This document shows, in pieces, positions 1-61,788 of a DNA stretch of 61,788 nucleotides. The stretch is from positions 1 through 61,788 of the forward strand of contig JACUTW010000004.1 in NCBI GenBank assembly GCA_014859605.1, read 5' to 3'. Position numbers and translations under genes: made by a program. Source of the DNA: Desulfuromonadales bacterium. GTDB lineage: Bacteria; Desulfobacterota; Desulfuromonadia; Desulfuromonadales; UBA2197. The first letter of the stretch is position 1. The number at the start of each line of letters is the position of its first letter. Under the pieces are notes generated by a model. The model was not told the DNA's origin. It worked only from the letters and a program-made list of their open reading frames with translations, and made no database searches.

Positions 1-55
<55 letters not shown>

Positions 56-67
56 TCAACTTCCGAG

Positions 68-96
68 ACTATAGTCGAGGAGAGTTTTTGAGTCAA
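68..96 (-). promoter_or_regulatory. sigma70-type promoter candidate for the tRNA-fMet gene
   Basis: Minus strand reads TTGACT - 17 bp - TATAGT. The -10 ends 12 nt before the mature tRNA 5' end. Confidence 0.5.
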
Positions 97-393
97 TAGT
101 TATTTTCGCGAAACACTCTTTTTCATCGTGCTCAGAATTGGGCCTACGAACACTTGCCGACGGAACCTCATCTCTTCGCATAAATGCAAACACCAATAAT
201 CTCGTAAATATTCTTTCGATTCAGCGGGTTAGCGCCAACAGGGAGAATCAACACATTTAAAGCAAACATTTGTACGCCAGCGTTTTGCAACATTGCAAGA
301 AACCCTCTGCATCGACCTCGTTAAAAATCCAAAGCAAGCAACTAACTGACTGTTTTAAAAAGAAAATAAATTTGGGGAATATCAATAAAACCT

Positions 394-409
394 TGGTATA
401 TCTTTTGCT
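394..409 (+). promoter_or_regulatory. sigma54 (-24/-12) promoter candidate upstream of the hydrolase-fold gene
   Basis: TGGTATATCTTTTGCT has GG and GC elements with exactly the spacing of the TGGCACG-N4-TTGCW consensus. It lies about 37 nt upstream of the ATG at 446. Confidence 0.3.
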
Positions 410-445
410 ATAAACAGCACAACGACCATCACCAAGGAGAAACAC

Positions 446-1189
446 ATGAAAACTACCCACGACAACACGCCTCTCGATTTCGAACAGAACGGCAGCGGCC
501 CGGCCATCGTCTTTATCCATGATGGATCCGACAATAGTGCCATCTCTGACCGTGGCTTCGCGGCTTTGGTCCAAGCCGGCTTCCGCGTCATCGTCACCAA
601 CCTGCGCGGCCTGGCTCAATACGGGGAAGCTACGGTGGACGATCTTAGCGGTGATGCCGTCGCCTTGTTGAACTATCTTGGCATCGGCAGGGCAGTCATC
701 TTTGGCGTCGGCCGGGGAGGCTGCGTCCTCCTCAACCTGCTGGAAAAACATCCCGAACGGGTCGTCGGCTCAAGCCTGGTCATCCCCCCGGACATGGCCG
801 CCAGCCTACATCGCTTTGCTGGCCGCAACGGACTGCTGGAGACGCTGCGAACCGAGAGCGCTGCACCGCTCCTGCAGGAAATCTTTAATGCCGCCCCGAC
901 AACGCCCAAGACAAGCAGCCTCAGCGAGATCCCCGCTCTGCGCAACTGGCTCGACCTGATTGAACAGCAGCCGCAACAGTCAGGAAAAACCGGCCTGGCT
1001 CTCCTCGCCGACTTACACCTCCCGCTCCTGTTGATCGACACGCCGACTCCGCCAGCAAGACGACGCTGGCGGCAGCGCCTCGGCGGTCGAATCCGCGCCT
1101 TCAACACCAGCCTTTTGGCTCTCCTTGATCTTTTGGTGCCGGGAGAGAATGAAGAGTTCGACGAAGATGTTTTCGGCGAACTCCATTAA
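446..1189 (+). CDS. alpha/beta-hydrolase-fold protein, probably non-catalytic (nucleophile Ser missing)
   Basis: AAGGAG lies 6 nt upstream of the ATG. GPAIVFIHDGS...GFRVIVTNLRG...AVIFGVGRGGCVLLNLLEKHPERV follows the canonical alpha/beta-hydrolase pattern. The nucleophile elbow reads G-V-G-R-G instead of G-x-S-x-G. Confidence 0.6.
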   Translation: MKTTHDNTPLDFEQNGSGPAIVFIHDGSDNSAISDRGFAALVQAGFRVIVTNLRGLAQYGEATVDDLSGDAVALLNYLGIGRAVIFGVGRGGCVLLNLLEKHPERVVGSSLVIPPDMAASLHRFAGRNGLLETLRTESAAPLLQEIFNAAPTTPKTSSLSEIPALRNWLDLIEQQPQQSGKTGLALLADLHLPLLLIDTPTPPARRRWRQRLGGRIRAFNTSLLALLDLLVPGENEEFDEDVFGELH

Positions 1190-1198
1190 CAACAAAAC

Positions 1199-1235
1199 AT
1201 CCCCCTCAATTCTATTAATGAATTGGGGGGGATGT
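1199..1235 (+). terminator. stem-loop after the hydrolase-fold gene (15-bp stem, no clear U-tract)
   Basis: CATCCCCCTCAATTC / loop TATTAAT / GAATTGGGGGGGATG. There are 15 pairs including one G-U. It begins 10 nt after the stop codon. Confidence 0.45.
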
Positions 1236-1334
1236 CCCCCGGACAAACCCCTCATTTCCTTGCCGCTGATCCTGTGCTATAAATGTCGCATTCGACTGAC
1301 ATTATGACATAATCCCTGCCCCCAGGAGGCGCGC

Positions 1335-4313
1335 ATGCCCCCAAATCTCCCTGCGGATAAGACCAGCCTGCACCTGACACCCCGCGCTAACCGGGCGGCG
1401 AACCGCCGCTGGTTGCGGACCGAGATGGTTCCCTATTTTTTTACGGCCCTCGGAGACGAACCGGAAGCTCTGGACCTGCTAGAGCGGGAACTCGACACCC
1501 TGCGCTTTAATCGCCACATCGTCCTCGCCGACCGCGAAAAATCACTCATCCTTGCCACCCTCAACACTCCAGGCTCCCTTTACAGGACCTTGCAGCGTTT
1601 TCCGGAGCGCGAGGTCTCTTACGCCATGGTTGTCCATTCGGCAAACCCGGTCAGCGGGACAGAGCAGACTCTGGAGATTCAGCGCTTTGAGTTTGATCGC
1701 AAAAGCAATGAAGAAGTGAATGCCGCCAAAGAAGTGACGATTCCAGAGAGATTTCGCAAGAAGATCGTGGCTACACTACGCAAGCACTATCCCGCTTTCA
1801 ATTTGAATGCCCTTGATCATCTGCTGCGTCTCCTCTGGGTTAACAACGAAGGCTATCTGCGGACTGCTTCAATGCTGCGCATCGCCCAGGTTCTCAACAT
1901 TTTCCACATGGGGAACAGAAACAACGGCCTCTATCTCGACGTTGAACCCCAGAACGATTGCAGCGAATCAAGGATCCACTTTGCCGTCGGCAACCCGCCG
2001 CAACGCGACTTTCTCCTGCAGGTCATGGAGGTCTTCAACCGCCTTGATCTCGGGGTCAATCGCGCTTACTGCCTGACGATCAGCAACGGCATTCATCCCT
2101 ACTTTCTATCTACCTTCTATGTCCGCCGCCGTGACGGCAGCCTTCTTTGTGCCGGGGACGAACTCTTTAATCGCTTACAGCGGGAACTGGCCAATGCCCA
2201 ACTACTGTCAACCAAGAGCGCTCTCTACAATACTTTTGTCCGCAACGGCACGATGAGCGGCGAAGACGCGACCTTGATCAATGCGCTTATGGCTTTTTGT
2301 CACACCAATCTCGCTCACAACCTCCCCGGCCAGTACAAGCTGACCGAGGTGCGGGATGCCTTCCTGTCGCACCCGCAGATCGCGCTGCAACTGACCGCCC
2401 TCTTCCGCCAACGCTTTGCACCGGCAGTCACCGACCGCGAAAGCCGCTACCAGCAACTCCTGGCGGCGGCGATCAACACAATGAGCGAGTTCAACACCGG
2501 CCACCGCCACCTTGACGAAATCCGGCGCACCATCTTTCGCTGTGCCCTTACCTTTATCCGATACACCCTCAAAACCAACTTCTTTCTCCTTGAGAAACAA
2601 GCCATCGCTTTCCGCCTCGACCCGGCTTATCTCCAGGAACTCCCCGCCGAGGCGATTGCCGATCTGCCCAAAGCTACTCCCTTCCGCATCACTTTCTTCT
2701 TTAACCGCTTTGGTTTCGGCTTCCACATCGGCTTCTCCGATATCGCCCGCGGCGGCTGGCGAACGGTCATCAGCCGCAGCAAAGATGACTATATCGCCAA
2801 TGCCGAAACCCTCTTTCGAGAAAACTTTGTCCTGGCGCATACCCAGCATCTCAAGAACAAAGACATTTACGAAGGGGGCTCGAAGCTCGTCACCCTCCTT
2901 AATACCGCTGATCTTACCGCCAAAGAGCGGGTCATGGAGACCTGGCGTCTTTATAAATTGCAATACGGTATCACCAATGCCTTGCTCGACATCTTCGTGA
3001 CCGAGCAAGGCGTGGCCAGGCACCCGGCGGTTGTTGACTATTATCGCCAGGAGGAAGCGATCGAACTCGGCCCTGACGAAAATATGCATGACGAAATGAT
3101 CGAGGCGATTGCCGACCTTTCGCGCCGACGCGGCTACATCCTTGGCATCGGTATCATGTCGAGCAAAAAGATCGGCATCAACCACAAGGAGTATGGCGTG
3201 ACCTCGACGGGAGTCGTGAAATTTGCCGAGATTGCCATGCGCGAAATCGGTATCGATATCCACCGCGACCCTTATTCCCTCAAACTCACCGGCGGCCCGA
3301 ATGGGGATGTCGCCGGTAACGCTCTACACCTCCTCCTTGAGCAATCGCCACAGATCGCCATCCGTCTCATCCTCGATGGCACCGCCGCCCTCTTCGACCC
3401 CGTTGGTGCTGACCATGCGGAGCTGAAACGCCTGAACCTGCGCCACGATCTCGACGCCTTCGATCCGCAACATCTCCACCCCGGCGGCTTCCTCCTGCTG
3501 CGCACAGGAGTCCGGCGCGACAAGTTGCAGGACCTTTACTGCAAAATATCGATGACCGACTCCGGTCTTGTTGAAGAGTGGATCCCCAGCGAGCAATTCG
3601 CCCGAACGTATACCGACCTGGTCTTTACCGTCACGGCCGACCTCTTTATCCCCGCCGGCGGCCGCCCGGAGACGATCGACAAAGAAAACTGGGAAAAGTT
3701 CTTTCACGCCGACGGATCACCCTCGGCTAAAGTGATTGTCGAGGGGGCCAACTCCTTCCTGACCCCGGAAGCACGGCTACAACTGCAACGACGCAACGTC
3801 CTCATCATGCGCGACGCCTCGGCCAACAAGTGCGGCGTCATTTCGTCGTCTTACGAAGTCCTCGCCAATCTCCTGTTTTCAAACGAGGAGTTCCTTGAAC
3901 ACAAGACCGCCTACGTCAACGATGTCCTCACCATTCTCAAAAAACGCGCCAAGGACGAAGCGGAACTGATCCTGCTGCGCCGGCGGACGCAACCGACACT
4001 GCTATGTACGGAGATCTCTGACGCTCTGAGCACCGAGATCAATGCCAATTATGCTCGACTTTACCGTTTCTTTCAGAGTCACCCTGAACTCTGCACGCAA
4101 CCACTTTATCGTCGAACAATTCTGGCGCACCTCCCGGCGCTGATTCGCCATGTACCGAGATTGCGTCAACGCATCAGACGCCTTCCCGAAAAGTATTGCT
4201 TCGCCATCCTCGCTGCGGAAATCGGTTCGTCGCTGGTCTATCAAGGGGAGAGCGACGCTGACTTTTCCGACATGATTCGCATGCACCTGACCCGGAAATT
4301 TGCCCGCACCTAA
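1335..4313 (+). CDS. NAD-specific glutamate dehydrogenase, large (about 110 kDa) class
   Basis: AGGAGG RBS, 992 aa. ARGGWRTVISRS, HLKNKDIYEGGSK, LTGGPNGDVAGN, EGANSFLTPEAR and DASANKCGVISSSYEV resemble the catalytic core motifs of the large bacterial NAD-GDH family (Bac_GDH type). Confidence 0.65.
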   Translation: MPPNLPADKTSLHLTPRANRAANRRWLRTEMVPYFFTALGDEPEALDLLERELDTLRFNRHIVLADREKSLILATLNTPGSLYRTLQRFPEREVSYAMVVHSANPVSGTEQTLEIQRFEFDRKSNEEVNAAKEVTIPERFRKKIVATLRKHYPAFNLNALDHLLRLLWVNNEGYLRTASMLRIAQVLNIFHMGNRNNGLYLDVEPQNDCSESRIHFAVGNPPQRDFLLQVMEVFNRLDLGVNRAYCLTISNGIHPYFLSTFYVRRRDGSLLCAGDELFNRLQRELANAQLLSTKSALYNTFVRNGTMSGEDATLINALMAFCHTNLAHNLPGQYKLTEVRDAFLSHPQIALQLTALFRQRFAPAVTDRESRYQQLLAAAINTMSEFNTGHRHLDEIRRTIFRCALTFIRYTLKTNFFLLEKQAIAFRLDPAYLQELPAEAIADLPKATPFRITFFFNRFGFGFHIGFSDIARGGWRTVISRSKDDYIANAETLFRENFVLAHTQHLKNKDIYEGGSKLVTLLNTADLTAKERVMETWRLYKLQYGITNALLDIFVTEQGVARHPAVVDYYRQEEAIELGPDENMHDEMIEAIADLSRRRGYILGIGIMSSKKIGINHKEYGVTSTGVVKFAEIAMREIGIDIHRDPYSLKLTGGPNGDVAGNALHLLLEQSPQIAIRLILDGTAALFDPVGADHAELKRLNLRHDLDAFDPQHLHPGGFLLLRTGVRRDKLQDLYCKISMTDSGLVEEWIPSEQFARTYTDLVFTVTADLFIPAGGRPETIDKENWEKFFHADGSPSAKVIVEGANSFLTPEARLQLQRRNVLIMRDASANKCGVISSSYEVLANLLFSNEEFLEHKTAYVNDVLTILKKRAKDEAELILLRRRTQPTLLCTEISDALSTEINANYARLYRFFQSHPELCTQPLYRRTILAHLPALIRHVPRLRQRIRRLPEKYCFAILAAEIGSSLVYQGESDADFSDMIRMHLTRKFART

Positions 4314-4334
4314 CGGTCGCAAGGACTTTCCAGA

Positions 4335-4376
4335 CAAAAAAGGCCAGAGCGGATATTCCCGTCTCTGGCCTTTTCC
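4335..4376. terminator. bidirectional rho-independent terminator between convergent genes
   Basis: AAAAAAGGCCAGAGCGG...CCGTCTCTGGCCTTTT: a GC-rich stem flanked by an A-run and a T-run, between the stops at 4313 (+) and 4397 (-). Confidence 0.75.
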
Positions 4377-4396
4377 CATGAATGATGCTGTTTTCT

Positions 4397-5374
4397 TTAC
4401 TTTTTTGGTATGTCCTTATATTCACTCTTTTCCGGAACAAAACGCCGGCCAACAGGATCGAAACGGTAATGGCCGGCATCCCAGAGACGCTCCAAATCTT
4501 TCCAGTCGAGGTGCACCCCCTCCAACTCTTCAAAGGCGAGGGATGCTTCCAGCATTTCAGCATCGTCGATACTGCTGTCGCCATCAAGATCAGACCAATT
4601 GTACGGGCCGACTGTCATCTCGGTTTCGCCGACAGAAGAGATCGCCTGATTCTTCTCATCGAGATTAGCTACAATCTCACCCCGGAAGCGGGCAATCATT
4701 CCCAACGGAGAACGGGCATCGACGCGAACGAGATATACGATCCGGGATCGCTCCTCCCCCGGCTTGACGATCCAGCGCGCCATACCATCCTGATTGTCGA
4801 TACTTGACGCGGGAGGTGAGGCCTCGATGACTTCCCAGCCCGGCGGAAAATGTTCACGAATGATATAGCGCTTGGTGGCATCATCAACATTCAAACGTAA
4901 GCGCACCGGGATGATCATCCCGGGAGCAGCGTAACGGGGGAGAATGCGAGCGGCAGTAACATCGACGGGGCTGGGAGTGCCGGGAAAGATGGGGCTCAAC
5001 CAACGGTACAAAAGGAATCCGAGTCCACCGAGCAGGAGTCCTATCCCGCCAAGATAAAGGTAGAAACGCGCGCTGAAAGTTCTTTCGCCGGGAGCAGCGG
5101 AAGCAACGACCTCAACACGCTCTTCTTCTGCAGTGCACTCCCCGGCAAGCGGATCAGCTTTAATCAGGAACGGCGCCGGAGCTTCGAGAGCCTCTGCGAG
5201 TTTGAAAAGGTTTTCACGCCGCACCGTCGGATAACGATTATTCTCCCAGCGCGAAATCGTATCAGTGGTGACCCCGACGACTTTTGCGACATAAAGCTGG
5301 GTCAAACGCTTCTCTTCGCGAATACGGCGAACGGCGGCACCATCGAGACAGACTGTCGGCGGGAAGTTAAACAT
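4397..5374 (-). CDS. membrane-anchored XRE-family helix-turn-helix protein with an extracytoplasmic domain carrying an EF-hand/dockerin-like Ca-binding loop
   Basis: The N-terminus LTQLYVAKVVGVTTDTISRWENNRYPTVRRENLFKLAEAL is an XRE/Cro-type HTH. There is a single hydrophobic span, FYLYLGGIGLLLGGLGFLLY. The C-terminal part contains DLDGDSSIDDAE, which fits a 12-residue EF-hand loop (D1, D3, D5, I8, E12). Confidence 0.6.
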   Translation of the reverse strand: MFNFPPTVCLDGAAVRRIREEKRLTQLYVAKVVGVTTDTISRWENNRYPTVRRENLFKLAEALEAPAPFLIKADPLAGECTAEEERVEVVASAAPGERTFSARFYLYLGGIGLLLGGLGFLLYRWLSPIFPGTPSPVDVTAARILPRYAAPGMIIPVRLRLNVDDATKRYIIREHFPPGWEVIEASPPASSIDNQDGMARWIVKPGEERSRIVYLVRVDARSPLGMIARFRGEIVANLDEKNQAISSVGETEMTVGPYNWSDLDGDSSIDDAEMLEASLAFEELEGVHLDWKDLERLWDAGHYRFDPVGRRFVPEKSEYKDIPKK

Positions 5375-5516
5375 CTAAATATCGACTCCTTCTTGACGCG
5401 CCGGAGTCTAACAAAAACCTTTCAAGAGTGCAATCAATACGATTTAATTCGACTTAGGGCCTGGCAACAACCCGACATAACGGCAGCTAACTTGCTGAAA
5501 AAAGACAAATGTCGAC

Positions 5517-5546
5517 AGACATCGACTGGAATTCCTGTCGATGTCT
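5517..5546. promoter_or_regulatory. 30-bp near-perfect palindrome (candidate operator or activator site) in the divergent region between the HTH gene and cytochrome c7
   Basis: AGACATCGAC-T-GGAATTCC-T-GTCGATGTCT: 28 of 30 positions are self-complementary. It is centred about 40 bp upstream of a TGnTATATT extended -10. Confidence 0.5.
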
Positions 5547-5567
5547 AATGGAATAGGACACGCACTC

Positions 5568-5576
5568 TGCTATATT
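5568..5576 (+). promoter_or_regulatory. extended -10 promoter element candidate for the cytochrome c7 gene
   Basis: TGCTATATT (TGn + TATATT) lies 61 nt upstream of the ATG at 5637. The -35 is poor. Confidence 0.35.
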
Positions 5577-5636
5577 CTTTTCAAAAGCGGCTCGTCCGCG
5601 ACTCATTTGTCCATCAAACCCACAGGAGAAGCCATC

Positions 5637-5909
5637 ATGAAAAATCTCGTCATTGCCGCCATGCTCGTCGCCTTCGCTACCAGCGCCGCTCTTGCTGCCG
5701 ACACAGTTGTGCTCGAAGCTAAAAATGGTAATGTTACTTTCAACCACAAAGCCCATGGCGAAGCCTTGAAAGACTGCAAAATCTGCCACGGCGATGCGAC
5801 CCCAGGAAAGATCGAACTCGACAAAGACAAAGCACATGCTCTGTGCAAAGATTGCCACACTAAAGGCGGCCAAGGCCCGACCAAATGCGGCGATTGCCAC
5901 AAAAAGTAA
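5637..5909 (+). CDS. periplasmic triheme cytochrome c7 (PpcA family)
   Basis: AGGAGA RBS. Signal peptide MKNLVIAAMLVAFATSAALA, followed by ADTVVLEAKNGNVTFNHKAH...CKICH...CKDCH...CGDCHKK. Three CXXCH motifs and the length and sequence pattern match Geobacter/Desulfuromonas c7. The track ORF start at 5541 lies inside the palindrome and was rejected. Confidence 0.9.
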   Translation: MKNLVIAAMLVAFATSAALAADTVVLEAKNGNVTFNHKAHGEALKDCKICHGDATPGKIELDKDKAHALCKDCHTKGGQGPTKCGDCHKK

Positions 5910-5930
5910 GCTCTCTACACAGCTGAATTA

Positions 5931-5967
5931 AAAAGGAGGTTCCGCGCAATGTGGAACCTCCTTTTTC
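5931..5967 (+). terminator. rho-independent terminator of the c7 gene
   Basis: AGGAGGTTCC - loop - GGAACCTCCT followed by TTTTT. Confidence 0.8.
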
Positions 5968-5978
5968 CGTTTCAGACC

Positions 5979-6008
5979 TTGACATTCCCTTTCTTGCCGC
6001 TACATGAT
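5979..6008 (+). promoter_or_regulatory. sigma70-type promoter candidate for tpx
   Basis: TTGACA - 18 bp - CATGAT, about 34 nt upstream of the tpx ATG. Confidence 0.35.
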
Positions 6009-6041
6009 GACAAATTCACTAATCAATTTATTGGAGGCGCC

Positions 6042-6560
6042 ATGACTGAAGAACGCAACAACATCGTTACATTCAAAGGTAATCCCGCAACCCTGCTCGG
6101 TCCCGACATCAAGGTCGGCGACACTGCCCCTGAATTTCGTGTTGTTGACAACGCCCTGCAAGCAGTGACGTTGGCCAGCAACCTTGGCAAAGTACAACTC
6201 ATCGCTGTCGTCCCTTCGATCGACACCCCGGTTTGCGATACTATGACCCGCAAGTTCAATGAAAAAGCGGCGCAGTTGCCGGAAAGCGTCGTCGTTCTGA
6301 CTATCAGCGTTGATCTCCCTTTTGCCCAGAAGCGCTGGTGCGGTAATGCCGGCATCGAAAAAGTACGGGTTGTTTCAGATTATCAGGACCGCTCTTTCGG
6401 TCTAAACTACGGGCTGCTGCTCAAAGAGCTCAAACTCCTGGCCCGCGCTATCTATGTTATCGACAAGAACGGAAAAGTAGCTTATCGGGAGATCGTTAAA
6501 GAGGTAACCGCTGAACCTGACTACGATGCCGCCCTCGCGGCAGCTAGCAAACTCGCCTGA
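6042..6560 (+). CDS. tpx: thiol peroxidase (atypical 2-Cys peroxiredoxin Tpx)
   Basis: GGAGG RBS. VTFKGNP..LLG, VPSIDTPVCDT (peroxidatic Cys) and FAQKRWCG (resolving Cys) are Tpx hallmarks. The start was moved to Met32 of the track ORF. Confidence 0.9.
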   Translation: MTEERNNIVTFKGNPATLLGPDIKVGDTAPEFRVVDNALQAVTLASNLGKVQLIAVVPSIDTPVCDTMTRKFNEKAAQLPESVVVLTISVDLPFAQKRWCGNAGIEKVRVVSDYQDRSFGLNYGLLLKELKLLARAIYVIDKNGKVAYREIVKEVTAEPDYDAALAAASKLA

Positions 6561-6578
6561 ACACAGGACGGAATAAAC

Positions 6579-6617
6579 GCAAAAAGGGACTGGCCGTTAT
6601 GGTCAATCCCTTTTTGC
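6579..6617. terminator. bidirectional terminator shared by tpx (+) and rpsU (-)
   Basis: GCAAAAAGGGA...TCCCTTTTTGC inverted repeat with A/T runs on both sides, between convergent stop codons. Confidence 0.7.
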
Positions 6618-6636
6618 GTTGTATGTCGGGGGCTTG

Positions 6637-6831
6637 TTATTCTGGACGCATCAAGCGTTGTTTCTTGCGAAGACGACGCTGTGCTTCCTTCTCCTTGCGC
6701 TTGCGTTTAACGCTCGGTTTTTCGTAAAATTTGCGCTGTTTCATTTCACGAAAGAGCCCTTCCTGCTGCAGCTTACGCTTGAGCACACGAATGGCTTTCT
6801 CAACGTTATTATCAATAACTTGGATTTCCAA
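6637..6831 (-). CDS. rpsU: 30S ribosomal protein S21
   Basis: EIQVIDNNVEKAIRVLKRKLQQEGLFREMKQRKFYEKPSVKRKRK is an S21 signature. GAGGTG lies 7 nt before the second TTG (6831), while the first TTG (6837) abuts the SD, so I call a TTG start at 6831. Confidence 0.85.
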   Translation of the reverse strand: MEIQVIDNNVEKAIRVLKRKLQQEGLFREMKQRKFYEKPSVKRKRKEKEAQRRLRKKQRLMRPE

Positions 6832-6935
6832 GAACAATCACCTCACTTCCCTGCGATATGCAACCCTCATCGAACGAGAGCGAGCGGAAAACTACCCTAT
6901 CCACACAAAAAAAGCAAGATGTAAATATGCTGAGA

Positions 6936-8069
6936 TCAGGGGGAAGAAGAAGGGATTTTTCCCGTATATAGTGCAACGGCGAGGCCGCCGTTCACCAGCC
7001 GCGCCCGGCAGTGAAGCTCGAGGCCGGTCGCCAGAGCCAGATGCTCTTCCGGAGCGATAAAAGCTATGGTCCAACCCGGAAAGGCGCGGCGAAAACCGTC
7101 CCCCAAGCTCCGGTAAAGTCCATGAAGGTCGTCACCCCGCTCCAAACGAATCCCATAAGGAGGATTACAGAGAACCAGTCCAGGTCCGGACCGTACGGGC
7201 AGGGAGTTCAAGTCCGAACAACTGATATCGATCATCTCTGCGACCCCGGCCTGCCGTGCGTTCTGCGCAGCCACCGCCAGGACACGATCATCATGATCAG
7301 AGGCATAAATTGGCGCTGGAGAAAGGATAATCTTACGATCGGCCTCGGCGGTCAAAGCCTGCCACAGACCGGGACGATAACCGGGCCAACGCATAAAAGC
7401 AAAGTGACGATGCCGCCCCGGGGGTTGCTGTGAAGCTATCAGCCCCCCTTCCACGACAATGGTGCCGGAACCGCACAACGGATCACATAAAGGGGTTGAA
7501 CCGTCCCACCCCAGAAGGAGCAAGGAGGCCGCCGCCAGTGTTTCCCGTAAAGGCGCCGCTCCGGCGGCAGCACGATAACCGCGTTTATGGAGAAGCTCCC
7601 CGGAACTGTCACAAGAGATCGTGCAGCTATCTTCGTCAAAGCGGACCAGGATCAGTTGCGTGAAACCAGAATGGCCCTCTCCAGCCATGCTCCGACCAAG
7701 AGCGCGTTCTATCGCCGCACTGACGGTCTCGGCAATCCGGCCAGTATGAATGAGCCGGGAGCGATGTGCGCTTGCGCGAATCTCGATCGCTGTATCCGGA
7801 CACAGAAAACTTCCCCAGGGGAGGCGTAAGGCTTTCCGAAAAAGGTCGGGGAAGTCGGTCGCCTTGAACTCGTCAAAACGAACGACAATTCTAGTGGCAG
7901 TACGCAGGTGCAGGTTGGCAGCATAAAGCTCACGGAGTCCACCACGGCACGACACCCCGCCGCCGACGGAATGGACCTCCTCCAACCCGAGAGCGGCAGC
8001 TTCAGCGGCACAGACCCCTTCCAGTCCCGGCGCCGTAATAATGAAAATTTGCGACTGTTTCTTCTTCAT
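6936..8069 (-). CDS. THUMP-domain class I SAM-dependent RNA methyltransferase (RlmL/YpsC-like)
   Basis: 377 aa. The N-terminal region is THUMP-like. DPLCGSGTIVVEG is SAM motif I and LVLCNPPYG is the NPPY motif IV. Confidence 0.7.
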   Translation of the reverse strand: MKKKQSQIFIITAPGLEGVCAAEAAALGLEEVHSVGGGVSCRGGLRELYAANLHLRTATRIVVRFDEFKATDFPDLFRKALRLPWGSFLCPDTAIEIRASAHRSRLIHTGRIAETVSAAIERALGRSMAGEGHSGFTQLILVRFDEDSCTISCDSSGELLHKRGYRAAAGAAPLRETLAAASLLLLGWDGSTPLCDPLCGSGTIVVEGGLIASQQPPGRHRHFAFMRWPGYRPGLWQALTAEADRKIILSPAPIYASDHDDRVLAVAAQNARQAGVAEMIDISCSDLNSLPVRSGPGLVLCNPPYGIRLERGDDLHGLYRSLGDGFRRAFPGWTIAFIAPEEHLALATGLELHCRARLVNGGLAVALYTGKIPSSSP

Positions 8070-8177
8070 ATTGCCTCATAAGGTTGTACATTTGAGAAGA
8101 AGGGTTGATTCTCCTTCATCCTTTAACCCGGATTCGGAGCTCTGCTACCATATCATCATTCTTTCCTGAGGATAACA

Positions 8178-9098
8178 ATGAAACCTGAAGAAATTGATAT
8201 TGATTGGATCTACTTGATCGAGCGGATTGAGTCGCTCATCGATCTCGGCGAAGAACTCCTTGGTAGGCGCGTTGGCGAAGTCGAACTTGAACCGCCAGCT
8301 CTGGCGCAAAGTCTGGCCTTTGTCTGGATTCGTGATGGCGCCGGCGGGTTTCTCCGGGAAGTCATTGCTCCCGATATCAAACCTCTGAGCGATCTGATCG
8401 GGATCGAGAAGAACGTCGAAACATTGCGTCGCAACACCTTGCAGTTTCTCCTCGGTTATCCAGCAAACGATGTTCTCCTTTGGGGGGAAAAGGGGAGCGG
8501 AAAATCCTCTTGCATAAAAGGGTTGCTCCACGAATTTTCCCTTTTGGGCCTGCGCCTGATCGAGATCCGTAAAAAGGACCTCGACCAACTCCCACTCATA
8601 ATCGCGCCACTCCGGGCGTTACCTTACCGCTTTATCCTCTTTTGTGATGATCTTTCCTTTCAGCCCGATGACATCGCCTGCCATGAGCTCAAAGGACTCC
8701 TTGATGGCAGCATCGAAGGCCGTCCCGAGAATCTCGTCATCTACGCCACCGGCAACCGCCGCCATCTCTGTCCGGAGCTGTTGCAGGAGAACTACGACAA
8801 CGGAGAAATCCATCCGGATGAAGTCCGCGCTGAACAGCTTTCGCTGGCGGATCGATTCGGGCTGCGTCTGCCCTTCTACCCCATCAGCAATGAGACCTAT
8901 CAGGAAATTATTATTCAAAGCCTAAAGCGTCTCGGCATCAGGAAAAGGGGGCAAACGTTTGCTGCCGAGGCGCAACACTGGGCCACCACGCATGGCGGAA
9001 AATCAGGGCGGGTTGCGCGGCAATTTACAAACGATCTGGCCGGGCGCCTGCTCCTGGCGCAACACGCAAAAAAAGTCCGCACGGCAAAGACGATTTAG
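8178..9098 (+). CDS. DUF815-type P-loop ATPase of unknown function
   Basis: GAGGA RBS. LLWGEKGSGKSSCIKGLL (Walker A) and RFILFCDDLSF (Walker B-like). The size of about 300 aa is typical of DUF815/AAA-like proteins. Confidence 0.65.
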   Translation: MKPEEIDIDWIYLIERIESLIDLGEELLGRRVGEVELEPPALAQSLAFVWIRDGAGGFLREVIAPDIKPLSDLIGIEKNVETLRRNTLQFLLGYPANDVLLWGEKGSGKSSCIKGLLHEFSLLGLRLIEIRKKDLDQLPLIIAPLRALPYRFILFCDDLSFQPDDIACHELKGLLDGSIEGRPENLVIYATGNRRHLCPELLQENYDNGEIHPDEVRAEQLSLADRFGLRLPFYPISNETYQEIIIQSLKRLGIRKRGQTFAAEAQHWATTHGGKSGRVARQFTNDLAGRLLLAQHAKKVRTAKTI

Positions 9099-9156
9099 AC
9101 TTTATAAGCAAACATTTTACTGTATAATATGGCCGGTTAATCAACTTGGAGGTTTT

Positions 9157-9699
9157 ATGAAAAGGTTACTCTTCTTCTCGGCTTTACTGATTTTTATTGC
9201 GACGTCCGCCTTTTCCCGCGGACTGCAGGACAAAGTGACCATGAACAGCGATGCGACTGGCCCGATTGAGTTCAGTCATTATGTGCACCTGGAAAAAGTC
9301 GGCAAAAACTGCCCGTCCTGTCACAACACACTCTTCAACATCGATCCAGCCAAGCCCCGCCTCACGGCGACGATGAAGTTGATGGAAGAGAAAGCCGGGT
9401 CCTGCGGCGCCTGTCATAACGGATCACGCGCCTTCTCGGTGAAAGGAGATTGCGCCAAGTGTCACCCGACCCGCGATGTGACCTTTGAAAACGATGGCGG
9501 CCCCGTCCTCTTCAGCCATGAGGTCCACACCGGAATGCACAACTGTGCGGAATGCCACCCTGACATCTTTGTGCCGGCGCACGGCAAGAACCCGCCAGTT
9601 TCGATGGAAGGGATGGAGAAGGGGGAATCCTGTGGTGCCTGCCATGACGGTGGGACCGCCTTTACGGTGAAGGATAATTGCGATACCTGCCACCAGTAA
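9157..9699 (+). CDS. periplasmic hexahaem c-type cytochrome made of two tandem c7/c3-type triheme modules
   Basis: GGAGG RBS and signal peptide MKRLLFFSALLIFIATSAFS. Six CXXCH motifs (CPSCH, CGACH, CAKCH, CAECH, CGACH, CDTCH). The two halves share the pattern GP(I/V)xFSHxxH...CxxCH...M...CGACH(N/D)GxxAF(S/T)VKxxCxxCH. Confidence 0.85.
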   Translation: MKRLLFFSALLIFIATSAFSRGLQDKVTMNSDATGPIEFSHYVHLEKVGKNCPSCHNTLFNIDPAKPRLTATMKLMEEKAGSCGACHNGSRAFSVKGDCAKCHPTRDVTFENDGGPVLFSHEVHTGMHNCAECHPDIFVPAHGKNPPVSMEGMEKGESCGACHDGGTAFTVKDNCDTCHQ

Positions 9700-9750
9700 C
9701 AATCAAATAAGGCGGACGGAGAAAAAACCGTCCGCCTTATTTGATTGTTT
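9700..9750 (+). terminator. rho-independent terminator with an unusually long perfect 20-bp stem
   Basis: CAATCAAATAAGGCGGACGG / AGAAAAAA / CCGTCCGCCTTATTTGATTG followed by TTT. It begins immediately after the stop codon. Confidence 0.8.
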
Positions 9751-9773
9751 ACGACAAAGAAGAAACCCTCTCT

Positions 9774-10478
9774 ATGCAACAATACGACAAATATTTTCGG
9801 TCGGAACAAAAGGTTCAGCTTCGTCTGGCCAACCCCCAACTGGGATCGTCTGAAACTCTGACGCTCCTCTTTGCCAACCAGGGCCCGGGCTACTTTGAAC
9901 TCGTCTTCCCGTACAAAAGCCGCAGCGGCGAGGAATTCCCCCTGACCCCCGGGATGGCGATGGAGCTCACCACCGAATCGATGGGAGTCGGGGTAAAAAT
10001 AGCCGTTGAGTTCCTGGAGTATGTTCGGGGGAGCGGCATGATTCGTGTCAAAGGAATTGGAGACCTCAAGGCCTTTCAGCGCCGGACGCAACCCCGCATC
10101 GACATTGAATGTGGCGTCCGTTTTACCCGGGGACAAGGGGCACTCCGCTCCCTGCGAGAACATTGGCTTAAGAATATTGAAACTATTAACCAGTTGGACC
10201 CGGCCGACCTCCCCTCCTTCACGCAAAGCCGTTTAAATCTCAGTTCAAGCGGTTTTCGTTTAGCGATCAAACCCCCGGTTGAATGCGCCGATCTTTTTCT
10301 GGTACTCATCCAGCTCAACCCGGGAGAGAAACCCCTGTGCCTTCTTTGCGAAACGGTCTGGACCGGAACTATGCTCGATGACGAAGGCCGCATCCCTTGC
10401 GGCATGCACTTTATTGGCATATCTGATGCTGATCGCAAGACTTTGGAAGCACAAGTCAAACGTGCCCGTCCCACCTGA
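9774..10478 (+). CDS. PilZ-like (c-di-GMP-binding) domain protein, putative
   Basis: RRTQPR (RxxxR) and NLSSSG (D/NxSxxG) motifs are present in the C-terminal half, but they are separated by about 46 aa, longer than usual. I used the ATG at 9774 because the track TTG start at 9741 lies inside the upstream terminator stem. The RBS is weak. Confidence 0.4.
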   Translation: MQQYDKYFRSEQKVQLRLANPQLGSSETLTLLFANQGPGYFELVFPYKSRSGEEFPLTPGMAMELTTESMGVGVKIAVEFLEYVRGSGMIRVKGIGDLKAFQRRTQPRIDIECGVRFTRGQGALRSLREHWLKNIETINQLDPADLPSFTQSRLNLSSSGFRLAIKPPVECADLFLVLIQLNPGEKPLCLLCETVWTGTMLDDEGRIPCGMHFIGISDADRKTLEAQVKRARPT

Positions 10479-10506
10479 TCCTCTCCCCTAGCTGTTACCC
10501 CGGCCA

Positions 10507-11190
10507 CTAAATAGAAAAAGGACGACCTGGATTATCAACTGGCGTGAGTGCGTCCTGCAGCAGCGATTCAAAAGCCGCACGCCCGACAAGACGTCCGCCA
10601 AGTGACAAGAGATGACGCGTCGGCAACTGCATATCGATCATCACATAGTTGTTCCGAAAGAGCGTTTGAGTCAAAGCGTAAAGAGCGACTTTGGACGCAT
10701 CACGGCGAAGATGAAACATCGATTCACCATAAAAACAGCGGCAAAGACTCACGCCGTAAAGACCACCAACCAACTCCTCCCCCGCCCAAACTTCAACAGA
10801 ATGACAATACCCCCGCGCAAAGAGGTCTTCGTAGGCGGCGATCATCTCGGCGCTGATCCACGTTCCCGTCCGCTGCCGATCGCCACAGGCGGCGCAGGCG
10901 CGAATGACCGCAGCAAAAGCCTGATCAAAGGTGATGCGGTATTCTCCCCGACGCAGAACCTTGCAAAGCGAGCGGGAAAGATGAAAATCCCCGGGGAGAA
11001 GAACACAGCGCGGCATCGGCGACCACCACAGGATCGGCTCGCCGGCGTTATACCAGGGGAAGATGCCTTGTGAATAGGCGAGGAGGAGTCGCTGCGCTGA
11101 AAGATCGCCACCGACTGCAAGGAGACCATTCTCCTCGGCTAAACCTGGCGGGGGGAAATCGATTTCTGCGTCGAGACAAAAGACCGGCAC
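10507..11190 (-). CDS. aat: leucyl/phenylalanyl-tRNA--protein transferase
   Basis: NGLLAVGGDLSAQRLLLAYSQGIFPWY...EPILWWSP..R and GESMFH motifs. GTG start 6 nt after the clpA stop. Confidence 0.9.
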   Translation of the reverse strand: MPVFCLDAEIDFPPPGLAEENGLLAVGGDLSAQRLLLAYSQGIFPWYNAGEPILWWSPMPRCVLLPGDFHLSRSLCKVLRRGEYRITFDQAFAAVIRACAACGDRQRTGTWISAEMIAAYEDLFARGYCHSVEVWAGEELVGGLYGVSLCRCFYGESMFHLRRDASKVALYALTQTLFRNNYVMIDMQLPTRHLLSLGGRLVGRAAFESLLQDALTPVDNPGRPFSI

Positions 11191-11196
11191 TGGATA

Positions 11197-13449
11197 TCAA
11201 GTAAAGCTCAAAACGAGTCGCCCGGCACCCCCGGCAACATTCACCTGCCCCCCCTTTTTTGCCAAAGCCCCGAAGAGGATGGCAGAAGATAAAGGATCGG
11301 CAATTTCCGTCTCGATCAACCGCGCCAGAGGGCGCGCACCAAAAGCGGGATCGTAACCACGCTGTGCCAAAACCTTGCGGGCTGCAAAATTTACCGTCAG
11401 AGTGACATGTTGTTCCGTCAAGCGAGATTGGAGTTCGGCAAGAAATTTATCAACTACCTTCAACATCACCCCTTCGGTCAAACGTTCAAAGGGAATGATC
11501 GCTGTTAAGCGATTGCGGAATTCCGGAGAAAAGAGGCGTTCTACTTCTTGTTTCGGACCTGACGGCAAGAGGTTGCCAAAACCGATCGGCGCTGCGCTCA
11601 TCTCCCGGGCGCCGGCATTGCTGGTCATAATCAGGACAACATGACGGAAATCGGCGTTCCTGCCGTTATTGTCGGTGAGGCTGCCGTGGTCCATCACCTG
11701 CAACAGAATGTTGAAAAGATCCGGATGGGCCTTCTCGATTTCGTCAAGGAGGATGACGGCATAAGGACTGCGCACAACGGCATCGGTTAGCAGCCCCCCT
11801 TGCTCGAAACCGACATACCCCGGTGGAGATCCGATTAAACGGGAAACCGAGTGTTTCTCCATATATTCACTCATATCGAAACGAATCAAATCGACACCGA
11901 GATTTTCAGCCAGCTGCCTTGCAACTTCCGTCTTACCGACACCGGTCGGACCGGTGAGAAGAAACGCTCCTTGCGGGCGTTCGGGGTGGCCGAGGCCGGC
12001 CCGAGCCCGTAAAACACTCCGGCAAAGACAGTCTACCGCTGCATCCTGGCCAAAGACGCTCCGCTTCATATCTCGGGATAAATTCTTAAGACGACGCTGA
12101 TCGGCGGTCGTAACACTGCGCAGAGGGATGCGCGCAATCGCGGCGACAACCGCTTCGATATCCTTAACTGTGATCAGCTTTCGGGAACGGGGCTGCGTCC
12201 GGAAAACAGCACCAGCTTCATCCAGTACGTCAATGGCTTTATCCGGCAGGAAGCGGAAATTGATATGTCGAGCCGAAAGTTCCACTGCGGCAACGATAGC
12301 ATCCTGCGAATAGGTGACCCCGTGGAAGCTGGCATAACGGCTACTCAACCCCGTGAGGATTTGAATCGTTTCTTCAATCGACGGTTCAAGAATATCGATT
12401 TTTTGAAAACGTCGGGAAAGTGCACGATCTTTGTCAAAATGATTTTTGTACTCTTCGAAGGTTGTTGAACCGATGCAGCGGATTTCTCCGGAAGCAAGGA
12501 CTGGCTTGAGGATGTTGGCCGCGTCCAAAGTCCCGCCTGAGGTGGCGCCGGCACCGATGACGGTATGGATCTCATCGATAAAGAGAATCGCATTCGGGCG
12601 TTTGCCTATGGCAACGATGACAGCCTTGAGCCGCTCTTCAAAATCACCACGGTACTTGGTTCCAGCGAGGAGCGCGCCCATATCCAGACTGAAAATTTCG
12701 GCATCCGCCAAGAGCTGCGGAACAGCCCCCTCGACGATGCGCAGTGCCAGGCCTTCCGCAAGTGCGGTCTTGCCCACACCGGGATCACCCACCAGAAGGG
12801 GGTTGTTCTTGCGGCGGCGGCAAAGTGTTTGAATAGTGCGGCGTAATTCCGTCTCACGGCCGATAATCGGATCGATCTTTCCCGCCCGAGCTCGCGCCAC
12901 AAGATCGATAACAAAACCCGACAAGGGATCTTTGAGCTTCTTCTTCCCGTCCTTTGTCTCTGCCGGCCTTTCCTCTGTCGAAGTTTGACCCGTGCTCTCC
13001 GGTGCCTCCTGTCGTGCCGCCCGAGAGACTCCGTGACTGATATAGTTAAGAACATCGACACGGGATATTCCCTGCTCTTCGAGGAAATGGGCGGCATAAC
13101 AATCACGCTCATCAAGGATGGCCGCAAGAATATCGCCAACCCCCACTTCCTTGCGACCGGAGGACTGCATATGCAGGACTGTCCGCTGTAAAACCCGCTG
13201 CAAGGCGATAGTTTGCTCCGGGACACCATCTATAGCGGCAGGGAGCGACTCAATATGACGGGAAAAGTACTCATCCAGCAACTGCTTTAAGGTAGTCGGG
13301 TCTCCGCCGCAAGAACGCAAAATCTCCAGGCCACGGTCTTCAAAGAGCAGAGCATAAAGGACATGCTCCGTCGAAAGAAATTCGTGCCGGCGACGTTGTG
13401 CCTCGCGAACCGCCAGAGAAAAGGTGATTTGGACATCCGCATTAAACAT
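11197..13449 (-). CDS. clpA: ATP-dependent Clp protease ATP-binding subunit ClpA
   Basis: Two AAA+ modules (GDPGVGKTA and GPTGVGKTE Walker A motifs) and a Clp N-domain. GAGG RBS before Met12 (MFNADVQ) of the track ORF. Confidence 0.95.
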   Translation of the reverse strand: MFNADVQITFSLAVREAQRRRHEFLSTEHVLYALLFEDRGLEILRSCGGDPTTLKQLLDEYFSRHIESLPAAIDGVPEQTIALQRVLQRTVLHMQSSGRKEVGVGDILAAILDERDCYAAHFLEEQGISRVDVLNYISHGVSRAARQEAPESTGQTSTEERPAETKDGKKKLKDPLSGFVIDLVARARAGKIDPIIGRETELRRTIQTLCRRRKNNPLLVGDPGVGKTALAEGLALRIVEGAVPQLLADAEIFSLDMGALLAGTKYRGDFEERLKAVIVAIGKRPNAILFIDEIHTVIGAGATSGGTLDAANILKPVLASGEIRCIGSTTFEEYKNHFDKDRALSRRFQKIDILEPSIEETIQILTGLSSRYASFHGVTYSQDAIVAAVELSARHINFRFLPDKAIDVLDEAGAVFRTQPRSRKLITVKDIEAVVAAIARIPLRSVTTADQRRLKNLSRDMKRSVFGQDAAVDCLCRSVLRARAGLGHPERPQGAFLLTGPTGVGKTEVARQLAENLGVDLIRFDMSEYMEKHSVSRLIGSPPGYVGFEQGGLLTDAVVRSPYAVILLDEIEKAHPDLFNILLQVMDHGSLTDNNGRNADFRHVVLIMTSNAGAREMSAAPIGFGNLLPSGPKQEVERLFSPEFRNRLTAIIPFERLTEGVMLKVVDKFLAELQSRLTEQHVTLTVNFAARKVLAQRGYDPAFGARPLARLIETEIADPLSSAILFGALAKKGGQVNVAGGAGRLVLSFT

Positions 13450-13520
13450 CGTTACCTCGAAAAGTTCATCTTTAATGATCAAACCAGATGGCTGCGATTG
13501 CTCAACTTAGCTATACCTTG

Positions 13521-13835
13521 TCAATTTGGCTCAAGAATACAGCGAAGCGGGAAGCCGGCGACGCGTGCCAGACTATGAACTTTCGCAACCTTGGTTTCAG
13601 CTATTTCAAAGGGGTAGAGCCCGCACAAGGCCTGTCCCTGGCGATGAATCTGCAACATCAAAGAAGTTGCTTCCGCGTCCTCCTTATGAAAAACGGACTG
13701 TAAAACCTCAATGACAAATTCCATGGTTGTATAATTATCATTCAGCATAAAGACTTTAAACATCTTCGGCTGAACACTCTGAACTTTCTGGTCAATCGCA
13801 TTCATCTGCTGTGGGGAAGCAAGCGTCTTTGTCAT
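13521..13835 (-). CDS. clpS: ATP-dependent Clp protease adaptor ClpS
   Basis: MFKVFMLNDNYTTMEFVIEVLQSVFHK...A..LMLQIHRQG is a ClpS signature. AGAGGA RBS before the internal Met (MTKTLAS). Confidence 0.9.
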   Translation of the reverse strand: MTKTLASPQQMNAIDQKVQSVQPKMFKVFMLNDNYTTMEFVIEVLQSVFHKEDAEATSLMLQIHRQGQALCGLYPFEIAETKVAKVHSLARVAGFPLRCILEPN

Positions 13836-13889
13836 TGTTCCTCTGCCGACTAATTTACCACATTCCATCAAAATCAACCAACTGCAACA

Positions 13890-13930
13890 AATAACAAGAG
13901 AGCTGCCCAGAAGACAGCTCTCTTATTATT
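13890..13930 (-). terminator. terminator after the Nfu-type gene
   Basis: AATAACAAGAGAGCTG...CAGCTCTCTTATTATT: a 16-bp stem with one mismatch. The minus-strand downstream sequence is T-rich. Confidence 0.5.
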
Positions 13931-13960
13931 CTAAACAACAGCAATCCGTCAAACAGTTAT

Positions 13961-14185
13961 TTAACGGACCTGCTCTACACTGGTGACGCCGGGAACTTGC
14001 TCCTTAAGGACGCGTTCGACGCCCATTTTAAGCGTCATGGTCGACATAGGGCAGGAACCGCAAGCACCTGTAAGCTTGACACGGACAACGCCAGCGTCAT
14101 TTACATCGACAAGTTCAACATCACCACCGTCAGCCTGAAGGGCGGGACGTATCAGATTGAGGGCTTTTTCTACAGCTTCACGCAT
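13961..14185 (-). CDS. NifU C-terminal-domain (Nfu-type) Fe-S cluster carrier protein
   Basis: 74 aa. [17 protein letters not shown]...[21 protein letters not shown] contains the CxxC motif typical of Nfu/NifU_C. Confidence 0.85.
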
Positions 14186-14302
14186 CTTTTACCTCCGTTT
14201 TTAGAATCACTCCGCATGAGTGACCATTTTGATTATTATACTGCAAATGGGCGGACTAATGATCGTAAAATTTCAAGAAAAGGCACGAAACTGTCTCTCC
14301 CG

Positions 14303-15478
14303 TTAAAACCCGCTGACTGGCAGGGGCAGATCACGCAGTGACCGGGCACAAAGGAGGTTTTCAGCTTGAACCCCCTTCCCCTGAATCAATACCTTGAAAA
14401 TCTCCCCCATCCCGCCTTCCGGTAAAATGAGATTTTTTAATGTTAGACGAAGAGCTTGCGCATGATGCGGTTCTACTTCACGTGCCTGTGCTTGCAGCAA
14501 AGCGTCGACAAAACCGAGACCGAGCAGGAACTTGCACTGATCGCCGTAAAAGAGTTGTTGCAAACCGGACTCGACACCTGCCTTGATTAATGCTGAAAAA
14601 TCGACATGAGTAGTAAGATCCTGCTCGCCGACACGAATATAGGGGTTGGCATCGGTCGTGTGCTGATAATAACACATCAATGTCCCGGATGTCCGCCAAG
14701 GGGCAAAAAGCTCACTTGCCAGATACCCATAGTCAATCGTCAGTACAAAGCCGCGTTGCAGTAACTCGGCGACGTTACACAGCCATGATGGTGCCGCCAG
14801 ATTGATCTCGGCGCGATTTCCCTCCGCCAGTTCCACATCGACCCACTTCAAATAACCAGAAAGGGCTTCGGTTGCCGGCTCCTGAAGAATTTCATGGAAG
14901 CTGCCATGTTCAACGCTGACAAAAACTTCAAGGAGTTTTCCATCGCGTTGTTCGACAAGGTGCACCGGAAAAGCGTCGACCAACTCATTTGACAGGTAAC
15001 AGCCAACCATGCCAGCGAGGTCGTTTTGCTCGCACCAACTCACGCAACGTTGATGACTTGCCAGCAATTCTCCCTGACGAAGGCGATTGTCCGCGCTGAT
15101 CTCGACAATGCAATAGCGTAGTTTGCTATAAAAATCGGGATAGTCAACTTGTAGCGCAGTAAGGATATCCTGAGCCAGATGTCCGGTGCCTGCCCCTTGC
15201 TCAGCGATAATGAAATCAACCGGGCAACCAAGAACCTCCCACATTTGATGCAGTTGCTTCGCTATCAGCTGTCCAAAAATTGCGTGGACGCTGCTTGAGG
15301 TAAAAAAATCGCCGTCGCGACCGATCCGCTGCCGGGGGCCCATGTAATAGCCGTATTCCGGATGGTAAAGACAAGACTCCATGAAGGTTGCAAAGGAGAG
15401 AGGACCCTCTGATAAAATCCGTTCCATGAGGACAATTGCAAGGGGTGACGGCGGGGATTGGTCTAAAGTTGCAGCCAT
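14303..15478 (-). CDS. class I SAM-dependent methyltransferase, MidA/NDUFAF7 (DUF185) family
   Basis: FATFMESCLYHPEYGYY....IGRDGDFFTSSSVHAIFGQ and IIAEQGAGTGHLA (SAM motif I) match the MidA family pattern. Confidence 0.7.
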   Translation of the reverse strand: MAATLDQSPPSPLAIVLMERILSEGPLSFATFMESCLYHPEYGYYMGPRQRIGRDGDFFTSSSVHAIFGQLIAKQLHQMWEVLGCPVDFIIAEQGAGTGHLAQDILTALQVDYPDFYSKLRYCIVEISADNRLRQGELLASHQRCVSWCEQNDLAGMVGCYLSNELVDAFPVHLVEQRDGKLLEVFVSVEHGSFHEILQEPATEALSGYLKWVDVELAEGNRAEINLAAPSWLCNVAELLQRGFVLTIDYGYLASELFAPWRTSGTLMCYYQHTTDANPYIRVGEQDLTTHVDFSALIKAGVESGLQQLFYGDQCKFLLGLGFVDALLQAQAREVEPHHAQALRLTLKNLILPEGGMGEIFKVLIQGKGVQAENLLCARSLRDLPLPVSGF

Positions 15479-15500
15479 AAAAACTCATCATCGGAAATAA

Positions 15501-15541
15501 TGAAAAGGCCATGATCAGGAAAATTCTTGATCATGGCCTTG
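15501..15541 (-). terminator. rho-independent terminator ending the alpha operon (after rplQ)
   Basis: AAGGCCATGATCA / 10-nt loop / TGATCATGGCCTT: a 13-bp perfect stem followed by TTTT on the minus strand. Confidence 0.75.
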
Positions 15542-15563
15542 CCGTTTTCAGTTGTATTAGAAA

Positions 15564-15956
15564 TTACGCTTCTACAGCAACACTCGCAGGAGAAGTCATT
15601 TCCTCTTCCACCAAAGCAATAATCGACTGCGGAGCATTATCACCAAGGCGCGAACCGATCTTTACAATACGGGTATAACCGCCGGGACGATCCTTGTAGC
15701 GCGGTCCAATTTGATCGAAAAGTTTAGCAACCACCTTTTGATCGCGAATGACGCTAAGGACTTGGCGACGCGCATGCAAATCCCCACGTTTGCCCAGGGT
15801 AATCATCCGATCAACAACCTTACGTAACTCCTTGGCGCGAGCGTCCGTAGTGGTAATCTTTTCATGTTCGATTAACGACGTAACCATGTTACGAAGCATT
15901 GCTGCACGGTGAGGGGTATTACGGCCAAGCCGCTTACCGGATTTATTATGACGCAT
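15564..15956 (-). CDS. rplQ: 50S ribosomal protein L17
   Basis: [24 protein letters not shown].. is an L17 signature. It is the last gene of the alpha operon order. Confidence 0.97.
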
Positions 15957-15995
15957 GGGAGTAGAGATCCTTTCTAATGTACAAGCGCAGCAGGG

Positions 15996-17012
15996 TTAAG
16001 CCTCTTCGCTCCCCTTCTGGATCATTTTCATATATTCGGGATCAGGAAAGCTATCTACCTTCATCCCCAAAGTCAGCCCCATATCAGCCAGAATGTCTTT
16101 GATTTCATTCAAGGACTTTCGACCAAAATTCTGGGTTTTGAGCATCTCGGCTTCACTTCTTTGCACCAACTCACCGATCATGTGAATATCGGCATTTTTC
16201 AAACAATTGGCACTACGAACAGAAAGCTCGAGTTCATCGACACTGCGATACAGATTTTCATTGATACGACGGCTTTCATCCCCTGTAGCCAACGTTGCAG
16301 GTTCTGAGTCCTCGTCAAAATTAATAAAAATCTGCAGTTGTTCTTTGAGAATTTTCGCTGCGTAAGCAACCGCATCATCAGGACGGACACTACCGTCTGT
16401 TGAAACTTCAATGGTCAACTTATCATAGTCAGTTATCTGGCCGACACGAGCATTCGCTACGGAATAATCAACCTTCTTGATGGGAGAGAAGATTGCATCG
16501 ATAGGAATTGTGGTGACAGGTGCCCGCTCATCACGATTGCGATCCGCTGGGACATATCCTTTGCCAAGACCGACAACCATATCCATCTCAACATCAGCTT
16601 CTTTCGAACAAGTGGCAATATGATGCTCGGGGTTAAGAACCACAACATTGGCGTCGCTAATAATGTCGCCAGCAGTGATTTCTCCTGCCCCCTTTTTCAC
16701 AATGCGAATCGAACGAAAATCATTGCCATGAAGCTTGAGCCGCACCCCTTTAAGATTAAGGATAATTTCGGTGACATCTTCTGTCACGCCGGGAATCGTT
16801 GAAAATTCATGAAGAACTCCCTTGACCCGGACGGACGTAATGGCAGCACCTTGCAGCGACGACAATAAGACGCGCCGCAATGAATTGCCTAAAGTTGTTC
16901 CGAAACCACGCTCAAACGGTTCAGCTGTGAACTTACCGTAGGTATCAGTCAAAGTATCTGTATCAAGCTGAAGACGCTTCGGCATAATCAGATCGCGCCA
17001 GTTATTGTGCAT
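15996..17012 (-). CDS. rpoA: DNA-directed RNA polymerase subunit alpha
   Basis: 338 aa. [12 protein letters not shown]..., [12 protein letters not shown], and a C-terminal domain with [13 protein letters not shown]. Confidence 0.97.
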
Positions 17013-17054
17013 TCAACTCCTCCAATCTGCTAATCACGGCTAAAATCTGAAGGG

Positions 17055-17684
17055 TTACTTCGAGTAAAGCTCGACAATCAGATGCTCCTGGAAGGTCGGA
17101 GTCGTCATTTCTTCACGAACCGGTTGAGTCTTTACGGTCCCTTTAAATGCTTTACGATCAAGCTCTACCCACGAAGGAAGACCCCGACGCATCACACCGT
17201 CTAGAGATTCGTTGACCCGTACGACCTGCTGGCTCTTTTCACGAAGCGAAACCTCGTCCCCGACGCGAAGCTGATACGACGGAATATTAACGCGGCGGGC
17301 GTTGACAAGAAAATGCCCTTGGCGAACTAGCATACGCGCCTCTGTGCGTGAAGTTGCAAATCCCATTCGGTAAACCATACTGTCAAGACGACTTTCAAGA
17401 AGCATCAACAGGGTTTCACCGGTCACCCCTTTCATCCGATCCGCTTTGGCAAAATACGAACGAAACTGACCTTCGAGGACACCGTAAGTACGACGTACAC
17501 GCTGTTTTTCTCGCAACTGCGTACCATAGTCAGAAACCTTAGTCCGGCCCTGACCATGCTGGCCAGGCGCGTAACTACGACGCTCCAAAGCACATTTTTC
17601 TGTATAACATCTGTCCCCTTTAAGAAACAGTTTCATTCCTTCCCTTCTGCACAAACGGCAGACCGGTCCAGTATATCTAGCCAA
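17055..17684 (-). CDS. rpsD: 30S ribosomal protein S4 (Cys4 zinc-finger form)
   Basis: [30 protein letters not shown] is the S4 N-terminus. AAGGAGGA lies 4 nt before the TTG at 17684, and the track ATG start at 17732 would overlap rpsK. Confidence 0.9.
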
Positions 17685-17701
17685 GATTTCCTCCTTGAGT
17701 C

Positions 17702-18100
17702 CTAAACTCTTCTGCGCTTGGGTGGACGACAACCATTATGAGGAATGGGTGTAACGTCCTTAATCATTGTAACATTCAAGCCGGTAGCCTGAAGGGCACG
17801 CAAAGCAGACTCACGGCCGGAACCTGGCCCTTTAACAAAAACTTGAACACTACGAAGTCCATGCTCTTGAGCCTTTTTAGCGGCATCCTCCGCCGCCATC
17901 TGCGCTGCAAAAGGAGTACTCTTACGAGAGCCCTTAAATCCTTTTGTCCCGCAACTCGACCAGGAAAGGACATTACCCGACACGTCACTAATAGTAACAA
18001 TAGTATTATTGAACGTCGCTTGGATATGAACGACACCGTTAGAAACGTTCTTTTTCTCTTTGGTCTTTCTGACGACCTTCTTACTAGAAGCCTTAGCCAT
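17702..18100 (-). CDS. rpsK: 30S ribosomal protein S11
   Basis: [20 protein letters not shown]...[18 protein letters not shown] is an S11 signature. Confidence 0.97.
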
Positions 18101-18111
18101 CTTTCCTCCGA

Positions 18112-18480
18112 TTATTTCTTCTTGCCGGCGACTGTTTTACGCGGCCCCTTACGAGTTCGCGCATTCGTCTTGGTTTTCTGTCCACGAACCGGCAAGCCAC
18201 GACGATGACGAAGACCACGATAACAACCAAGATCCATAAGACGCTTGATGCTAGCGGTGACATCACGGCGCAAATCACCTTCCACTTTGAACTCTCGGTC
18301 GATAACATCACGAATCTGACCGATTTCAACTTCAGTCAAACTGTCACTACGCGAATTCGAGTCGACCCCGGCTTTACTAAGGATCTTTTGGGAAGTTGCT
18401 CGTCCGATACCATAAATATAGGTAAGCGCAACTTCTATCCGCTTGTTTCTAGGTATGTCGATACCAGCGATACGTGCCAA
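18112..18480 (-). CDS. rpsM: 30S ribosomal protein S13
   Basis: [26 protein letters not shown] is an S13 signature. Confidence 0.97.
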
Positions 18481-18495
18481 TTTATGTTCCTCCTG

Positions 18496-18609
18496 TTATC
18501 CCTGTTTCTGCTTGTGCTTGGGATTCTCGCAAATGATCCGCACGATCCCTTTACGTTTGACAACCTTGCACTTGACGCAGATAGCCTTGACTGAAGCGCG
18601 AACTTTCAT
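18496..18609 (-). CDS. rpmJ: 50S ribosomal protein L36 (zinc-binding C+ form); absent from the ORF track because it is under 60 aa
   Basis: My manual translation of the minus strand gives [37 protein letters not shown], with ATG at 18609 and TAA at 18498-18496. It lies between rpsM and map. Confidence 0.9.
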
Positions 18610-18660
18610 GTGTTGATTCCTTTTATATCTTATCGTGACGTTGCATAAAACGAAGCCCGA

Positions 18661-19407
18661 CTAGGGCAACGTTAAAATAACTGGACCATCGGTTGTAATG
18701 GCGACTGTGTGTTCAAAATGAGATGACGGTCGCCCATCTGCCGTCACCGCTGTCCAGCCATCTGCAAGGATCTTTACTTCTGCACAACCCGCATTGACCA
18801 TAGGCTCAATCGCCAACACCATTCCCGGCTTCAATCTCGAACCGTGACCAGGTTGACCAAAGTTAGGAACCTGTGGTGCCTCGTGAAGTTTTTGCCCTAT
18901 ACCGTGCCCGACAAAATCACGAACGACTGAAAAACCTCGTGATTCGACATAAGACTGAACCGCCCAGGAAATATCAGAAATCCGCTTACCTGGCTGCGCC
19001 GCAGCAATACCCTGCGCTAACGACTCCCGGGTCACTTCATTCAAACACTTCTTTTCATCATCTATCCGACCAATCGGGATTGTTATCGCCGCATCACCGA
19101 AGTACCCATGATACTGCACCCCGAAATCGACACTAAGAATGTCGCCATCCTGTAAGGGTTGATCATCAGCAAAGCCATGTACAACTTTATGATTTGGTGA
19201 AGCACAAATCGAATAAGGAAAACCGCCATACCCCTTGAATGCGGGCTTAGCTTTCCTCTTAAGACATTCTGCTTCAGCAACAAAATCAAGTTCGCGAGTT
19301 GTTACACCGACCGCAGCCTTCTCCTGCAAGATCTGGAGAATTTCAGCGACAATGCGACCTGAATCCCGCATCCTTAGTATTTCTGCTTTACTCTTAAGCG
19401 GAATCAC
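18661..19407 (-). CDS. map: type I methionine aminopeptidase
   Basis: 248 aa. Metal-ligand motifs (DILSVDFG, GHGIG, LAIEP, FEHT). The start overlaps the adk stop by 4 nt. Confidence 0.95.
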   Translation of the reverse strand: MIPLKSKAEILRMRDSGRIVAEILQILQEKAAVGVTTRELDFVAEAECLKRKAKPAFKGYGGFPYSICASPNHKVVHGFADDQPLQDGDILSVDFGVQYHGYFGDAAITIPIGRIDDEKKCLNEVTRESLAQGIAAAQPGKRISDISWAVQSYVESRGFSVVRDFVGHGIGQKLHEAPQVPNFGQPGHGSRLKPGMVLAIEPMVNAGCAEVKILADGWTAVTADGRPSSHFEHTVAITTDGPVILTLP

Positions 19408-20054
19408 CGCAAAGCCGACAAAATTGCAACAATCTTTTCCTGGACAAGTGCAATATCCTCCATGCCATCTACAGTAAAAAGCAAACCCTGCTCGCCATAA
19501 TAACCGATCAGGGGCGCTGTCTGCTGACGATACACAGACAAGCGATGACGAATCGTTTCCTCACGATCATCATCACGCTGAAACAATTCTCCGCCACAAC
19601 CATCACAACGATCCGGCTGTCGCGAAGGACTGAACCTCAAATGATAACCCGCTCCACAGTTACGACAAGTACGCCGTCCGGTCAATCTCTCGACCAGCAC
19701 CTCTTCACCCACTTCCAGGGAAACAACAGCCTGCAAGGGATAGCTCATCTGCACCAGGGTTTTGTGCAAATCGTCTGCCTGCGCAACTGTACGCGGAAAT
19801 CCGTCCAAGATAAAACCTAGCACACAATCAGCTTGCTGGAGACGTTCACAAACAATACCAACAACAACTTCGTCGGGAACAAGAGCTCCTGAATCCATAA
19901 AGGCTTTAGCACGCACCCCCATCGGGGTACCTTCTCGCACTGCTGACCTCAGGATATCTCCCGTAGAAATCTGAGGAATATTGAAGCGTTCTGTTATAGC
20001 CTTAGCTTGCGTCCCTTTGCCTGCACCCGGGGGGCCAAGTAATATGATTCTCAT
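19404..20054 (-). CDS. adk: adenylate kinase (Cys4 zinc lid)
   Basis: MRIILLGPPGAGKGTQA P-loop. The lid is CRNCGAGYH...CDGCGG. Confidence 0.97.
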   Translation of the reverse strand: MRIILLGPPGAGKGTQAKAITERFNIPQISTGDILRSAVREGTPMGVRAKAFMDSGALVPDEVVVGIVCERLQQADCVLGFILDGFPRTVAQADDLHKTLVQMSYPLQAVVSLEVGEEVLVERLTGRRTCRNCGAGYHLRFSPSRQPDRCDGCGGELFQRDDDREETIRHRLSVYRQQTAPLIGYYGEQGLLFTVDGMEDIALVQEKIVAILSALR

Positions 20055-20070
20055 AACAGAATATCCAAAC

Positions 20071-21381
20071 CTAGTCCCGGCGGCCCTTTATCGACGCACC
20101 CTTCATAAAACCCTCATAAGAGCGAGAGATCAGGTGTGCCTCTATCTGAGCTGCGGTGTCAAGACCAACACCAACGACAATCAGCAGTGAGGTGCCTCCA
20201 AAATAAAAGGGGACATTAAATTCGCTAACGAGAATCGTCGGCAGAACACAAACAGCAGAGACGTAAATAGCGCCAGCAAAAGTTAAACGACCAAGAACCA
20301 CATCCAGATAATCGGCTGTCTCCGAACCGGGACGGATACCCGGGACATAACCGCCCTGTCGCTTTACATTTTCAGCCACGTCGACGGGGTTAAAGGTGAC
20401 AGCTGTGTAGAAGTAGCAGAAAAAAATGATAAAAGCAACAAATAATACATTATACAGCCAATTACTCGGCGTCATCATTCCCGCAACCGTACGAACCCAA
20501 GGGATATCGACTAAGCTAGCGATGGTAGCCGGGAACATGATTATCGAACTTGCGAAAATCGGGGGGATAACGCCAGCCATATTCAACTTTAACGGAAGAT
20601 GACTCGATTGACCACCGTAGGTCTTCATCCCGACAACGCGCTTGGCGTGGTGAATAGGAATCCGACGCTGTGCCCGCTCCATAAAGATGATGGCCCAAAC
20701 GACCAGGACCATAGCCGCGACAATAAGCAACAAGACCATTGGCCCCATTGCCCCGGTCTTGACCAAACGTAAGGAGTTAACGATGGCTGAGGGCATATTG
20801 GCGACAATGCCAGCAAAGATTATTAGCGAAATCCCGTTACCAATACCACGCTCGGTAATCTGCTCCCCGATCCACATGATAAAAGCAGTTCCGGCAGTCA
20901 GCGTTATGATTGTCAGCAGGATAAATGCAATTCCGGGATGAGTGACGACAGGTTCGCCAGCAGGACCGCGCATGGTCTGAAGACCAATCGCAATCCCGGC
21001 TCCCTGGACGACTGACAGCACAACTGTCCCGTAACGCGTCCAACGCGTGATGGTTTTTCGTCCCTGCTCGCCCTCTTTAGACAAACGCTGAACAGGTTCA
21101 AAAACAACCGTTAGCAATTGCAGAATGATTGATGCACTGATATACGGCATAATCCCTAAAGCGAAGATAGTCATCCGCTCTAAAGCGCCACCGGTAAATG
21201 CACTCACCAAACCGAGAAGTGTCCCCTCTGTCCCGGAAAAAAACTGCGCCAACACCTGGGAATCAATACCTGGAGTCGGGATGTGACACCCGATCCGGTA
21301 GACGGCCAGCATCCCTAAAGTAAAGAATATGCGGCGACGAAGCTCTGGGATATTGAAGATATTCTGAATGCTGGCTATCAC
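20071..21381 (-). CDS. secY: preprotein translocase subunit SecY
   Basis: 436 aa polytopic membrane protein. ELRRRIFFTLGMLAVYRIG, LGIMPYISASII. It sits at the conserved position after rplO. Confidence 0.97.
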   Translation of the reverse strand: MIASIQNIFNIPELRRRIFFTLGMLAVYRIGCHIPTPGIDSQVLAQFFSGTEGTLLGLVSAFTGGALERMTIFALGIMPYISASIILQLLTVVFEPVQRLSKEGEQGRKTITRWTRYGTVVLSVVQGAGIAIGLQTMRGPAGEPVVTHPGIAFILLTIITLTAGTAFIMWIGEQITERGIGNGISLIIFAGIVANMPSAIVNSLRLVKTGAMGPMVLLLIVAAMVLVVWAIIFMERAQRRIPIHHAKRVVGMKTYGGQSSHLPLKLNMAGVIPPIFASSIIMFPATIASLVDIPWVRTVAGMMTPSNWLYNVLFVAFIIFFCYFYTAVTFNPVDVAENVKRQGGYVPGIRPGSETADYLDVVLGRLTFAGAIYVSAVCVLPTILVSEFNVPFYFGGTSLLIVVGVGLDTAAQIEAHLISRSYEGFMKGASIKGRRD

Positions 21382-21383
21382 GA

Positions 21384-21824
21384 TTAAAGGACCTCGACAG
21401 TACCGCCGGCTTTTTCGATCTTTTCCTGGGCTGACTTGCTGAACTTGTGAGCTTTGACCGTCAGGGGCTTGCTCAAGTCACCATCACCAAGGATCTTTAT
21501 TCCGTCTTGCAAGTCATTGACAAGACCCGCGAGACCATAATCATCCAGATCAATGACACTGCCAGCATCAAAAAGTTCGAGGTCACGCAGATTAATGACT
21601 GCGTATACGGTCTTATCCAGAGGACGGAAACCCCGTTTAGGCACACGGCGCTGCAAAGGCATCTGTCCACCTTCAAAGCCAGCCTTAATGCTGCCACCGG
21701 AACGGGCTTTTTGTCCTTTGTGACCTTTACCGGATGTCTTGCCAAGACCAGAACCAGCGCCTCGACCAATCCGTTTTCTTGTTTTAGTGGAACCTATCGC
21801 CGGTTTCAGGCAGCTCAGATCCAT
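21384..21824 (-). CDS. rplO: 50S ribosomal protein L15
   Basis: RIGRGAGSGLGKTSGKGHKGQKARSG is an L15 signature. Confidence 0.97.
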   Translation of the reverse strand: MDLSCLKPAIGSTKTRKRIGRGAGSGLGKTSGKGHKGQKARSGGSIKAGFEGGQMPLQRRVPKRGFRPLDKTVYAVINLRDLELFDAGSVIDLDDYGLAGLVNDLQDGIKILGDGDLSKPLTVKAHKFSKSAQEKIEKAGGTVEVL

Positions 21825-21840
21825 AACGACTCTCTTTCAT

Positions 21841-22020
21841 CTATTCTTCAACAACAACCATATGGGCGACTTTACGAATCATCCCGCGAATTTCCGGGGT
21901 ATCCTGCAGGCATACACTTTGATGCATCCTGGTCAAGCCCAAGCCTTTAAGGACCTTGGTAAAATACGCGTTACGGGCAATACCGCTCTTCGTTTTGGTT
22001 ACCTTTAATTGTCCAGCCAT
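21841..22020 (-). CDS. rpmD: 50S ribosomal protein L30
   Basis: MAGQLKVTKTKSGIAR....KVLKGLGLTRMHQSV is an L30 signature. GGGAGAG RBS. The start was moved to Met25 of the track ORF. Confidence 0.92.
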   Translation of the reverse strand: MAGQLKVTKTKSGIARNAYFTKVLKGLGLTRMHQSVCLQDTPEIRGMIRKVAHMVVVEE

Positions 22021-22021
22021 T

Positions 22022-22537
22022 TTACTCTCCCTGACCCACGGTTTCAGGATTTTGTCCACCAAGACCGCGCATTGCCATAATTTGCTCTGCACTCTTCAGC
22101 TGACTAAGGGCATTGACTGTCGCCTTAACGACATTATGAGGATTATTCGAGCCAATGCACTTGGAAAGAATATCACCTACCCCGGTCACCTCAAGGACAG
22201 CGCGAGCTGCGCCGCCGGCAATAACGCCTGTACCAGCCGAAGCCGGTTTAAGCAGAACTTTACCAGCGCCGAATTTACCAAGCACTTCAAAGGGGATCGA
22301 TCGATCCTTTAAAGGAACTTTGATCAGATTCTTTTTGGCCTGTTCTACCCCTTTACGGATAGCTTCAGGAACCTCTTTCGCCTTACCAAGACCATAGCCG
22401 ATCATTCCCTGCCCGTCACCAACAACGACGAGTGCAGAAAAACTAAAACGACGTCCGCCTTTTACAACCTTGGCACAGCGGTTAATGTGTATGACCTTAT
22501 CAGTCAGATTCAACTCATTGGGATCGATGCGATGCAA
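22022..22537 (-). CDS. rpsE: 30S ribosomal protein S5
   Basis: [30 protein letters not shown] is an S5 signature. AAGGAGG lies 6 nt before the TTG at 22537. The track GTG start at 22573 would overlap rplR by 23 nt. Confidence 0.9.
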
Positions 22538-22550
22538 AGCAATCCTCCTT

Positions 22551-22925
22551 CTAAAAAACCAACCCGGCTTCACGAGCCGCGTCCGCTAGCGCCTTCACCC
22601 GGCCGTGATAGAGAAAACCATTACGGTCAAAAACAACTTTGGTAATGTTATTCTCCAGTGCTTTTTTGGCAATAGCCTTTCCGACCGCTTTGGCCGAATC
22701 GACATTCCCAGTGCAATCACACTCCGCGGCAACTTCTTTGTTGACGGTGGAGACAGCAACCAGGGTACGGCCGGTGGTGTCCTCAATGATCTGCGCATAA
22801 ATATGCTTGGCACTGCGAAAGACCGAGAGACGAGGACGTTCAGGGGAACCCTGGACTACACGCCGAACACGTATCTTTCTTTTCAGCCGGGCATTACGCC
22901 TTTCACATGCGACGTTCACTGTCAT
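22551..22925 (-). CDS. rplR: 50S ribosomal protein L18
   Basis: [38 protein letters not shown] is an L18 signature. Confidence 0.96.
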
Positions 22926-22945
22926 TCTCCTCGCACGAAAACTAA

Positions 22946-23485
22946 TTATTTCTTACCGGTTTTGCCGGCTTTGCGGATGATCCGCTCTTCTGCATATTTT
23001 ATCCCTTTGCCTTTATAGGGCTCAGGACTACGAAATGAACGAATTTTTGCGGCTACCGCGCCAACGAGTTCTTTGTCAATCCCCTTGAGAGTAATTTTCG
23101 TCTGCTTTTCTACCTCTGCAGAAACACCTTCCGGCAGAAGATAGTCAATCGGATGGGAAAATCCAAGAAGGAGGTTAAGAGTTGTTCCTCTTGCGTCGGC
23201 ACGATAACCGACACCATTGATATCTAGAACTCTGACGAAGCCTTTTGTGACACCTTCGACCATATTGGCGATCAAAGTACGGGTCAATCCGTGCAGCGCC
23301 GCAGTATTGTCAGACTGGGGATCCTGATCGACATTAATGCGATCAGCCTCAACAGTAATCAGTACTCCGGCCGAGAGTTCACGGGTTAGCGTGCCACCTG
23401 GGCCCTGCACTTTCATTGTGGTTCCGCTGAGCGAAACTTTGACACCAGCAGGGATAATTACGGGTTTTTTTCCGATACGGGACAT
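22946..23485 (-). CDS. rplF: 50S ribosomal protein L6
   Basis: [21 protein letters not shown].. is the L6 N-terminus. AAGGAGAG RBS. The start was moved to Met29 of the track ORF. Confidence 0.95.
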
Positions 23486-23510
23486 AACTACATCTCTCCT
23501 TGCCGTACTC

Positions 23511-23909
23511 TTACCAGATTGTGCAGAGCACTTCGCCGCCCACTTGCGCCTCACGGGCTGCCGTGTCATCTAGGACGCCTCTTGAGGTTGAGAGAATGGC
23601 GCAACCGAGCCCGCTCTTGACCTTAGGGATCTCATCCTTGCCGACGTATACACGCCGTCCCGGGGTCGACACCCGTTTGATCTCATGAATGACGGGCAGA
23701 TTCTGCTCATCGAATTTCAGGTAGATACGCAAGACCCCCTGCTTGTCATCGCTGACGGTCTTATAGTTTTTAATGTAGCCGAGGTTCTTAAGAACTTCAG
23801 CTATCGCCACCTTCAAATTAGATGAGGGAAGATCTAATTTCTGGTGCCGGGCAAGACCCGCATTACGAATGCGGGTTAACAGGTCGGCGATGGGATCGGT
23901 CATTGCCAT
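23511..23909 (-). CDS. rpsH: 30S ribosomal protein S8
   Basis: [15 protein letters not shown] is an S8 signature. Confidence 0.96.
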
Positions 23910-23930
23910 GGATAAAGCTCTCCTTATTCT

Positions 23931-24116
23931 TTACCAGCTAGACTTAATCACGCCGGGAAGTTTTCCGACGGAAGCCAGCTTGCGCAGACAGATACGACAC
24001 ATGTCGAATTTGCGGTAGTAGGCGCGCGGCCGACCGCACAGCGGGCAGCGGTTGTAGTTCTGAACCGCAAATTTCTTAGGGCGTGCGGCCTTGATCATCA
24101 TCGATTTCTTTGCCAC
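23931..24116 (-). CDS. rpsN: 30S ribosomal protein S14, short zinc-binding type Z
   Basis: 61 aa. [20 protein letters not shown] is a Cys4 motif. Confidence 0.95.
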
Positions 24117-24134
24117 GTTCTTCCTCCGCTGTAC

Positions 24135-24674
24135 TTACTTGCGAAACGGCATGCCCATAGCCGCCAACAGGGCGCGGCCCTGTTCGTCAGTGCGAGCAGT
24201 CGTTACTATGGTGACATTAAGCCCCTTGACCTTGTCGACTTTATCGACTTCGATCTCGGGAAAAATCAACTGCTCCCTGACACCCAGGGTGTAGTTGCCG
24301 CGTCCGTCAAAAGCTTTCGCAGAGACACCTCGAAAGTCACGAACACGCGGAAGGCTGATATTGATCAAACGATCAAGGAATTCATAAGCACGGTCACGAC
24401 GTAACGTCACCATGCAACCGATAGGCATTCCTTCGCGCAACTTGAATGCTGCAATCGACTTCTTCGCTTTGGTGACGACGGCCTTCTGGCCAGTGATCTT
24501 GCCAAGCTCTTCGACTGCTGCCTCAAGAATCTTGATATTCTGTATGGCGTCACCGAGGCCCATATTGATGACAACCTTCTCGACACGCGGAACATCCATT
24601 TTATTCTTCAGCCCAAGCTCTGTAAGAAGCTTGGGTGCCAGTTCAGACTGGTAGATATCTTTCAGCCTTGCCAT
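24135..24674 (-). CDS. rplE: 50S ribosomal protein L5
   Basis: [17 protein letters not shown]... is the L5 N-terminus. The start was moved to Met40 of the track ORF, with a GGAGGA RBS. Confidence 0.95.
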
Positions 24675-24688
24675 GGAATCATCCTCCG

Positions 24689-25018
24689 TTACTTGTCGAG
24701 AAGTTCGTTGCACTTCTTGCAAAAACGAGCCTTGGTTCCGTCGGTAAGAATACGCGCTCCGGTCCTTGTCGGTTTGTTGCAGGAACCACACACAATCATC
24801 ACATTCGATGCATCCAGAGCGGCTTCCCGCTCAAAGATACCGCCATCCGTTTTGCCACGGGTAGGACGCTTGTGACGCTTGATCATATTGAGATTTTCAA
24901 CGGTGAGTCGGCCCTTTGAAGGAAAAACCTGCAAAACCTTGCCCGACTTCCCCTTCTCTTTGCCAGCGATCACCATCACGGTATCACTCTTTTTTACATG
25001 CAGCCACTTTGCCGCCAT
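24689..25018 (-). CDS. rplX: 50S ribosomal protein L24
   Basis: [24 protein letters not shown] is a KOW motif. It sits at the conserved spc operon position. Confidence 0.95.
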
Positions 25019-25033
25019 TGTCTTATCTCCACA

Positions 25034-25402
25034 TCAAAGAACTTCGGGAGCCAGGGACACGATCTTCATAAAACGCTTTGCACGGAGTTCGCGCGCCACA
25101 GGTCCGAAGATACGAGTTCCAATCGGATCGCCAGCAGCATTGACTACCACTGCCGAGTTATTGTCGAATCTAATATGCGAGCCATCGGGACGACCAACTT
25201 CTTTAGCCGTTCTGACGATAACTGCACGCACGACATCGCCTTTTTTTACCTTCGATGCAGGAATCGATTCCTTTACCGAGCAGATAATAATGTCACCGAT
25301 ACCCGCATATTTACGCTTCGATCCGCCGAGCACCTTGATGCAGCAGAGCTTGCGCGCGCCGGAATTATCAGCCACATCCAGTGTCGTCTGCATCTGGATC
25401 AT
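25034..25402 (-). CDS. rplN: 50S ribosomal protein L14
   Basis: [28 protein letters not shown] is an L14 signature. Confidence 0.97.
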
Positions 25403-25416
25403 ACTTCAGATCTCCT

Positions 25417-25683
25417 CTATACGCTGACGTACTTTTCAATAATCTCGCGGACTCGCCACCGCTTGTCACGCGACAGCGGTCTGGTCTCCACGATCAGCAC
25501 CTTATCGCCCACTTTAGACTCATTCAGTTCATCATGGGCTTTAATTTTAACGCGCCGCTTGATGTACTTTTTGTAAATCGGATGCGCAACCAACTGGTCA
25601 AGCTGCACAACGACAGTCTTTTCCATCTTGTCGCTGACCACGATTCCAATCCGGGTTTTTCTATTCCCGCGTTCGATTGCCAT
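25417..25683 (-). CDS. rpsQ: 30S ribosomal protein S17
   Basis: [40 protein letters not shown] is an S17 signature. Confidence 0.96.
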
Positions 25684-25709
25684 GTCCTAATATCCTCGCG
25701 AAGACAAAT

Positions 25710-25898
25710 TTATCCCTGCTTTTCTTGCAGGATTGTGTTAACCCGGGCAATATCCCTGCGCACGTCGTTAATACGTGACGAGTTTTCCAGGTGACCGGTA
25801 TGAAGTTGAAACTTGAGGGTAAAAAGCTCCTGGTTCAAATCGGACGCTTTCTTCTGCAAGTCAGTTGCAGAAAGGTTACGGATTTCACTAGCCTTCAT
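25710..25898 (-). CDS. rpmC: 50S ribosomal protein L29
   Basis: [31 protein letters not shown] is an L29 signature. GAGGAG RBS. It overlaps the rplP 3' end by 11 nt. Confidence 0.93.
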
Positions 25899-26313
25899 AA
25901 CCGATCTCCTCACGCATCACGAACTTGGTTTTAATCGGCAACTTGTGGGCGGCCAGTCGAAATGCTTCACGGGCAACAGACTCTTCGACCCCATGCATTT
26001 CGTACAAAATAACGCCTGGACGAACCACGGCTACCCAGCTATCCAAAGACCCTTTACCGCTACCCATACGAGTTTCAGCAGGCTTGCTGGTCAATGGTTT
26101 ATGCGGAAAAACACGAATCCAGATTTTGCCACCACGCTTGACATAACGGGTCATAGCACGACGTGCTGCCTCGATCTGCCGTGCAGAAACCCACGCACAA
26201 TCAAGAGACTGAAGACCGAAATCACCAAAATTCAGTTCAGTTCCGCCTGGCGCAGCACCACGCATACGCCCTTTAAATTGCTTTCTATGTTTAACCTTTT
26301 TCGGCATCAACAT
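25888..26313 (-). CDS. rplP: 50S ribosomal protein L16
   Basis: [19 protein letters not shown] is an L16 signature. Confidence 0.97.
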
Positions 26314-26337
26314 GACGCTTAAACTCCTTGCGAAAAC

Positions 26338-26973
26338 TTATTGCTCGCGAGCGAGGATCTCACCTTTAAAGATAAGAACCTTGATTCCGATAATTCCGTA
26401 GGTCGTCTTCGCTTCGGCAAAACCGTAATCGATATCTGCACGCAGAGTATGAAGAGGTACGCGACCTTCGCGGTACCATTCCGTACGAGCGATTTCAGCA
26501 CCACCGAGACGTCCGCTGGAAGTAATCTTGATTCCCTGCGCACCGAATTTGAGTGCTTGCGTCACGCTCTTTTTCATTGCCCGACGGAAAGCAACCCGAC
26601 GCTCAAGTTGAAGAGCTACGCTTTCAGCGACAAGCTGAGCATCAATTTCAGGTTTGCGAACCTCCTGAATGTTCAGGAAGATTTCTTTGTCGGTCAGTTT
26701 CGAAAGCTCTTTTTTAAGAGATTCGACTTCTGAACCCTTCTTGCCGATGATGATTCCAGGACGCGCCGCAAAGATATTAACCTTCACTTTATTAGAAGCA
26801 CGCTCAAGTTCAATCTTAGAAATACCGGCGTGAAACAAGCGCTTCTTCAAATACTCACGCAACTTGATGTCTTCATGCAGCAGCTTTGCGTAATCAGCCG
26901 ACGCGAACCATTTGGAATCCCAGGTTTTAATGACCCCGAGACGGAATCCTATTGGATTGACTTTGTGTCCCAA
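26338..26973 (-). CDS. rpsC: 30S ribosomal protein S3
   Basis: [24 protein letters not shown] is an S3 signature. Confidence 0.97.
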
Positions 26974-26998
26974 ACCATCACCTCCTCTAAGTGGCTAT

Positions 26999-27331
26999 TT
27001 ATTTCTCCGCCAGAACCACGAGGATGTGGCTGGTCGGTTTACGAATCTTGGTTGCACGCCCCTGTGCTCTCGGCAGGAAACGCTTCAAAACTGGCCCCTG
27101 ATCGACCATGATCTCTTTAATAAAGAGACGATCGACATCGGAGATACCCTTCTGCTCAGCATTTGCAACTGCGGAAGTCACCAGCGTCGAGACAATAGCT
27201 GCGGCCTTTTGCGGCGAAAACTTTAAAATATTTATGGCCTCTTGAACGGCCTTACCGCGCACCATATCCACAACAAGACGGGTCTTTTGCGGCGACAGAC
27301 GGGCATAACTCAGTTTGGCTTTGCTTTCCAT
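26999..27331 (-). CDS. rplV: 50S ribosomal protein L22
   Basis: ARLSPQKTRLVVDMVRGK.V.EA..IL.FSPQKAA is an L22 signature. Confidence 0.96.
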   Translation of the reverse strand: MESKAKLSYARLSPQKTRLVVDMVRGKAVQEAINILKFSPQKAAAIVSTLVTSAVANAEQKGISDVDRLFIKEIMVDQGPVLKRFLPRAQGRATKIRKPTSHILVVLAEK

Positions 27332-27357
27332 GGGGCTTCAACTCCTCTGCGGATCTG

Positions 27358-27642
27358 CTATTTCTTTTTGAGCTTGCTCTTTTTGTCAGCGCCGTGACCA
27401 TAGAAGGTGCGTGTCGGAGAGAATTCACCGAGCTTATGCCCGACCATATTTTCAGAAACAAAAACCGGCACAAATTTCTTGCCGTTATGAACAGCAAAAG
27501 TATAGCCGACAAACTCCGGCAGGATTGTTGAACGACGCGACCAAGTCTTGATGACCTTTTTCTGGACAGCTTCATCCTGACCAGTGATCTTGCGCGACAA
27601 ACATTCCTGAACGTAAGGGCCTTTTTTTATTGATCTTGCCAC
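27358..27642 (-). CDS. rpsS: 30S ribosomal protein S19
   Basis: [11 protein letters not shown]....[30 protein letters not shown] is an S19 signature. Confidence 0.97.
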
Positions 27643-27674
27643 TGCCGTCTCCTCTGTAAACGAAAAATTGAACT

Positions 27675-28499
27675 TTATTTAACTCTACGACGGACAATAA
27701 AGCGATCTGTCCGCTTATTGCCGCGAGTTTTATAACCTTTTGTCGGTATACCCCAAGGAGTAACCGGGTTACGTCCACCCGAACTCTTGCCCTCACCACC
27801 ACCGTGCGGATGATCAACAGGGTTCATAGCTACACCGCGGGATTGAGGACGAATTCCGAGCCACCGATTACGGCCGGCTTTACCAATCTTGACATTTTCA
27901 TGATCAAGATTACCGACCTGGCCGATAGTCGCACAGCAATCCTGCAGAACGAGACGAACTTCACCCGAAGGAAGACGCAATTGAGCGTACTTTCCATCTT
28001 TAGCGGCGATCATTGCATAGGTACCGGCGCTGCGGGCAAACTGCCCGCCTTTACCGACTTTAAGCTCAACGTTGTGGACCCAGGTGCCCTGCGGAATCGT
28101 TCGAATCGGCATAGCATTTCCCGGCTTGATATCAGCACCTTCGCTGGCAATGACGACATCACCAACCGAAAGTCCGTGCGGTGCAATGATATAACGCTTC
28201 TCGCCGTCAGCATAACAAAGGAGCGCGATGCGTGACGAACGATTTGGGTCGTACTCAATCGACACTACTTTTGCGGGAATTTCTTTTTTGTCACGGCGGA
28301 AATCGATCAGACGATATCTCCGTTTATGACCGCCACCCATATGTCGACTGGTAATACGACCAGCGTTATTACGACCTGTGCTGCGCTTCAGTGCAACAAC
28401 CAAACTCTTCTCGGGAGTTGATTTGGTTATTTCGTCAAAAGCTGCTGTAGTCATATGACGACGACCGGGAGAGGTCGGCTTGAATTTTTTTATCGCCAT
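27675..28499 (-). CDS. rplB: 50S ribosomal protein L2
   Basis: [16 protein letters not shown]... and [19 protein letters not shown] are L2 signatures. Confidence 0.97.
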
Positions 28500-28535
28500 T
28501 CTCGTTACTCCGTCTTCGCTTTATACCGGTATCGT

Positions 28536-28823
28536 CTAGACGCCGAAGAAATCAATTTTACTTCCCTCAGTGAGGGTCACATAAGCCTTCTTATAATTAG
28601 AACGCTTGCCAAAGTTACGCCCGAAACGCTTTTGCTTTCCGGCGATAACGACTGTATTAACCTTGTCGACCTTGACATCAAAAGCTTTTTCAACAGCTTG
28701 TTTGATCTCAATCTTATTCGCATCGCGATTCACTTCAAAGACCACAACGCGGCTTTTTTCCTGTAAATCACTAGCTTTTTCGGTGATCAACGGACGCTGT
28801 ATAATTTGGTGGAGAGGTTTCAT
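28536..28823 (-). CDS. rplW: 50S ribosomal protein L23
   Basis: IIQRPLITEKAS.....VVFEVNRDANKIEIKQAVEKAFDVKV is an L23 signature. The ATG overlaps the rplD TGA (TGATG). Confidence 0.96.
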   Translation of the reverse strand: MKPLHQIIQRPLITEKASDLQEKSRVVVFEVNRDANKIEIKQAVEKAFDVKVDKVNTVVIAGKQKRFGRNFGKRSNYKKAYVTLTEGSKIDFFGV

Positions 28824-29443
28824 CAGACTAACGCTCCTTCCAGGTGAGCAACGGCATCTTCAGTGAGCAGCAATGTCCGGTACTTCATAACATCATAGAC
28901 ATTGACACCATCTGCGCGCAGCACCTTGACGTGAGGGAGGTTTTTGGCCGAGAGCTCAAGCTTCTGGTTCTCGCCGGCAAAAACGACCAACACATTTTCG
29001 TTAGCAAAACGACTCAAGAATTCAGCACAAGCTTTTGTACTGATTTTTTCAAGCTCAATTGCGTTAAGAACTGCCAGCTTTTCCCCCTTGAATCGAGCGG
29101 AAAGAGCGCAACGCAAGGCAGCTTTCTTAACTTTACGATTCAGCTTAAAGCTGTAATCACGCGGAGTAGGGCCGAAAACTGTGCCGCCGCCGACATAGTG
29201 AGGAGCGCGGATACAGCCTTGTCGTGCCCCGCCTGTCCCCTTCTGCTTGAAAGGCTTGCGACCACCGCCACGGACTTCTGAACGTCCCTTGGTGTCAGCA
29301 GTTCCCTGACGACGGGCCGCTAATTGATAGCGAACCATGTCGTGGATCAGGTAGCCTTTAACATCGGTATTGAAGACATCATCAGCGAGCTCACGCTCAC
29401 CAACTTGCTGTCTGTTTATGTCATAAACTGCAATTTTTGCCAT
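28823..29443 (-). CDS. rplD: 50S ribosomal protein L4
   Basis: 206 aa. [18 protein letters not shown] is an L4 signature. Confidence 0.96.
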
Positions 29444-29478
29444 GCTTCGTCTCCAAACCCCACAATAGGCCAGGGTGT

Positions 29479-30120
29479 CTATTTCTTCTTGACCTTGATC
29501 CCTTTGCTGATCGTTACCAAGCCATTCTTCGGACCAGGAATCGCGCCTTTGACAAGAATAAGATTCTTCTCAGGACGAATTTCAATAATCTGAAGATTTT
29601 GCGTCGTAACACGCACATTGCCCATTTGACCAGCCATCTTTTTCCCTTTAAAAACCCGGGAAGGCCAGGCACTGGCACCGATACCACCGGCATGGCGATG
29701 GAACATTGAGCCATGAGTCGCACGACCGCCGGAGAAGTTCCAGCGCTTGATGACACCCTGGAAACCCTTGCCTTTACTTGTACCAGTAACGTCAATGACA
29801 TCACCGGCAGCAAAGATCGATTCACAGGAAATTGTTGAACCGACTGTAATCTCGTCGACATTATCAACGCGAAGTTCGCGCAGATACTGAAAGGCACCTT
29901 GACCTGCTTTGCGGAAATGCCCCATTTCAGGTTTATTGACGCGTTGATTCTTCTTCGCACCAAAACCGACCTGAATCGCAGAATAACCATCGGTCTCTAC
30001 GGTCTTTTTCTGCAAAACAACACATGGTCCGGCTTCTACAACTGTCACCGGTATCCGGCGACCGTCGGTCATGAAGACCTGTGTCATTCCCAGTTTTTTA
30101 CCCAGAATTCCTTTTATCAT
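29479..30120 (-). CDS. rplC: 50S ribosomal protein L3
   Basis: [16 protein letters not shown] is the L3 N-terminus. The start was moved to Met20 of the track ORF. Confidence 0.95.
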
Positions 30121-30154
30121 TGTGCTACCCTTAAGCGAATTGTCGCATTGGTCT

Positions 30155-30463
30155 CTAGAGTTTAATTTCGACATCAACCCCGGCCGACAGGTCGAGTTTC
30201 ATGAGCGCGTCGACTGTCTGCTGCGTTGGCTCCAGGATGTCTAGCAAACGCTTGTGCGTCCGCATTTCAAATTGCTCACGGCTGGTTTTGTCAACATGCG
30301 GTCCACGAACGACACAGTATTTATTAATAATGGTCGGTAACGGAATCGGTCCAGCAACTCTGGCACCTGTCCGCTTTGCCGTATCGACAATCTCGCTAAC
30401 CGACAAGTCGAGCAATTTATGATCATATGCTTTTAATCTGATGCGTATTTTTTGACTCGACAT
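30155..30463 (-). CDS. rpsJ: 30S ribosomal protein S10
   Basis: [19 protein letters not shown] is the S10 N-terminus. GAGGA RBS. The track start at 30478 would abut the tuf stop codon. Confidence 0.95.
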
Positions 30464-30478
30464 GACTCTTGTCCTCAA

Positions 30479-31678
30479 TTACTCGATAATTTCGGCAACG
30501 ACACCCGCGCCGACAGTACGACCACCTTCGCGAATGGCGAAACGCAACTCTTTGTCCATCGCAATCGGAGTGATCAGATTGACCGTCATGGCGGTGTTGT
30601 CACCGGGCATAACCATCTCGACACCTTCGGGAAGCTCGACAATCCCGGTGACGTCGGTGGTGCGGAAGTAGAACTGCGGACGATAGCCTTTGAAGAAGGG
30701 GGTATGACGGCCGCCCTCTTCTTTGGTGAGGATATATGCTTCCGCCTTGAACTTGGTGTGCGGTGTGATCGAACCGGGCTTGGCGAGAACCTGACCGCGC
30801 TCAATGTCTTCACGCTTGACGCCGCGCAGGAGGACGCCGACGTTATCGCCAGCTTGGCCCTGATCGAGGAGCTTGCGGAACATCTCGACGCCGGTGACGA
30901 CGGTCTTGGTGGTCGCTTTCATACCGACGATTTCGACATCTTCCTGAACCTTGACGATGCCGCGCTCGATACGACCGGTAGCGACGGTGCCGCGACCCGA
31001 GATGGAGAAGACGTCTTCGACCGGCATCAGGAAGGGGCGATCGATGGCGCGCTCCGGAACCGGGATAAAGCTGTCGACGGCGGCCATAAGATCCAGGACC
31101 GGCTTGCAGGCCGGACACTCGGCTTTGCCACAACCACACTCGAGAGCCTTGAGGGCACTGCCGGGGATGATCGGGGTGTCGTCGCCGGGGAAGTCGTAAA
31201 GCGAAAGGAGTTCGCGCAGTTCGAGTTCAACCAACTCCAGGAGTTCGGCATCGTCGACCATGTCGGCTTTGTTCATGAAGACGACCATAGCCGGAACGCC
31301 GACCTGACGGGCAAGCAGGATGTGCTCGCGGGTCTGGGGCATCGGACCGTCAGCGGCCGAGCAAACCAGAATCGCGCCGTCCATCTGCGCCGCTCCGGTG
31401 ATCATGTTCTTGACATAGTCGGCATGACCCGGGCAGTCAACGTGGGCATAATGGCGATTGTCGGTTTCGTACTCGACGTGTGCGGTTGAGATGGTGATGC
31501 CGCGCTCGCGCTCTTCCGGGGCCTTGTCGATCGAATCGAAGGCTTTGAACTCGGCGAGTCCCTTAGAAGCCATAACCTTGGTAATAGCTGCGGTCAGGGT
31601 CGTCTTGCCGTGGTCAACGTGACCGATCGTTCCGATATTGACGTGTGGCTTGTTTCTTTCGAATTTTGCTTTACCCAT
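30479..31678 (-). CDS. tuf: elongation factor Tu, copy 1 (str operon copy)
   Basis: 399 aa. [23 protein letters not shown]. It is located after fusA. The protein is identical to the copy at 46735-47934. Confidence 0.98.
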
Positions 31679-31682
31679 GATC
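30480..31682 (-). repeat. about 1.2-kb direct repeat, copy A (tuf CDS plus 4 nt upstream), apparently 100% identical to 46736-47938
   Basis: All six-frame ORFs overlapping the two regions translate identically, and the stretches I compared by eye are identical. Identity breaks at the first base of the stop codon (TAA versus TAG) and 5 nt upstream of the ATG. Confidence 0.85.
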
Positions 31683-31698
31683 TTTATCTCCTTTTGAC

Positions 31699-33777
31699 TT
31701 AACCTTTGACTTTAGCAACAATCTCTTCGGAAATCGCTTTAGGTACCTGCTCATAGTGATCAAAGTGCATTGAATAGGTTGCGCGACCCTGGGTTGCGCT
31801 CCGCATATCCGTTGCATATCCAAACATATTCGCGAGAGGGACATGCGCATTTATAACCTGGGCGCCACCGCGGGATTCCATACCCATGATACGACCGCGT
31901 CGGCTACTCAAATCGCCCATGACATCGCCCATATAATCATCAGGGGCAACTACTTCAACCTTCATAATCGGCTCAAGGAGTACCGGTCCGGCTTTTGCCG
32001 CACCCTCTTTGAAACCCATTGATCCGGCAATTTTAAATGCCATCTCCGAGGAGTCAACGTCATGGTAGGAGCCGTCAAAACAGGTCACCTTAACATCGAC
32101 AATCGGATAACCGGCGATAACGCCATTCGTTGCAGCTTCCTCAGCACCCTTGCCGACAGCCGGGATGTATTCTTTCGGAATAACGCCACCCTTGACTTCA
32201 TCGACAAAGACAAAACCCGAACCCGGCTCAAGAGGCTCAATGCGAATCCAGCAATCGCCGTATTGACCGCGACCACCGGACTGCCGAACAAACTTACCTT
32301 GCTGCTCGACTTTCTTGGTAATCGTTTCGCGATAAGCAACCTGGGGAGAGCCGATATTGGCTGCAACTTTAAACTCGCGAAGCATCCGATCTATGATAAT
32401 TTCGAGGTGGAGTTCGCCCATTCCCGCAAGAATAGTCTGTCCTGTCTCTTCATCGGTATGAACGCGCAGCGAAGGATCTTCATGCGCCAACTTGCCGAGG
32501 GCTACGCCCATTTTTTCCTGGTCTGCCTTGGTTTTCGGTTCGACAGCTATACTGATAACCGGCTCAGGAAACTCCATTTTCTCCAAGAGACAAGGAGTCT
32601 TTTCATCACAAAGGGTGTCACCGGTCGTGGTGTATTTCATCCCGACGGCCGCAGCAATATCACCGGAATAGACTTCTTTGATCTCTTCACGCTTATTCGC
32701 GTGCATCTTCAGAATCCGACCGAAGCGCTCGCGCTTGTCTTTGCTGGCATTCAAAACACCAGTACCGGACTCAGCAACGCCTGAATAGACACGAAAGAAG
32801 GTGAGCTGACCAACAAACGGGTCTGTCATAATCTTGAAGGCCAGCGCCGAAAAGGGGCCACTGTCGTCAGCCGGACGGGTCAACGGCTCACCATTATTAG
32901 GATTAATGCCGGCAATCGGTGGGACATCGGTCGGCGCGGGCATGTAATCGACAACTGCGTCAAGCAAATGCTGTACGCCCTTATTCTTGAAGGCAGAACC
33001 ACACAGCACCGGATTAATCTTCAGCGCTGTTGTCGCCCGACGAATACCTGACTTAATCTCGGCAATGGTTAACTCTTCGCCAAGAAGATACTTCTCCATC
33101 AGCTCATCATCATGACTGCTAATCTCTTCAATCATGGCAAGGCGCGCAGCAACAGCTTCGTCAAGGAGGTCAGCAGGGATCTCTGCGACATCGAAAGTAG
33201 CACCCAGGGACTCATCGTTCCAGGTAATCGCTTTCATCTCGACGAGGTCGATGACACCTTTAAATTTTTCTTCTTTACCAATAGGGAGCTGGATCGGGAC
33301 AGGATTGGCACGAAGACGGTCACGCATCATCTCTACGCCGCGATTAAAATCAGCGCCGATGCGATCCATCTTGTTGATGAATGCAATCCGGGGAACTCCA
33401 TACTTATCGGCTTGGCGCCACACAGTTTCGGACTGCGGCTCAACGCCACCAACCGAACAAAAAACAGCAACTGCTCCATCCAGAACACGCAAAGAACGCT
33501 CTACTTCAATAGTAAAGTCAACGTGTCCAGGCGTATCAATAATATTGATGCGGTAATCTTTCCAGATACAAGTCGTAGCCGCAGAAGTGATCGTTATGCC
33601 ACGCTCCTGCTCCTGCTCCATCCAGTCCATGGTCGCAGCACCATCATGAACTTCACCGATCTTGTGCGAAACTCCGGTGTAATAAAGAATACGCTCAGTC
33701 GTTGTGGTTTTACCGGCATCGATATGCGCCATAATCCCGATATTACGAGTCATAGCAAGTGATACTTGACGTGGCAC
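31699..33777 (-). CDS. fusA: elongation factor G
   Basis: 692 aa. (V)[38 protein letters not shown] start. Confidence 0.97.
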
Positions 33778-33805
33778 TGTTCTATCCCTTCAAGCTAGTA
33801 CGATC

Positions 33806-34276
33806 TTACCAGCGGTAGTGAGCAAAGGCTTTATTGGCTTCTGCCATGCGGTGAGTATCTTCCTTCTTCTTGATTGCCGCGCCACGATTATTCGACGCAT
33901 CAAGAATTTCACCGGCAAGACGCTCTGCCATCGTCTTTTCGCCACGGGCTCGCGCATAAATCATAATCCAGCGGATCGCCAAAGCATTACGACGCTCCTG
34001 ACGCACTTCTACCGGAACCTGATAAGTAGAACCACCGACACGACGGGACCGCACCTCAACAACCGGACGAACATTCTCCAGAGCTTTTTTAAACGCGTCC
34101 AAAGGATTTTCCGATATTTTAGCCGCAACCAGATCGAGGGCACCATACACAATGCCTTCAGCCGTACTCTTCTTGCCGCCAAACATGATAACATTCATAA
34201 ACTTTGCAACCAAACGGTCATTGTACTTAGGATCAGGCAGAATCACGCGCTTGGCAATTTCTCTTCTTCTCGGCAT
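33806..34276 (-). CDS. rpsG: 30S ribosomal protein S7
   Basis: [19 protein letters not shown] is an S7 signature. Confidence 0.97.
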
Positions 34277-34309
34277 AACGTCCTCTCAAACTCCACTCAA
34301 AAGACTGTG

Positions 34310-34681
<372 letters not shown>

Positions 34682-34747
34682 CACTTACTCCCGAATTGCT
34701 TATTCACCATTCAAAAGAACGAGTTTTACTGGGGGGAAAACCCGCTG

Positions 34748-34776
34748 AATCTATCAATCTGACAAGTCCTTGTCAA
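34748..34776 (-). promoter_or_regulatory. sigma70-type promoter candidate for the str operon (rpsL)
   Basis: Minus strand reads TTGACA - 17 bp - TAGATT, about 67 nt upstream of the rpsL ATG. Confidence 0.5.
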
Positions 34777-34803
34777 GCGCTATTTTCATGTAACTACATT
34801 TTA

Positions 34804-37800
34804 TTATTCCAAAGGCAAATCTTCCGCCTCCGGCACTTCCGCTTCCTCGACGTAATCCTCGAAGATCTCTTCTTCCGGCGGCTCGGGAAGCTCTTCGGGT
34901 TCCTCGATCAGTAACTTGGCGCCGCGATATTTGGAGACGCCGGTACCGGCAGGAACCAGCCGACCCATGATGACGTTCTCCTTGAGCCCACGCAGGGCGT
35001 CTGTTTTACCTTCAATCGACGCCTGAGTCAAGACTTTGGTTGTCTCCTGGAAGGAGGCGGCGGAAATAAAGGATTCCGTGGAGAGGGAGGCCTTGGTAAT
35101 ACCGAGCATCAACGGCTCACCGACCGCCGGTTGCCCACCTTTGGCCATGACCCGATCATTCTCGTTTTCAAACTCCCAACGCTCGATCTGATCGTCGAGG
35201 AGGAACTTACTGTCGCCGACCTCTTTGATCCGGACGCGCCGCAACATCTGGCGAACAATGACTTCGATGTGCTTGTCATTGATCTTGACGCCCTGCAGAC
35301 GGTAAACCTCCTGAACTTCGTCAACCAGATACTTGGCGAGCTCTTTTTCACCAAGGACCCGCAAGATATCATGCGGATTGGAAGAACCATCCATCAGAGC
35401 TTCACCGGCACGGACCACATCGCCTTCATGAATACTGATGTGCTTCCCTTTGGGGATCAGATACTCTTTCGGCTCGCCAACCTCGGGGGTAACGACTACC
35501 TTGCGCTTGCCTTTGGCATCTTTTCCATAAGAGACGATACCGTCAATTTCGGAGATAATGGCAAACTCTTTCGGCTTACGCGCTTCGAAGAGCTCAGCAA
35601 CACGCGGCAAACCACCGGTGATGTCTTTGGTCTTCGTCGTTTCCCGCGGGATTTTAGCAAGAATATCACCGGCACCGACGGTCATATCGTCAGACGCAAC
35701 GATATTGACGCCGACCGGAAGCATGTAACGGGCAGGAGCACCGTTGGAAAGCCGCAAGGTCTTCCCTTCGGCATCTTTCAAGGTGATCCGGGGACGACGA
35801 TCCGCATCTTTCGATTCGATAATGACTTTACGCGACAGTCCCGTCACCTCGTCAAGTTGCTCTTCCATCGTCAGACCCTCGACGATATCCCCGAACTTGA
35901 CCTGTCCGGCGACCTCGGTGAGGATCGGCATGGTGTACGGGTCCCATTCGGCAAGGAGCATTCCTGCCTTGACTTCACCGTCAGGGCCGACACGCAGGCG
36001 GGCACCGTAAACCAGACCATAACGTTCACGCTCGCGGCCGGTCTCGTCAACAATAGCGACTTCCCCGTTACGGTTCATGACGACAAAATAACCCTGGGCG
36101 TCGACAACCGTATTGAGGTTGATAAACTTGACCTTGCCTTCAAAACGCGTTTCCAGCGAGGTCTGTTCAGCGCGCCGCGATGCGGTTCCGCCGATGTGGA
36201 AGGTACGCATCGTCAGCTGAGTACCCGGCTCACCGATCGATTGTGCCGCAATGACACCGACCGCTTCGCCAAGGTTGACCATGTGTCCACGCGCCAGGTC
36301 GCGGCCGTAGCAGGTCGCACAGATCCCGCGGCGGCTTTGACAGGACAGGACCGAACGGATTTTGAGCTTTTCGATTCCGGCCTCATCAATACAGGCGACC
36401 AGATCCTCATCGATCTCCTGATTCGCTTCGACCAAGACCGCGCCGGTGACCGGATCATGAACATCTTCGAGAGAGGCACGCCCAAGAATACGATCGCCAA
36501 GGGGCTCAATAACCTCGCCGCCCTCAGTCAGGGAGGAAACCAAAATCCCGTCAAAGGTGCCGCAGTCGCTTTCGCTGATAATCGCGTCCTGCGCGACGTC
36601 GACCAGACGACGGGTCAGGTAACCCGAGTTCGCCGTTTTGAGCGCCGTATCCGCGAGACCTTTACGAGCACCGTGTGTCGAAATAAAGTACTGCAGCACC
36701 GTCAAACCTTCACGGAAGTTTGCAGTAATCGGGGTTTCGATAATCTCTCCGGACGGCTTGGCCATCAATCCGCGCATACCGGCGAGCTGACGGATCTGCT
36801 GGGCACTACCACGCGCGCCCGAATCAGCCATCATATGAATGGCGTTGAAGGATGTCGTCTTGACTGTCTCACCACTGGCAGGGTCGACAAGTTCATCGAC
36901 AGAGAGATTGCCCAACATCGTCTGGGCGATATCTTCCGTACATTTGGCCCAGATATCGATGACCTTATTGTAACGCTCGCCATCGGTGATCAGGCCTTCA
37001 GTATATTGCGACTGGATCTCTTTGACCTCGGTGACAGAACCGGTGATCCGCTCTTCCTTGCCGGCAGGGATGACCATGTCGTCAAGACAGATCGAGATAC
37101 CGGAAATCGTCGAAAAGCGATAGCCGGTCTCTTTCAGGCGATCAGCAAGAATGACCGTCTCCTTATTACCGGCGAGGCGGAAGCAGGTGTCGATAAGATC
37201 AGCAACATGCTTCTTGGTCATAACCTGATTGACATGGAAAAAGGGGATTTGCACTGGAAGAATTTCACTCAGCAGTATCCTGCCGACGGTCGTCTCAACA
37301 ATTTCCCGCGGGGCACCCAGGAAAGGGACAAGACGAACCTTAATCTTGGCCTGCAGATCCGCTTCCCCGGCATCATAGGCAATGCGCACTTCTTCAGGAG
37401 AAGAAAAGATTTTGCCGGAACCCTTGGTGAAGGGGCGTTCTCGGGTCATATAATAGATTCCGAGGACCATGTCCTGCGACGGCACGATGATCGGCTTACC
37501 GTTGGCCGGGGAAAGGATATTGTTCGTCGACATCATCAGGACGCGAGCCTCAATCTGGCTCTCGATCGACAAAGGCAGATGGACCGCCATCTGGTCACCG
37601 TCAAAGTCCGCGTTGAAAGCTGTACAGACCAGAGGATGAAGCTGGATCGCTTTGCCTTCGATCAGAATCGGCTCAAAAGCCTGGATACCAAGACGATGCA
37701 GGGTCGGGGCGCGGTTAAGCATGACCGGATGTTCTTTGATGACTTCATCTAGGACGTCCCAGACCTCCGGCTTTTCCTTCTCCACCATCTTCTTGGCGCT

Positions 37801-38985
37801 CTTGATCGTCGTGCAATGACCGCGTTCTTCGAGTTTGTTGTAAATAAACGGCTTGAAGAGTTCCAAAGCCATCTTCTTCGGCAAGCCGCACTGATGCAGC
37901 TTCAGTTCGGGCCCGACAACGATGACCGAACGACCGGAATAATCGACACGCTTACCGAGGAGGTTCTGGCGAAAACGGCCACCCTTCCCTTTGAGCATGT
38001 CGGAAAGGGATTTCAAAGGACGCTTGTTCGGGCCGGTAATCGCCCGACCGCGACGGCCATTATCAAAGAGAGCGTCAACGGCTTCCTGCAGCATGCGCTT
38101 TTCATTGCGAATGATGACTTCGGGGGCGCGCAGCTCAAGGAGACGCTTCAAGCGATTATTCCGGTTAATGACCCGGCGATAAAGGTCGTTGAGGTCACTG
38201 GTCGCAAAACGACCACCATCAAGAGGGACCAAGGGACGCAGTTCCGGCGGCAGGACCGGGAGGACTTCGAGAATCATCCATTCCGGCCGATTGCCACTTT
38301 CCCGGAAGGCTTCGACCACCTTGAGACGCTTGGAAACTTTTTTACGTTTGGCCTCGCTAACCGCTTCCCGCATTTCCGCCCGAAGAGAAGTGCCCAGCGC
38401 TTCGAGATCAAGACCACTGAGGAGATCACGAATCGCTTCCGCCCCCATCCTGGCCGTAAACTGACCGGCAAACTCGTCCATCATCTCGACATACTTCTCT
38501 TCAGAAAGGCACTGACCTTTGAGCAGAGAGGTATCACCTTTATCGATGACTACATAAGCATCGAAATAAAGAATCTTTTCCAGTTCTTTCAGCGTCATAT
38601 CCAGAAGCGTCCCGATGCGACTCGGCAGCGACTTCAAAAACCAGATATGAGCGACCGGGCAGGCCAGGTCGATATGCCCGAGACGCTCACGCCGAACCTT
38701 GCTGGGGATGACTTCCACACCGCACTTCTCACAGACGATGCCGCGATGCTTCATGCGTTTATATTTGCCGCAATTGCACTCGTAATCTTTGGTCGGTCCA
38801 AAGATTTTAGCGCAGAAGAGGCCATCACGTTCCGGCTTAAAGGTCCGATAATTAATCGTCTCCGGTTTTTTTACTTCACCGAAGGAACGCTCGTGAATCT
38901 TCTCCGGAGAGGAGAGAGAGAGACGAATAGAATTGAAGCTTAAGGGATCCTTCGGGAGCTCAAAGAGACTGTAGATATCTTCCAA
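34804..38985 (-). CDS. rpoC: DNA-directed RNA polymerase subunit beta'
   Basis: 1393 aa. [15 protein letters not shown], the Zn finger [20 protein letters not shown], and the NADFDGD catalytic motif. AAGGAGG lies 5 nt before a TTG start. Confidence 0.97.
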
Positions 38986-39040
38986 GGCATCCTCCTTGTG
39001 GGATGGTTGGTTGTTTTTATACGTGTCAAAACGTTTGCCC

Positions 39041-39073
39041 CTGCTGATCGCCCGTATGCAGGGCCATCAGCAG
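39041..39073 (-). other. intergenic rpoB-rpoC stem-loop of unknown role
   Basis: CTGCTGAT-C-GCCC / GTATGCA / GGGC-C-ATCAGCAG: 12 pairs with one C-C mismatch, 14 nt after the rpoB stop. Confidence 0.3.
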
Positions 39074-39086
39074 AGACAAAGCGCAC

Positions 39087-42000
39087 TTATTCCTCTTCTT
39101 CAAGTAACTCAACGTCGAGGCAGAGCGACTGGAGCTCTTTGATCAAGACGTTGAAGGATTCGGGGAGACCAGCTTCCAGGGTGTGTTTGCCCTTGACAAT
39201 CGCCTCGTAAATCCTGGTTCTTCCCGCCACGTCGTCAGACTTGACCGTGAGGAATTCCTGCAGAGCATGGGCCGCACCATAAGCTTCAAGTGCCCAGACC
39301 TCCATCTCACCGAGTCGCTGTCCACCGAATTGAGCCTTGCCACCCAAAGGCTGCTGGGTGACGAGACTGTAAGGACCGATCGAACGGGCATGGATCTTAT
39401 CGTCAACAAGATGATGCAGTTTCAGGATATACATAATCCCGACCGTAACCTTCTCTTTGAAGGCTTCACCGGTCTTGCCGTTGTAAAGGGTCATCTGACC
39501 GCTCTCCGGCATGCCGGCCTTGCTCATCTCACTCTTCATTTGTGCTTCGTTGACCCCTTCAAAGACCGGAGAGGCCATCGGAACACCTTTTGCCAAGCGC
39601 TTTGCCAGAGTGCGGATGTCGTCTTCATCAAGGGTATCGATAAAGGCATTCATCTCTTCCTGGCCATAAGCACTCTTGATCTGCGCCCGCAACTTGTCCG
39701 GGTGATAATGCTCATCCATGTGCTTCTGGATTTGCAAACCAAGACCGCGAGCCGCCATGCCGAGATGGATCTCAAGTATCTGGCCGACGTTCATACGGGA
39801 AGGTACGCCGAGAGGATTAAGAACTATCTCCACTGGGGTACCATCGGCCATATACGGCATATCTTCGACCGGCAGGATGCGGGAAAGGACACCCTTGTTA
39901 CCGTGCCGGCCAGCCATCTTGTCGCCGACCGAGAGTTTCCTCTTGATCGCGATATAGACTTTGACCATTTTGATCACGCCGGGAGGGAGATCATCGCCAC
40001 GCTTGAGCTTTTCAATCTTGTCGCTGAAGACACTGCGGATCAGATCTTCCCGTTCGGCAAGACGGGCCAGGAGATGGAGAACCTTCTCTTCGATCTCTTC
40101 AGCGTCGAGGAGTGAAAGCTCGCGCCATTGCCGCAAGGGGAGAATTTCCAAGGCTGCAGCCGTAATCTTCTTCCCTTTACCGATAATAGTCTGTCCATCC
40201 GGAGTCACAATCGAAGTAGCAACGGTCTGACCTTCAAGGAGCGCCGCCAGCTTGCTTTTCGAAGAAGTGCGGATAATACGGACTTCATCATCCTGATCCT
40301 TGAGCAACTTCTCGATCTCGGCCTTCTCGATCGAATCGGTCCGGCTATCTTTATCGGCACCTTTACGCGAGAAGATCCGCGCACCGATGACGACCCCTTC
40401 GACCCCGGGCGGAACACGCAAGGAGGTGTCACGCACATCGCCGGCTTTTTCGCCGAAGATAGCGCGCAAAAGCTTCTCTTCAGGAGAGAGCTGAGTCTCC
40501 CCTTTCGGTGTAATTTTGCCGACCAGAATATCGCCGGGCAACACTTCGGCGCCGATACGGATGATACCACTTTCGTCGAGGTTAGCCAGGGCATCTTCCC
40601 CAAGGTTGGGAATGTCAGCGGTGATCTCCTCCTTCCCCAGCTTGGTATCGCGGGCCACACATTCGAACTCTTCTATATGAATGGAGGTGTAACGATCTTC
40701 CTGCAGCAGCTTTTCGGAGATGAGGATCGAGTCCTCGAAGTTGTAGCCTTCCCAGGGCATGAAGGCGACAACCACATTCTGACCGAGAGCGAGTTCGCCC
40801 CACTGTGTCGAGGGGCCGTCAGCGATAATCTCGCCCCGCCGCACCTTGTCCCCGACCTTGACGATCGGATGCTGGTTGAGGCAGGTATTCTGGTTGGAGC
40901 GAATAAACTTGATCAGGTTGTAGATATCGACGCCGGTCCCCATCTCATCGACTTCATTTTCATCGATCTTAACGACAACGCGGGCAGCATCGACACTTTC
41001 CACCACACCGTTATGCCGGGCAACCACGGCAGCTCCGGAGTCATGGGCGACAATCCGCTCCATGCCCGTCCCGACCAAAGGAGCATCGGCGCGCAGCAAC
41101 GGCACGGCCTGACGCTGCATGTTCGAACCCATCAGGGCGCGGTTAGCATCGTCGTTTTCAAGGAACGGAATCAACGATGCCGCCACCGAAACCAGCTGCT
41201 TCGGTGAAACGTCCATGAGTTCGACCTCTGATCGGTCAATCAGCATGAATTCGCCGGTGTTACGAACGTTGACCAACTCGTTGACAAAGGTACCGTCTTC
41301 ATTGAGAGGAGCATTTGCCTGGGCGATTGGATGCCCTTCCTCCTCCAGAGCGGAGAAGTAACGAATCTCAGTGGTAACAACGCCATCACGAACGATGCGA
41401 TAGGGCGTTTCGACGAACCCATGTTCGTTAATACGGGCGTAAGTCGAAAGCGAGGCAATCAGACCGATGTTCGGCCCCTCCGGGGTCTCAATCGGACAAA
41501 CACGGCCATAATGGGTCGGATGGACGTCACGGACTTCAAAGCCGGCGCGCTCACGGGTGAGACCGCCAGGTCCGAGCGCCGAAAGACGCCGTTTATGCGT
41601 GATTTCCGAGAGCGGATTGGTTTGATCCATAAATTGCGAAAGCTGCGAAGAGCCGAAAAACTCTTTGACAACCGCAGAGACCGGTTTGGAGTTGATCAGG
41701 TCGTGCGGCATCAAACTGTCGATATCCTGTAGGCTCATGCGCTCTTTGATCGCCCGCTCCATGCGCACAAGTCCGACACGGTACTGATTTTCCAGCAACT
41801 CGCCAACGGCCCGGACCCGCCGGTTACCGAGATGATCGATGTCGTCGATCGTCCCCTTGCCGTTACGCAGATCGATCAGATAACGCACAACTTGGAGGAT
41901 ATCCTCTTTGGTCAGGGTCGTATGATCAAGGGGCGTCGCCAGTCCGAGTTTGTAATTGATCTTGAGTCGCCCGACCGGGGAGAGATCATAACGCTCGGCG

Positions 42001-43193
42001 TTGTAAAAAAGGCTTTCAAAGAGTGCCGTTGCACTTCGAACGGTCGGGGGATCACCAGGACGGAGGCGACGATAAATCTCGATAATCGCATTCTCCGGCG
42101 AATCGATGCGATCCTGCAGCAAGGTTTCGCGCAGATACGAACCGACGTAGAGATTATCGATAAAGAGAACCTTGATCTCCTTGATCTCACTGGCGCGAAT
42201 CCGGGCGAGTTTGTCGGCAGTGATCTCCTGATTGCACTCAAGCAGCAGTTCGCCGGTCGCCGGATCAGCAATATCAGTCGAAGCGATTTTACCTAGGACT
42301 TCGTTTTCATCAATATCGATGATTTCGATGCCCTTTTCGGCGAGTTTCTTAATCGCAGCCTTGGTGAACTTGCGGTTCGCCTTGACGATAACTTCACCAT
42401 CATTGGCAACGACATCGGCCGCAGAACGCTGACCGGCAAGGAGTTCAATGTTGACACGCTTACGATAGACATCCCCCTCAAAGAGAAGTGTCTCCGTATT
42501 ATAATAATAATTCAGAAGCTCTTCGGTCGAATATCCCAGAGCCTTGAGCAGCACCGTTGCCGGCAGCTTGCGGCGCCGGTCAATCCGCACCCAGAGGATA
42601 TCCTTGTGGTCGAAATCGAAATCGAGCCAGGAACCGCGGTAAGGGATAATTCGGGCGCTGTAAAGAATCTTTCCGCTCGAATGCGTCTTCCCTTTGTCGT
42701 GGTCAAAAAAGACCCCCGGAGAGCGGTGCAACTGACTGACGATGACCCGCTCAGTACCGTTAATGATAAAAGTACCATTTTCGGTCATCAAGGGGATCTC
42801 ACCGAAGTAGACCTCTTGTTCCTTGATGTCACGAATCGATTGAACTCCGGATTCCTTGTCGACATCCCAGGAGACCAGGCGGACGCGAACCTTAACCGGA
42901 GAGGCAAAGGTCATGCCGCGCTGATGGCACTCCTCAACGTCATATTTCGGTGTACCGAGCGTGTACGACACATATTCGAGAGAACAACTATCGGTGAAGT
43001 CACGGATCGGAAAGACCGACCGGAAAACCGCTTCGAGACCGATGATCTGCCTCGCGGAGGGAGGAAGTTCCGCCTGAAGAAAACGTTTATACGAATTCTT
43101 CTGGATATCGATGAGGTTAGGAATATCGATGATCTTTTTGCTTAAGGCGAAGTGTTTCCTCAGAAGCTGGTTATTCGCGATCGAATAAGCCAT
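39087..43193 (-). CDS. rpoB: DNA-directed RNA polymerase subunit beta
   Basis: 1368 aa. [16 protein letters not shown]-terminus, the rifampicin-cluster region [34 protein letters not shown], and [22 protein letters not shown] before Met13 of the track ORF. Confidence 0.97.
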
Positions 43194-43223
43194 GATGACT
43201 CCTTGTGGTGACGAAAGTAGAAT

Positions 43224-43252
43224 AGCCAAGGTCGCGCCGGGCGACCTTGGCT
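43224..43252 (-). terminator. intergenic rplL-rpoB hairpin (candidate attenuator or partial terminator)
   Basis: AGCCAAGGTCGC / GCCGG / GCGACCTTGGCT: a 12-bp perfect stem between the rplL stop and the rpoB start. E. coli has an attenuator at the equivalent position. Confidence 0.45.
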
Positions 43253-43277
43253 AGGAATTGAACCATTCGGCAGGGAC

Positions 43278-43652
43278 CTATTTGAGCTCAACCTTGGCGC
43301 CGGCTTCCTCAAGCTGTTTCTTGAGTTCAGCGGCTTCGGCCTTGCTAACACCGGCTTTAACAGTCTGGGGAGCTCCATCAACGAGATCCTTGGCTTCTTT
43401 GAGGCCAAGACCGGTCACAGCACGAACGACTTTGATGACGTTGATCTTTTTGTCGCCGGCATCCGCCAGAATGACGTCAAACTCGTCCTTCTCTTCAACG
43501 GCAGCAGCAGCGGCAGCAGCCGGAGCAGCTGCGGCAACCGGGGCAGCGGCCGAAACGCCGAATTTGGCTTCAAGTTCTTTAACCAGCTCGGCGAGCTCAA
43601 GGACGGACATCTTCTCGATGAATTCAACAACCTGCTCTTTAGTAATCGACAT
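43278..43652 (-). CDS. rplL: 50S ribosomal protein L7/L12
   Basis: [33 protein letters not shown], an Ala-rich hinge, and [19 protein letters not shown]. Confidence 0.97.
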
Positions 43653-43710
43653 GACTTATAGTCTCCTCTATGCGATTTTCGCGAAAAATAAGTGTTTATG
43701 AGCCTGATTC

Positions 43711-44229
43711 TCAGGCTGCCTTTTGGTCTTTGTATGCGGCAAGGACCTGCACAAACGCGCGCGGTACAGCAGCCAGAACACCAACGAAATTGGTCGCCGG
43801 GGCACTGAACGAACCGAGCATACGGGCCAGCAGTACTTCACGGCTCGGCAATTCTGCCAGCGCCTTGACATCACTAACGGACAAAATCTTGCCGTCCAAA
43901 GCGCCGCCCTTGAGTTCAAACTTGGCGTTGCTCTTGGCAAAGTCTGCCATAATTTTGGCCGTTGACACCGGGTCACCGGATGCGATCGCAATCGCCGTCG
44001 GACCTGACAACAAAGGATTAAGGCACTCAGAAGATGTCCCCTTGGCCGCGAGGCGCAACAGGGTGTTCTTGGCAACCTTGTATTCGGCTCCGCTGTTCCG
44101 GAGTGCGCCACGCAGGGTATTAACCTGTTCAACTGTCAATCCGCGATAATCTGCCAGAAAGGTTGACTTGCTCTTTGCAAGTTTCGCTGCAAGATCAGCA
44201 ACGACTTGAGCTTTGTTTTCTTTTTTCAA
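43711..44229 (-). CDS. rplJ: 50S ribosomal protein L10
   Basis: KKENKAQVVADLAAKLAKSKSTFLADYRGLTVEQVNTLR is an L10 signature. AAGGAGG lies 6 nt before the TTG at 44229, while the track TTG at 44250 has no SD. Confidence 0.92.
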   Translation of the reverse strand: MKKENKAQVVADLAAKLAKSKSTFLADYRGLTVEQVNTLRGALRNSGAEYKVAKNTLLRLAAKGTSSECLNPLLSGPTAIAIASGDPVSTAKIMADFAKSNAKFELKGGALDGKILSVSDVKALAELPSREVLLARMLGSFSAPATNFVGVLAAVPRAFVQVLAAYKDQKAA

Positions 44230-44418
44230 CGTCTCTCCTCCTTTCTTCAAGAATGGGGCGCATATTGCCCTCCCCCAGTCTGAGGTGCGAGAAACGACTT
44301 TTAGTGTCGCTCTGGTTCGATAGCCTCGGCAGGTGGACTTCCATTAAACGCCAGACGGCGAGCCTGCTGTCTTTGACCGGGAGTAAAATGTGAGCTGCCG
44401 CAGCAGAACACAAACTCT
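44230..44418 (-). promoter_or_regulatory. 189-nt untranslated leader upstream of rplJ (possible L10/L12 autoregulatory leader)
   Basis: This is a long non-coding gap between rplA and rplJ, GC-rich with several short complementary segments. I could not confirm a structure by eye. Confidence 0.25.
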
Positions 44419-45120
44419 TTATTTAACTTGTGCCTGCAGAGCCGGAACGTCGAGAGTCACACTCGGTCCCATGGTGCTGGTCACTGTGACCTTCTTCATG
44501 TAGGTCCCCTTGGAAGTCTGGGGCTTGGCCTTCATGAGGGCATCCAGCAAAGCGAGAAGATTTCCTTTAAGCTGGTCCACACCGAAAGAGACCTTGCCGA
44601 TACCGGCATGGACAATCCCGGCCTTTTCGACGCGGTACTCAACCTTACCGGACTTCGCTTCGCTGACAGCGCGGGCGACATCGAAGGTGACTGTGCCGAC
44701 CTTCGGGTTCGGCATCAAACCACGCGGACCAAGCAATTTACCGATCTTGCCAACTGTTCCCATCATGTCGGGAGTGGCAATCGCGGTATCAAACTCGAAC
44801 CATCCAGCTTGAATTTTGGCAACCAATTCATCCGCTCCGACATAATCAGCGCCTTCGGTCTGGGCTTCAAGGGCTTTTTCCCCCTTCGCAAAGACGAGAA
44901 CCCGAACGGTCTTGCCGAGGCCGTTCGGGAGGACGACTGCACCGCGGACCATCTGGTCGGCCTTACGCGGGTCAACGCCGAGACGAACCGCAACTTCAAC
45001 TGTTTCGTCAAACTTGGCGAAAGCAACTTCCTTGACTAATGTCAAGCCTTCATCGACGCCATAGGCGGTGTCTTTATCGATCTTCGCCTTGGCCTGTGCA
45101 TGTTTCTTTGCGACTGCCAT
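44419..45120 (-). CDS. rplA: 50S ribosomal protein L1
   Basis: [24 protein letters not shown] and [14 protein letters not shown] are L1 signatures. ATG at 45120 with GGAG upstream. Confidence 0.95.
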
Positions 45121-45180
45121 CTTCTGCACTCCGGTATTACCCGCTGGGTATTGAAAGAAGTAAACGCTACACGAAAACGA

Positions 45181-45606
45181 TCAAACGACCTCTATCCCCA
45201 TACTGCGGGCAGTTCCTTCGATCGTACGTACAGCAGCTTCGAGATCAAAGGCATTGAGATCTTGCAACTTCAACTTCGCAATCTCACGCACTTGATCCTT
45301 GGTGACATTACCAACCTTATTTTTGTTCGGCACGCCCGACCCTTTAGGAATCTTGGCAGCCTTGATCAACAAGATCGATGCGGGCGGGGTTTTGGTCACG
45401 TAAGTAAAGGAGCGATCTGCGTAGATCGTAATTACCACCGGGATAATCATCCCCGGCTCTTCTCCCTGCGTCTTTGCATTGAAAGATTTACAAAATTCCA
45501 TAATATTGACCCCGTGCTGACCGAGGGCAGGACCAATAGGCGGCGAGGGATTTGCCTTGCCGGCAGGAACTTGCAACTTTACCATTCCGATGATCTTCTT
45601 AGCCAT
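45181..45606 (-). CDS. rplK: 50S ribosomal protein L11
   Basis: [40 protein letters not shown] is an L11 signature. AAGGAG lies 6 nt before the ATG. Confidence 0.96.
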
Positions 45607-45643
45607 GTACAACTCCTTGTGTGGTGCGCGTTTCTAAACAGCT

Positions 45644-46177
45644 TCAGCTGGTTTTTTCGACCTGGATAAATTCAAGCTCAACCGGAGTGACGCGGCCAAA
45701 GATACTTACCATGACCTTGAGTTTTCCTTTGTCGGGCTTTACGTCTTCAACTACACCACTGAAATTAAGGAAGGGGCCATCGATCACGCGAACTGTTTCC
45801 CCAACTTCAAACTCGACCTTCGGCTTCGGTCGCTCAACCCCTTCCGCCATCCGGTTGGTGATCTTAAGAATCTCATCTTCGCTGATGACCGGCGGGTTGG
45901 TGGTCCCACCGACAAAACCTGTCACCTTGGGCGTATCCTTGACGATATGCCACGTCTCGCTATTCAGTTCCATCTTGACGAGGATATAGCCGGGGAAAAA
46001 CTTCCGTTGGGAAGTCCTTTTCTCTCCCTGCTTAAGCTCGACAACCGTTTCTGAAGGGATCAACACTTCTCCGAAGAACTCTTCCATCCCCAGGGAGCGA
46101 ATCCGTTCCTCGAGTGAAAGCTTGACCCGATTTTCAAAACCTGAATACGTATGGACGCCATACCATTTCATACTCAT
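45644..46177 (-). CDS. nusG: transcription termination/antitermination factor NusG
   Basis: [23 protein letters not shown], and a KOW region ([24 protein letters not shown]). Confidence 0.96.
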
Positions 46178-46193
46178 GGACAGCCTCCTTCGC

Positions 46194-46379
46194 TCAACTC
46201 AGCATCGAGCGGATTAACATCGCCAGCGCCGAATCAACAATCCAAAAATAAACAGCCGAGAAAATGACTAACGCAATTACGACCGCAGTCGATGCTTTCA
46301 CATCTTTACGCTCGGGCCAGGTAACATTCTTCAGCTCTTCACGTACGTTCTTTAAAAAATCAGAGGTTTTTGAGAACAT
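46194..46379 (-). CDS. secE: preprotein translocase subunit SecE
   Basis: 61 aa. FLKNVREELKNVTWP.RK followed by a single TM helix. It is immediately upstream of nusG. Confidence 0.9.
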   Translation of the reverse strand: MFSKTSDFLKNVREELKNVTWPERKDVKASTAVVIALVIFSAVYFWIVDSALAMLIRSMLS

Positions 46380-46418
46380 CTATGACAACCCCTTCGTGAG
46401 GACTGTGGTCAATATAAA

Positions 46419-46495
46419 TGGCAGGCCAGGAGGGATTCGAACCCCCAACACCCGGTTTTGGAGACCGGTGCTCTAGCCGTTAGAGCTACTGGCCT
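46419..46495 (-). tRNA. tRNA-Trp (CCA)
   Basis: Reverse complement AGGCCAGTAGCTCTAACGGCTAGAGCACCGGTCTCCAAAACCGGGTGTTGGGGGTTCGAATCCCTCCTGGCCTGCCA folds as a cloverleaf. The anticodon loop is CUCCAAA and the 3' CCA is encoded. Confidence 0.92.
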
Positions 46496-46516
46496 GCAAT
46501 CGAACTCAAGTACACC

Positions 46517-46666
46517 CTATTTGGTTTCGCGATGGGGCGTATGTTTTTTACAGAAGCGGCAATACTTGCTGAACTCAAGTTTGTCCGGCGTCGTCTTTTT
46601 GTTTTTCGTTGTCGTATAGTTGCGTTGCTTGCACTCGGCGCAAGAAAGGGTAATTATGTCCCGCAT
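46517..46666 (-). CDS. rpmG: 50S ribosomal protein L33 (Cys4 C+ form); absent from the ORF track because it is under 60 aa
   Basis: My manual translation gives [49 protein letters not shown], with a GGGGAGGA RBS. Confidence 0.9.
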
Positions 46667-46734
46667 TTGTCAGTTCCTCCCCTTGCCACTTCCAGATGGG
46701 AGAGCAAGGCGATTTGAGATTTAATAAACCACTA

Positions 46735-47934
46735 CTACTCGATAATTTCGGCAACGACACCCGCGCCGACAGTACGACCACCTTCGCGAATGGCGAAACG
46801 CAACTCTTTGTCCATCGCAATCGGAGTGATCAGATTGACCGTCATGGCGGTGTTGTCACCGGGCATAACCATCTCGACACCTTCGGGAAGCTCGACAATC
46901 CCGGTGACGTCGGTGGTGCGGAAGTAGAACTGCGGACGATAGCCTTTGAAGAAGGGGGTATGACGGCCGCCCTCTTCTTTGGTGAGGATATATGCTTCCG
47001 CCTTGAACTTGGTGTGCGGTGTGATCGAACCGGGCTTGGCGAGAACCTGACCGCGCTCAATGTCTTCACGCTTGACGCCGCGCAGGAGGACGCCGACGTT
47101 ATCGCCAGCTTGGCCCTGATCGAGGAGCTTGCGGAACATCTCGACGCCGGTGACGACGGTCTTGGTGGTCGCTTTCATACCGACGATTTCGACATCTTCC
47201 TGAACCTTGACGATGCCGCGCTCGATACGACCGGTAGCGACGGTGCCGCGACCCGAGATGGAGAAGACGTCTTCGACCGGCATCAGGAAGGGGCGATCGA
47301 TGGCGCGCTCCGGAACCGGGATAAAGCTGTCGACGGCGGCCATAAGATCCAGGACCGGCTTGCAGGCCGGACACTCGGCTTTGCCACAACCACACTCGAG
47401 AGCCTTGAGGGCACTGCCGGGGATGATCGGGGTGTCGTCGCCGGGGAAGTCGTAAAGCGAAAGGAGTTCGCGCAGTTCGAGTTCAACCAACTCCAGGAGT
47501 TCGGCATCGTCGACCATGTCGGCTTTGTTCATGAAGACGACCATAGCCGGAACGCCGACCTGACGGGCAAGCAGGATGTGCTCGCGGGTCTGGGGCATCG
47601 GACCGTCAGCGGCCGAGCAAACCAGAATCGCGCCGTCCATCTGCGCCGCTCCGGTGATCATGTTCTTGACATAGTCGGCATGACCCGGGCAGTCAACGTG
47701 GGCATAATGGCGATTGTCGGTTTCGTACTCGACGTGTGCGGTTGAGATGGTGATGCCGCGCTCGCGCTCTTCCGGGGCCTTGTCGATCGAATCGAAGGCT
47801 TTGAACTCGGCGAGTCCCTTAGAAGCCATAACCTTGGTAATAGCTGCGGTCAGGGTCGTCTTGCCGTGGTCAACGTGACCGATCGTTCCGATATTGACGT
47901 GTGGCTTGTTTCTTTCGAATTTTGCTTTACCCAT
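46735..47934 (-). CDS. tuf: elongation factor Tu, copy 2 (tRNA-tufB-type copy)
   Basis: The 399-aa product is identical to copy 1. The stop codon is TAG instead of TAA. It is preceded by four tRNA genes. Confidence 0.98.
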
Positions 47935-47938
47935 GATC
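46736..47938 (-). repeat. about 1.2-kb direct repeat, copy B (see 30480-31682)
   Basis: The offset is exactly 16256 nt from copy A, with the same boundaries relative to the CDS. Confidence 0.85.
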
Positions 47939-48052
47939 AGTACCTCCTTTTTCAGAGCTCTCTTTTAATTCAGCGCTTGAATGTTTGATTGATGAACTCT
48001 ACCGCCACGAATCGAAGTCAAGAAAAAACGCGAAAAACCCCGCAAGAAAGCA

Positions 48053-48128
<76 letters not shown>

Positions 48129-48158
48129 AATCACTCTTATCGGGACTCTTATTTGTTT

Positions 48159-48235
48159 TGGAGCGGGAAACGGGGCTCGAACCCGCGACCCTCAGCTTGG
48201 AAGGCTGATGCTCTAGCCAACTGAGCTACTCCCGC
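48159..48235 (-). tRNA. tRNA-Gly (UCC)
   Basis: Reverse complement GCGGGAGTAGCTCAGTTGGCTAGAGCATCAGCCTTCCAAGCTGAGGGTCGCGGGTTCGAGCCCCGTTTCCCGCTCCA. The anticodon loop is CUUCCAA. Confidence 0.92.
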
Positions 48236-48338
48236 CAAAACAAACCTTTTTTTGGACTCAACTTCATCGTCATACCCAGTCCGTACGGCTTTGCGCCTCC
48301 TGGAAGATGACAACGCTCTTCATCCGGCAAGTAAATTA

Positions 48339-48423
<85 letters not shown>

Positions 48424-48470
48424 AATGGGGTTCATTATTAAATTGTTTCCCTCTTTATCCCTGCTGCTAA

Positions 48471-48546
48471 TGGAGCTGGCGACAGGAATCGAACCCGCGA
48501 CCTGCTGATTACAAGTCAGCTGCTCTACCTACTGAGCTACGCCAGC
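48471..48546 (-). tRNA. tRNA-Thr (UGU)
   Basis: Reverse complement GCTGGCGTAGCTCAGTAGGTAGAGCAGCTGACTTGTAATCAGCAGGTCGCGGGTTCGATTCCTGTCGCCAGCTCCA. The anticodon loop is CUUGUAA. Confidence 0.92.
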
Positions 48547-48557
48547 ACAGGTCGGCA

Positions 48558-48586
48558 CTTATACACCCGAAAAAAGCAAATTGCAA
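48558..48586 (-). promoter_or_regulatory. sigma70-type promoter candidate for the tRNA-tuf operon
   Basis: Minus strand reads TTGCAA - 17 bp - TATAAG, then a GC-rich discriminator (TGCCGACC), ending 11 nt before the first tRNA. Confidence 0.5.
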
Positions 48587-48780
48587 GGGCAAAATAAGTG
48601 CGGGTTACCAACTCAACAGAAGCGGTCTTATAACCGATCCCGTTCCGGCTGTCAATAGATCTTTGCTTTGTACGAACTTTTATTGACGTCCGTAACCAAT
48701 CCAGTGGAACAAAAAGTCTCTTGGGATTTTTACATAATATACAGTATGCTTCAAAAGGCACGCCCCTCAAGGAGTAACCC

Positions 48781-49821
48781 ATGATATTTTTTGCCTATTC
48801 CGGCATCTTCGCCATCATCCTGTTGGTCACCTACATTTGCCTCCCCTTTTTACCGGCCTTTGTCTGGGCCTTCATCATTTACCAGGCAGGGCACCCTTTA
48901 CAGCAACGCCTGCTACGGCACGTTTCACCTGTGCAAGCTTCCCTGCTAATGCTCTTTATCGTCGTCATTACTATCATCGTGCCGATTTCCCTGCTGGGCG
49001 GCCAACTAGTTATCGAAGCGTCCACGGCCTACCAGCAGCTCGAAGAGCAGGGGTTCACGGCTCCCTCCGCCGAATCATTACGCCAACTCCTTCTCAACTC
49101 GCCTCTCCCTGCCCCTTTACGGGATTATCTGTCCGGAGACAGCCTGAAAGAGACCCTCCTTGTCCACACAGCCGAATTGGGCAAGACCCTTGTTTCCGTC
49201 GCCTCCGCCTTCTTAACCCGGGCGGTCATCAATATCGGGAGCTTCCTCTTCAGCGTCATTGCTTTTCTCTTTATTTACTTCTGTGTCTGCAACAATGGTT
49301 CGGGCTGGTACCAAAAAATCCTCAAGGCGGTTCCAAGGGAATACGGCCTTGATACGCTTCTGTCCCGCCTGGCTTCGGCGGCCTCCGGACTCTTTTGGGG
49401 GGTCGCCGGCACCTGCCTTGTCCAAGGGGTCGTTGGCGGCATAATCTTTCTGTTTCTGGGACTCCCCTCGCCGCTTCTCATCGCCGCCCTGATCAGCTTC
49501 TGCGCTTTGGTGCCGGTCATCGGCACCGCGATTATCTGGCTCCCCTTTGTTCTGTGGCTGGCCATCAACGGCGCATGGGCTAAAGCTCTCATCCTCGCCC
49601 TGTGCGGTGTCTTCGTCATTGGCTCGATCGACAATATTACCCGTCCCCTCCTCACGAAAGTCAGCGGCGCCCAACTCTCCACTCTGACGGTCACCCTCGG
49701 CGCCATCGGCGGACTCACGGCCTTCGGGCTAACCGGACTGGTCATCGGCCCGCTGGTCATAGAAAGCTTTTCCTGGCTGCTCGACCGCCTCGGTCAACTA
49801 GCGCCGGAGGAGATCGCCTGA
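48781..49821 (+). CDS. AI-2E family (PerM/UPF0118) transporter
   Basis: 346 aa with about 8 hydrophobic helices. The C-terminal pattern IDNITRPLL.......LSTLTVTLGAIGGLTAFGLTGLVIGP is typical of the family. Confidence 0.65.
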   Translation: MIFFAYSGIFAIILLVTYICLPFLPAFVWAFIIYQAGHPLQQRLLRHVSPVQASLLMLFIVVITIIVPISLLGGQLVIEASTAYQQLEEQGFTAPSAESLRQLLLNSPLPAPLRDYLSGDSLKETLLVHTAELGKTLVSVASAFLTRAVINIGSFLFSVIAFLFIYFCVCNNGSGWYQKILKAVPREYGLDTLLSRLASAASGLFWGVAGTCLVQGVVGGIIFLFLGLPSPLLIAALISFCALVPVIGTAIIWLPFVLWLAINGAWAKALILALCGVFVIGSIDNITRPLLTKVSGAQLSTLTVTLGAIGGLTAFGLTGLVIGPLVIESFSWLLDRLGQLAPEEIA

Positions 49822-49840
49822 AAACAACCTTTGCATTCCG

Positions 49841-52459
49841 CTATAACAGCCAGAGGAAGGCCGCGGCACTGATAAGGACAAGCATACGGTGAGCAGCCAT
49901 ACCAAAGCGGTTCAAGGCATAGTGCTGCTGCAAACGACCAAGAGCCTGCCAGGAGAAGAAGGTGCCGGCCAGGAGCAGCGGCACGATCAACAGGCGTAAT
50001 GTGCCCAACTCAGGAGTCAGAGCCGTAAGGTCGAACCAGCCCGCCAGGCCGAAAGCGATAAGTGTCAAAGGGATGATGTCTGCCCCCTTTTCGAGCAACG
50101 GCCGGAAGTAAAGAAGAAAGAGGGCAACCACGGCCACCGGAAGATAAGCAAGGCCACAGAGCGTAAAGGTCGCCCGCCAGCGACTGCGACGGTTGCCGAT
50201 TGAAACGACAAACGCCGCGGCAATGTAAAGACCGATGAACAACACCGCCACTGAAAAACCTTTGACCGTCCACACTCCCGCCTCTATCATTTCCGGCTGC
50301 AGCAGCGCCATATAATGGATCCCCTTGACAGCAAAGATTGCTCCGACCAGGGTTACGCAAAAGAGCGCCTCGGCAAAGCCGCGCCGGGCGCGACTGAAGA
50401 GCCCCCAGGCGGGATTGCGGAGATCAAGCTGCATGGAGTGATGCGGACAACTCCGCACACAGTTAAGACAAAGGACGCAATGATCGGCGTTATCGACACC
50501 CGTGGGGTGGAGAGCCATCGGACAGCTCTTCTCTTTAATGCAATCATCAACCCGGCAGCGACTGGTGCAGACATTGTAATTACTGTGCATCTCCAGCAGC
50601 GATATACGCGCAACGACACTGACAATGCGGCCGAGGGGACACAAGTATTTACACCAACCGCGCCGGCCGAGCAGGAGATCAGCGGCCACCGTGGCGACCA
50701 GCAGTCCGAGCAGGAGGAGTCCGGTCGCCAGGGGCCGGATAAACATTCCGCTCGCTTCTTCGAGGAGCAGAATCAACACCAGGATAGTGAGACTCAGCGC
50801 CGCCCCCCCTCTTTTCAGCCACTGCGGGGGATCGCGAATCACCCGGGCCTTGGCGCCGACAAACTCGCCGATGGCTTCCAGGGGGCAGTAACTGCACCAC
50901 CCCCGGGCGACAAAGAAAGCGGTCAAAAGGAGCGCCGGCCACCACAGGGTCCAGACAGTGAGATTAGCGACATTGTCAGCAACCGGGCCAAACAGAGTGT
51001 ACAGGGAAACGAGCAGAAAAAGGGGGACGGTCCCCCAACGCAGCATCCGCGGAAAGCCCGGCCGCTGCGCCAGCTCAGCCACGGCTGGCAAGGTCAGGAG
51101 ATTAAACCGCCCCGCCCCGAAGGACTGGCCCGGCAGGAAGATATGTTCGGCGAGAACCTTATCTCCTTCACAGATCAAGACCGCGCGACTGAGAACCTGA
51201 TAAAGCTCGCTGTTATTGAGAGGCCAGTCGTGATCCAGCAAACGATTGAGAGCTTCATGCGACAGGCGGCGCACCTCTTTGCGATGTTTGGCATTTAAAG
51301 AACGCAGCAGGCGCCGGGCGATGCCGGGGATATCTTTTTTGCGTTCGCGCAAGGGCAGCATGACGATGCTTTCGCCCTGCAGCAGCCGATAAAGGCCCGG
51401 GTCGAAAACCCCGGCGGCGGCTTTTCCCGCGAGAGGCTCACTGCTGGTGGCGATAATCCGCAGTGCCGCGTGACGATATTCTGCCTCGCCGCGGCGCTGA
51501 AAGCGCCCACTCTGTAGTAAAGCACGCAGATCCCGCTGTACTCCCGGCTGCAAAGAGTCGACATTGCGCAGAATCAACGCCCCGCCGCTGGCAAGTTCGA
51601 GCATCCCTCGCCGGGCAGAGACCGCCCCGCTAGAAGCAGCCCCGAAGAGGGCTGTTTCCTGAGCGCGTTCCAGCCGAAGAAACTCTGTTTCCTCCCCGCC
51701 ACTTTGCAACGGCGGCGCCGCGCAATCAAGGAAGAGGAGCGGACGCTGATTCGCCCCATGAAAATGGATCAGCCGGGCCGCCAGGTCCTTCCAGGTTCCG
51801 GCTTCGCCGACGATCAGCACATGACTGTGACTGCTACCAAGCCGCTGCAAGCGAAGGTTGAGCTCTTTGACCCAGGGAGAGCTGCCGGGGAAGACAGAAA
51901 ATTCCGGTAACAGCTGCCAGCCGATGGCGTGACTGAGCAGGTCGCGATTCTCCTCCTCTTCACGCTGGTGGCGCTGCGCCCAGCTGCCGAGCTGGCGGGC
52001 GAGATCGCGACAAAGATTGGCATAAAGCCGGGGGATCTGCGGCAGGAGGGCGGCAAAATCGGCACGGGAGAGACACGCCGCGGTGACAGCCGTCACCGCC
52101 CGCACATCAGCGGTACGTGGTTCATCGGTGAGGATCGCGCGTTCACCAAAGATCTCCCCGACACCAAGTTCCAGTAGATTGAATATTTGCCCGGTAGCTT
52201 TGCGCAGCTCGACCCTTACTCGCCCCTGCAGAATAAAATAGAGCGCATCCGCAGGATCCTCTTTGGTCAAAATGACCCTCCCGGACAAAAAGTCGCAAGG
52301 CCGGAGCAACTCGCCAACCTGTGTAAGCTCTCTATCGGAAAGACCGGTCAGGATACGGAAGGGCCGCAATAAGGGCAAAGGAATCGGCACGATGACATAA
52401 ACCGTCGGTGAGGGGTGCTGCTGTCCGCCGGCAGCTTCTCGATGCCCGGACAACTTCAC
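49841..52459 (-). CDS. fusion protein: cyclic-nucleotide-binding domain + degenerate sigma54-interaction-type AAA+ domain + NapH-like polyferredoxin integral-membrane domain
   Basis: Residues about 35-150 (FILQGRVRVEL..GEIFGERAIL..RTADVRA) look like a cNMP-binding fold. Residues about 210-440 (VLIVGEAGTWKDLAARLIH, ETALFG, RIIATSSEPL, LPLRERKKDIPGIARRLL) look like a bEBP central domain. Residues about 475-872 contain about 10 hydrophobic helices plus WCSYCP, WCKYLCP, CTSRCRVDDCIKEKSCP and CVLCLNCVRSCP. The GTG start at 52459 is uncertain; in-frame GTG/TTG codons lie about 20-30 codons downstream. Confidence 0.7.
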   Translation of the reverse strand: MKLSGHREAAGGQQHPSPTVYVIVPIPLPLLRPFRILTGLSDRELTQVGELLRPCDFLSGRVILTKEDPADALYFILQGRVRVELRKATGQIFNLLELGVGEIFGERAILTDEPRTADVRAVTAVTAACLSRADFAALLPQIPRLYANLCRDLARQLGSWAQRHQREEEENRDLLSHAIGWQLLPEFSVFPGSSPWVKELNLRLQRLGSSHSHVLIVGEAGTWKDLAARLIHFHGANQRPLLFLDCAAPPLQSGGEETEFLRLERAQETALFGAASSGAVSARRGMLELASGGALILRNVDSLQPGVQRDLRALLQSGRFQRRGEAEYRHAALRIIATSSEPLAGKAAAGVFDPGLYRLLQGESIVMLPLRERKKDIPGIARRLLRSLNAKHRKEVRRLSHEALNRLLDHDWPLNNSELYQVLSRAVLICEGDKVLAEHIFLPGQSFGAGRFNLLTLPAVAELAQRPGFPRMLRWGTVPLFLLVSLYTLFGPVADNVANLTVWTLWWPALLLTAFFVARGWCSYCPLEAIGEFVGAKARVIRDPPQWLKRGGAALSLTILVLILLLEEASGMFIRPLATGLLLLGLLVATVAADLLLGRRGWCKYLCPLGRIVSVVARISLLEMHSNYNVCTSRCRVDDCIKEKSCPMALHPTGVDNADHCVLCLNCVRSCPHHSMQLDLRNPAWGLFSRARRGFAEALFCVTLVGAIFAVKGIHYMALLQPEMIEAGVWTVKGFSVAVLFIGLYIAAAFVVSIGNRRSRWRATFTLCGLAYLPVAVVALFLLYFRPLLEKGADIIPLTLIAFGLAGWFDLTALTPELGTLRLLIVPLLLAGTFFSWQALGRLQQHYALNRFGMAAHRMLVLISAAAFLWLL

Positions 52460-52771
52460 CCTGTACCCTACAAGTCTTGTGCCGCGCCGACAGCTTTGTT
52501 CGAAGAGCTGAAAGTTCTTTTCTGCCTATTCAAACCAGCGACATTGACGGGAGATTATTTTTACTGAAAATGAAAAGGTCGACAGGAAGACATGGCGTCG
52601 CAAGGGGATAAAAGTCACATAAAAACATCTTTCTACTTGGAAAGAAGGAACGATCTATGTATAGTTTGGCGGTAAAATTCTGGGGTTGAGCAACAAAATT
52701 TGTTGTGCTGCCTTTACGCTTATCGTGGAGATTCTGCGGAATGTCCGACCATTCGGAAGGAGACAAGAGGA

Positions 52772-54622
52772 ATGAGTAACGCATTTACCAAGAACGAAGC
52801 ATTGCTGAACTGGGTCGCCGAGGTTGCAGGGCTTTGTGAACCAGAACGGATTCACTGGTGCGATGGTTCTCAGGATGAGTACGATGCCATGTGCGCGCAA
52901 CTGGTCAAGAGCGGCACCTTTATCAAGCTGAACGAGCAAAAGCGCCCCAATAGTTACCTCGCCTGCTCTGATCCGAATGATGTCGCACGCGTTGAAGATC
53001 GCACCTTTATCTGTAGTCTCTCCAAACAGGATGCCGGGCCGACCAATAACTGGCTCCACCCCAAAGAGATGAAGGAGATTCTGGCCAAACTTTTTAAAGG
53101 CTGTATGCAGGGCCGGACCATGTATGTCATCCCCTTCAGCATGGGACCTCTCGGATCGCCAATCGCCAAGATCGGCATCGAAATTACCGATTCACCCTAT
53201 GTTGCCGTTAATATGAAGATCATGACCCGCATGGGCAAAGCGGTTCTCGACGTTCTCGGGGATGATGGCGAATTCGTCCCCTGCCTGCATTCAGTCGGCG
53301 CACCCCTTGCCCCAGGTCAAAAGGATGTCCCTTGGCCCTGCAACAAAGAGAAATACATCGTCCATTTCCCCGAAGAGCGCTCGATCTGGTCCTACGGCAG
53401 CGGCTACGGCGGCAATGCACTTCTCGGCAAGAAGTGTTTGGCGCTGCGCATCGCTTCCAAGTTGGCCAAAGACGAAGGGTGGTTGGCCGAGCACATGCTC
53501 ATCCTCGGCATCGAATCACCACAAGGGGAGAAGACCTACCTCGGCGCCGCCTTCCCCAGTGCTTGTGGCAAGACAAACCTGTCGATGCTCGTCCCGCCAG
53601 AGGCCTTCAACAAAACCGGCTGGAAGATCACGACCGTCGGGGACGATATCGCCTGGATCAAACCCGGCCCGGATGGCCGTCTCTACGCCATCAACCCTGA
53701 AGCTGGTTTCTTTGGCGTCGCCCCTGGCACCTCGGTCAAGACCAACCCCAATGCCATGGCTTCCTGTGCCAGCAATACCATCTTTACCAATGTCGCCCTG
53801 ACCCCGGATGGCGACATCTGGTGGGAAGGAATGACCGACGAAGCTCCGGCCGAACTCACCGACTGGCAAGGGAATCCCTGGACCCGCGGTTGCGGCCGTA
53901 ATGCCGCTCACCCCAACTCCCGCTTCACCTCTCCGGCCAGCCAGTGCCCCTCCATCGACGCCGACTGGGAGAATCCCAAGGGCGTACCGATGGCCGCTTT
54001 TGTCTTTGGTGGCCGTCGCAACAATGTCGTCCCCCTCGTTTACCAATCGTTCAACTGGAGCTTCGGCGTCTATCTCGCCGCCACCATGGGGTCGGAGACA
54101 ACTGCAGCCGCAGTTGGCGCGGTCGGCAATGTCCGCCGCGATCCCTTTGCCATGCTCCCCTTCTGCGGTTATCACATGGCCGACTACTTCGGCCACTGGC
54201 TGCAGGTCGGACGCACCACCCCGCAACCCCCGGGCATATTCAGCGTCAACTGGTTCCGGAAAGATGCCGAAGGTAAATTCCTCTGGCCTGGCTTTGGCGA
54301 TAATATGCGGGTACTGAAATGGATTGTTGACCGGGTGAACGGCAAGGCCGGTGCGGTTGAAAGCCCCCTCGGCTGGATGCCGCGCTACGAAGATATCGAC
54401 TGGACGGGACTGGATAGCGTCAGCCGCGAAGAGTTCTATGACCTGATGTCCGTCGACCGAGATCTTTGGAAAGATGAACTGGTCTCTCACGAAGATCTCT
54501 TCGTTAAAATGTACGACCGTTTGCCCAAAGAATTCTTGCACATGCGCCAACTGATCCTGTCCGGATTGTGGCGTTCGCCGGAGCACTGGGAACAGACCGA
54601 CCCTAATATCATCACTGACTGA
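52772..54622 (+). CDS. pckG: phosphoenolpyruvate carboxykinase (GTP)
   Basis: [24 protein letters not shown] and [15 protein letters not shown] (kinase-1a P-loop) are typical GTP-PEPCK motifs, and the 616-aa length fits. The start was moved to Met25 of the track ORF. Confidence 0.93.
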
Positions 54623-54647
54623 TTAAATTTCCCAGTCAAAGGCCAGT

Positions 54648-54688
54648 AAAAAAGCCGGACGATGCAACTCTGCATCGTCCGGCTTTTT
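54648..54688. terminator. bidirectional rho-independent terminator (pckG / htrA)
   Basis: AAAAAA-GCCGGACGATGCA-ACTC-TGCATCGTCCGGC-TTTTT: a 13-bp perfect stem. Confidence 0.85.
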
Positions 54689-54716
54689 CATCAATTCCTC
54701 CCTTGGTTACTTTTTG

Positions 54717-56120
54717 TCACTCCAGTTTTAGCGCAATATAAAGAAGACTGTCACTACGCCGCACGAGAAGGCGTACAAAGCTCCCTTTTTTGTGTGCAGC
54801 AATAGCTTTTTTATAATCTTCGAGTGTAGAAATCTTGTGGCCGTTGATCTCTTTAACGATATCGTTGAGAAGGATCCCCGCCTCAACAGCAAGGCCATCA
54901 TTATCCAACGCTGTGACCACAACGCCGGAAGTCTCTGCGCTGCGCAGTTGTCTTGCCAACTCATCGCTCAACTCCTGAACCTTCATCCCTAGGGGCGCAG
55001 CGGCATCGTCGACTATCGTACCGTTGTCGCCATCCTTGAGGCGATCAATCGCAACCGTCGTTTCCGCTTCTTTCCCCTCACGCAAATAGGTCAATTTAAC
55101 TTTTTTACTGATTGGCGTCATCGCGACCAGGCGCGGCAGATCGTTCATCTCCTGAATCTTCTTACCATCAAAAATGCGGATGATATCGCCGGCCTTGAGG
55201 CCAGACTTTTCGGCCGGGCTCCCGGTCACGACCTCACTGACCAGTGCCCCTTTTTCATCCTCCAGACCGAAAGACTTGGCGAGATTCGGAGTCACCGGTT
55301 GAATCATCACCCCCAGCCAACCCCGCGTCACCTTCCCCTCCTCTTTCAGTTGCTCGATGATCGACTTGGCCATATTGACGGGAATGGCAAAACCGATCCC
55401 CTGCCCGCCGGCAATAATCGCCGAATTGATCCCGACCACCTCCCCTTTGCTATTAAAAAGGGGGCCGCCGGAATTCCCCGGATTGATCGATGCGTCGGTC
55501 TGGATAAAATCATCATAGGGTCCGCTGCCGATCACCCGCCCCTTGGCGGAGACGATTCCGGCGGTCACCGTCTCCGCCAATCCAAAGGGATTGCCAATCG
55601 CCAGAACCCATTCGCCGACCTCAATGGCATCGCTGTCGCCGAGCCGAACCGCCGGCAAGGATGTCTTACTCTCGATCTTGAGCAGCGCGAGATCAAGCTT
55701 TTCGTCGCTCCCCTTTACCGCCGCCTTGAATTCACGGCCATCAGAAAGTTTAACACTGACCTCATCCGCATTCGCCACCACATGATAGTTGGTGAGGATA
55801 TAGCCGTCACTGCTAATGATGAACCCTGAGCCGAGGCTCCTTTTTTTCATCCCTCTTTGTTGCCGGGGTTCCTCGAAAAAACGCCCGAAAAATTCATCGA
55901 AGGGACTCGGACCAAAGGGGCTTTGCATAAAAGGGGAAGGCGGCAACCGCGGCGTTTTGATCCGGGTTGTGGTGCCGATATTGACGACGGCCGGTTTCAG
56001 CTCTTTGACCAACGGAACAAAGTCAGGAAGCAGGGCACTTGCCAGTACCGGACTCGCAAAAAAAAGCAGGAGTCCCAGAAGCATCCAGAAGGGGAAAGAT
56101 CGCGCAGAAAGGGTTCGCAT
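54717..56120 (-). CDS. htrA: periplasmic serine endoprotease DegP/HtrA family with two PDZ domains
   Basis: Signal peptide. Catalytic triad context: TNYHVV (His), DLALLKI (Asp), GNSGGPLF (Ser). Two PDZ-like repeats follow in the C-terminal half. Confidence 0.92.
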   Translation of the reverse strand: MRTLSARSFPFWMLLGLLLFFASPVLASALLPDFVPLVKELKPAVVNIGTTTRIKTPRLPPSPFMQSPFGPSPFDEFFGRFFEEPRQQRGMKKRSLGSGFIISSDGYILTNYHVVANADEVSVKLSDGREFKAAVKGSDEKLDLALLKIESKTSLPAVRLGDSDAIEVGEWVLAIGNPFGLAETVTAGIVSAKGRVIGSGPYDDFIQTDASINPGNSGGPLFNSKGEVVGINSAIIAGGQGIGFAIPVNMAKSIIEQLKEEGKVTRGWLGVMIQPVTPNLAKSFGLEDEKGALVSEVVTGSPAEKSGLKAGDIIRIFDGKKIQEMNDLPRLVAMTPISKKVKLTYLREGKEAETTVAIDRLKDGDNGTIVDDAAAPLGMKVQELSDELARQLRSAETSGVVVTALDNDGLAVEAGILLNDIVKEINGHKISTLEDYKKAIAAHKKGSFVRLLVRRSDSLLYIALKLE

Positions 56121-56364
56121 CGAAAAACCTCCGCAAAATTTTTTTGGAAAAGGTAAGAACGCTACCAGCGTTTGTCAAGAGGGTCGCAACGCTGAAAGGG
56201 GTAAAACCCTCCTGTTCGGTCGCGGTCGGCAAACAACACCCCCTCTCCACTCCTAAAAAATCTCCATCTGAGCGGTTTCTTTCTGTCAGAACAATGTCAT
56301 AACTATAAGCTATGAACAGCGACGGTCAACGCATGGTGCGCTAAAAACTTTAAAGGATTTGCAC

Positions 56365-56393
56365 TTGACAACCTCAAATTTATAAATAACAAT
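56365..56393 (+). promoter_or_regulatory. sigma70-type promoter candidate for the hydrogenase operon
   Basis: TTGACA - 17 bp - AACAAT inside an AT-rich region, about 100 nt upstream of the small-subunit ATG. Confidence 0.3.
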
Positions 56394-56494
56394 GTTATAA
56401 AATTACAAAGCAGCTGTCATAAAATTTACTAATTACAGAATTTTACGGGCACTTCTCGGGATAAAACCGTTACCACCCGAATCAGGAGGCACTA

Positions 56495-57616
56495 ATGAAA
56501 AATGATTTGGATCCGATGAATGCAGGAGAGATTCCTGAAGAGATTCTTCGTAAATGGGAAGCCAAAGGGATCAGTCGCCGCGACTTCATCAAGTTCTGCA
56601 CGACCATGACCGCCACACTCGCACTGCCTTTGACCTTTGTCCCCCAGGTCGCCGCGGCTCTGGAGGACAAACGGCTGCCGGTGATCTGGGTGGAATACCA
56701 AAGCTGCAGTGGTGATTCCGAAGCCTTTCTGCGTGCCAACCAACCGACCGCGGCCGAAATTATTCTCGACATCATCTCCCTCGAATATGCCGAAGTGATT
56801 ATGGCGGCCGCCGGCCACCAGGCGGAAAAATCGAAGTGGGTTGCGATGGAGAAGTACAAAGGACAGTATCTGCTGATCGTCGAAGGGGCGATTCCGACCG
56901 GCGAGAACGGCGCTTACTGCACGATTGGCGGTGAAAGCGCTGTGGAGAGTGCGAAGAAGCTCATCAAAAACGCCGCGGCAACGATCACCGTCGGCACCTG
57001 TGCCTCCTTCGGCGGCCTCCCGGCCGCGGCGCCGAACCCGACGACAGCGGTCGGTGTCCGCGATCTGGTACCGGGGGCGACCATCGTCAACCTCCCCGGC
57101 TGTCCGGTCAATGCCGACAATCTCACCGCTACCCTCGTCCACTTCCTCACCTTCGGCAAACTGCCGGCGGTCGATGTGCTCGGCCGGCCGAAGTTTGCTT
57201 ATGGCAAACGGATTCACGACAACTGCGAGCGCCGCGCCCACTTCGATGCAGGCCAGTATGCCGAAAGCTTTGACGATGCCGGCCACCGGCAGGGGCACTG
57301 CCTCTACAAGCTCGGCTGCAAAGGGCCGGAGGCTTTCCACAACTGCCCGACGATTCGCTATAACGAAGGATTGAGCTGGCCGGTGATGGCCGGACACGGC
57401 TGCATCGGCTGCGCCAGCCCCGGTTTCTGGGACACCATGAGCCCCTTCTACCGCCGCCTGCCGCAAGTCCCCGGTTTCGGGGTCGAGGCGACTGCTGACA
57501 AGATCGGTCTCGGTCTGGTCGGTGCGACCGCCGCCGCCTTTGCCGTGCACGGCGTCGCCAGTGCCTTCCGTAAAGGGGATGCCATGGAATCTGATAAAGT
57601 GAAGAAGGAGGAATAA
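56495..57616 (+). CDS. [NiFe] hydrogenase small subunit (group 1, Tat-exported, C-terminal membrane anchor)
   Basis: AGGAGG RBS. Twin-arginine signal ISRRDFIKFCTT. Fe-S Cys motifs (YQSCSGDSEA, GTCASFGG, GCPVN, HDNCERR, CLYKLGCKGP, CIGC). The hydrophobic tail is LGLVGATAAAFAVHGVA. Confidence 0.95.
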   Translation: MKNDLDPMNAGEIPEEILRKWEAKGISRRDFIKFCTTMTATLALPLTFVPQVAAALEDKRLPVIWVEYQSCSGDSEAFLRANQPTAAEIILDIISLEYAEVIMAAAGHQAEKSKWVAMEKYKGQYLLIVEGAIPTGENGAYCTIGGESAVESAKKLIKNAAATITVGTCASFGGLPAAAPNPTTAVGVRDLVPGATIVNLPGCPVNADNLTATLVHFLTFGKLPAVDVLGRPKFAYGKRIHDNCERRAHFDAGQYAESFDDAGHRQGHCLYKLGCKGPEAFHNCPTIRYNEGLSWPVMAGHGCIGCASPGFWDTMSPFYRRLPQVPGFGVEATADKIGLGLVGATAAAFAVHGVASAFRKGDAMESDKVKKEE

Positions 57617-57619
57617 GTT

Positions 57620-59332
57620 ATGGCGAAGCGAATTGCTGTCGATCCGATTACCCGCATAGAAGGGCATCTGCGCATCGAAGCTCAGATCGAAGGGGGGAAG
57701 ATTGTCAACGCCTGGAGTTCCTCCACCGCCTTTCGCGGCATCGAGACGATCCTCAAAGGGCGTGACCCCCGCGACGCCCACCACTTTACCCAGCGCTTCT
57801 GCGGCGTCTGTACCACCGTCCATTCGATGGCGAGTATCCGCGCCGTTGAGGATGCATTAAAGATCCAGATTCCCGATAATGCCCGCCTCATCCGCAATCT
57901 GATCATGGGAATCCAGAACGTTCAGGATCATGTCATCCACTTTTATCATCTCCATGCCCTCGACTGGGTCGATATCGTCAGCGCCCTGGCGGCCGATCCA
58001 GCCAAGACCGCGCAACTGGCGCAGTCGATCTCCGATTGGCCGAAATCGAGTACCACTTACTTCAAAGGCGTGCAGGAGAAGATTCAGGCTTTCGTCAATA
58101 CCGGCCGGCTCGGCCCCTTCCAGAACGGCTACTGGGGACACAGTGCCTATAAACTGCCAGCGGAAGCGAATCTCATGGCGGTCGCCCACTATCTCGAAGC
58201 CCTGGAATGGCAAAAGGACGTTATCAAGATTCACGCCATCCTCGGCTCGAAGAATCCTCATCCCCAGACTTTTCTCGTCGGCGGCATGTCGATCCCCGTC
58301 GATCCCGACAGCCAGAATGCAATCAACGCCGACAAGATCGCCCATATCGGTAAACTCCTCAAGCAGGCGCGCACCTTTGTCGAGCAGGTCTACATCCCCG
58401 ACCTCCTCGCCGTTGCTTCCTTCTACAAGGATTGGGCTGCCATCGGCGGCGGGGTCGGCAATTATCTCAGCTACGGCGACTTCCCCATGGATAACTCCGG
58501 CAGCGCCAGCAGCCTGTACTTTCCACAAGGAATCATCCTTGCCAAAGATCTCGCCAATCTCCTCCCCGTTGAGGAAAAGAAGATCAGCGAATATGTGACC
58601 AACTCCTGGTATACCTACGCCGCTGGCGACAAACAGGGGCTGCACCCCTACGACGGCGAAACCACCCCCAAATACACCGGGCCGAAGCCGCCTTACGAAT
58701 TCCTCAACACCGATGAGAAGTATTCCTGGGTCAAATCGCCCCGCTACAACGATCAACCGATGGAGGTCGGACCGCTGGCGCGGGTCCTCGTCGCCTATGT
58801 CGGCGGCAACCCGGATGTCAAAGGGGCAGTCGATTTCGTCCTTTCTAAACTTGGAGTTGGCGCCGGCGCCCTCTTCTCGACCCTCGGCCGTACTGCCGCC
58901 CGCGGCATCGATTGCCTGGTCCTGGCGCAGAAGAATGAAGTCTGGCTGCAGCAACTCGCCGACAACATGGGGCGCGGCATTTTTGAAACCTTTAACAAAG
59001 AGAAGTGGGATCCCTCGACCTGGCCGAAAGAGGCGCAGGGGTACGGTTTCCACGAAGCGCCACGCGGCGCTCTCGGCCATTGGATTCGCATCAAAAATGG
59101 CGCCATTGCCAACTACCAGACGGTCGTCCCTTCGACCTGGAACGCCGGCCCCCGCGATCCGCTCGGGCAACTCGGGCCCTATGAATCCGCCCTGATCGGT
59201 ACGCCGATAGCGGATGAAAAGAACCCTCTGGAGATCCTGCGGACCATCCACTCCTTTGACCCCTGCCTCGCCTGTGCTGTCCACGTTTTCGACGGCAAAG
59301 GAACCGAGATCGTGCGGATCAAGGCGCTGTAA
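57620..59332 (+). CDS. [NiFe] hydrogenase large subunit
   Basis: N-terminal RIEGHLRIE and the RFCGVCTTVH (L1/L2) motifs, plus C-terminal DPCLACAVH. Ni-ligand Cys is present, with no in-frame TGA. Confidence 0.96.
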   Translation: MAKRIAVDPITRIEGHLRIEAQIEGGKIVNAWSSSTAFRGIETILKGRDPRDAHHFTQRFCGVCTTVHSMASIRAVEDALKIQIPDNARLIRNLIMGIQNVQDHVIHFYHLHALDWVDIVSALAADPAKTAQLAQSISDWPKSSTTYFKGVQEKIQAFVNTGRLGPFQNGYWGHSAYKLPAEANLMAVAHYLEALEWQKDVIKIHAILGSKNPHPQTFLVGGMSIPVDPDSQNAINADKIAHIGKLLKQARTFVEQVYIPDLLAVASFYKDWAAIGGGVGNYLSYGDFPMDNSGSASSLYFPQGIILAKDLANLLPVEEKKISEYVTNSWYTYAAGDKQGLHPYDGETTPKYTGPKPPYEFLNTDEKYSWVKSPRYNDQPMEVGPLARVLVAYVGGNPDVKGAVDFVLSKLGVGAGALFSTLGRTAARGIDCLVLAQKNEVWLQQLADNMGRGIFETFNKEKWDPSTWPKEAQGYGFHEAPRGALGHWIRIKNGAIANYQTVVPSTWNAGPRDPLGQLGPYESALIGTPIADEKNPLEILRTIHSFDPCLACAVHVFDGKGTEIVRIKAL

Positions 59333-59350
59333 AGGGAAGGAGTTAATGCC

Positions 59351-60004
59351 ATGCTTGAAATTCGCTACGTTTGGGAAATCCCGGTCCGGGTCACCCACTG
59401 GATCAATGCCCTGGCGATCGTTGTCCTGTCGATCACCGGCCTCTTTATCGGCTTCCCCTACCTGATCGCCGGTGTCGACGGCGGCTTTGTCATGGGCTGG
59501 ATCCGCTTCATCCACTTTGTCGCCGCCTACGTCCTCACCGCTTCGATGCTGGCGCGCATCTACTGGATGTTCGCCGGCAATCATCATGCTTCCTGGCGCG
59601 CCTTCCTCCCCTGGAGAACCGCAGAGGGACGCCGCAACTTCATCAAGATGCTGCGTTACTACACCTTTACCGGCAAACAGATCTCCTACGAAGTCGGTCA
59701 TAATCCCGTTGCCGCCGTCGCTTATGCCGGCATCTTCGTTCTGCTTATCATCCAGATCGTCGGTGGTTTCGCCCTCTACGCCCAATATAATCCAGGCGGA
59801 ATGATGGCGGCATCGACAGCGTGGATCCTCACCTTGATCGACAGCCAGTGGCTGCGCCTCATCCATCACGCGATCATGTGGCTCCTCGCCGGCTTCTTCA
59901 TCAACCATGTTTACAGCGCCGCCCTCATGGATATCAAGGAACGAAACGGCACTTTGAGTAGCATCTTCAGCGGCTACCGTTACATCGAACCGAAGGATCT
60001 TTGA
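59351..60004 (+). CDS. Ni/Fe-hydrogenase b-type cytochrome subunit
   Basis: 217 aa with four hydrophobic helices. VRVTHWINALAIVVL and IRFIHFVAAYV provide His ligands typical of HyaC/CybH. Confidence 0.9.
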   Translation: MLEIRYVWEIPVRVTHWINALAIVVLSITGLFIGFPYLIAGVDGGFVMGWIRFIHFVAAYVLTASMLARIYWMFAGNHHASWRAFLPWRTAEGRRNFIKMLRYYTFTGKQISYEVGHNPVAAVAYAGIFVLLIIQIVGGFALYAQYNPGGMMAASTAWILTLIDSQWLRLIHHAIMWLLAGFFINHVYSAALMDIKERNGTLSSIFSGYRYIEPKDL

Positions 60005-60471
60005 TGGCAATTCTCGTTCTGGGAATCGGTAACTCGCTGATGAATGACGACGCCCTCGGTGTCACTGCCATCGAAGCATTGCAAGCCCGCTACACCTTCC
60101 CGGCCGGGGTCAGCGTCGTCGATGGCGGCACCCTCGGACTCGACCTTCTGCCGATGCTCGAAGGAGTCAAAAAACTCCTGATCATCGACGCCATCGACAT
60201 GGGCGCGGCCCCCGGCGCGCTCTTTCGCCTTGAAGGCGAAGAGGTACCGCGCGCCTTTGCCAGCAAACTCTCCGTCCATCAAATGGGGGTGCAGGATCTC
60301 CTCGCCGTAGCAGAGTTGCAAGGACATGTGCCGGAGGAATTGGTGGTCTGGGGGATACAGCCAGGATCGATCGAGATGGAGATGCGTTTGACCCCAGCGG
60401 TCGCAGCGGCGATGATGCCGTTGCTGGATGGCGTGGTCGGGGAGTTGGCGGGGTGGGGGGTGGAGTTGTAA
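60004..60471 (+). CDS. hydrogenase maturation endopeptidase (HyaD/HybD family)
   Basis: ILVLGIGNSLMNDDALG and LLIIDAI motifs. The ATG overlaps the preceding TGA. Confidence 0.9.
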   Translation: MAILVLGIGNSLMNDDALGVTAIEALQARYTFPAGVSVVDGGTLGLDLLPMLEGVKKLLIIDAIDMGAAPGALFRLEGEEVPRAFASKLSVHQMGVQDLLAVAELQGHVPEELVVWGIQPGSIEMEMRLTPAVAAAMMPLLDGVVGELAGWGVEL

Positions 60472-60507
60472 AAACTGCCGGACAAAATGCTTCTTAAATT
60501 CATTTCT

Positions 60508-60552
60508 AAAAAATACCGCCGCCTGGCAACTGCCGGAGCGGCGGTATTTTTT
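60508..60552. terminator. bidirectional rho-independent terminator (hydrogenase operon / trmFO)
   Basis: AAAAAATACCGCCGC...GCGGCGGTATTTTTT with an inner GGCA/TGCC extension. Confidence 0.8.
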
Positions 60553-60558
60553 CTGCAA

Positions 60559-61788
60559 CTATTCCGGGGCCAGCGCCAACCGCCACGGTTCAAGATCGTT
60601 CAGCCCGCGCTCCGCCATCGCCAAACGCCGGTCGGCGCGCTTGCGTCGGCGGTCATCCAAGGGGGGAAAGAGACCGTAATTGACGTTCATCGGCTGAAAA
60701 TCCTTGGCCTCTGATTCCGCGAGATGGACAAGGAGGGCACCGAGGGCGGTGGTGGCCGGCGGCAGCGGTGCTTCCTGACCACGCAGGGCGCGGGCGGCGA
60801 AAAGGCCGGCGAGGAAGCCGCAGCCGGCCGACTCGACGTAGCCTTCTACGCCGGTGATCTGACCGGCAAAGTAAAGACGTGGATCACTCTTGAGTTGCAG
60901 GGTGCGGGTCAAACAGGCCGGGGCATTGAGGAAGGTATTGCGGTGCATACTGCCGAGGCGGGCGAAGCGGGCGTTCTCCAGGCCGGGGAGCATGGCAAAG
61001 ATGCGGCGCTGCTCCGGCCAGGTGAGCTTGGTCTGGAAACCGACGAGATTGAAGAGGGTGGCGTGGCGATCGTCCTGACGGAGTTGCACCACGGCAAAGG
61101 GCTCGTAGCCGGTGCGCGGATCCGGGAGGCCGACCGGCTTCATCGGCCCGAAGGCGAGGGTGAGATCGCCCCGTTCGGCGAGGGTCTCAACTGGAAGACA
61201 GCCTTCAAAATGGATCGCTTTCTCAAAATCACGGGTCGGGACCTTCTCGCCGCTCTTCAGCGCTTCGACAAAAGCAAAATACTCTTCGCGGGACAGCGGA
61301 CAGTTGACGTAGTCATCCCCCCCCTTGCCGTAGCGGGAGGCGCGATAGGCCTTGCTGTAGTCGATGGTGTCGGCTTCGACGATCGGGGCGATGGCATCGT
61401 AGAAGTAGAGATGCTCGCTGCCGGTGCGCTGCGCAATCGCCGCCGAAAGGGCCGCCGAGGTGAGCGGGCCGGAGGCGATGATCACCGTCCCTTCCGCCGG
61501 GATCTCCGTCACTTCGCCGTGGATCAACTCGATGTCGGGATGCGCCTCGATCTTCTCGGTAAGATAGGCGCTGAAGGCATCGCGATCGACGGCAAGGGCG
61601 CCGCCGGCCGGGACGGCACAGGCATCGGCCGCCTGCATGAAGAGGGCATCGCAGCGGCGCAGCTCTTCCTTGAGCAGGCCGACAGCGTTATTCATCCCCG
61701 CCCCGCGCAGCGAATTGGAACAGACGAGCTCGCCGAGTCCCGGCAGCTGGTGCGCCGGCGAGAAGTGCTGCGGCTTCATCTCGCAGAG
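60559..61788 (-). CDS. trmFO: methylenetetrahydrofolate--tRNA-(uracil54-C5)-methyltransferase TrmFO, N-terminus beyond the window
   Basis: [19 protein letters not shown]....[12 protein letters not shown] and [20 protein letters not shown] match TrmFO/Gid. The reading frame is open to the window end. Confidence 0.9.

Follow-up and report, generated by a model that had tools for sequence, protein, structure and literature searches.

Enhancer-binding proteins (EBPs; NtrC1, NtrC4, NifA, NorR and ZraR) carry modular N-terminal sensors (CNB, GAF or REC) ahead of an AAA+ domain made of alpha/beta and lid subdomains (PF00158 and AAA_lid_14). NapH/MauN/NosH polyferredoxins (TIGR02163, NF007013; PF12801) have in common a four-helix core with Cys-x-x(-x)-Cys-Pro motifs after TM2 and TM4, and, C-terminal to it, a cytoplasmic domain holding two four-Cys clusters (PMC5928378). 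CcoG/FixG/RdxA (TIGR02745) belongs to the same polyferredoxin superfamily, is membrane-anchored and faces the cytoplasm with two [4Fe-4S] clusters, and CcoG reduces Cu(II) to Cu(I) (PMC7558416, PMC8456105). The same four-TM, two-Cys-Pro membrane module is found behind an N-terminal periplasmic FMN-binding domain, covalently flavinylated on Thr, in NosR/NirI/RdhC (PceC), proteins that were once called 'membrane-bound regulators' and are now seen as electron-transfer proteins (PMC5928378). A cytoplasmic CNB domain governs a membrane effector in MloK1-type channels and in the sperm exchanger SLC9C1 (PMC10620091); there the effector is a channel or transporter, with no known AAA+ intermediary.

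The window analysed in this study is a 61,788-nucleotide stretch of a Desulfuromonadales contig. Within it, a single ORF of 872 codons plus stop, with a GTG start, runs without interruption through positions 49841..52459 and encodes a membrane protein, conserved but so far unstudied, in which a cyclic-nucleotide sensor, a transcription-activator ATPase that appears catalytically dead and an Fe-S membrane module are combined. The ORF lies on the minus strand, as do all features given below; a preliminary description of the locus had recognized the single 872-aa reading frame but had omitted its strand. An independent groundwater-metagenome contig (depth 152) covers positions 49600-52800 with 139 substitutions and no gaps, and more than 100 homologues share the length and domain order of the protein. 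The ORF is therefore one continuous gene and not an assembly artefact. The true start may nevertheless be the GTG at codon 24 (52388..52390; MPIPLPLL...), where homologues begin in the alignment: the first ~23 codons are unconserved, residues 1-30 have a mean column identity of 0.38, and residues 1-22 are modelled by AlphaFold with a pLDDT below 50.

The N-terminal part is a cyclic-nucleotide-binding domain of the CAP/PKA type (aa 31-142; 52034..52369), as the preliminary description had proposed. It is matched by Pfam cNMP_binding PF00027 over aa 57-139 (1.3e-19, 70 bits against a cut-off of 27.5) and by PKA/PKG CNB domains in the PDB (about 1e-14). It combines the beta-barrel with an intact phosphate-binding cassette, GEIFGERAILTDEPRTADV (52103-52159), of the G-E-x-A...R-[ST]-A form. 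In the cassette FGERAILTDEPRTA, G105, E106 and R115 are invariant in the clade and A117 is nearly so, and R115 is followed by Thr116 in the window protein; ligand binding is predicted. A long helical linker (aa 143-190; 51890..52033), modelled as a helix over aa 143-178 by AlphaFold and with a mean column identity of 0.80, connects this sensor with the AAA+ domain.

The central part has the fold of an EBP AAA+ domain. Its alpha/beta subdomain (aa 191-368; 51356..51889) is hit by Pfam Sigma54_activat PF00158 over aa 192-361 (1.3e-20, 74 bits) and its lid subdomain (aa 369-442; 51134..51355) by AAA_lid_14 PF25601 over aa 371-440 (2.6e-15, 56 bits). The two subdomains are homologous to those of the EBPs named above at 25-33% identity and TM scores of 0.8-0.9, with Foldseek TM scores, normalised to the target structures, reaching 0.91. 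Residue-by-residue HMMER alignments to NtrC4, NifA and NtrC1 were used to assign the motifs. Walker A reads GEAGTWKD (51785-51808; GEAGTWK = aa 218-224) instead of GESGTGK, so that the GxxGxGK(E/T) pattern is not retained and the P-loop Gly is replaced by Trp; Walker B reads LILRNVD (51557-51577; LILRN = aa 295-299) instead of LFLDE, with RN in place of the Asp-Glu pair of the hhhhDE pattern. Both alterations had been noticed before and agree with these alignments. The GAFTGA sigma54-contact loop had likewise been called degenerate, which holds, although the register then given, GAVSAR (aa 278-283), is off by four residues. The aligned segment is AASSGA (aa 274-279; 51623-51640), from which the GAFTGA Phe and Thr are gone, and the loop varies in length and sequence within the family. 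The arginine-finger region has changed from FRxDLYYRL to FDPGLYRLL (GVFDPGLYRLL; 51380-51412), with both fingers gone, and the sensor II arginine has been lost through a change from GNVREL to NNSEL (DWPLNNSEL; 51203-51229). Judged by these residues, the domain is without every element required for ATP hydrolysis and sigma54 contact, and the protein is unable to act as an ATP-driven sigma54 remodeller, although the Trp-containing P-loop may formally still bind nucleotide. W223, K224, I296 and L297 are invariant in the clade, and conservation is 90% or more at R298 and N299; on this alignment evidence, the losses are fixed in the clade and under constraint.

Unlike EBPs, the protein has no HTH, and its C-terminus is a polyferredoxin with about nine transmembrane helices. 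The Pfam search gave no HTH_8/Fis hit, which agrees with the earlier observation that a C-terminal Fis-type HTH, common though not universal in EBPs, is missing. A juxtamembrane segment (GRFNLL) and TM1-TM4 (50660..51133), assigned by hydropathy, positive-inside counts and AlphaFold helices, include a Fer4_5 hit (PF12801, aa 580-618, 3.1e-7, over the gathering score). WCSYCP (CX2CP; aa 521-526; 50882-50899) follows TM2 and WCKYLCP (CX3CP; aa 602-608; 50636-50656) follows TM4, both on the predicted cytoplasmic face. The predicted cytoplasmic Fe-S domain (aa 601-690; 50390..50659), which is weakly hit by Fer4, Fer4_18 and Fer4_10 and is partly covered by the alignment of the NapH model to aa 571-678, holds a CX3CX4CX5CP cluster, CTSRCRVDDCIKEKSCP (aa 631-647; 50519-50569), and a CX2CX2CX3CP cluster, CVLCLNCVRSCP (aa 661-672; 50444-50479), with four Cys each. 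TM5-TM9 (49844..50389), which are extra compared with NapH, include a conserved AYLP motif in TM7. The preliminary description had listed these cysteine motifs, all of which were found in place, and about 10 helices; hydropathy and AlphaFold give nine, possibly 10. Conservation peaks in the Fe-S domain (mean column identity 0.85), with the AAA+ lid next (0.83). No solved structure resembling the membrane module was found.

The isolated module scores under the curated cut-offs of NapH, CcoG and NosR. It reaches 53.3 bits against 213 for TIGR02163 and 45.2 against 234 for NF007013, 22 bits against 316.7 for the CcoG model and 28.6 against 1000 for the NosR model. In the Pfam search of the protein, PF13746 scores 17.7 against a cut-off of 27. 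Its layout and topology resemble those of NapH (four TM, two CX3CP and two CX2CX2CX3CP, cytoplasmic), but its first Cys-Pro motif is CX2CP, one of its clusters is CX3CX4CX5CP and it has five further helices. The window protein also lacks a NapG partner and is fused to cytoplasmic signalling domains, and napG/napA, mau and nos operon genes are absent from the window and from 52 related loci. The module is thus only a distant relative of NapH, and the 'quinol-interacting' label attached to it earlier is an analogy, not an established property, given the sub-cut-off score, the CX2CP motif, the atypical cluster, the five extra helices and the genomic context. As for CcoG, the window protein has neither a periplasmic Ig-like domain nor a ccoNOQP/GHIS context, and no cco genes were found near it. 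FMN_bind PF04205 has no hit in the protein, whose N-terminus, in contrast to that of NosR/NirI/RdhC, consists of the cytoplasmic CNB and AAA+ domains; the NosR-like proteins P0147 and P0149, which do carry PF04205, were weak hits.

The closest relatives of the module are stand-alone '4Fe-4S binding proteins' of ~450 aa from Sulfurimonas, Hydrogenovibrio and others (P0144, P0336, P0378, P0146 and P0140), so that the module also occurs as an autonomous protein (P0140, P0144, P0146). They share with it the CX2CP/CX3CP pair, the extra helices and the AY.P motif; hhalign matched the module to them with 99.8% probability over 337 columns spanning TM1-TM7, TM5-TM7 included. They lack any cytoplasmic sensor or AAA+ part and are about 20-32% identical to the window module. 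These proteins are uncharacterised, and their role is suggested only by their fusions and neighbours. NosL fusions and Caa3_CtaG fusions occur among them, one lies in an operon with PCuAC and YtkA, and in three genomes of two phyla such a gene starts 9-13 nt behind one for a TonB-dependent receptor, two of these genomes having a MerR-family gene next to the pair. This context points to metal (copper) trafficking, which the preliminary description had not considered, and the copper-chaperone and TonB links are as would be expected for CcoG-like metal reductases. The link to copper and other metals is confined to these distant relatives, none of the genes concerned adjoining the fusion proteins themselves.

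Full-length orthologues of the window protein are spread across Geobacterales and Desulfuromonadales. An exhaustive search yielded at least 130 clusters (50% identity) that match the AAA+/polyferredoxin core end to end; the examined genomes in which they occur are those of Desulfuromonadales/Geobacterales, Syntrophorhabdus and Desulfohalobiaceae. We define here a superfamily of sensor, pseudo-EBP AAA+ domain and nine-TM polyferredoxin, in which a single chain has an EBP-type AAA+ domain devoid of the Arg fingers and the Walker B Glu and, behind it, TM helices that carry CX2CP, CX3CP and eight more Cys; the window protein is a typical member. The three-part architecture noted earlier is thus real, as the domain hits and the more than 100 homologues with the same domain order attest, and our literature search found no publication on it, in keeping with the earlier remark that no characterised member with this architecture was known. 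The N-terminal input domains of the superfamily are interchangeable (CNB, CNB-GAF, GAF, HisKA-REC, FHA-CNB and AIM24-CNB). Each of the 12 Cys is retained by 131 or more of the 133 members compared: C522, C525, C603 and C607 are present in every one and the eight cluster Cys in at least 131. The canonical Walker B Asp-Glu pair occurs in none of the 133, Arg is outside the six commonest residues at the arginine-finger position, the sensor II Arg is retained in 19, and the P-loop is variable (GK in 86, EK/ER in 30 and WK in 4). Since the 12 Cys are kept whereas Walker B and the arginine fingers are not and the P-loop varies, the cysteine module is the functional part that stays constant, and no other output is plausible downstream of the classical input domains. 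Relatives keep EBP remnants (ALFGH, PLRER..DIP and, in some, GAFSFA), which betray an origin from true EBPs. The phosphate-binding cassette arginine is retained in 49 of the 133 members, so that cyclic-nucleotide gating may not be general in the superfamily. The CNB domain is a separate gene directly upstream in one relative, and a HAMP-nucleotidyl cyclase gene lies two genes off in another.

The window gene is flanked by a convergent AI-2E transporter gene and divergent pckG, and the NiFe hydrogenase small subunit begins 4.0 kb away, all as previously reported. No neighbour of the gene is conserved in 52 loci, and the genomic context therefore gives no hint of a partner, donor or substrate.

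Taking the domain composition together with the family data, the protein is probably (we would say about 55%) a membrane Fe-S oxidoreductase under second-messenger control, which may be a metal reductase and in which the dead AAA+ domain serves as a coupling scaffold. It would thus be a one-component, membrane-integral signalling enzyme and not a transcription factor. Binding of cAMP or cGMP to the sensor would be relayed by the conserved helical linker to the AAA+ domain, which would neither hydrolyse ATP nor contact sigma54 and would act only as a conformational or oligomerisation scaffold, the very property that regulatory domains control in true EBPs. This scaffold would switch the activity of the Fe-S module, an effector with two [4Fe-4S] clusters and two Cys-pair sites that would pass electrons between menaquinol or ferredoxin, as membrane or cytoplasmic donor, and a substrate at the cytoplasmic face of the membrane. 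We infer in this scheme Fe-S binding, cNMP binding, a lack of ATPase activity and the oligomeric state. The most specific guess is a regulated metal-ion reductase acting on Cu(II), possibly Fe(III), given that copper chaperones and TonB-dependent receptors recur as fusion partners or neighbours of the stand-alone relatives and that CcoG is a cupric reductase. MloK1-type channels and SLC9C1 offer a partial parallel, their CNB domain likewise governing a membrane effector, which in the window protein would be an Fe-S redox module.

The preliminary description had left the choice between a gated redox module and a redox sensor, and the domain logic favours the gated enzyme. As a membrane-tethered sensor, the protein would detect the menaquinone pool, O2/NO or the cytoplasmic redox state through the Fe-S/Cys module and cNMP through the CNB domain, and the dead AAA+ domain would be the output, binding or poisoning genuine EBP hexamers or another partner and so controlling transcription indirectly. 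The AAA+ lid and linker are about as conserved as the Fe-S domain, suggesting a conserved protein-protein surface, many true EBPs are encoded by Geobacterales with one orthologue adjoining an EBP gene, and early descriptions of NosR, NirI and RdhC, which belong to the polyferredoxin superfamily of the module, cast them as membrane-bound regulators (PMC5928378). However, what was taken for regulation by NosR and RdhC is now interpreted as electron transfer (PMC5928378), and a sensor would consist of inputs and a degenerate scaffold only. Moreover, the P-loop and L1 loop vary freely in the superfamily, which is unexpected of an output that recognises a partner, neither an EBP nor rpoN nor any other gene co-occurs in the 52 loci, and the module also exists alone in metal-trafficking operons, as is typical of an enzyme or carrier. 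We regard such a sensor as unlikely.

Also improbable, on the score and layout differences given above, is a NapH-like respiratory quinol dehydrogenase passing electrons from menaquinol to an unlinked reductase of the periplasm or cytoplasm, as in NapGH, with cNMP tuning the flow and metals not being the substrate. The NapH models are the best curated matches of the module and its arrangement of four TM, two Cys-Pro motifs and two four-Cys clusters is that of NapH (PMC5928378, PMC8238504), and the T. lovleyi gene adjoins dcuB and a flavocytochrome fumarate-reductase-like gene; but the module reaches about a quarter of the cut-off scores, the neighbouring genes include no conserved NapG-like partner or reductase, the extracytoplasmic FMN domain of flavinylated NapH-like systems is missing, and the closer stand-alone relatives are linked to copper chaperones, not to reductase operons. 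The genuine sigma54-dependent activator or histidine kinase of public databases ('sigma 54-interacting transcriptional regulator', 'histidine kinase') finds support in the significant PF00158 and AAA_lid_14 hits and in an upstream GGCAC-N5-TTGT element, which is weak and at chance level, but is contradicted by the altered AAA+ motifs, a C-terminus anchored by about nine TM helices, the lack of any HTH, HisKA or HATPase hit in Pfam, scores far under cut-off for all NCBIfam EBP equivalogs (NifA, the best, 123 bits against 529) and the presence of every canonical motif in true EBPs caught in the same search (L058 and L072), so that the label 'sigma-54 transcription regulator' is, on sequence grounds, almost certainly wrong. 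The earlier view of a pseudo-AAA+ scaffold that is no transcription activator stands, the catalytic and contact elements being lost and a DNA-binding domain missing.

Hundreds of proteins carry the label 'sigma 54-interacting transcriptional regulator' or that of a 'histidine kinase' while lacking every feature for those roles, and EBP counts and sigma54 regulon reconstructions are inflated in Geobacter-type bacteria as a consequence. The superfamily provides a clean, family-wide example in which an EBP ATPase has become non-catalytic and is still strongly constrained, and it is well suited to asking which functions remain to an AAA+ ring once catalysis is lost. With their TonB-receptor operons and their links to NosL, CtaG and PCuAC, the stand-alone relatives resemble a sister group, as yet unstudied, of the CcoG cupric reductases. 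Should the membrane module prove to be a regulated reductase, an Fe-S membrane redox protein would be under direct control by a second messenger, and cAMP/cGMP signalling would gain a function in environmentally important metal reducers. More tentatively, the superfamily as a whole could be an unrecognised class of bacterial signalling enzymes in which a catalytically extinct sigma54-activator ring has been re-used as a gate, coupling inputs from second messengers or phosphorylation (cNMP, GAF ligands, REC and FHA) to a transmembrane Fe-S metal or electron reductase. If so, membrane electron or metal flow in metal-respiring bacteria would be controlled post-translationally by proteins that are annotated as transcription factors.

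An uninterrupted ORF of 872 codons plus stop occupies positions 49841-52459 of the minus strand, and the Pfam scan of its translation gave, in order, cNMP_binding (aa 57-139, E 1.3e-19), Sigma54_activat (aa 192-361, E 1.3e-20), AAA_lid_14 (aa 371-440, E 2.6e-15) and Fer4_5 (aa 580-618, E 3.1e-7, exceeding the gathering score); further ferredoxin matches were weaker and no HTH_8 match was present. The fact that an independent groundwater metagenome contig of depth 152 spans 49600-52800 with 139 substitutions and 0 gaps, and that length and domain order are shared by more than 100 homologues, demonstrates that the single long ORF is real. The preliminary description of one three-part ORF, with its three expected Pfam families all significant, is thus borne out, but the strand has to be corrected to minus and a probable later start added: the first ~23 codons are unconserved and have a pLDDT <50, and homologue starts coincide with codon 24 (GTG). 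A sigma54 -24/-12-like element, CGGCACAAGACTTGT, lies directly upstream of the first GTG at 52470-52484 (-), with two mismatches and GT for GC at -12; a functional element here would speak for translation beginning further downstream, at codon 24. Matches to the sigma54 element across the window numbered 57, against a chance expectation of 57.9, and we therefore reject the element as evidence of a sigma54 promoter. In one low-depth contig from a freshwater-sediment run (X5), 49712 is connected directly to 52607 and the gene is missing entirely, with only 23 bases on the shorter side; it possibly represents either a related population without the gene or a match arising by chance.

The sensor domain resembles the cNMP-binding (CNB) domains of PKA and PKG (E about 1e-14), and its phosphate-binding cassette, FGERAILTDEPRTADV, retains the Gly-Glu and Arg-Thr-Ala contacts of the cyclic phosphate. 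The AAA+ fold is of the sigma54-dependent enhancer-binding protein (EBP) type, with Foldseek TM scores of up to 0.91 relative to FlrC, NtrC1 and ZraR. Many NCBIfam EBP models align to aa ~145-445, all far under their cut-offs (NifA, 123 bits vs 529). HMMER alignments to the solved EBPs NtrC4, NifA and NtrC1, with motif coordinates re-derived from the sequence, revealed that Walker A GESGTGK is replaced by GEAGTWK, Walker B LFLDE by LILRN, the arginine-finger segment FRxDLYYRL by FDPGLYRLL and the sensor II motif GNVREL by NNSEL. The sigma54-contact loop GAFTGA is likewise degenerate, as first proposed, but the residues taken for it (GAVSAR) lie four residues off register; AASSGA (aa 274-279), preceded by an 8-residue insertion, is the aligned segment. 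Within the clade of close full-length homologues, W223, K224, I296 and L297 never vary, R298 and N299 reach at least 90% conservation, and mean column identity is 0.83 in the pseudo-AAA+ lid and 0.80 in the sensor-AAA+ linker, compared with 0.85 in the Fe-S domain. With the altered residues fixed, and conservation of the lid and linker coming close to that of the Fe-S domain, the dead AAA+ domain is under purifying selection and must retain some role.

The C-terminal 430 residues contain nine (possibly ten) hydrophobic helices, close to the "about 10" originally counted. Topology was assigned from a cytoplasmic N-terminus and the Lys/Arg counts of the loops, and it places both Cys-Pro motifs, WCSYCP after TM2 and WCKYLCP after TM4, at the predicted cytoplasmic face; both had been recognized before, although the first is properly CX2CP. 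Also predicted to be cytoplasmic is a cysteine-rich domain of 90 residues that contains CX3CX4CX5CP and CX2CX2CX3CP. This topology matches that of NapH and then continues into five extra helices. The AlphaFold model of the module is confident (pLDDT 83, pTM 0.85); a Foldseek search with it against the PDB returned nothing at E <= 1e-3 (best TM about 0.2), and phmmer against the PDB found only generic ferredoxin motifs at E > 1. The NCBIfam NapH/MauN model aligns to aa 571-678 of the full protein, and the module scores 53 bits with TIGR02163 (NapH/MauN, cut-off 213), 45 with NF007013 (NapH, cut-off 234), 29 with the NosR model (cut-off 1000) and 22 with TIGR02745 (CcoG, cut-off 317). The curated models thus place the module inside the NapH/NosR/CcoG polyferredoxin superfamily and outside each of its families.

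Full-length homologues of about 858 aa with 50-96% identity occur in Geobacter-type MAGs, Trichlorobacter lovleyi, Citrifermentans, Geomonas, Oryzomonas and Geoanaerobacter, and also in Desulfuromonas, Malonomonas, Geopsychrobacter and Trichloromonas, and homologues at 27-34% identity in Syntrophorhabdus and Desulfohalobiaceae; Geobacter sulfurreducens and G. metallireducens were absent from the 80 best loci. Three candidate fusions outside 'deltaproteobacterial' lineages all failed inspection: the Anaerolineales candidate (locus L066) is simply a NapH-like protein of 296 aa, and those of Ignavibacteria (L058) and Bacillota (L072) are ordinary EBPs displaying GESGTGKEL, GAFTGA, DE, FREDLYYR and an HTH. 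With every canonical motif in place, the last two serve as an internal control for the motif reading.

An exhaustive HMMER search with the family profile against 1.84 billion cluster representatives gave 150 best matches that were almost all end-to-end, 133 of which were aligned with MAFFT. Each of the twelve cysteines is kept in at least 131 of the 133. The canonical Walker B Asp-Glu pair is found in none of them (Asn replaces the Glu in 71 and His in 30), nor does any retain the Arg-finger arginine, and the sensor II Arg is retained in 19. The P-loop reads GK in 86 and E-K or E-R in 30, with W-K confined to the window's clade, and some members keep a GAFTGA remnant, GAFSFA. The N-terminal domains are interchangeable (CNB, CNB-GAF, CNB-GAF-GAF, GAF, HisKA-REC, Zn-ribbon-FHA-CNB and AIM24-CNB). 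Individual proteins with the same dead AAA+/polyferredoxin core include P0184 and P0260 (HisKA-REC in place of, or added to, the cNMP sensor), P0267 (Zn-ribbon-FHA-CNB), P0261 (AIM24-CNB) and P0173/P0221 (CNB-GAF-GAF). At locus L088, a distant relative has its CNB domain on a gene of its own (159 aa, 6511-6990) that ends 10 nt before the AAA+/polyferredoxin gene (7001-9013), either a natural split or a frameshift, and P0142 (locus L089) is apparently split from its last helices, with a 161-aa ORF at 9129-9614. Another relative has a HAMP-nucleotidyl cyclase gene two genes off.

Gene context was compared using called genes in six genomes and an all-against-all BLAST of ORFs from 52 loci. No neighbour family recurred in more than 8 of the 52, and the one reaching 8 was generic ABC ATPases; neighbours vary from dcuB and a flavocytochrome (T. 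lovleyi) to pst genes (D. versatilis) and, in another genome, sulfur assimilation genes. The window gene is flanked by an AI-2E transporter gene and pckG, with a hyaABC-like hydrogenase 4 kb off. Given the lack of a conserved neighbour family in relatives, proximity to pckG and the hydrogenase is uninformative and the position probably incidental. Low-depth RNA contigs from a Citrifermentans-like organism cover only parts of the orthologue, a weak sign of its expression.

Elsewhere in the window, 56495-60471 (+) is a hyaABC-type operon for a membrane-bound uptake [NiFe] hydrogenase. It encodes the small and large subunits and cytochrome b, its 156-aa ORF at 60001-60471 probably specifies the maturation protease, and a DegP/HtrA protease gene separates it from pckG. 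The usual rpoA/spc/S10/str/rpoBC/nusG ribosomal super-operon extends from about 16 to 47 kb. Two ~399-aa ORFs lie at 30479-31678 and 46735-47934 (-); the latter is EF-Tu by Pfam, and the former, following a 692-aa ORF (presumed fusA), is presumed to be a second tuf copy. A DUF815 AAA-type protein (8178-9098, +) is encoded just upstream of a 245-aa ORF (9741-10478, +) with a weak C-terminal match to PilZ, a c-di-GMP receptor. The 992-aa NAD-glutamate-dehydrogenase-like protein with a Bac_GDH catalytic domain (1335-4313, +) is notably shorter than the ~1600 aa of NAD-glutamate dehydrogenases of that class.

Relatives of the membrane module also exist as stand-alone proteins. P0140, P0144 and P0146 are complete at ~430-480 aa, P0140 being 32% identical across 95% of the module. 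Profile-profile comparison with 98 stand-alone proteins gave a match of 337 columns at 99.8% probability that begins in the juxtamembrane segment and takes in TM7, so that the homology reaches well past the four-helix NapH core. Pfam and NCBIfam revealed fusions to NosL in at least 10 clusters of stand-alone relatives and to Caa3_CtaG in three. The operon of P0146 also encodes a PCuAC-type (PF04314) and a YtkA-type protein, and P0144, P0336 (Sulfurimonas) and P0378 (Hydrogenovibrio) start 9-13 nt past a TonB-dependent receptor gene, with a MerR-family gene alongside in two of the three loci. The receptor and the polyferredoxin form a conserved two-gene unit in Sulfurimonas and Hydrogenovibrio. 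Stand-alone members in such metal contexts are seen at L090 (4892-8371), L092 (2892-6371), L093 (2871-6359) and L091 (734-3051) and in P0405 and P0399; for these polyferredoxins of ~450 aa and 9 TM helices, '4Fe-4S binding protein' is the only annotation. They resemble a sister group, so far unstudied, of the CcoG cupric reductases. CcoG itself, which has two [4Fe-4S] clusters and two Cu sites, acts as a specific cupric reductase (PMC7558416, PMC8456105).

All parts of the fusion protein belong to known families, and full-text literature searches found no publication on this sensor/AAA+/polyferredoxin architecture. Every variable N-terminal module of the superfamily is a classical input domain, the AAA+ part is degenerate at all catalytic and sigma54-contact positions with even its P-loop inconstant, and the cysteine set of the membrane module is the only invariant chemistry; the membrane module is therefore most plausibly the effector. 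The sequence evidence gives good support to the earlier view, which takes the protein not for a sigma54 activator but for a pseudo-AAA+ fusion of a second-messenger sensor to a membrane Fe-S module. We consider a signal-regulated membrane Fe-S oxidoreductase the likeliest reading (probability about 0.55). Given the consistent metal signature of the stand-alone relatives, the most specific proposal for the module is a metal-ion reductase resembling CcoG, perhaps correct yet doubtful, and one resting on relatives only 20-32% identical to it. That the fusion protein is instead a redox sensor is unlikely: a gated redox enzyme accords better with the domain logic and with the module's occurrence as a protein in its own right. 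A NapH-like respiratory quinol dehydrogenase seems rather improbable. NapH is considered to oxidise quinol as the membrane partner of NapG. The Cys-Pro motifs are essential in both NapH and NosR, although their chemistry is unexplained (PMC5928378), and NapH-like PF12801 proteins serve as modular units of transmembrane electron transfer (PMC8238504). The NapH-type quinol interaction proposed initially is analogy only, and a metal reductase chemistry like that of CcoG is indicated by the data no less strongly. The database annotation, as a sigma54-dependent regulator or a histidine kinase, is hardly credible; the kinase name is rejected because Pfam finds no HisKA or HATPase domain.

In genuine EBPs of the NtrC1 and DctD types, sensor domains control regulated assembly. 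In the signal-regulated oxidoreductase that we favour, the dead AAA+ domain would most plausibly act as a coupling or oligomerisation scaffold. The family is large, mis-annotated and experimentally approachable.
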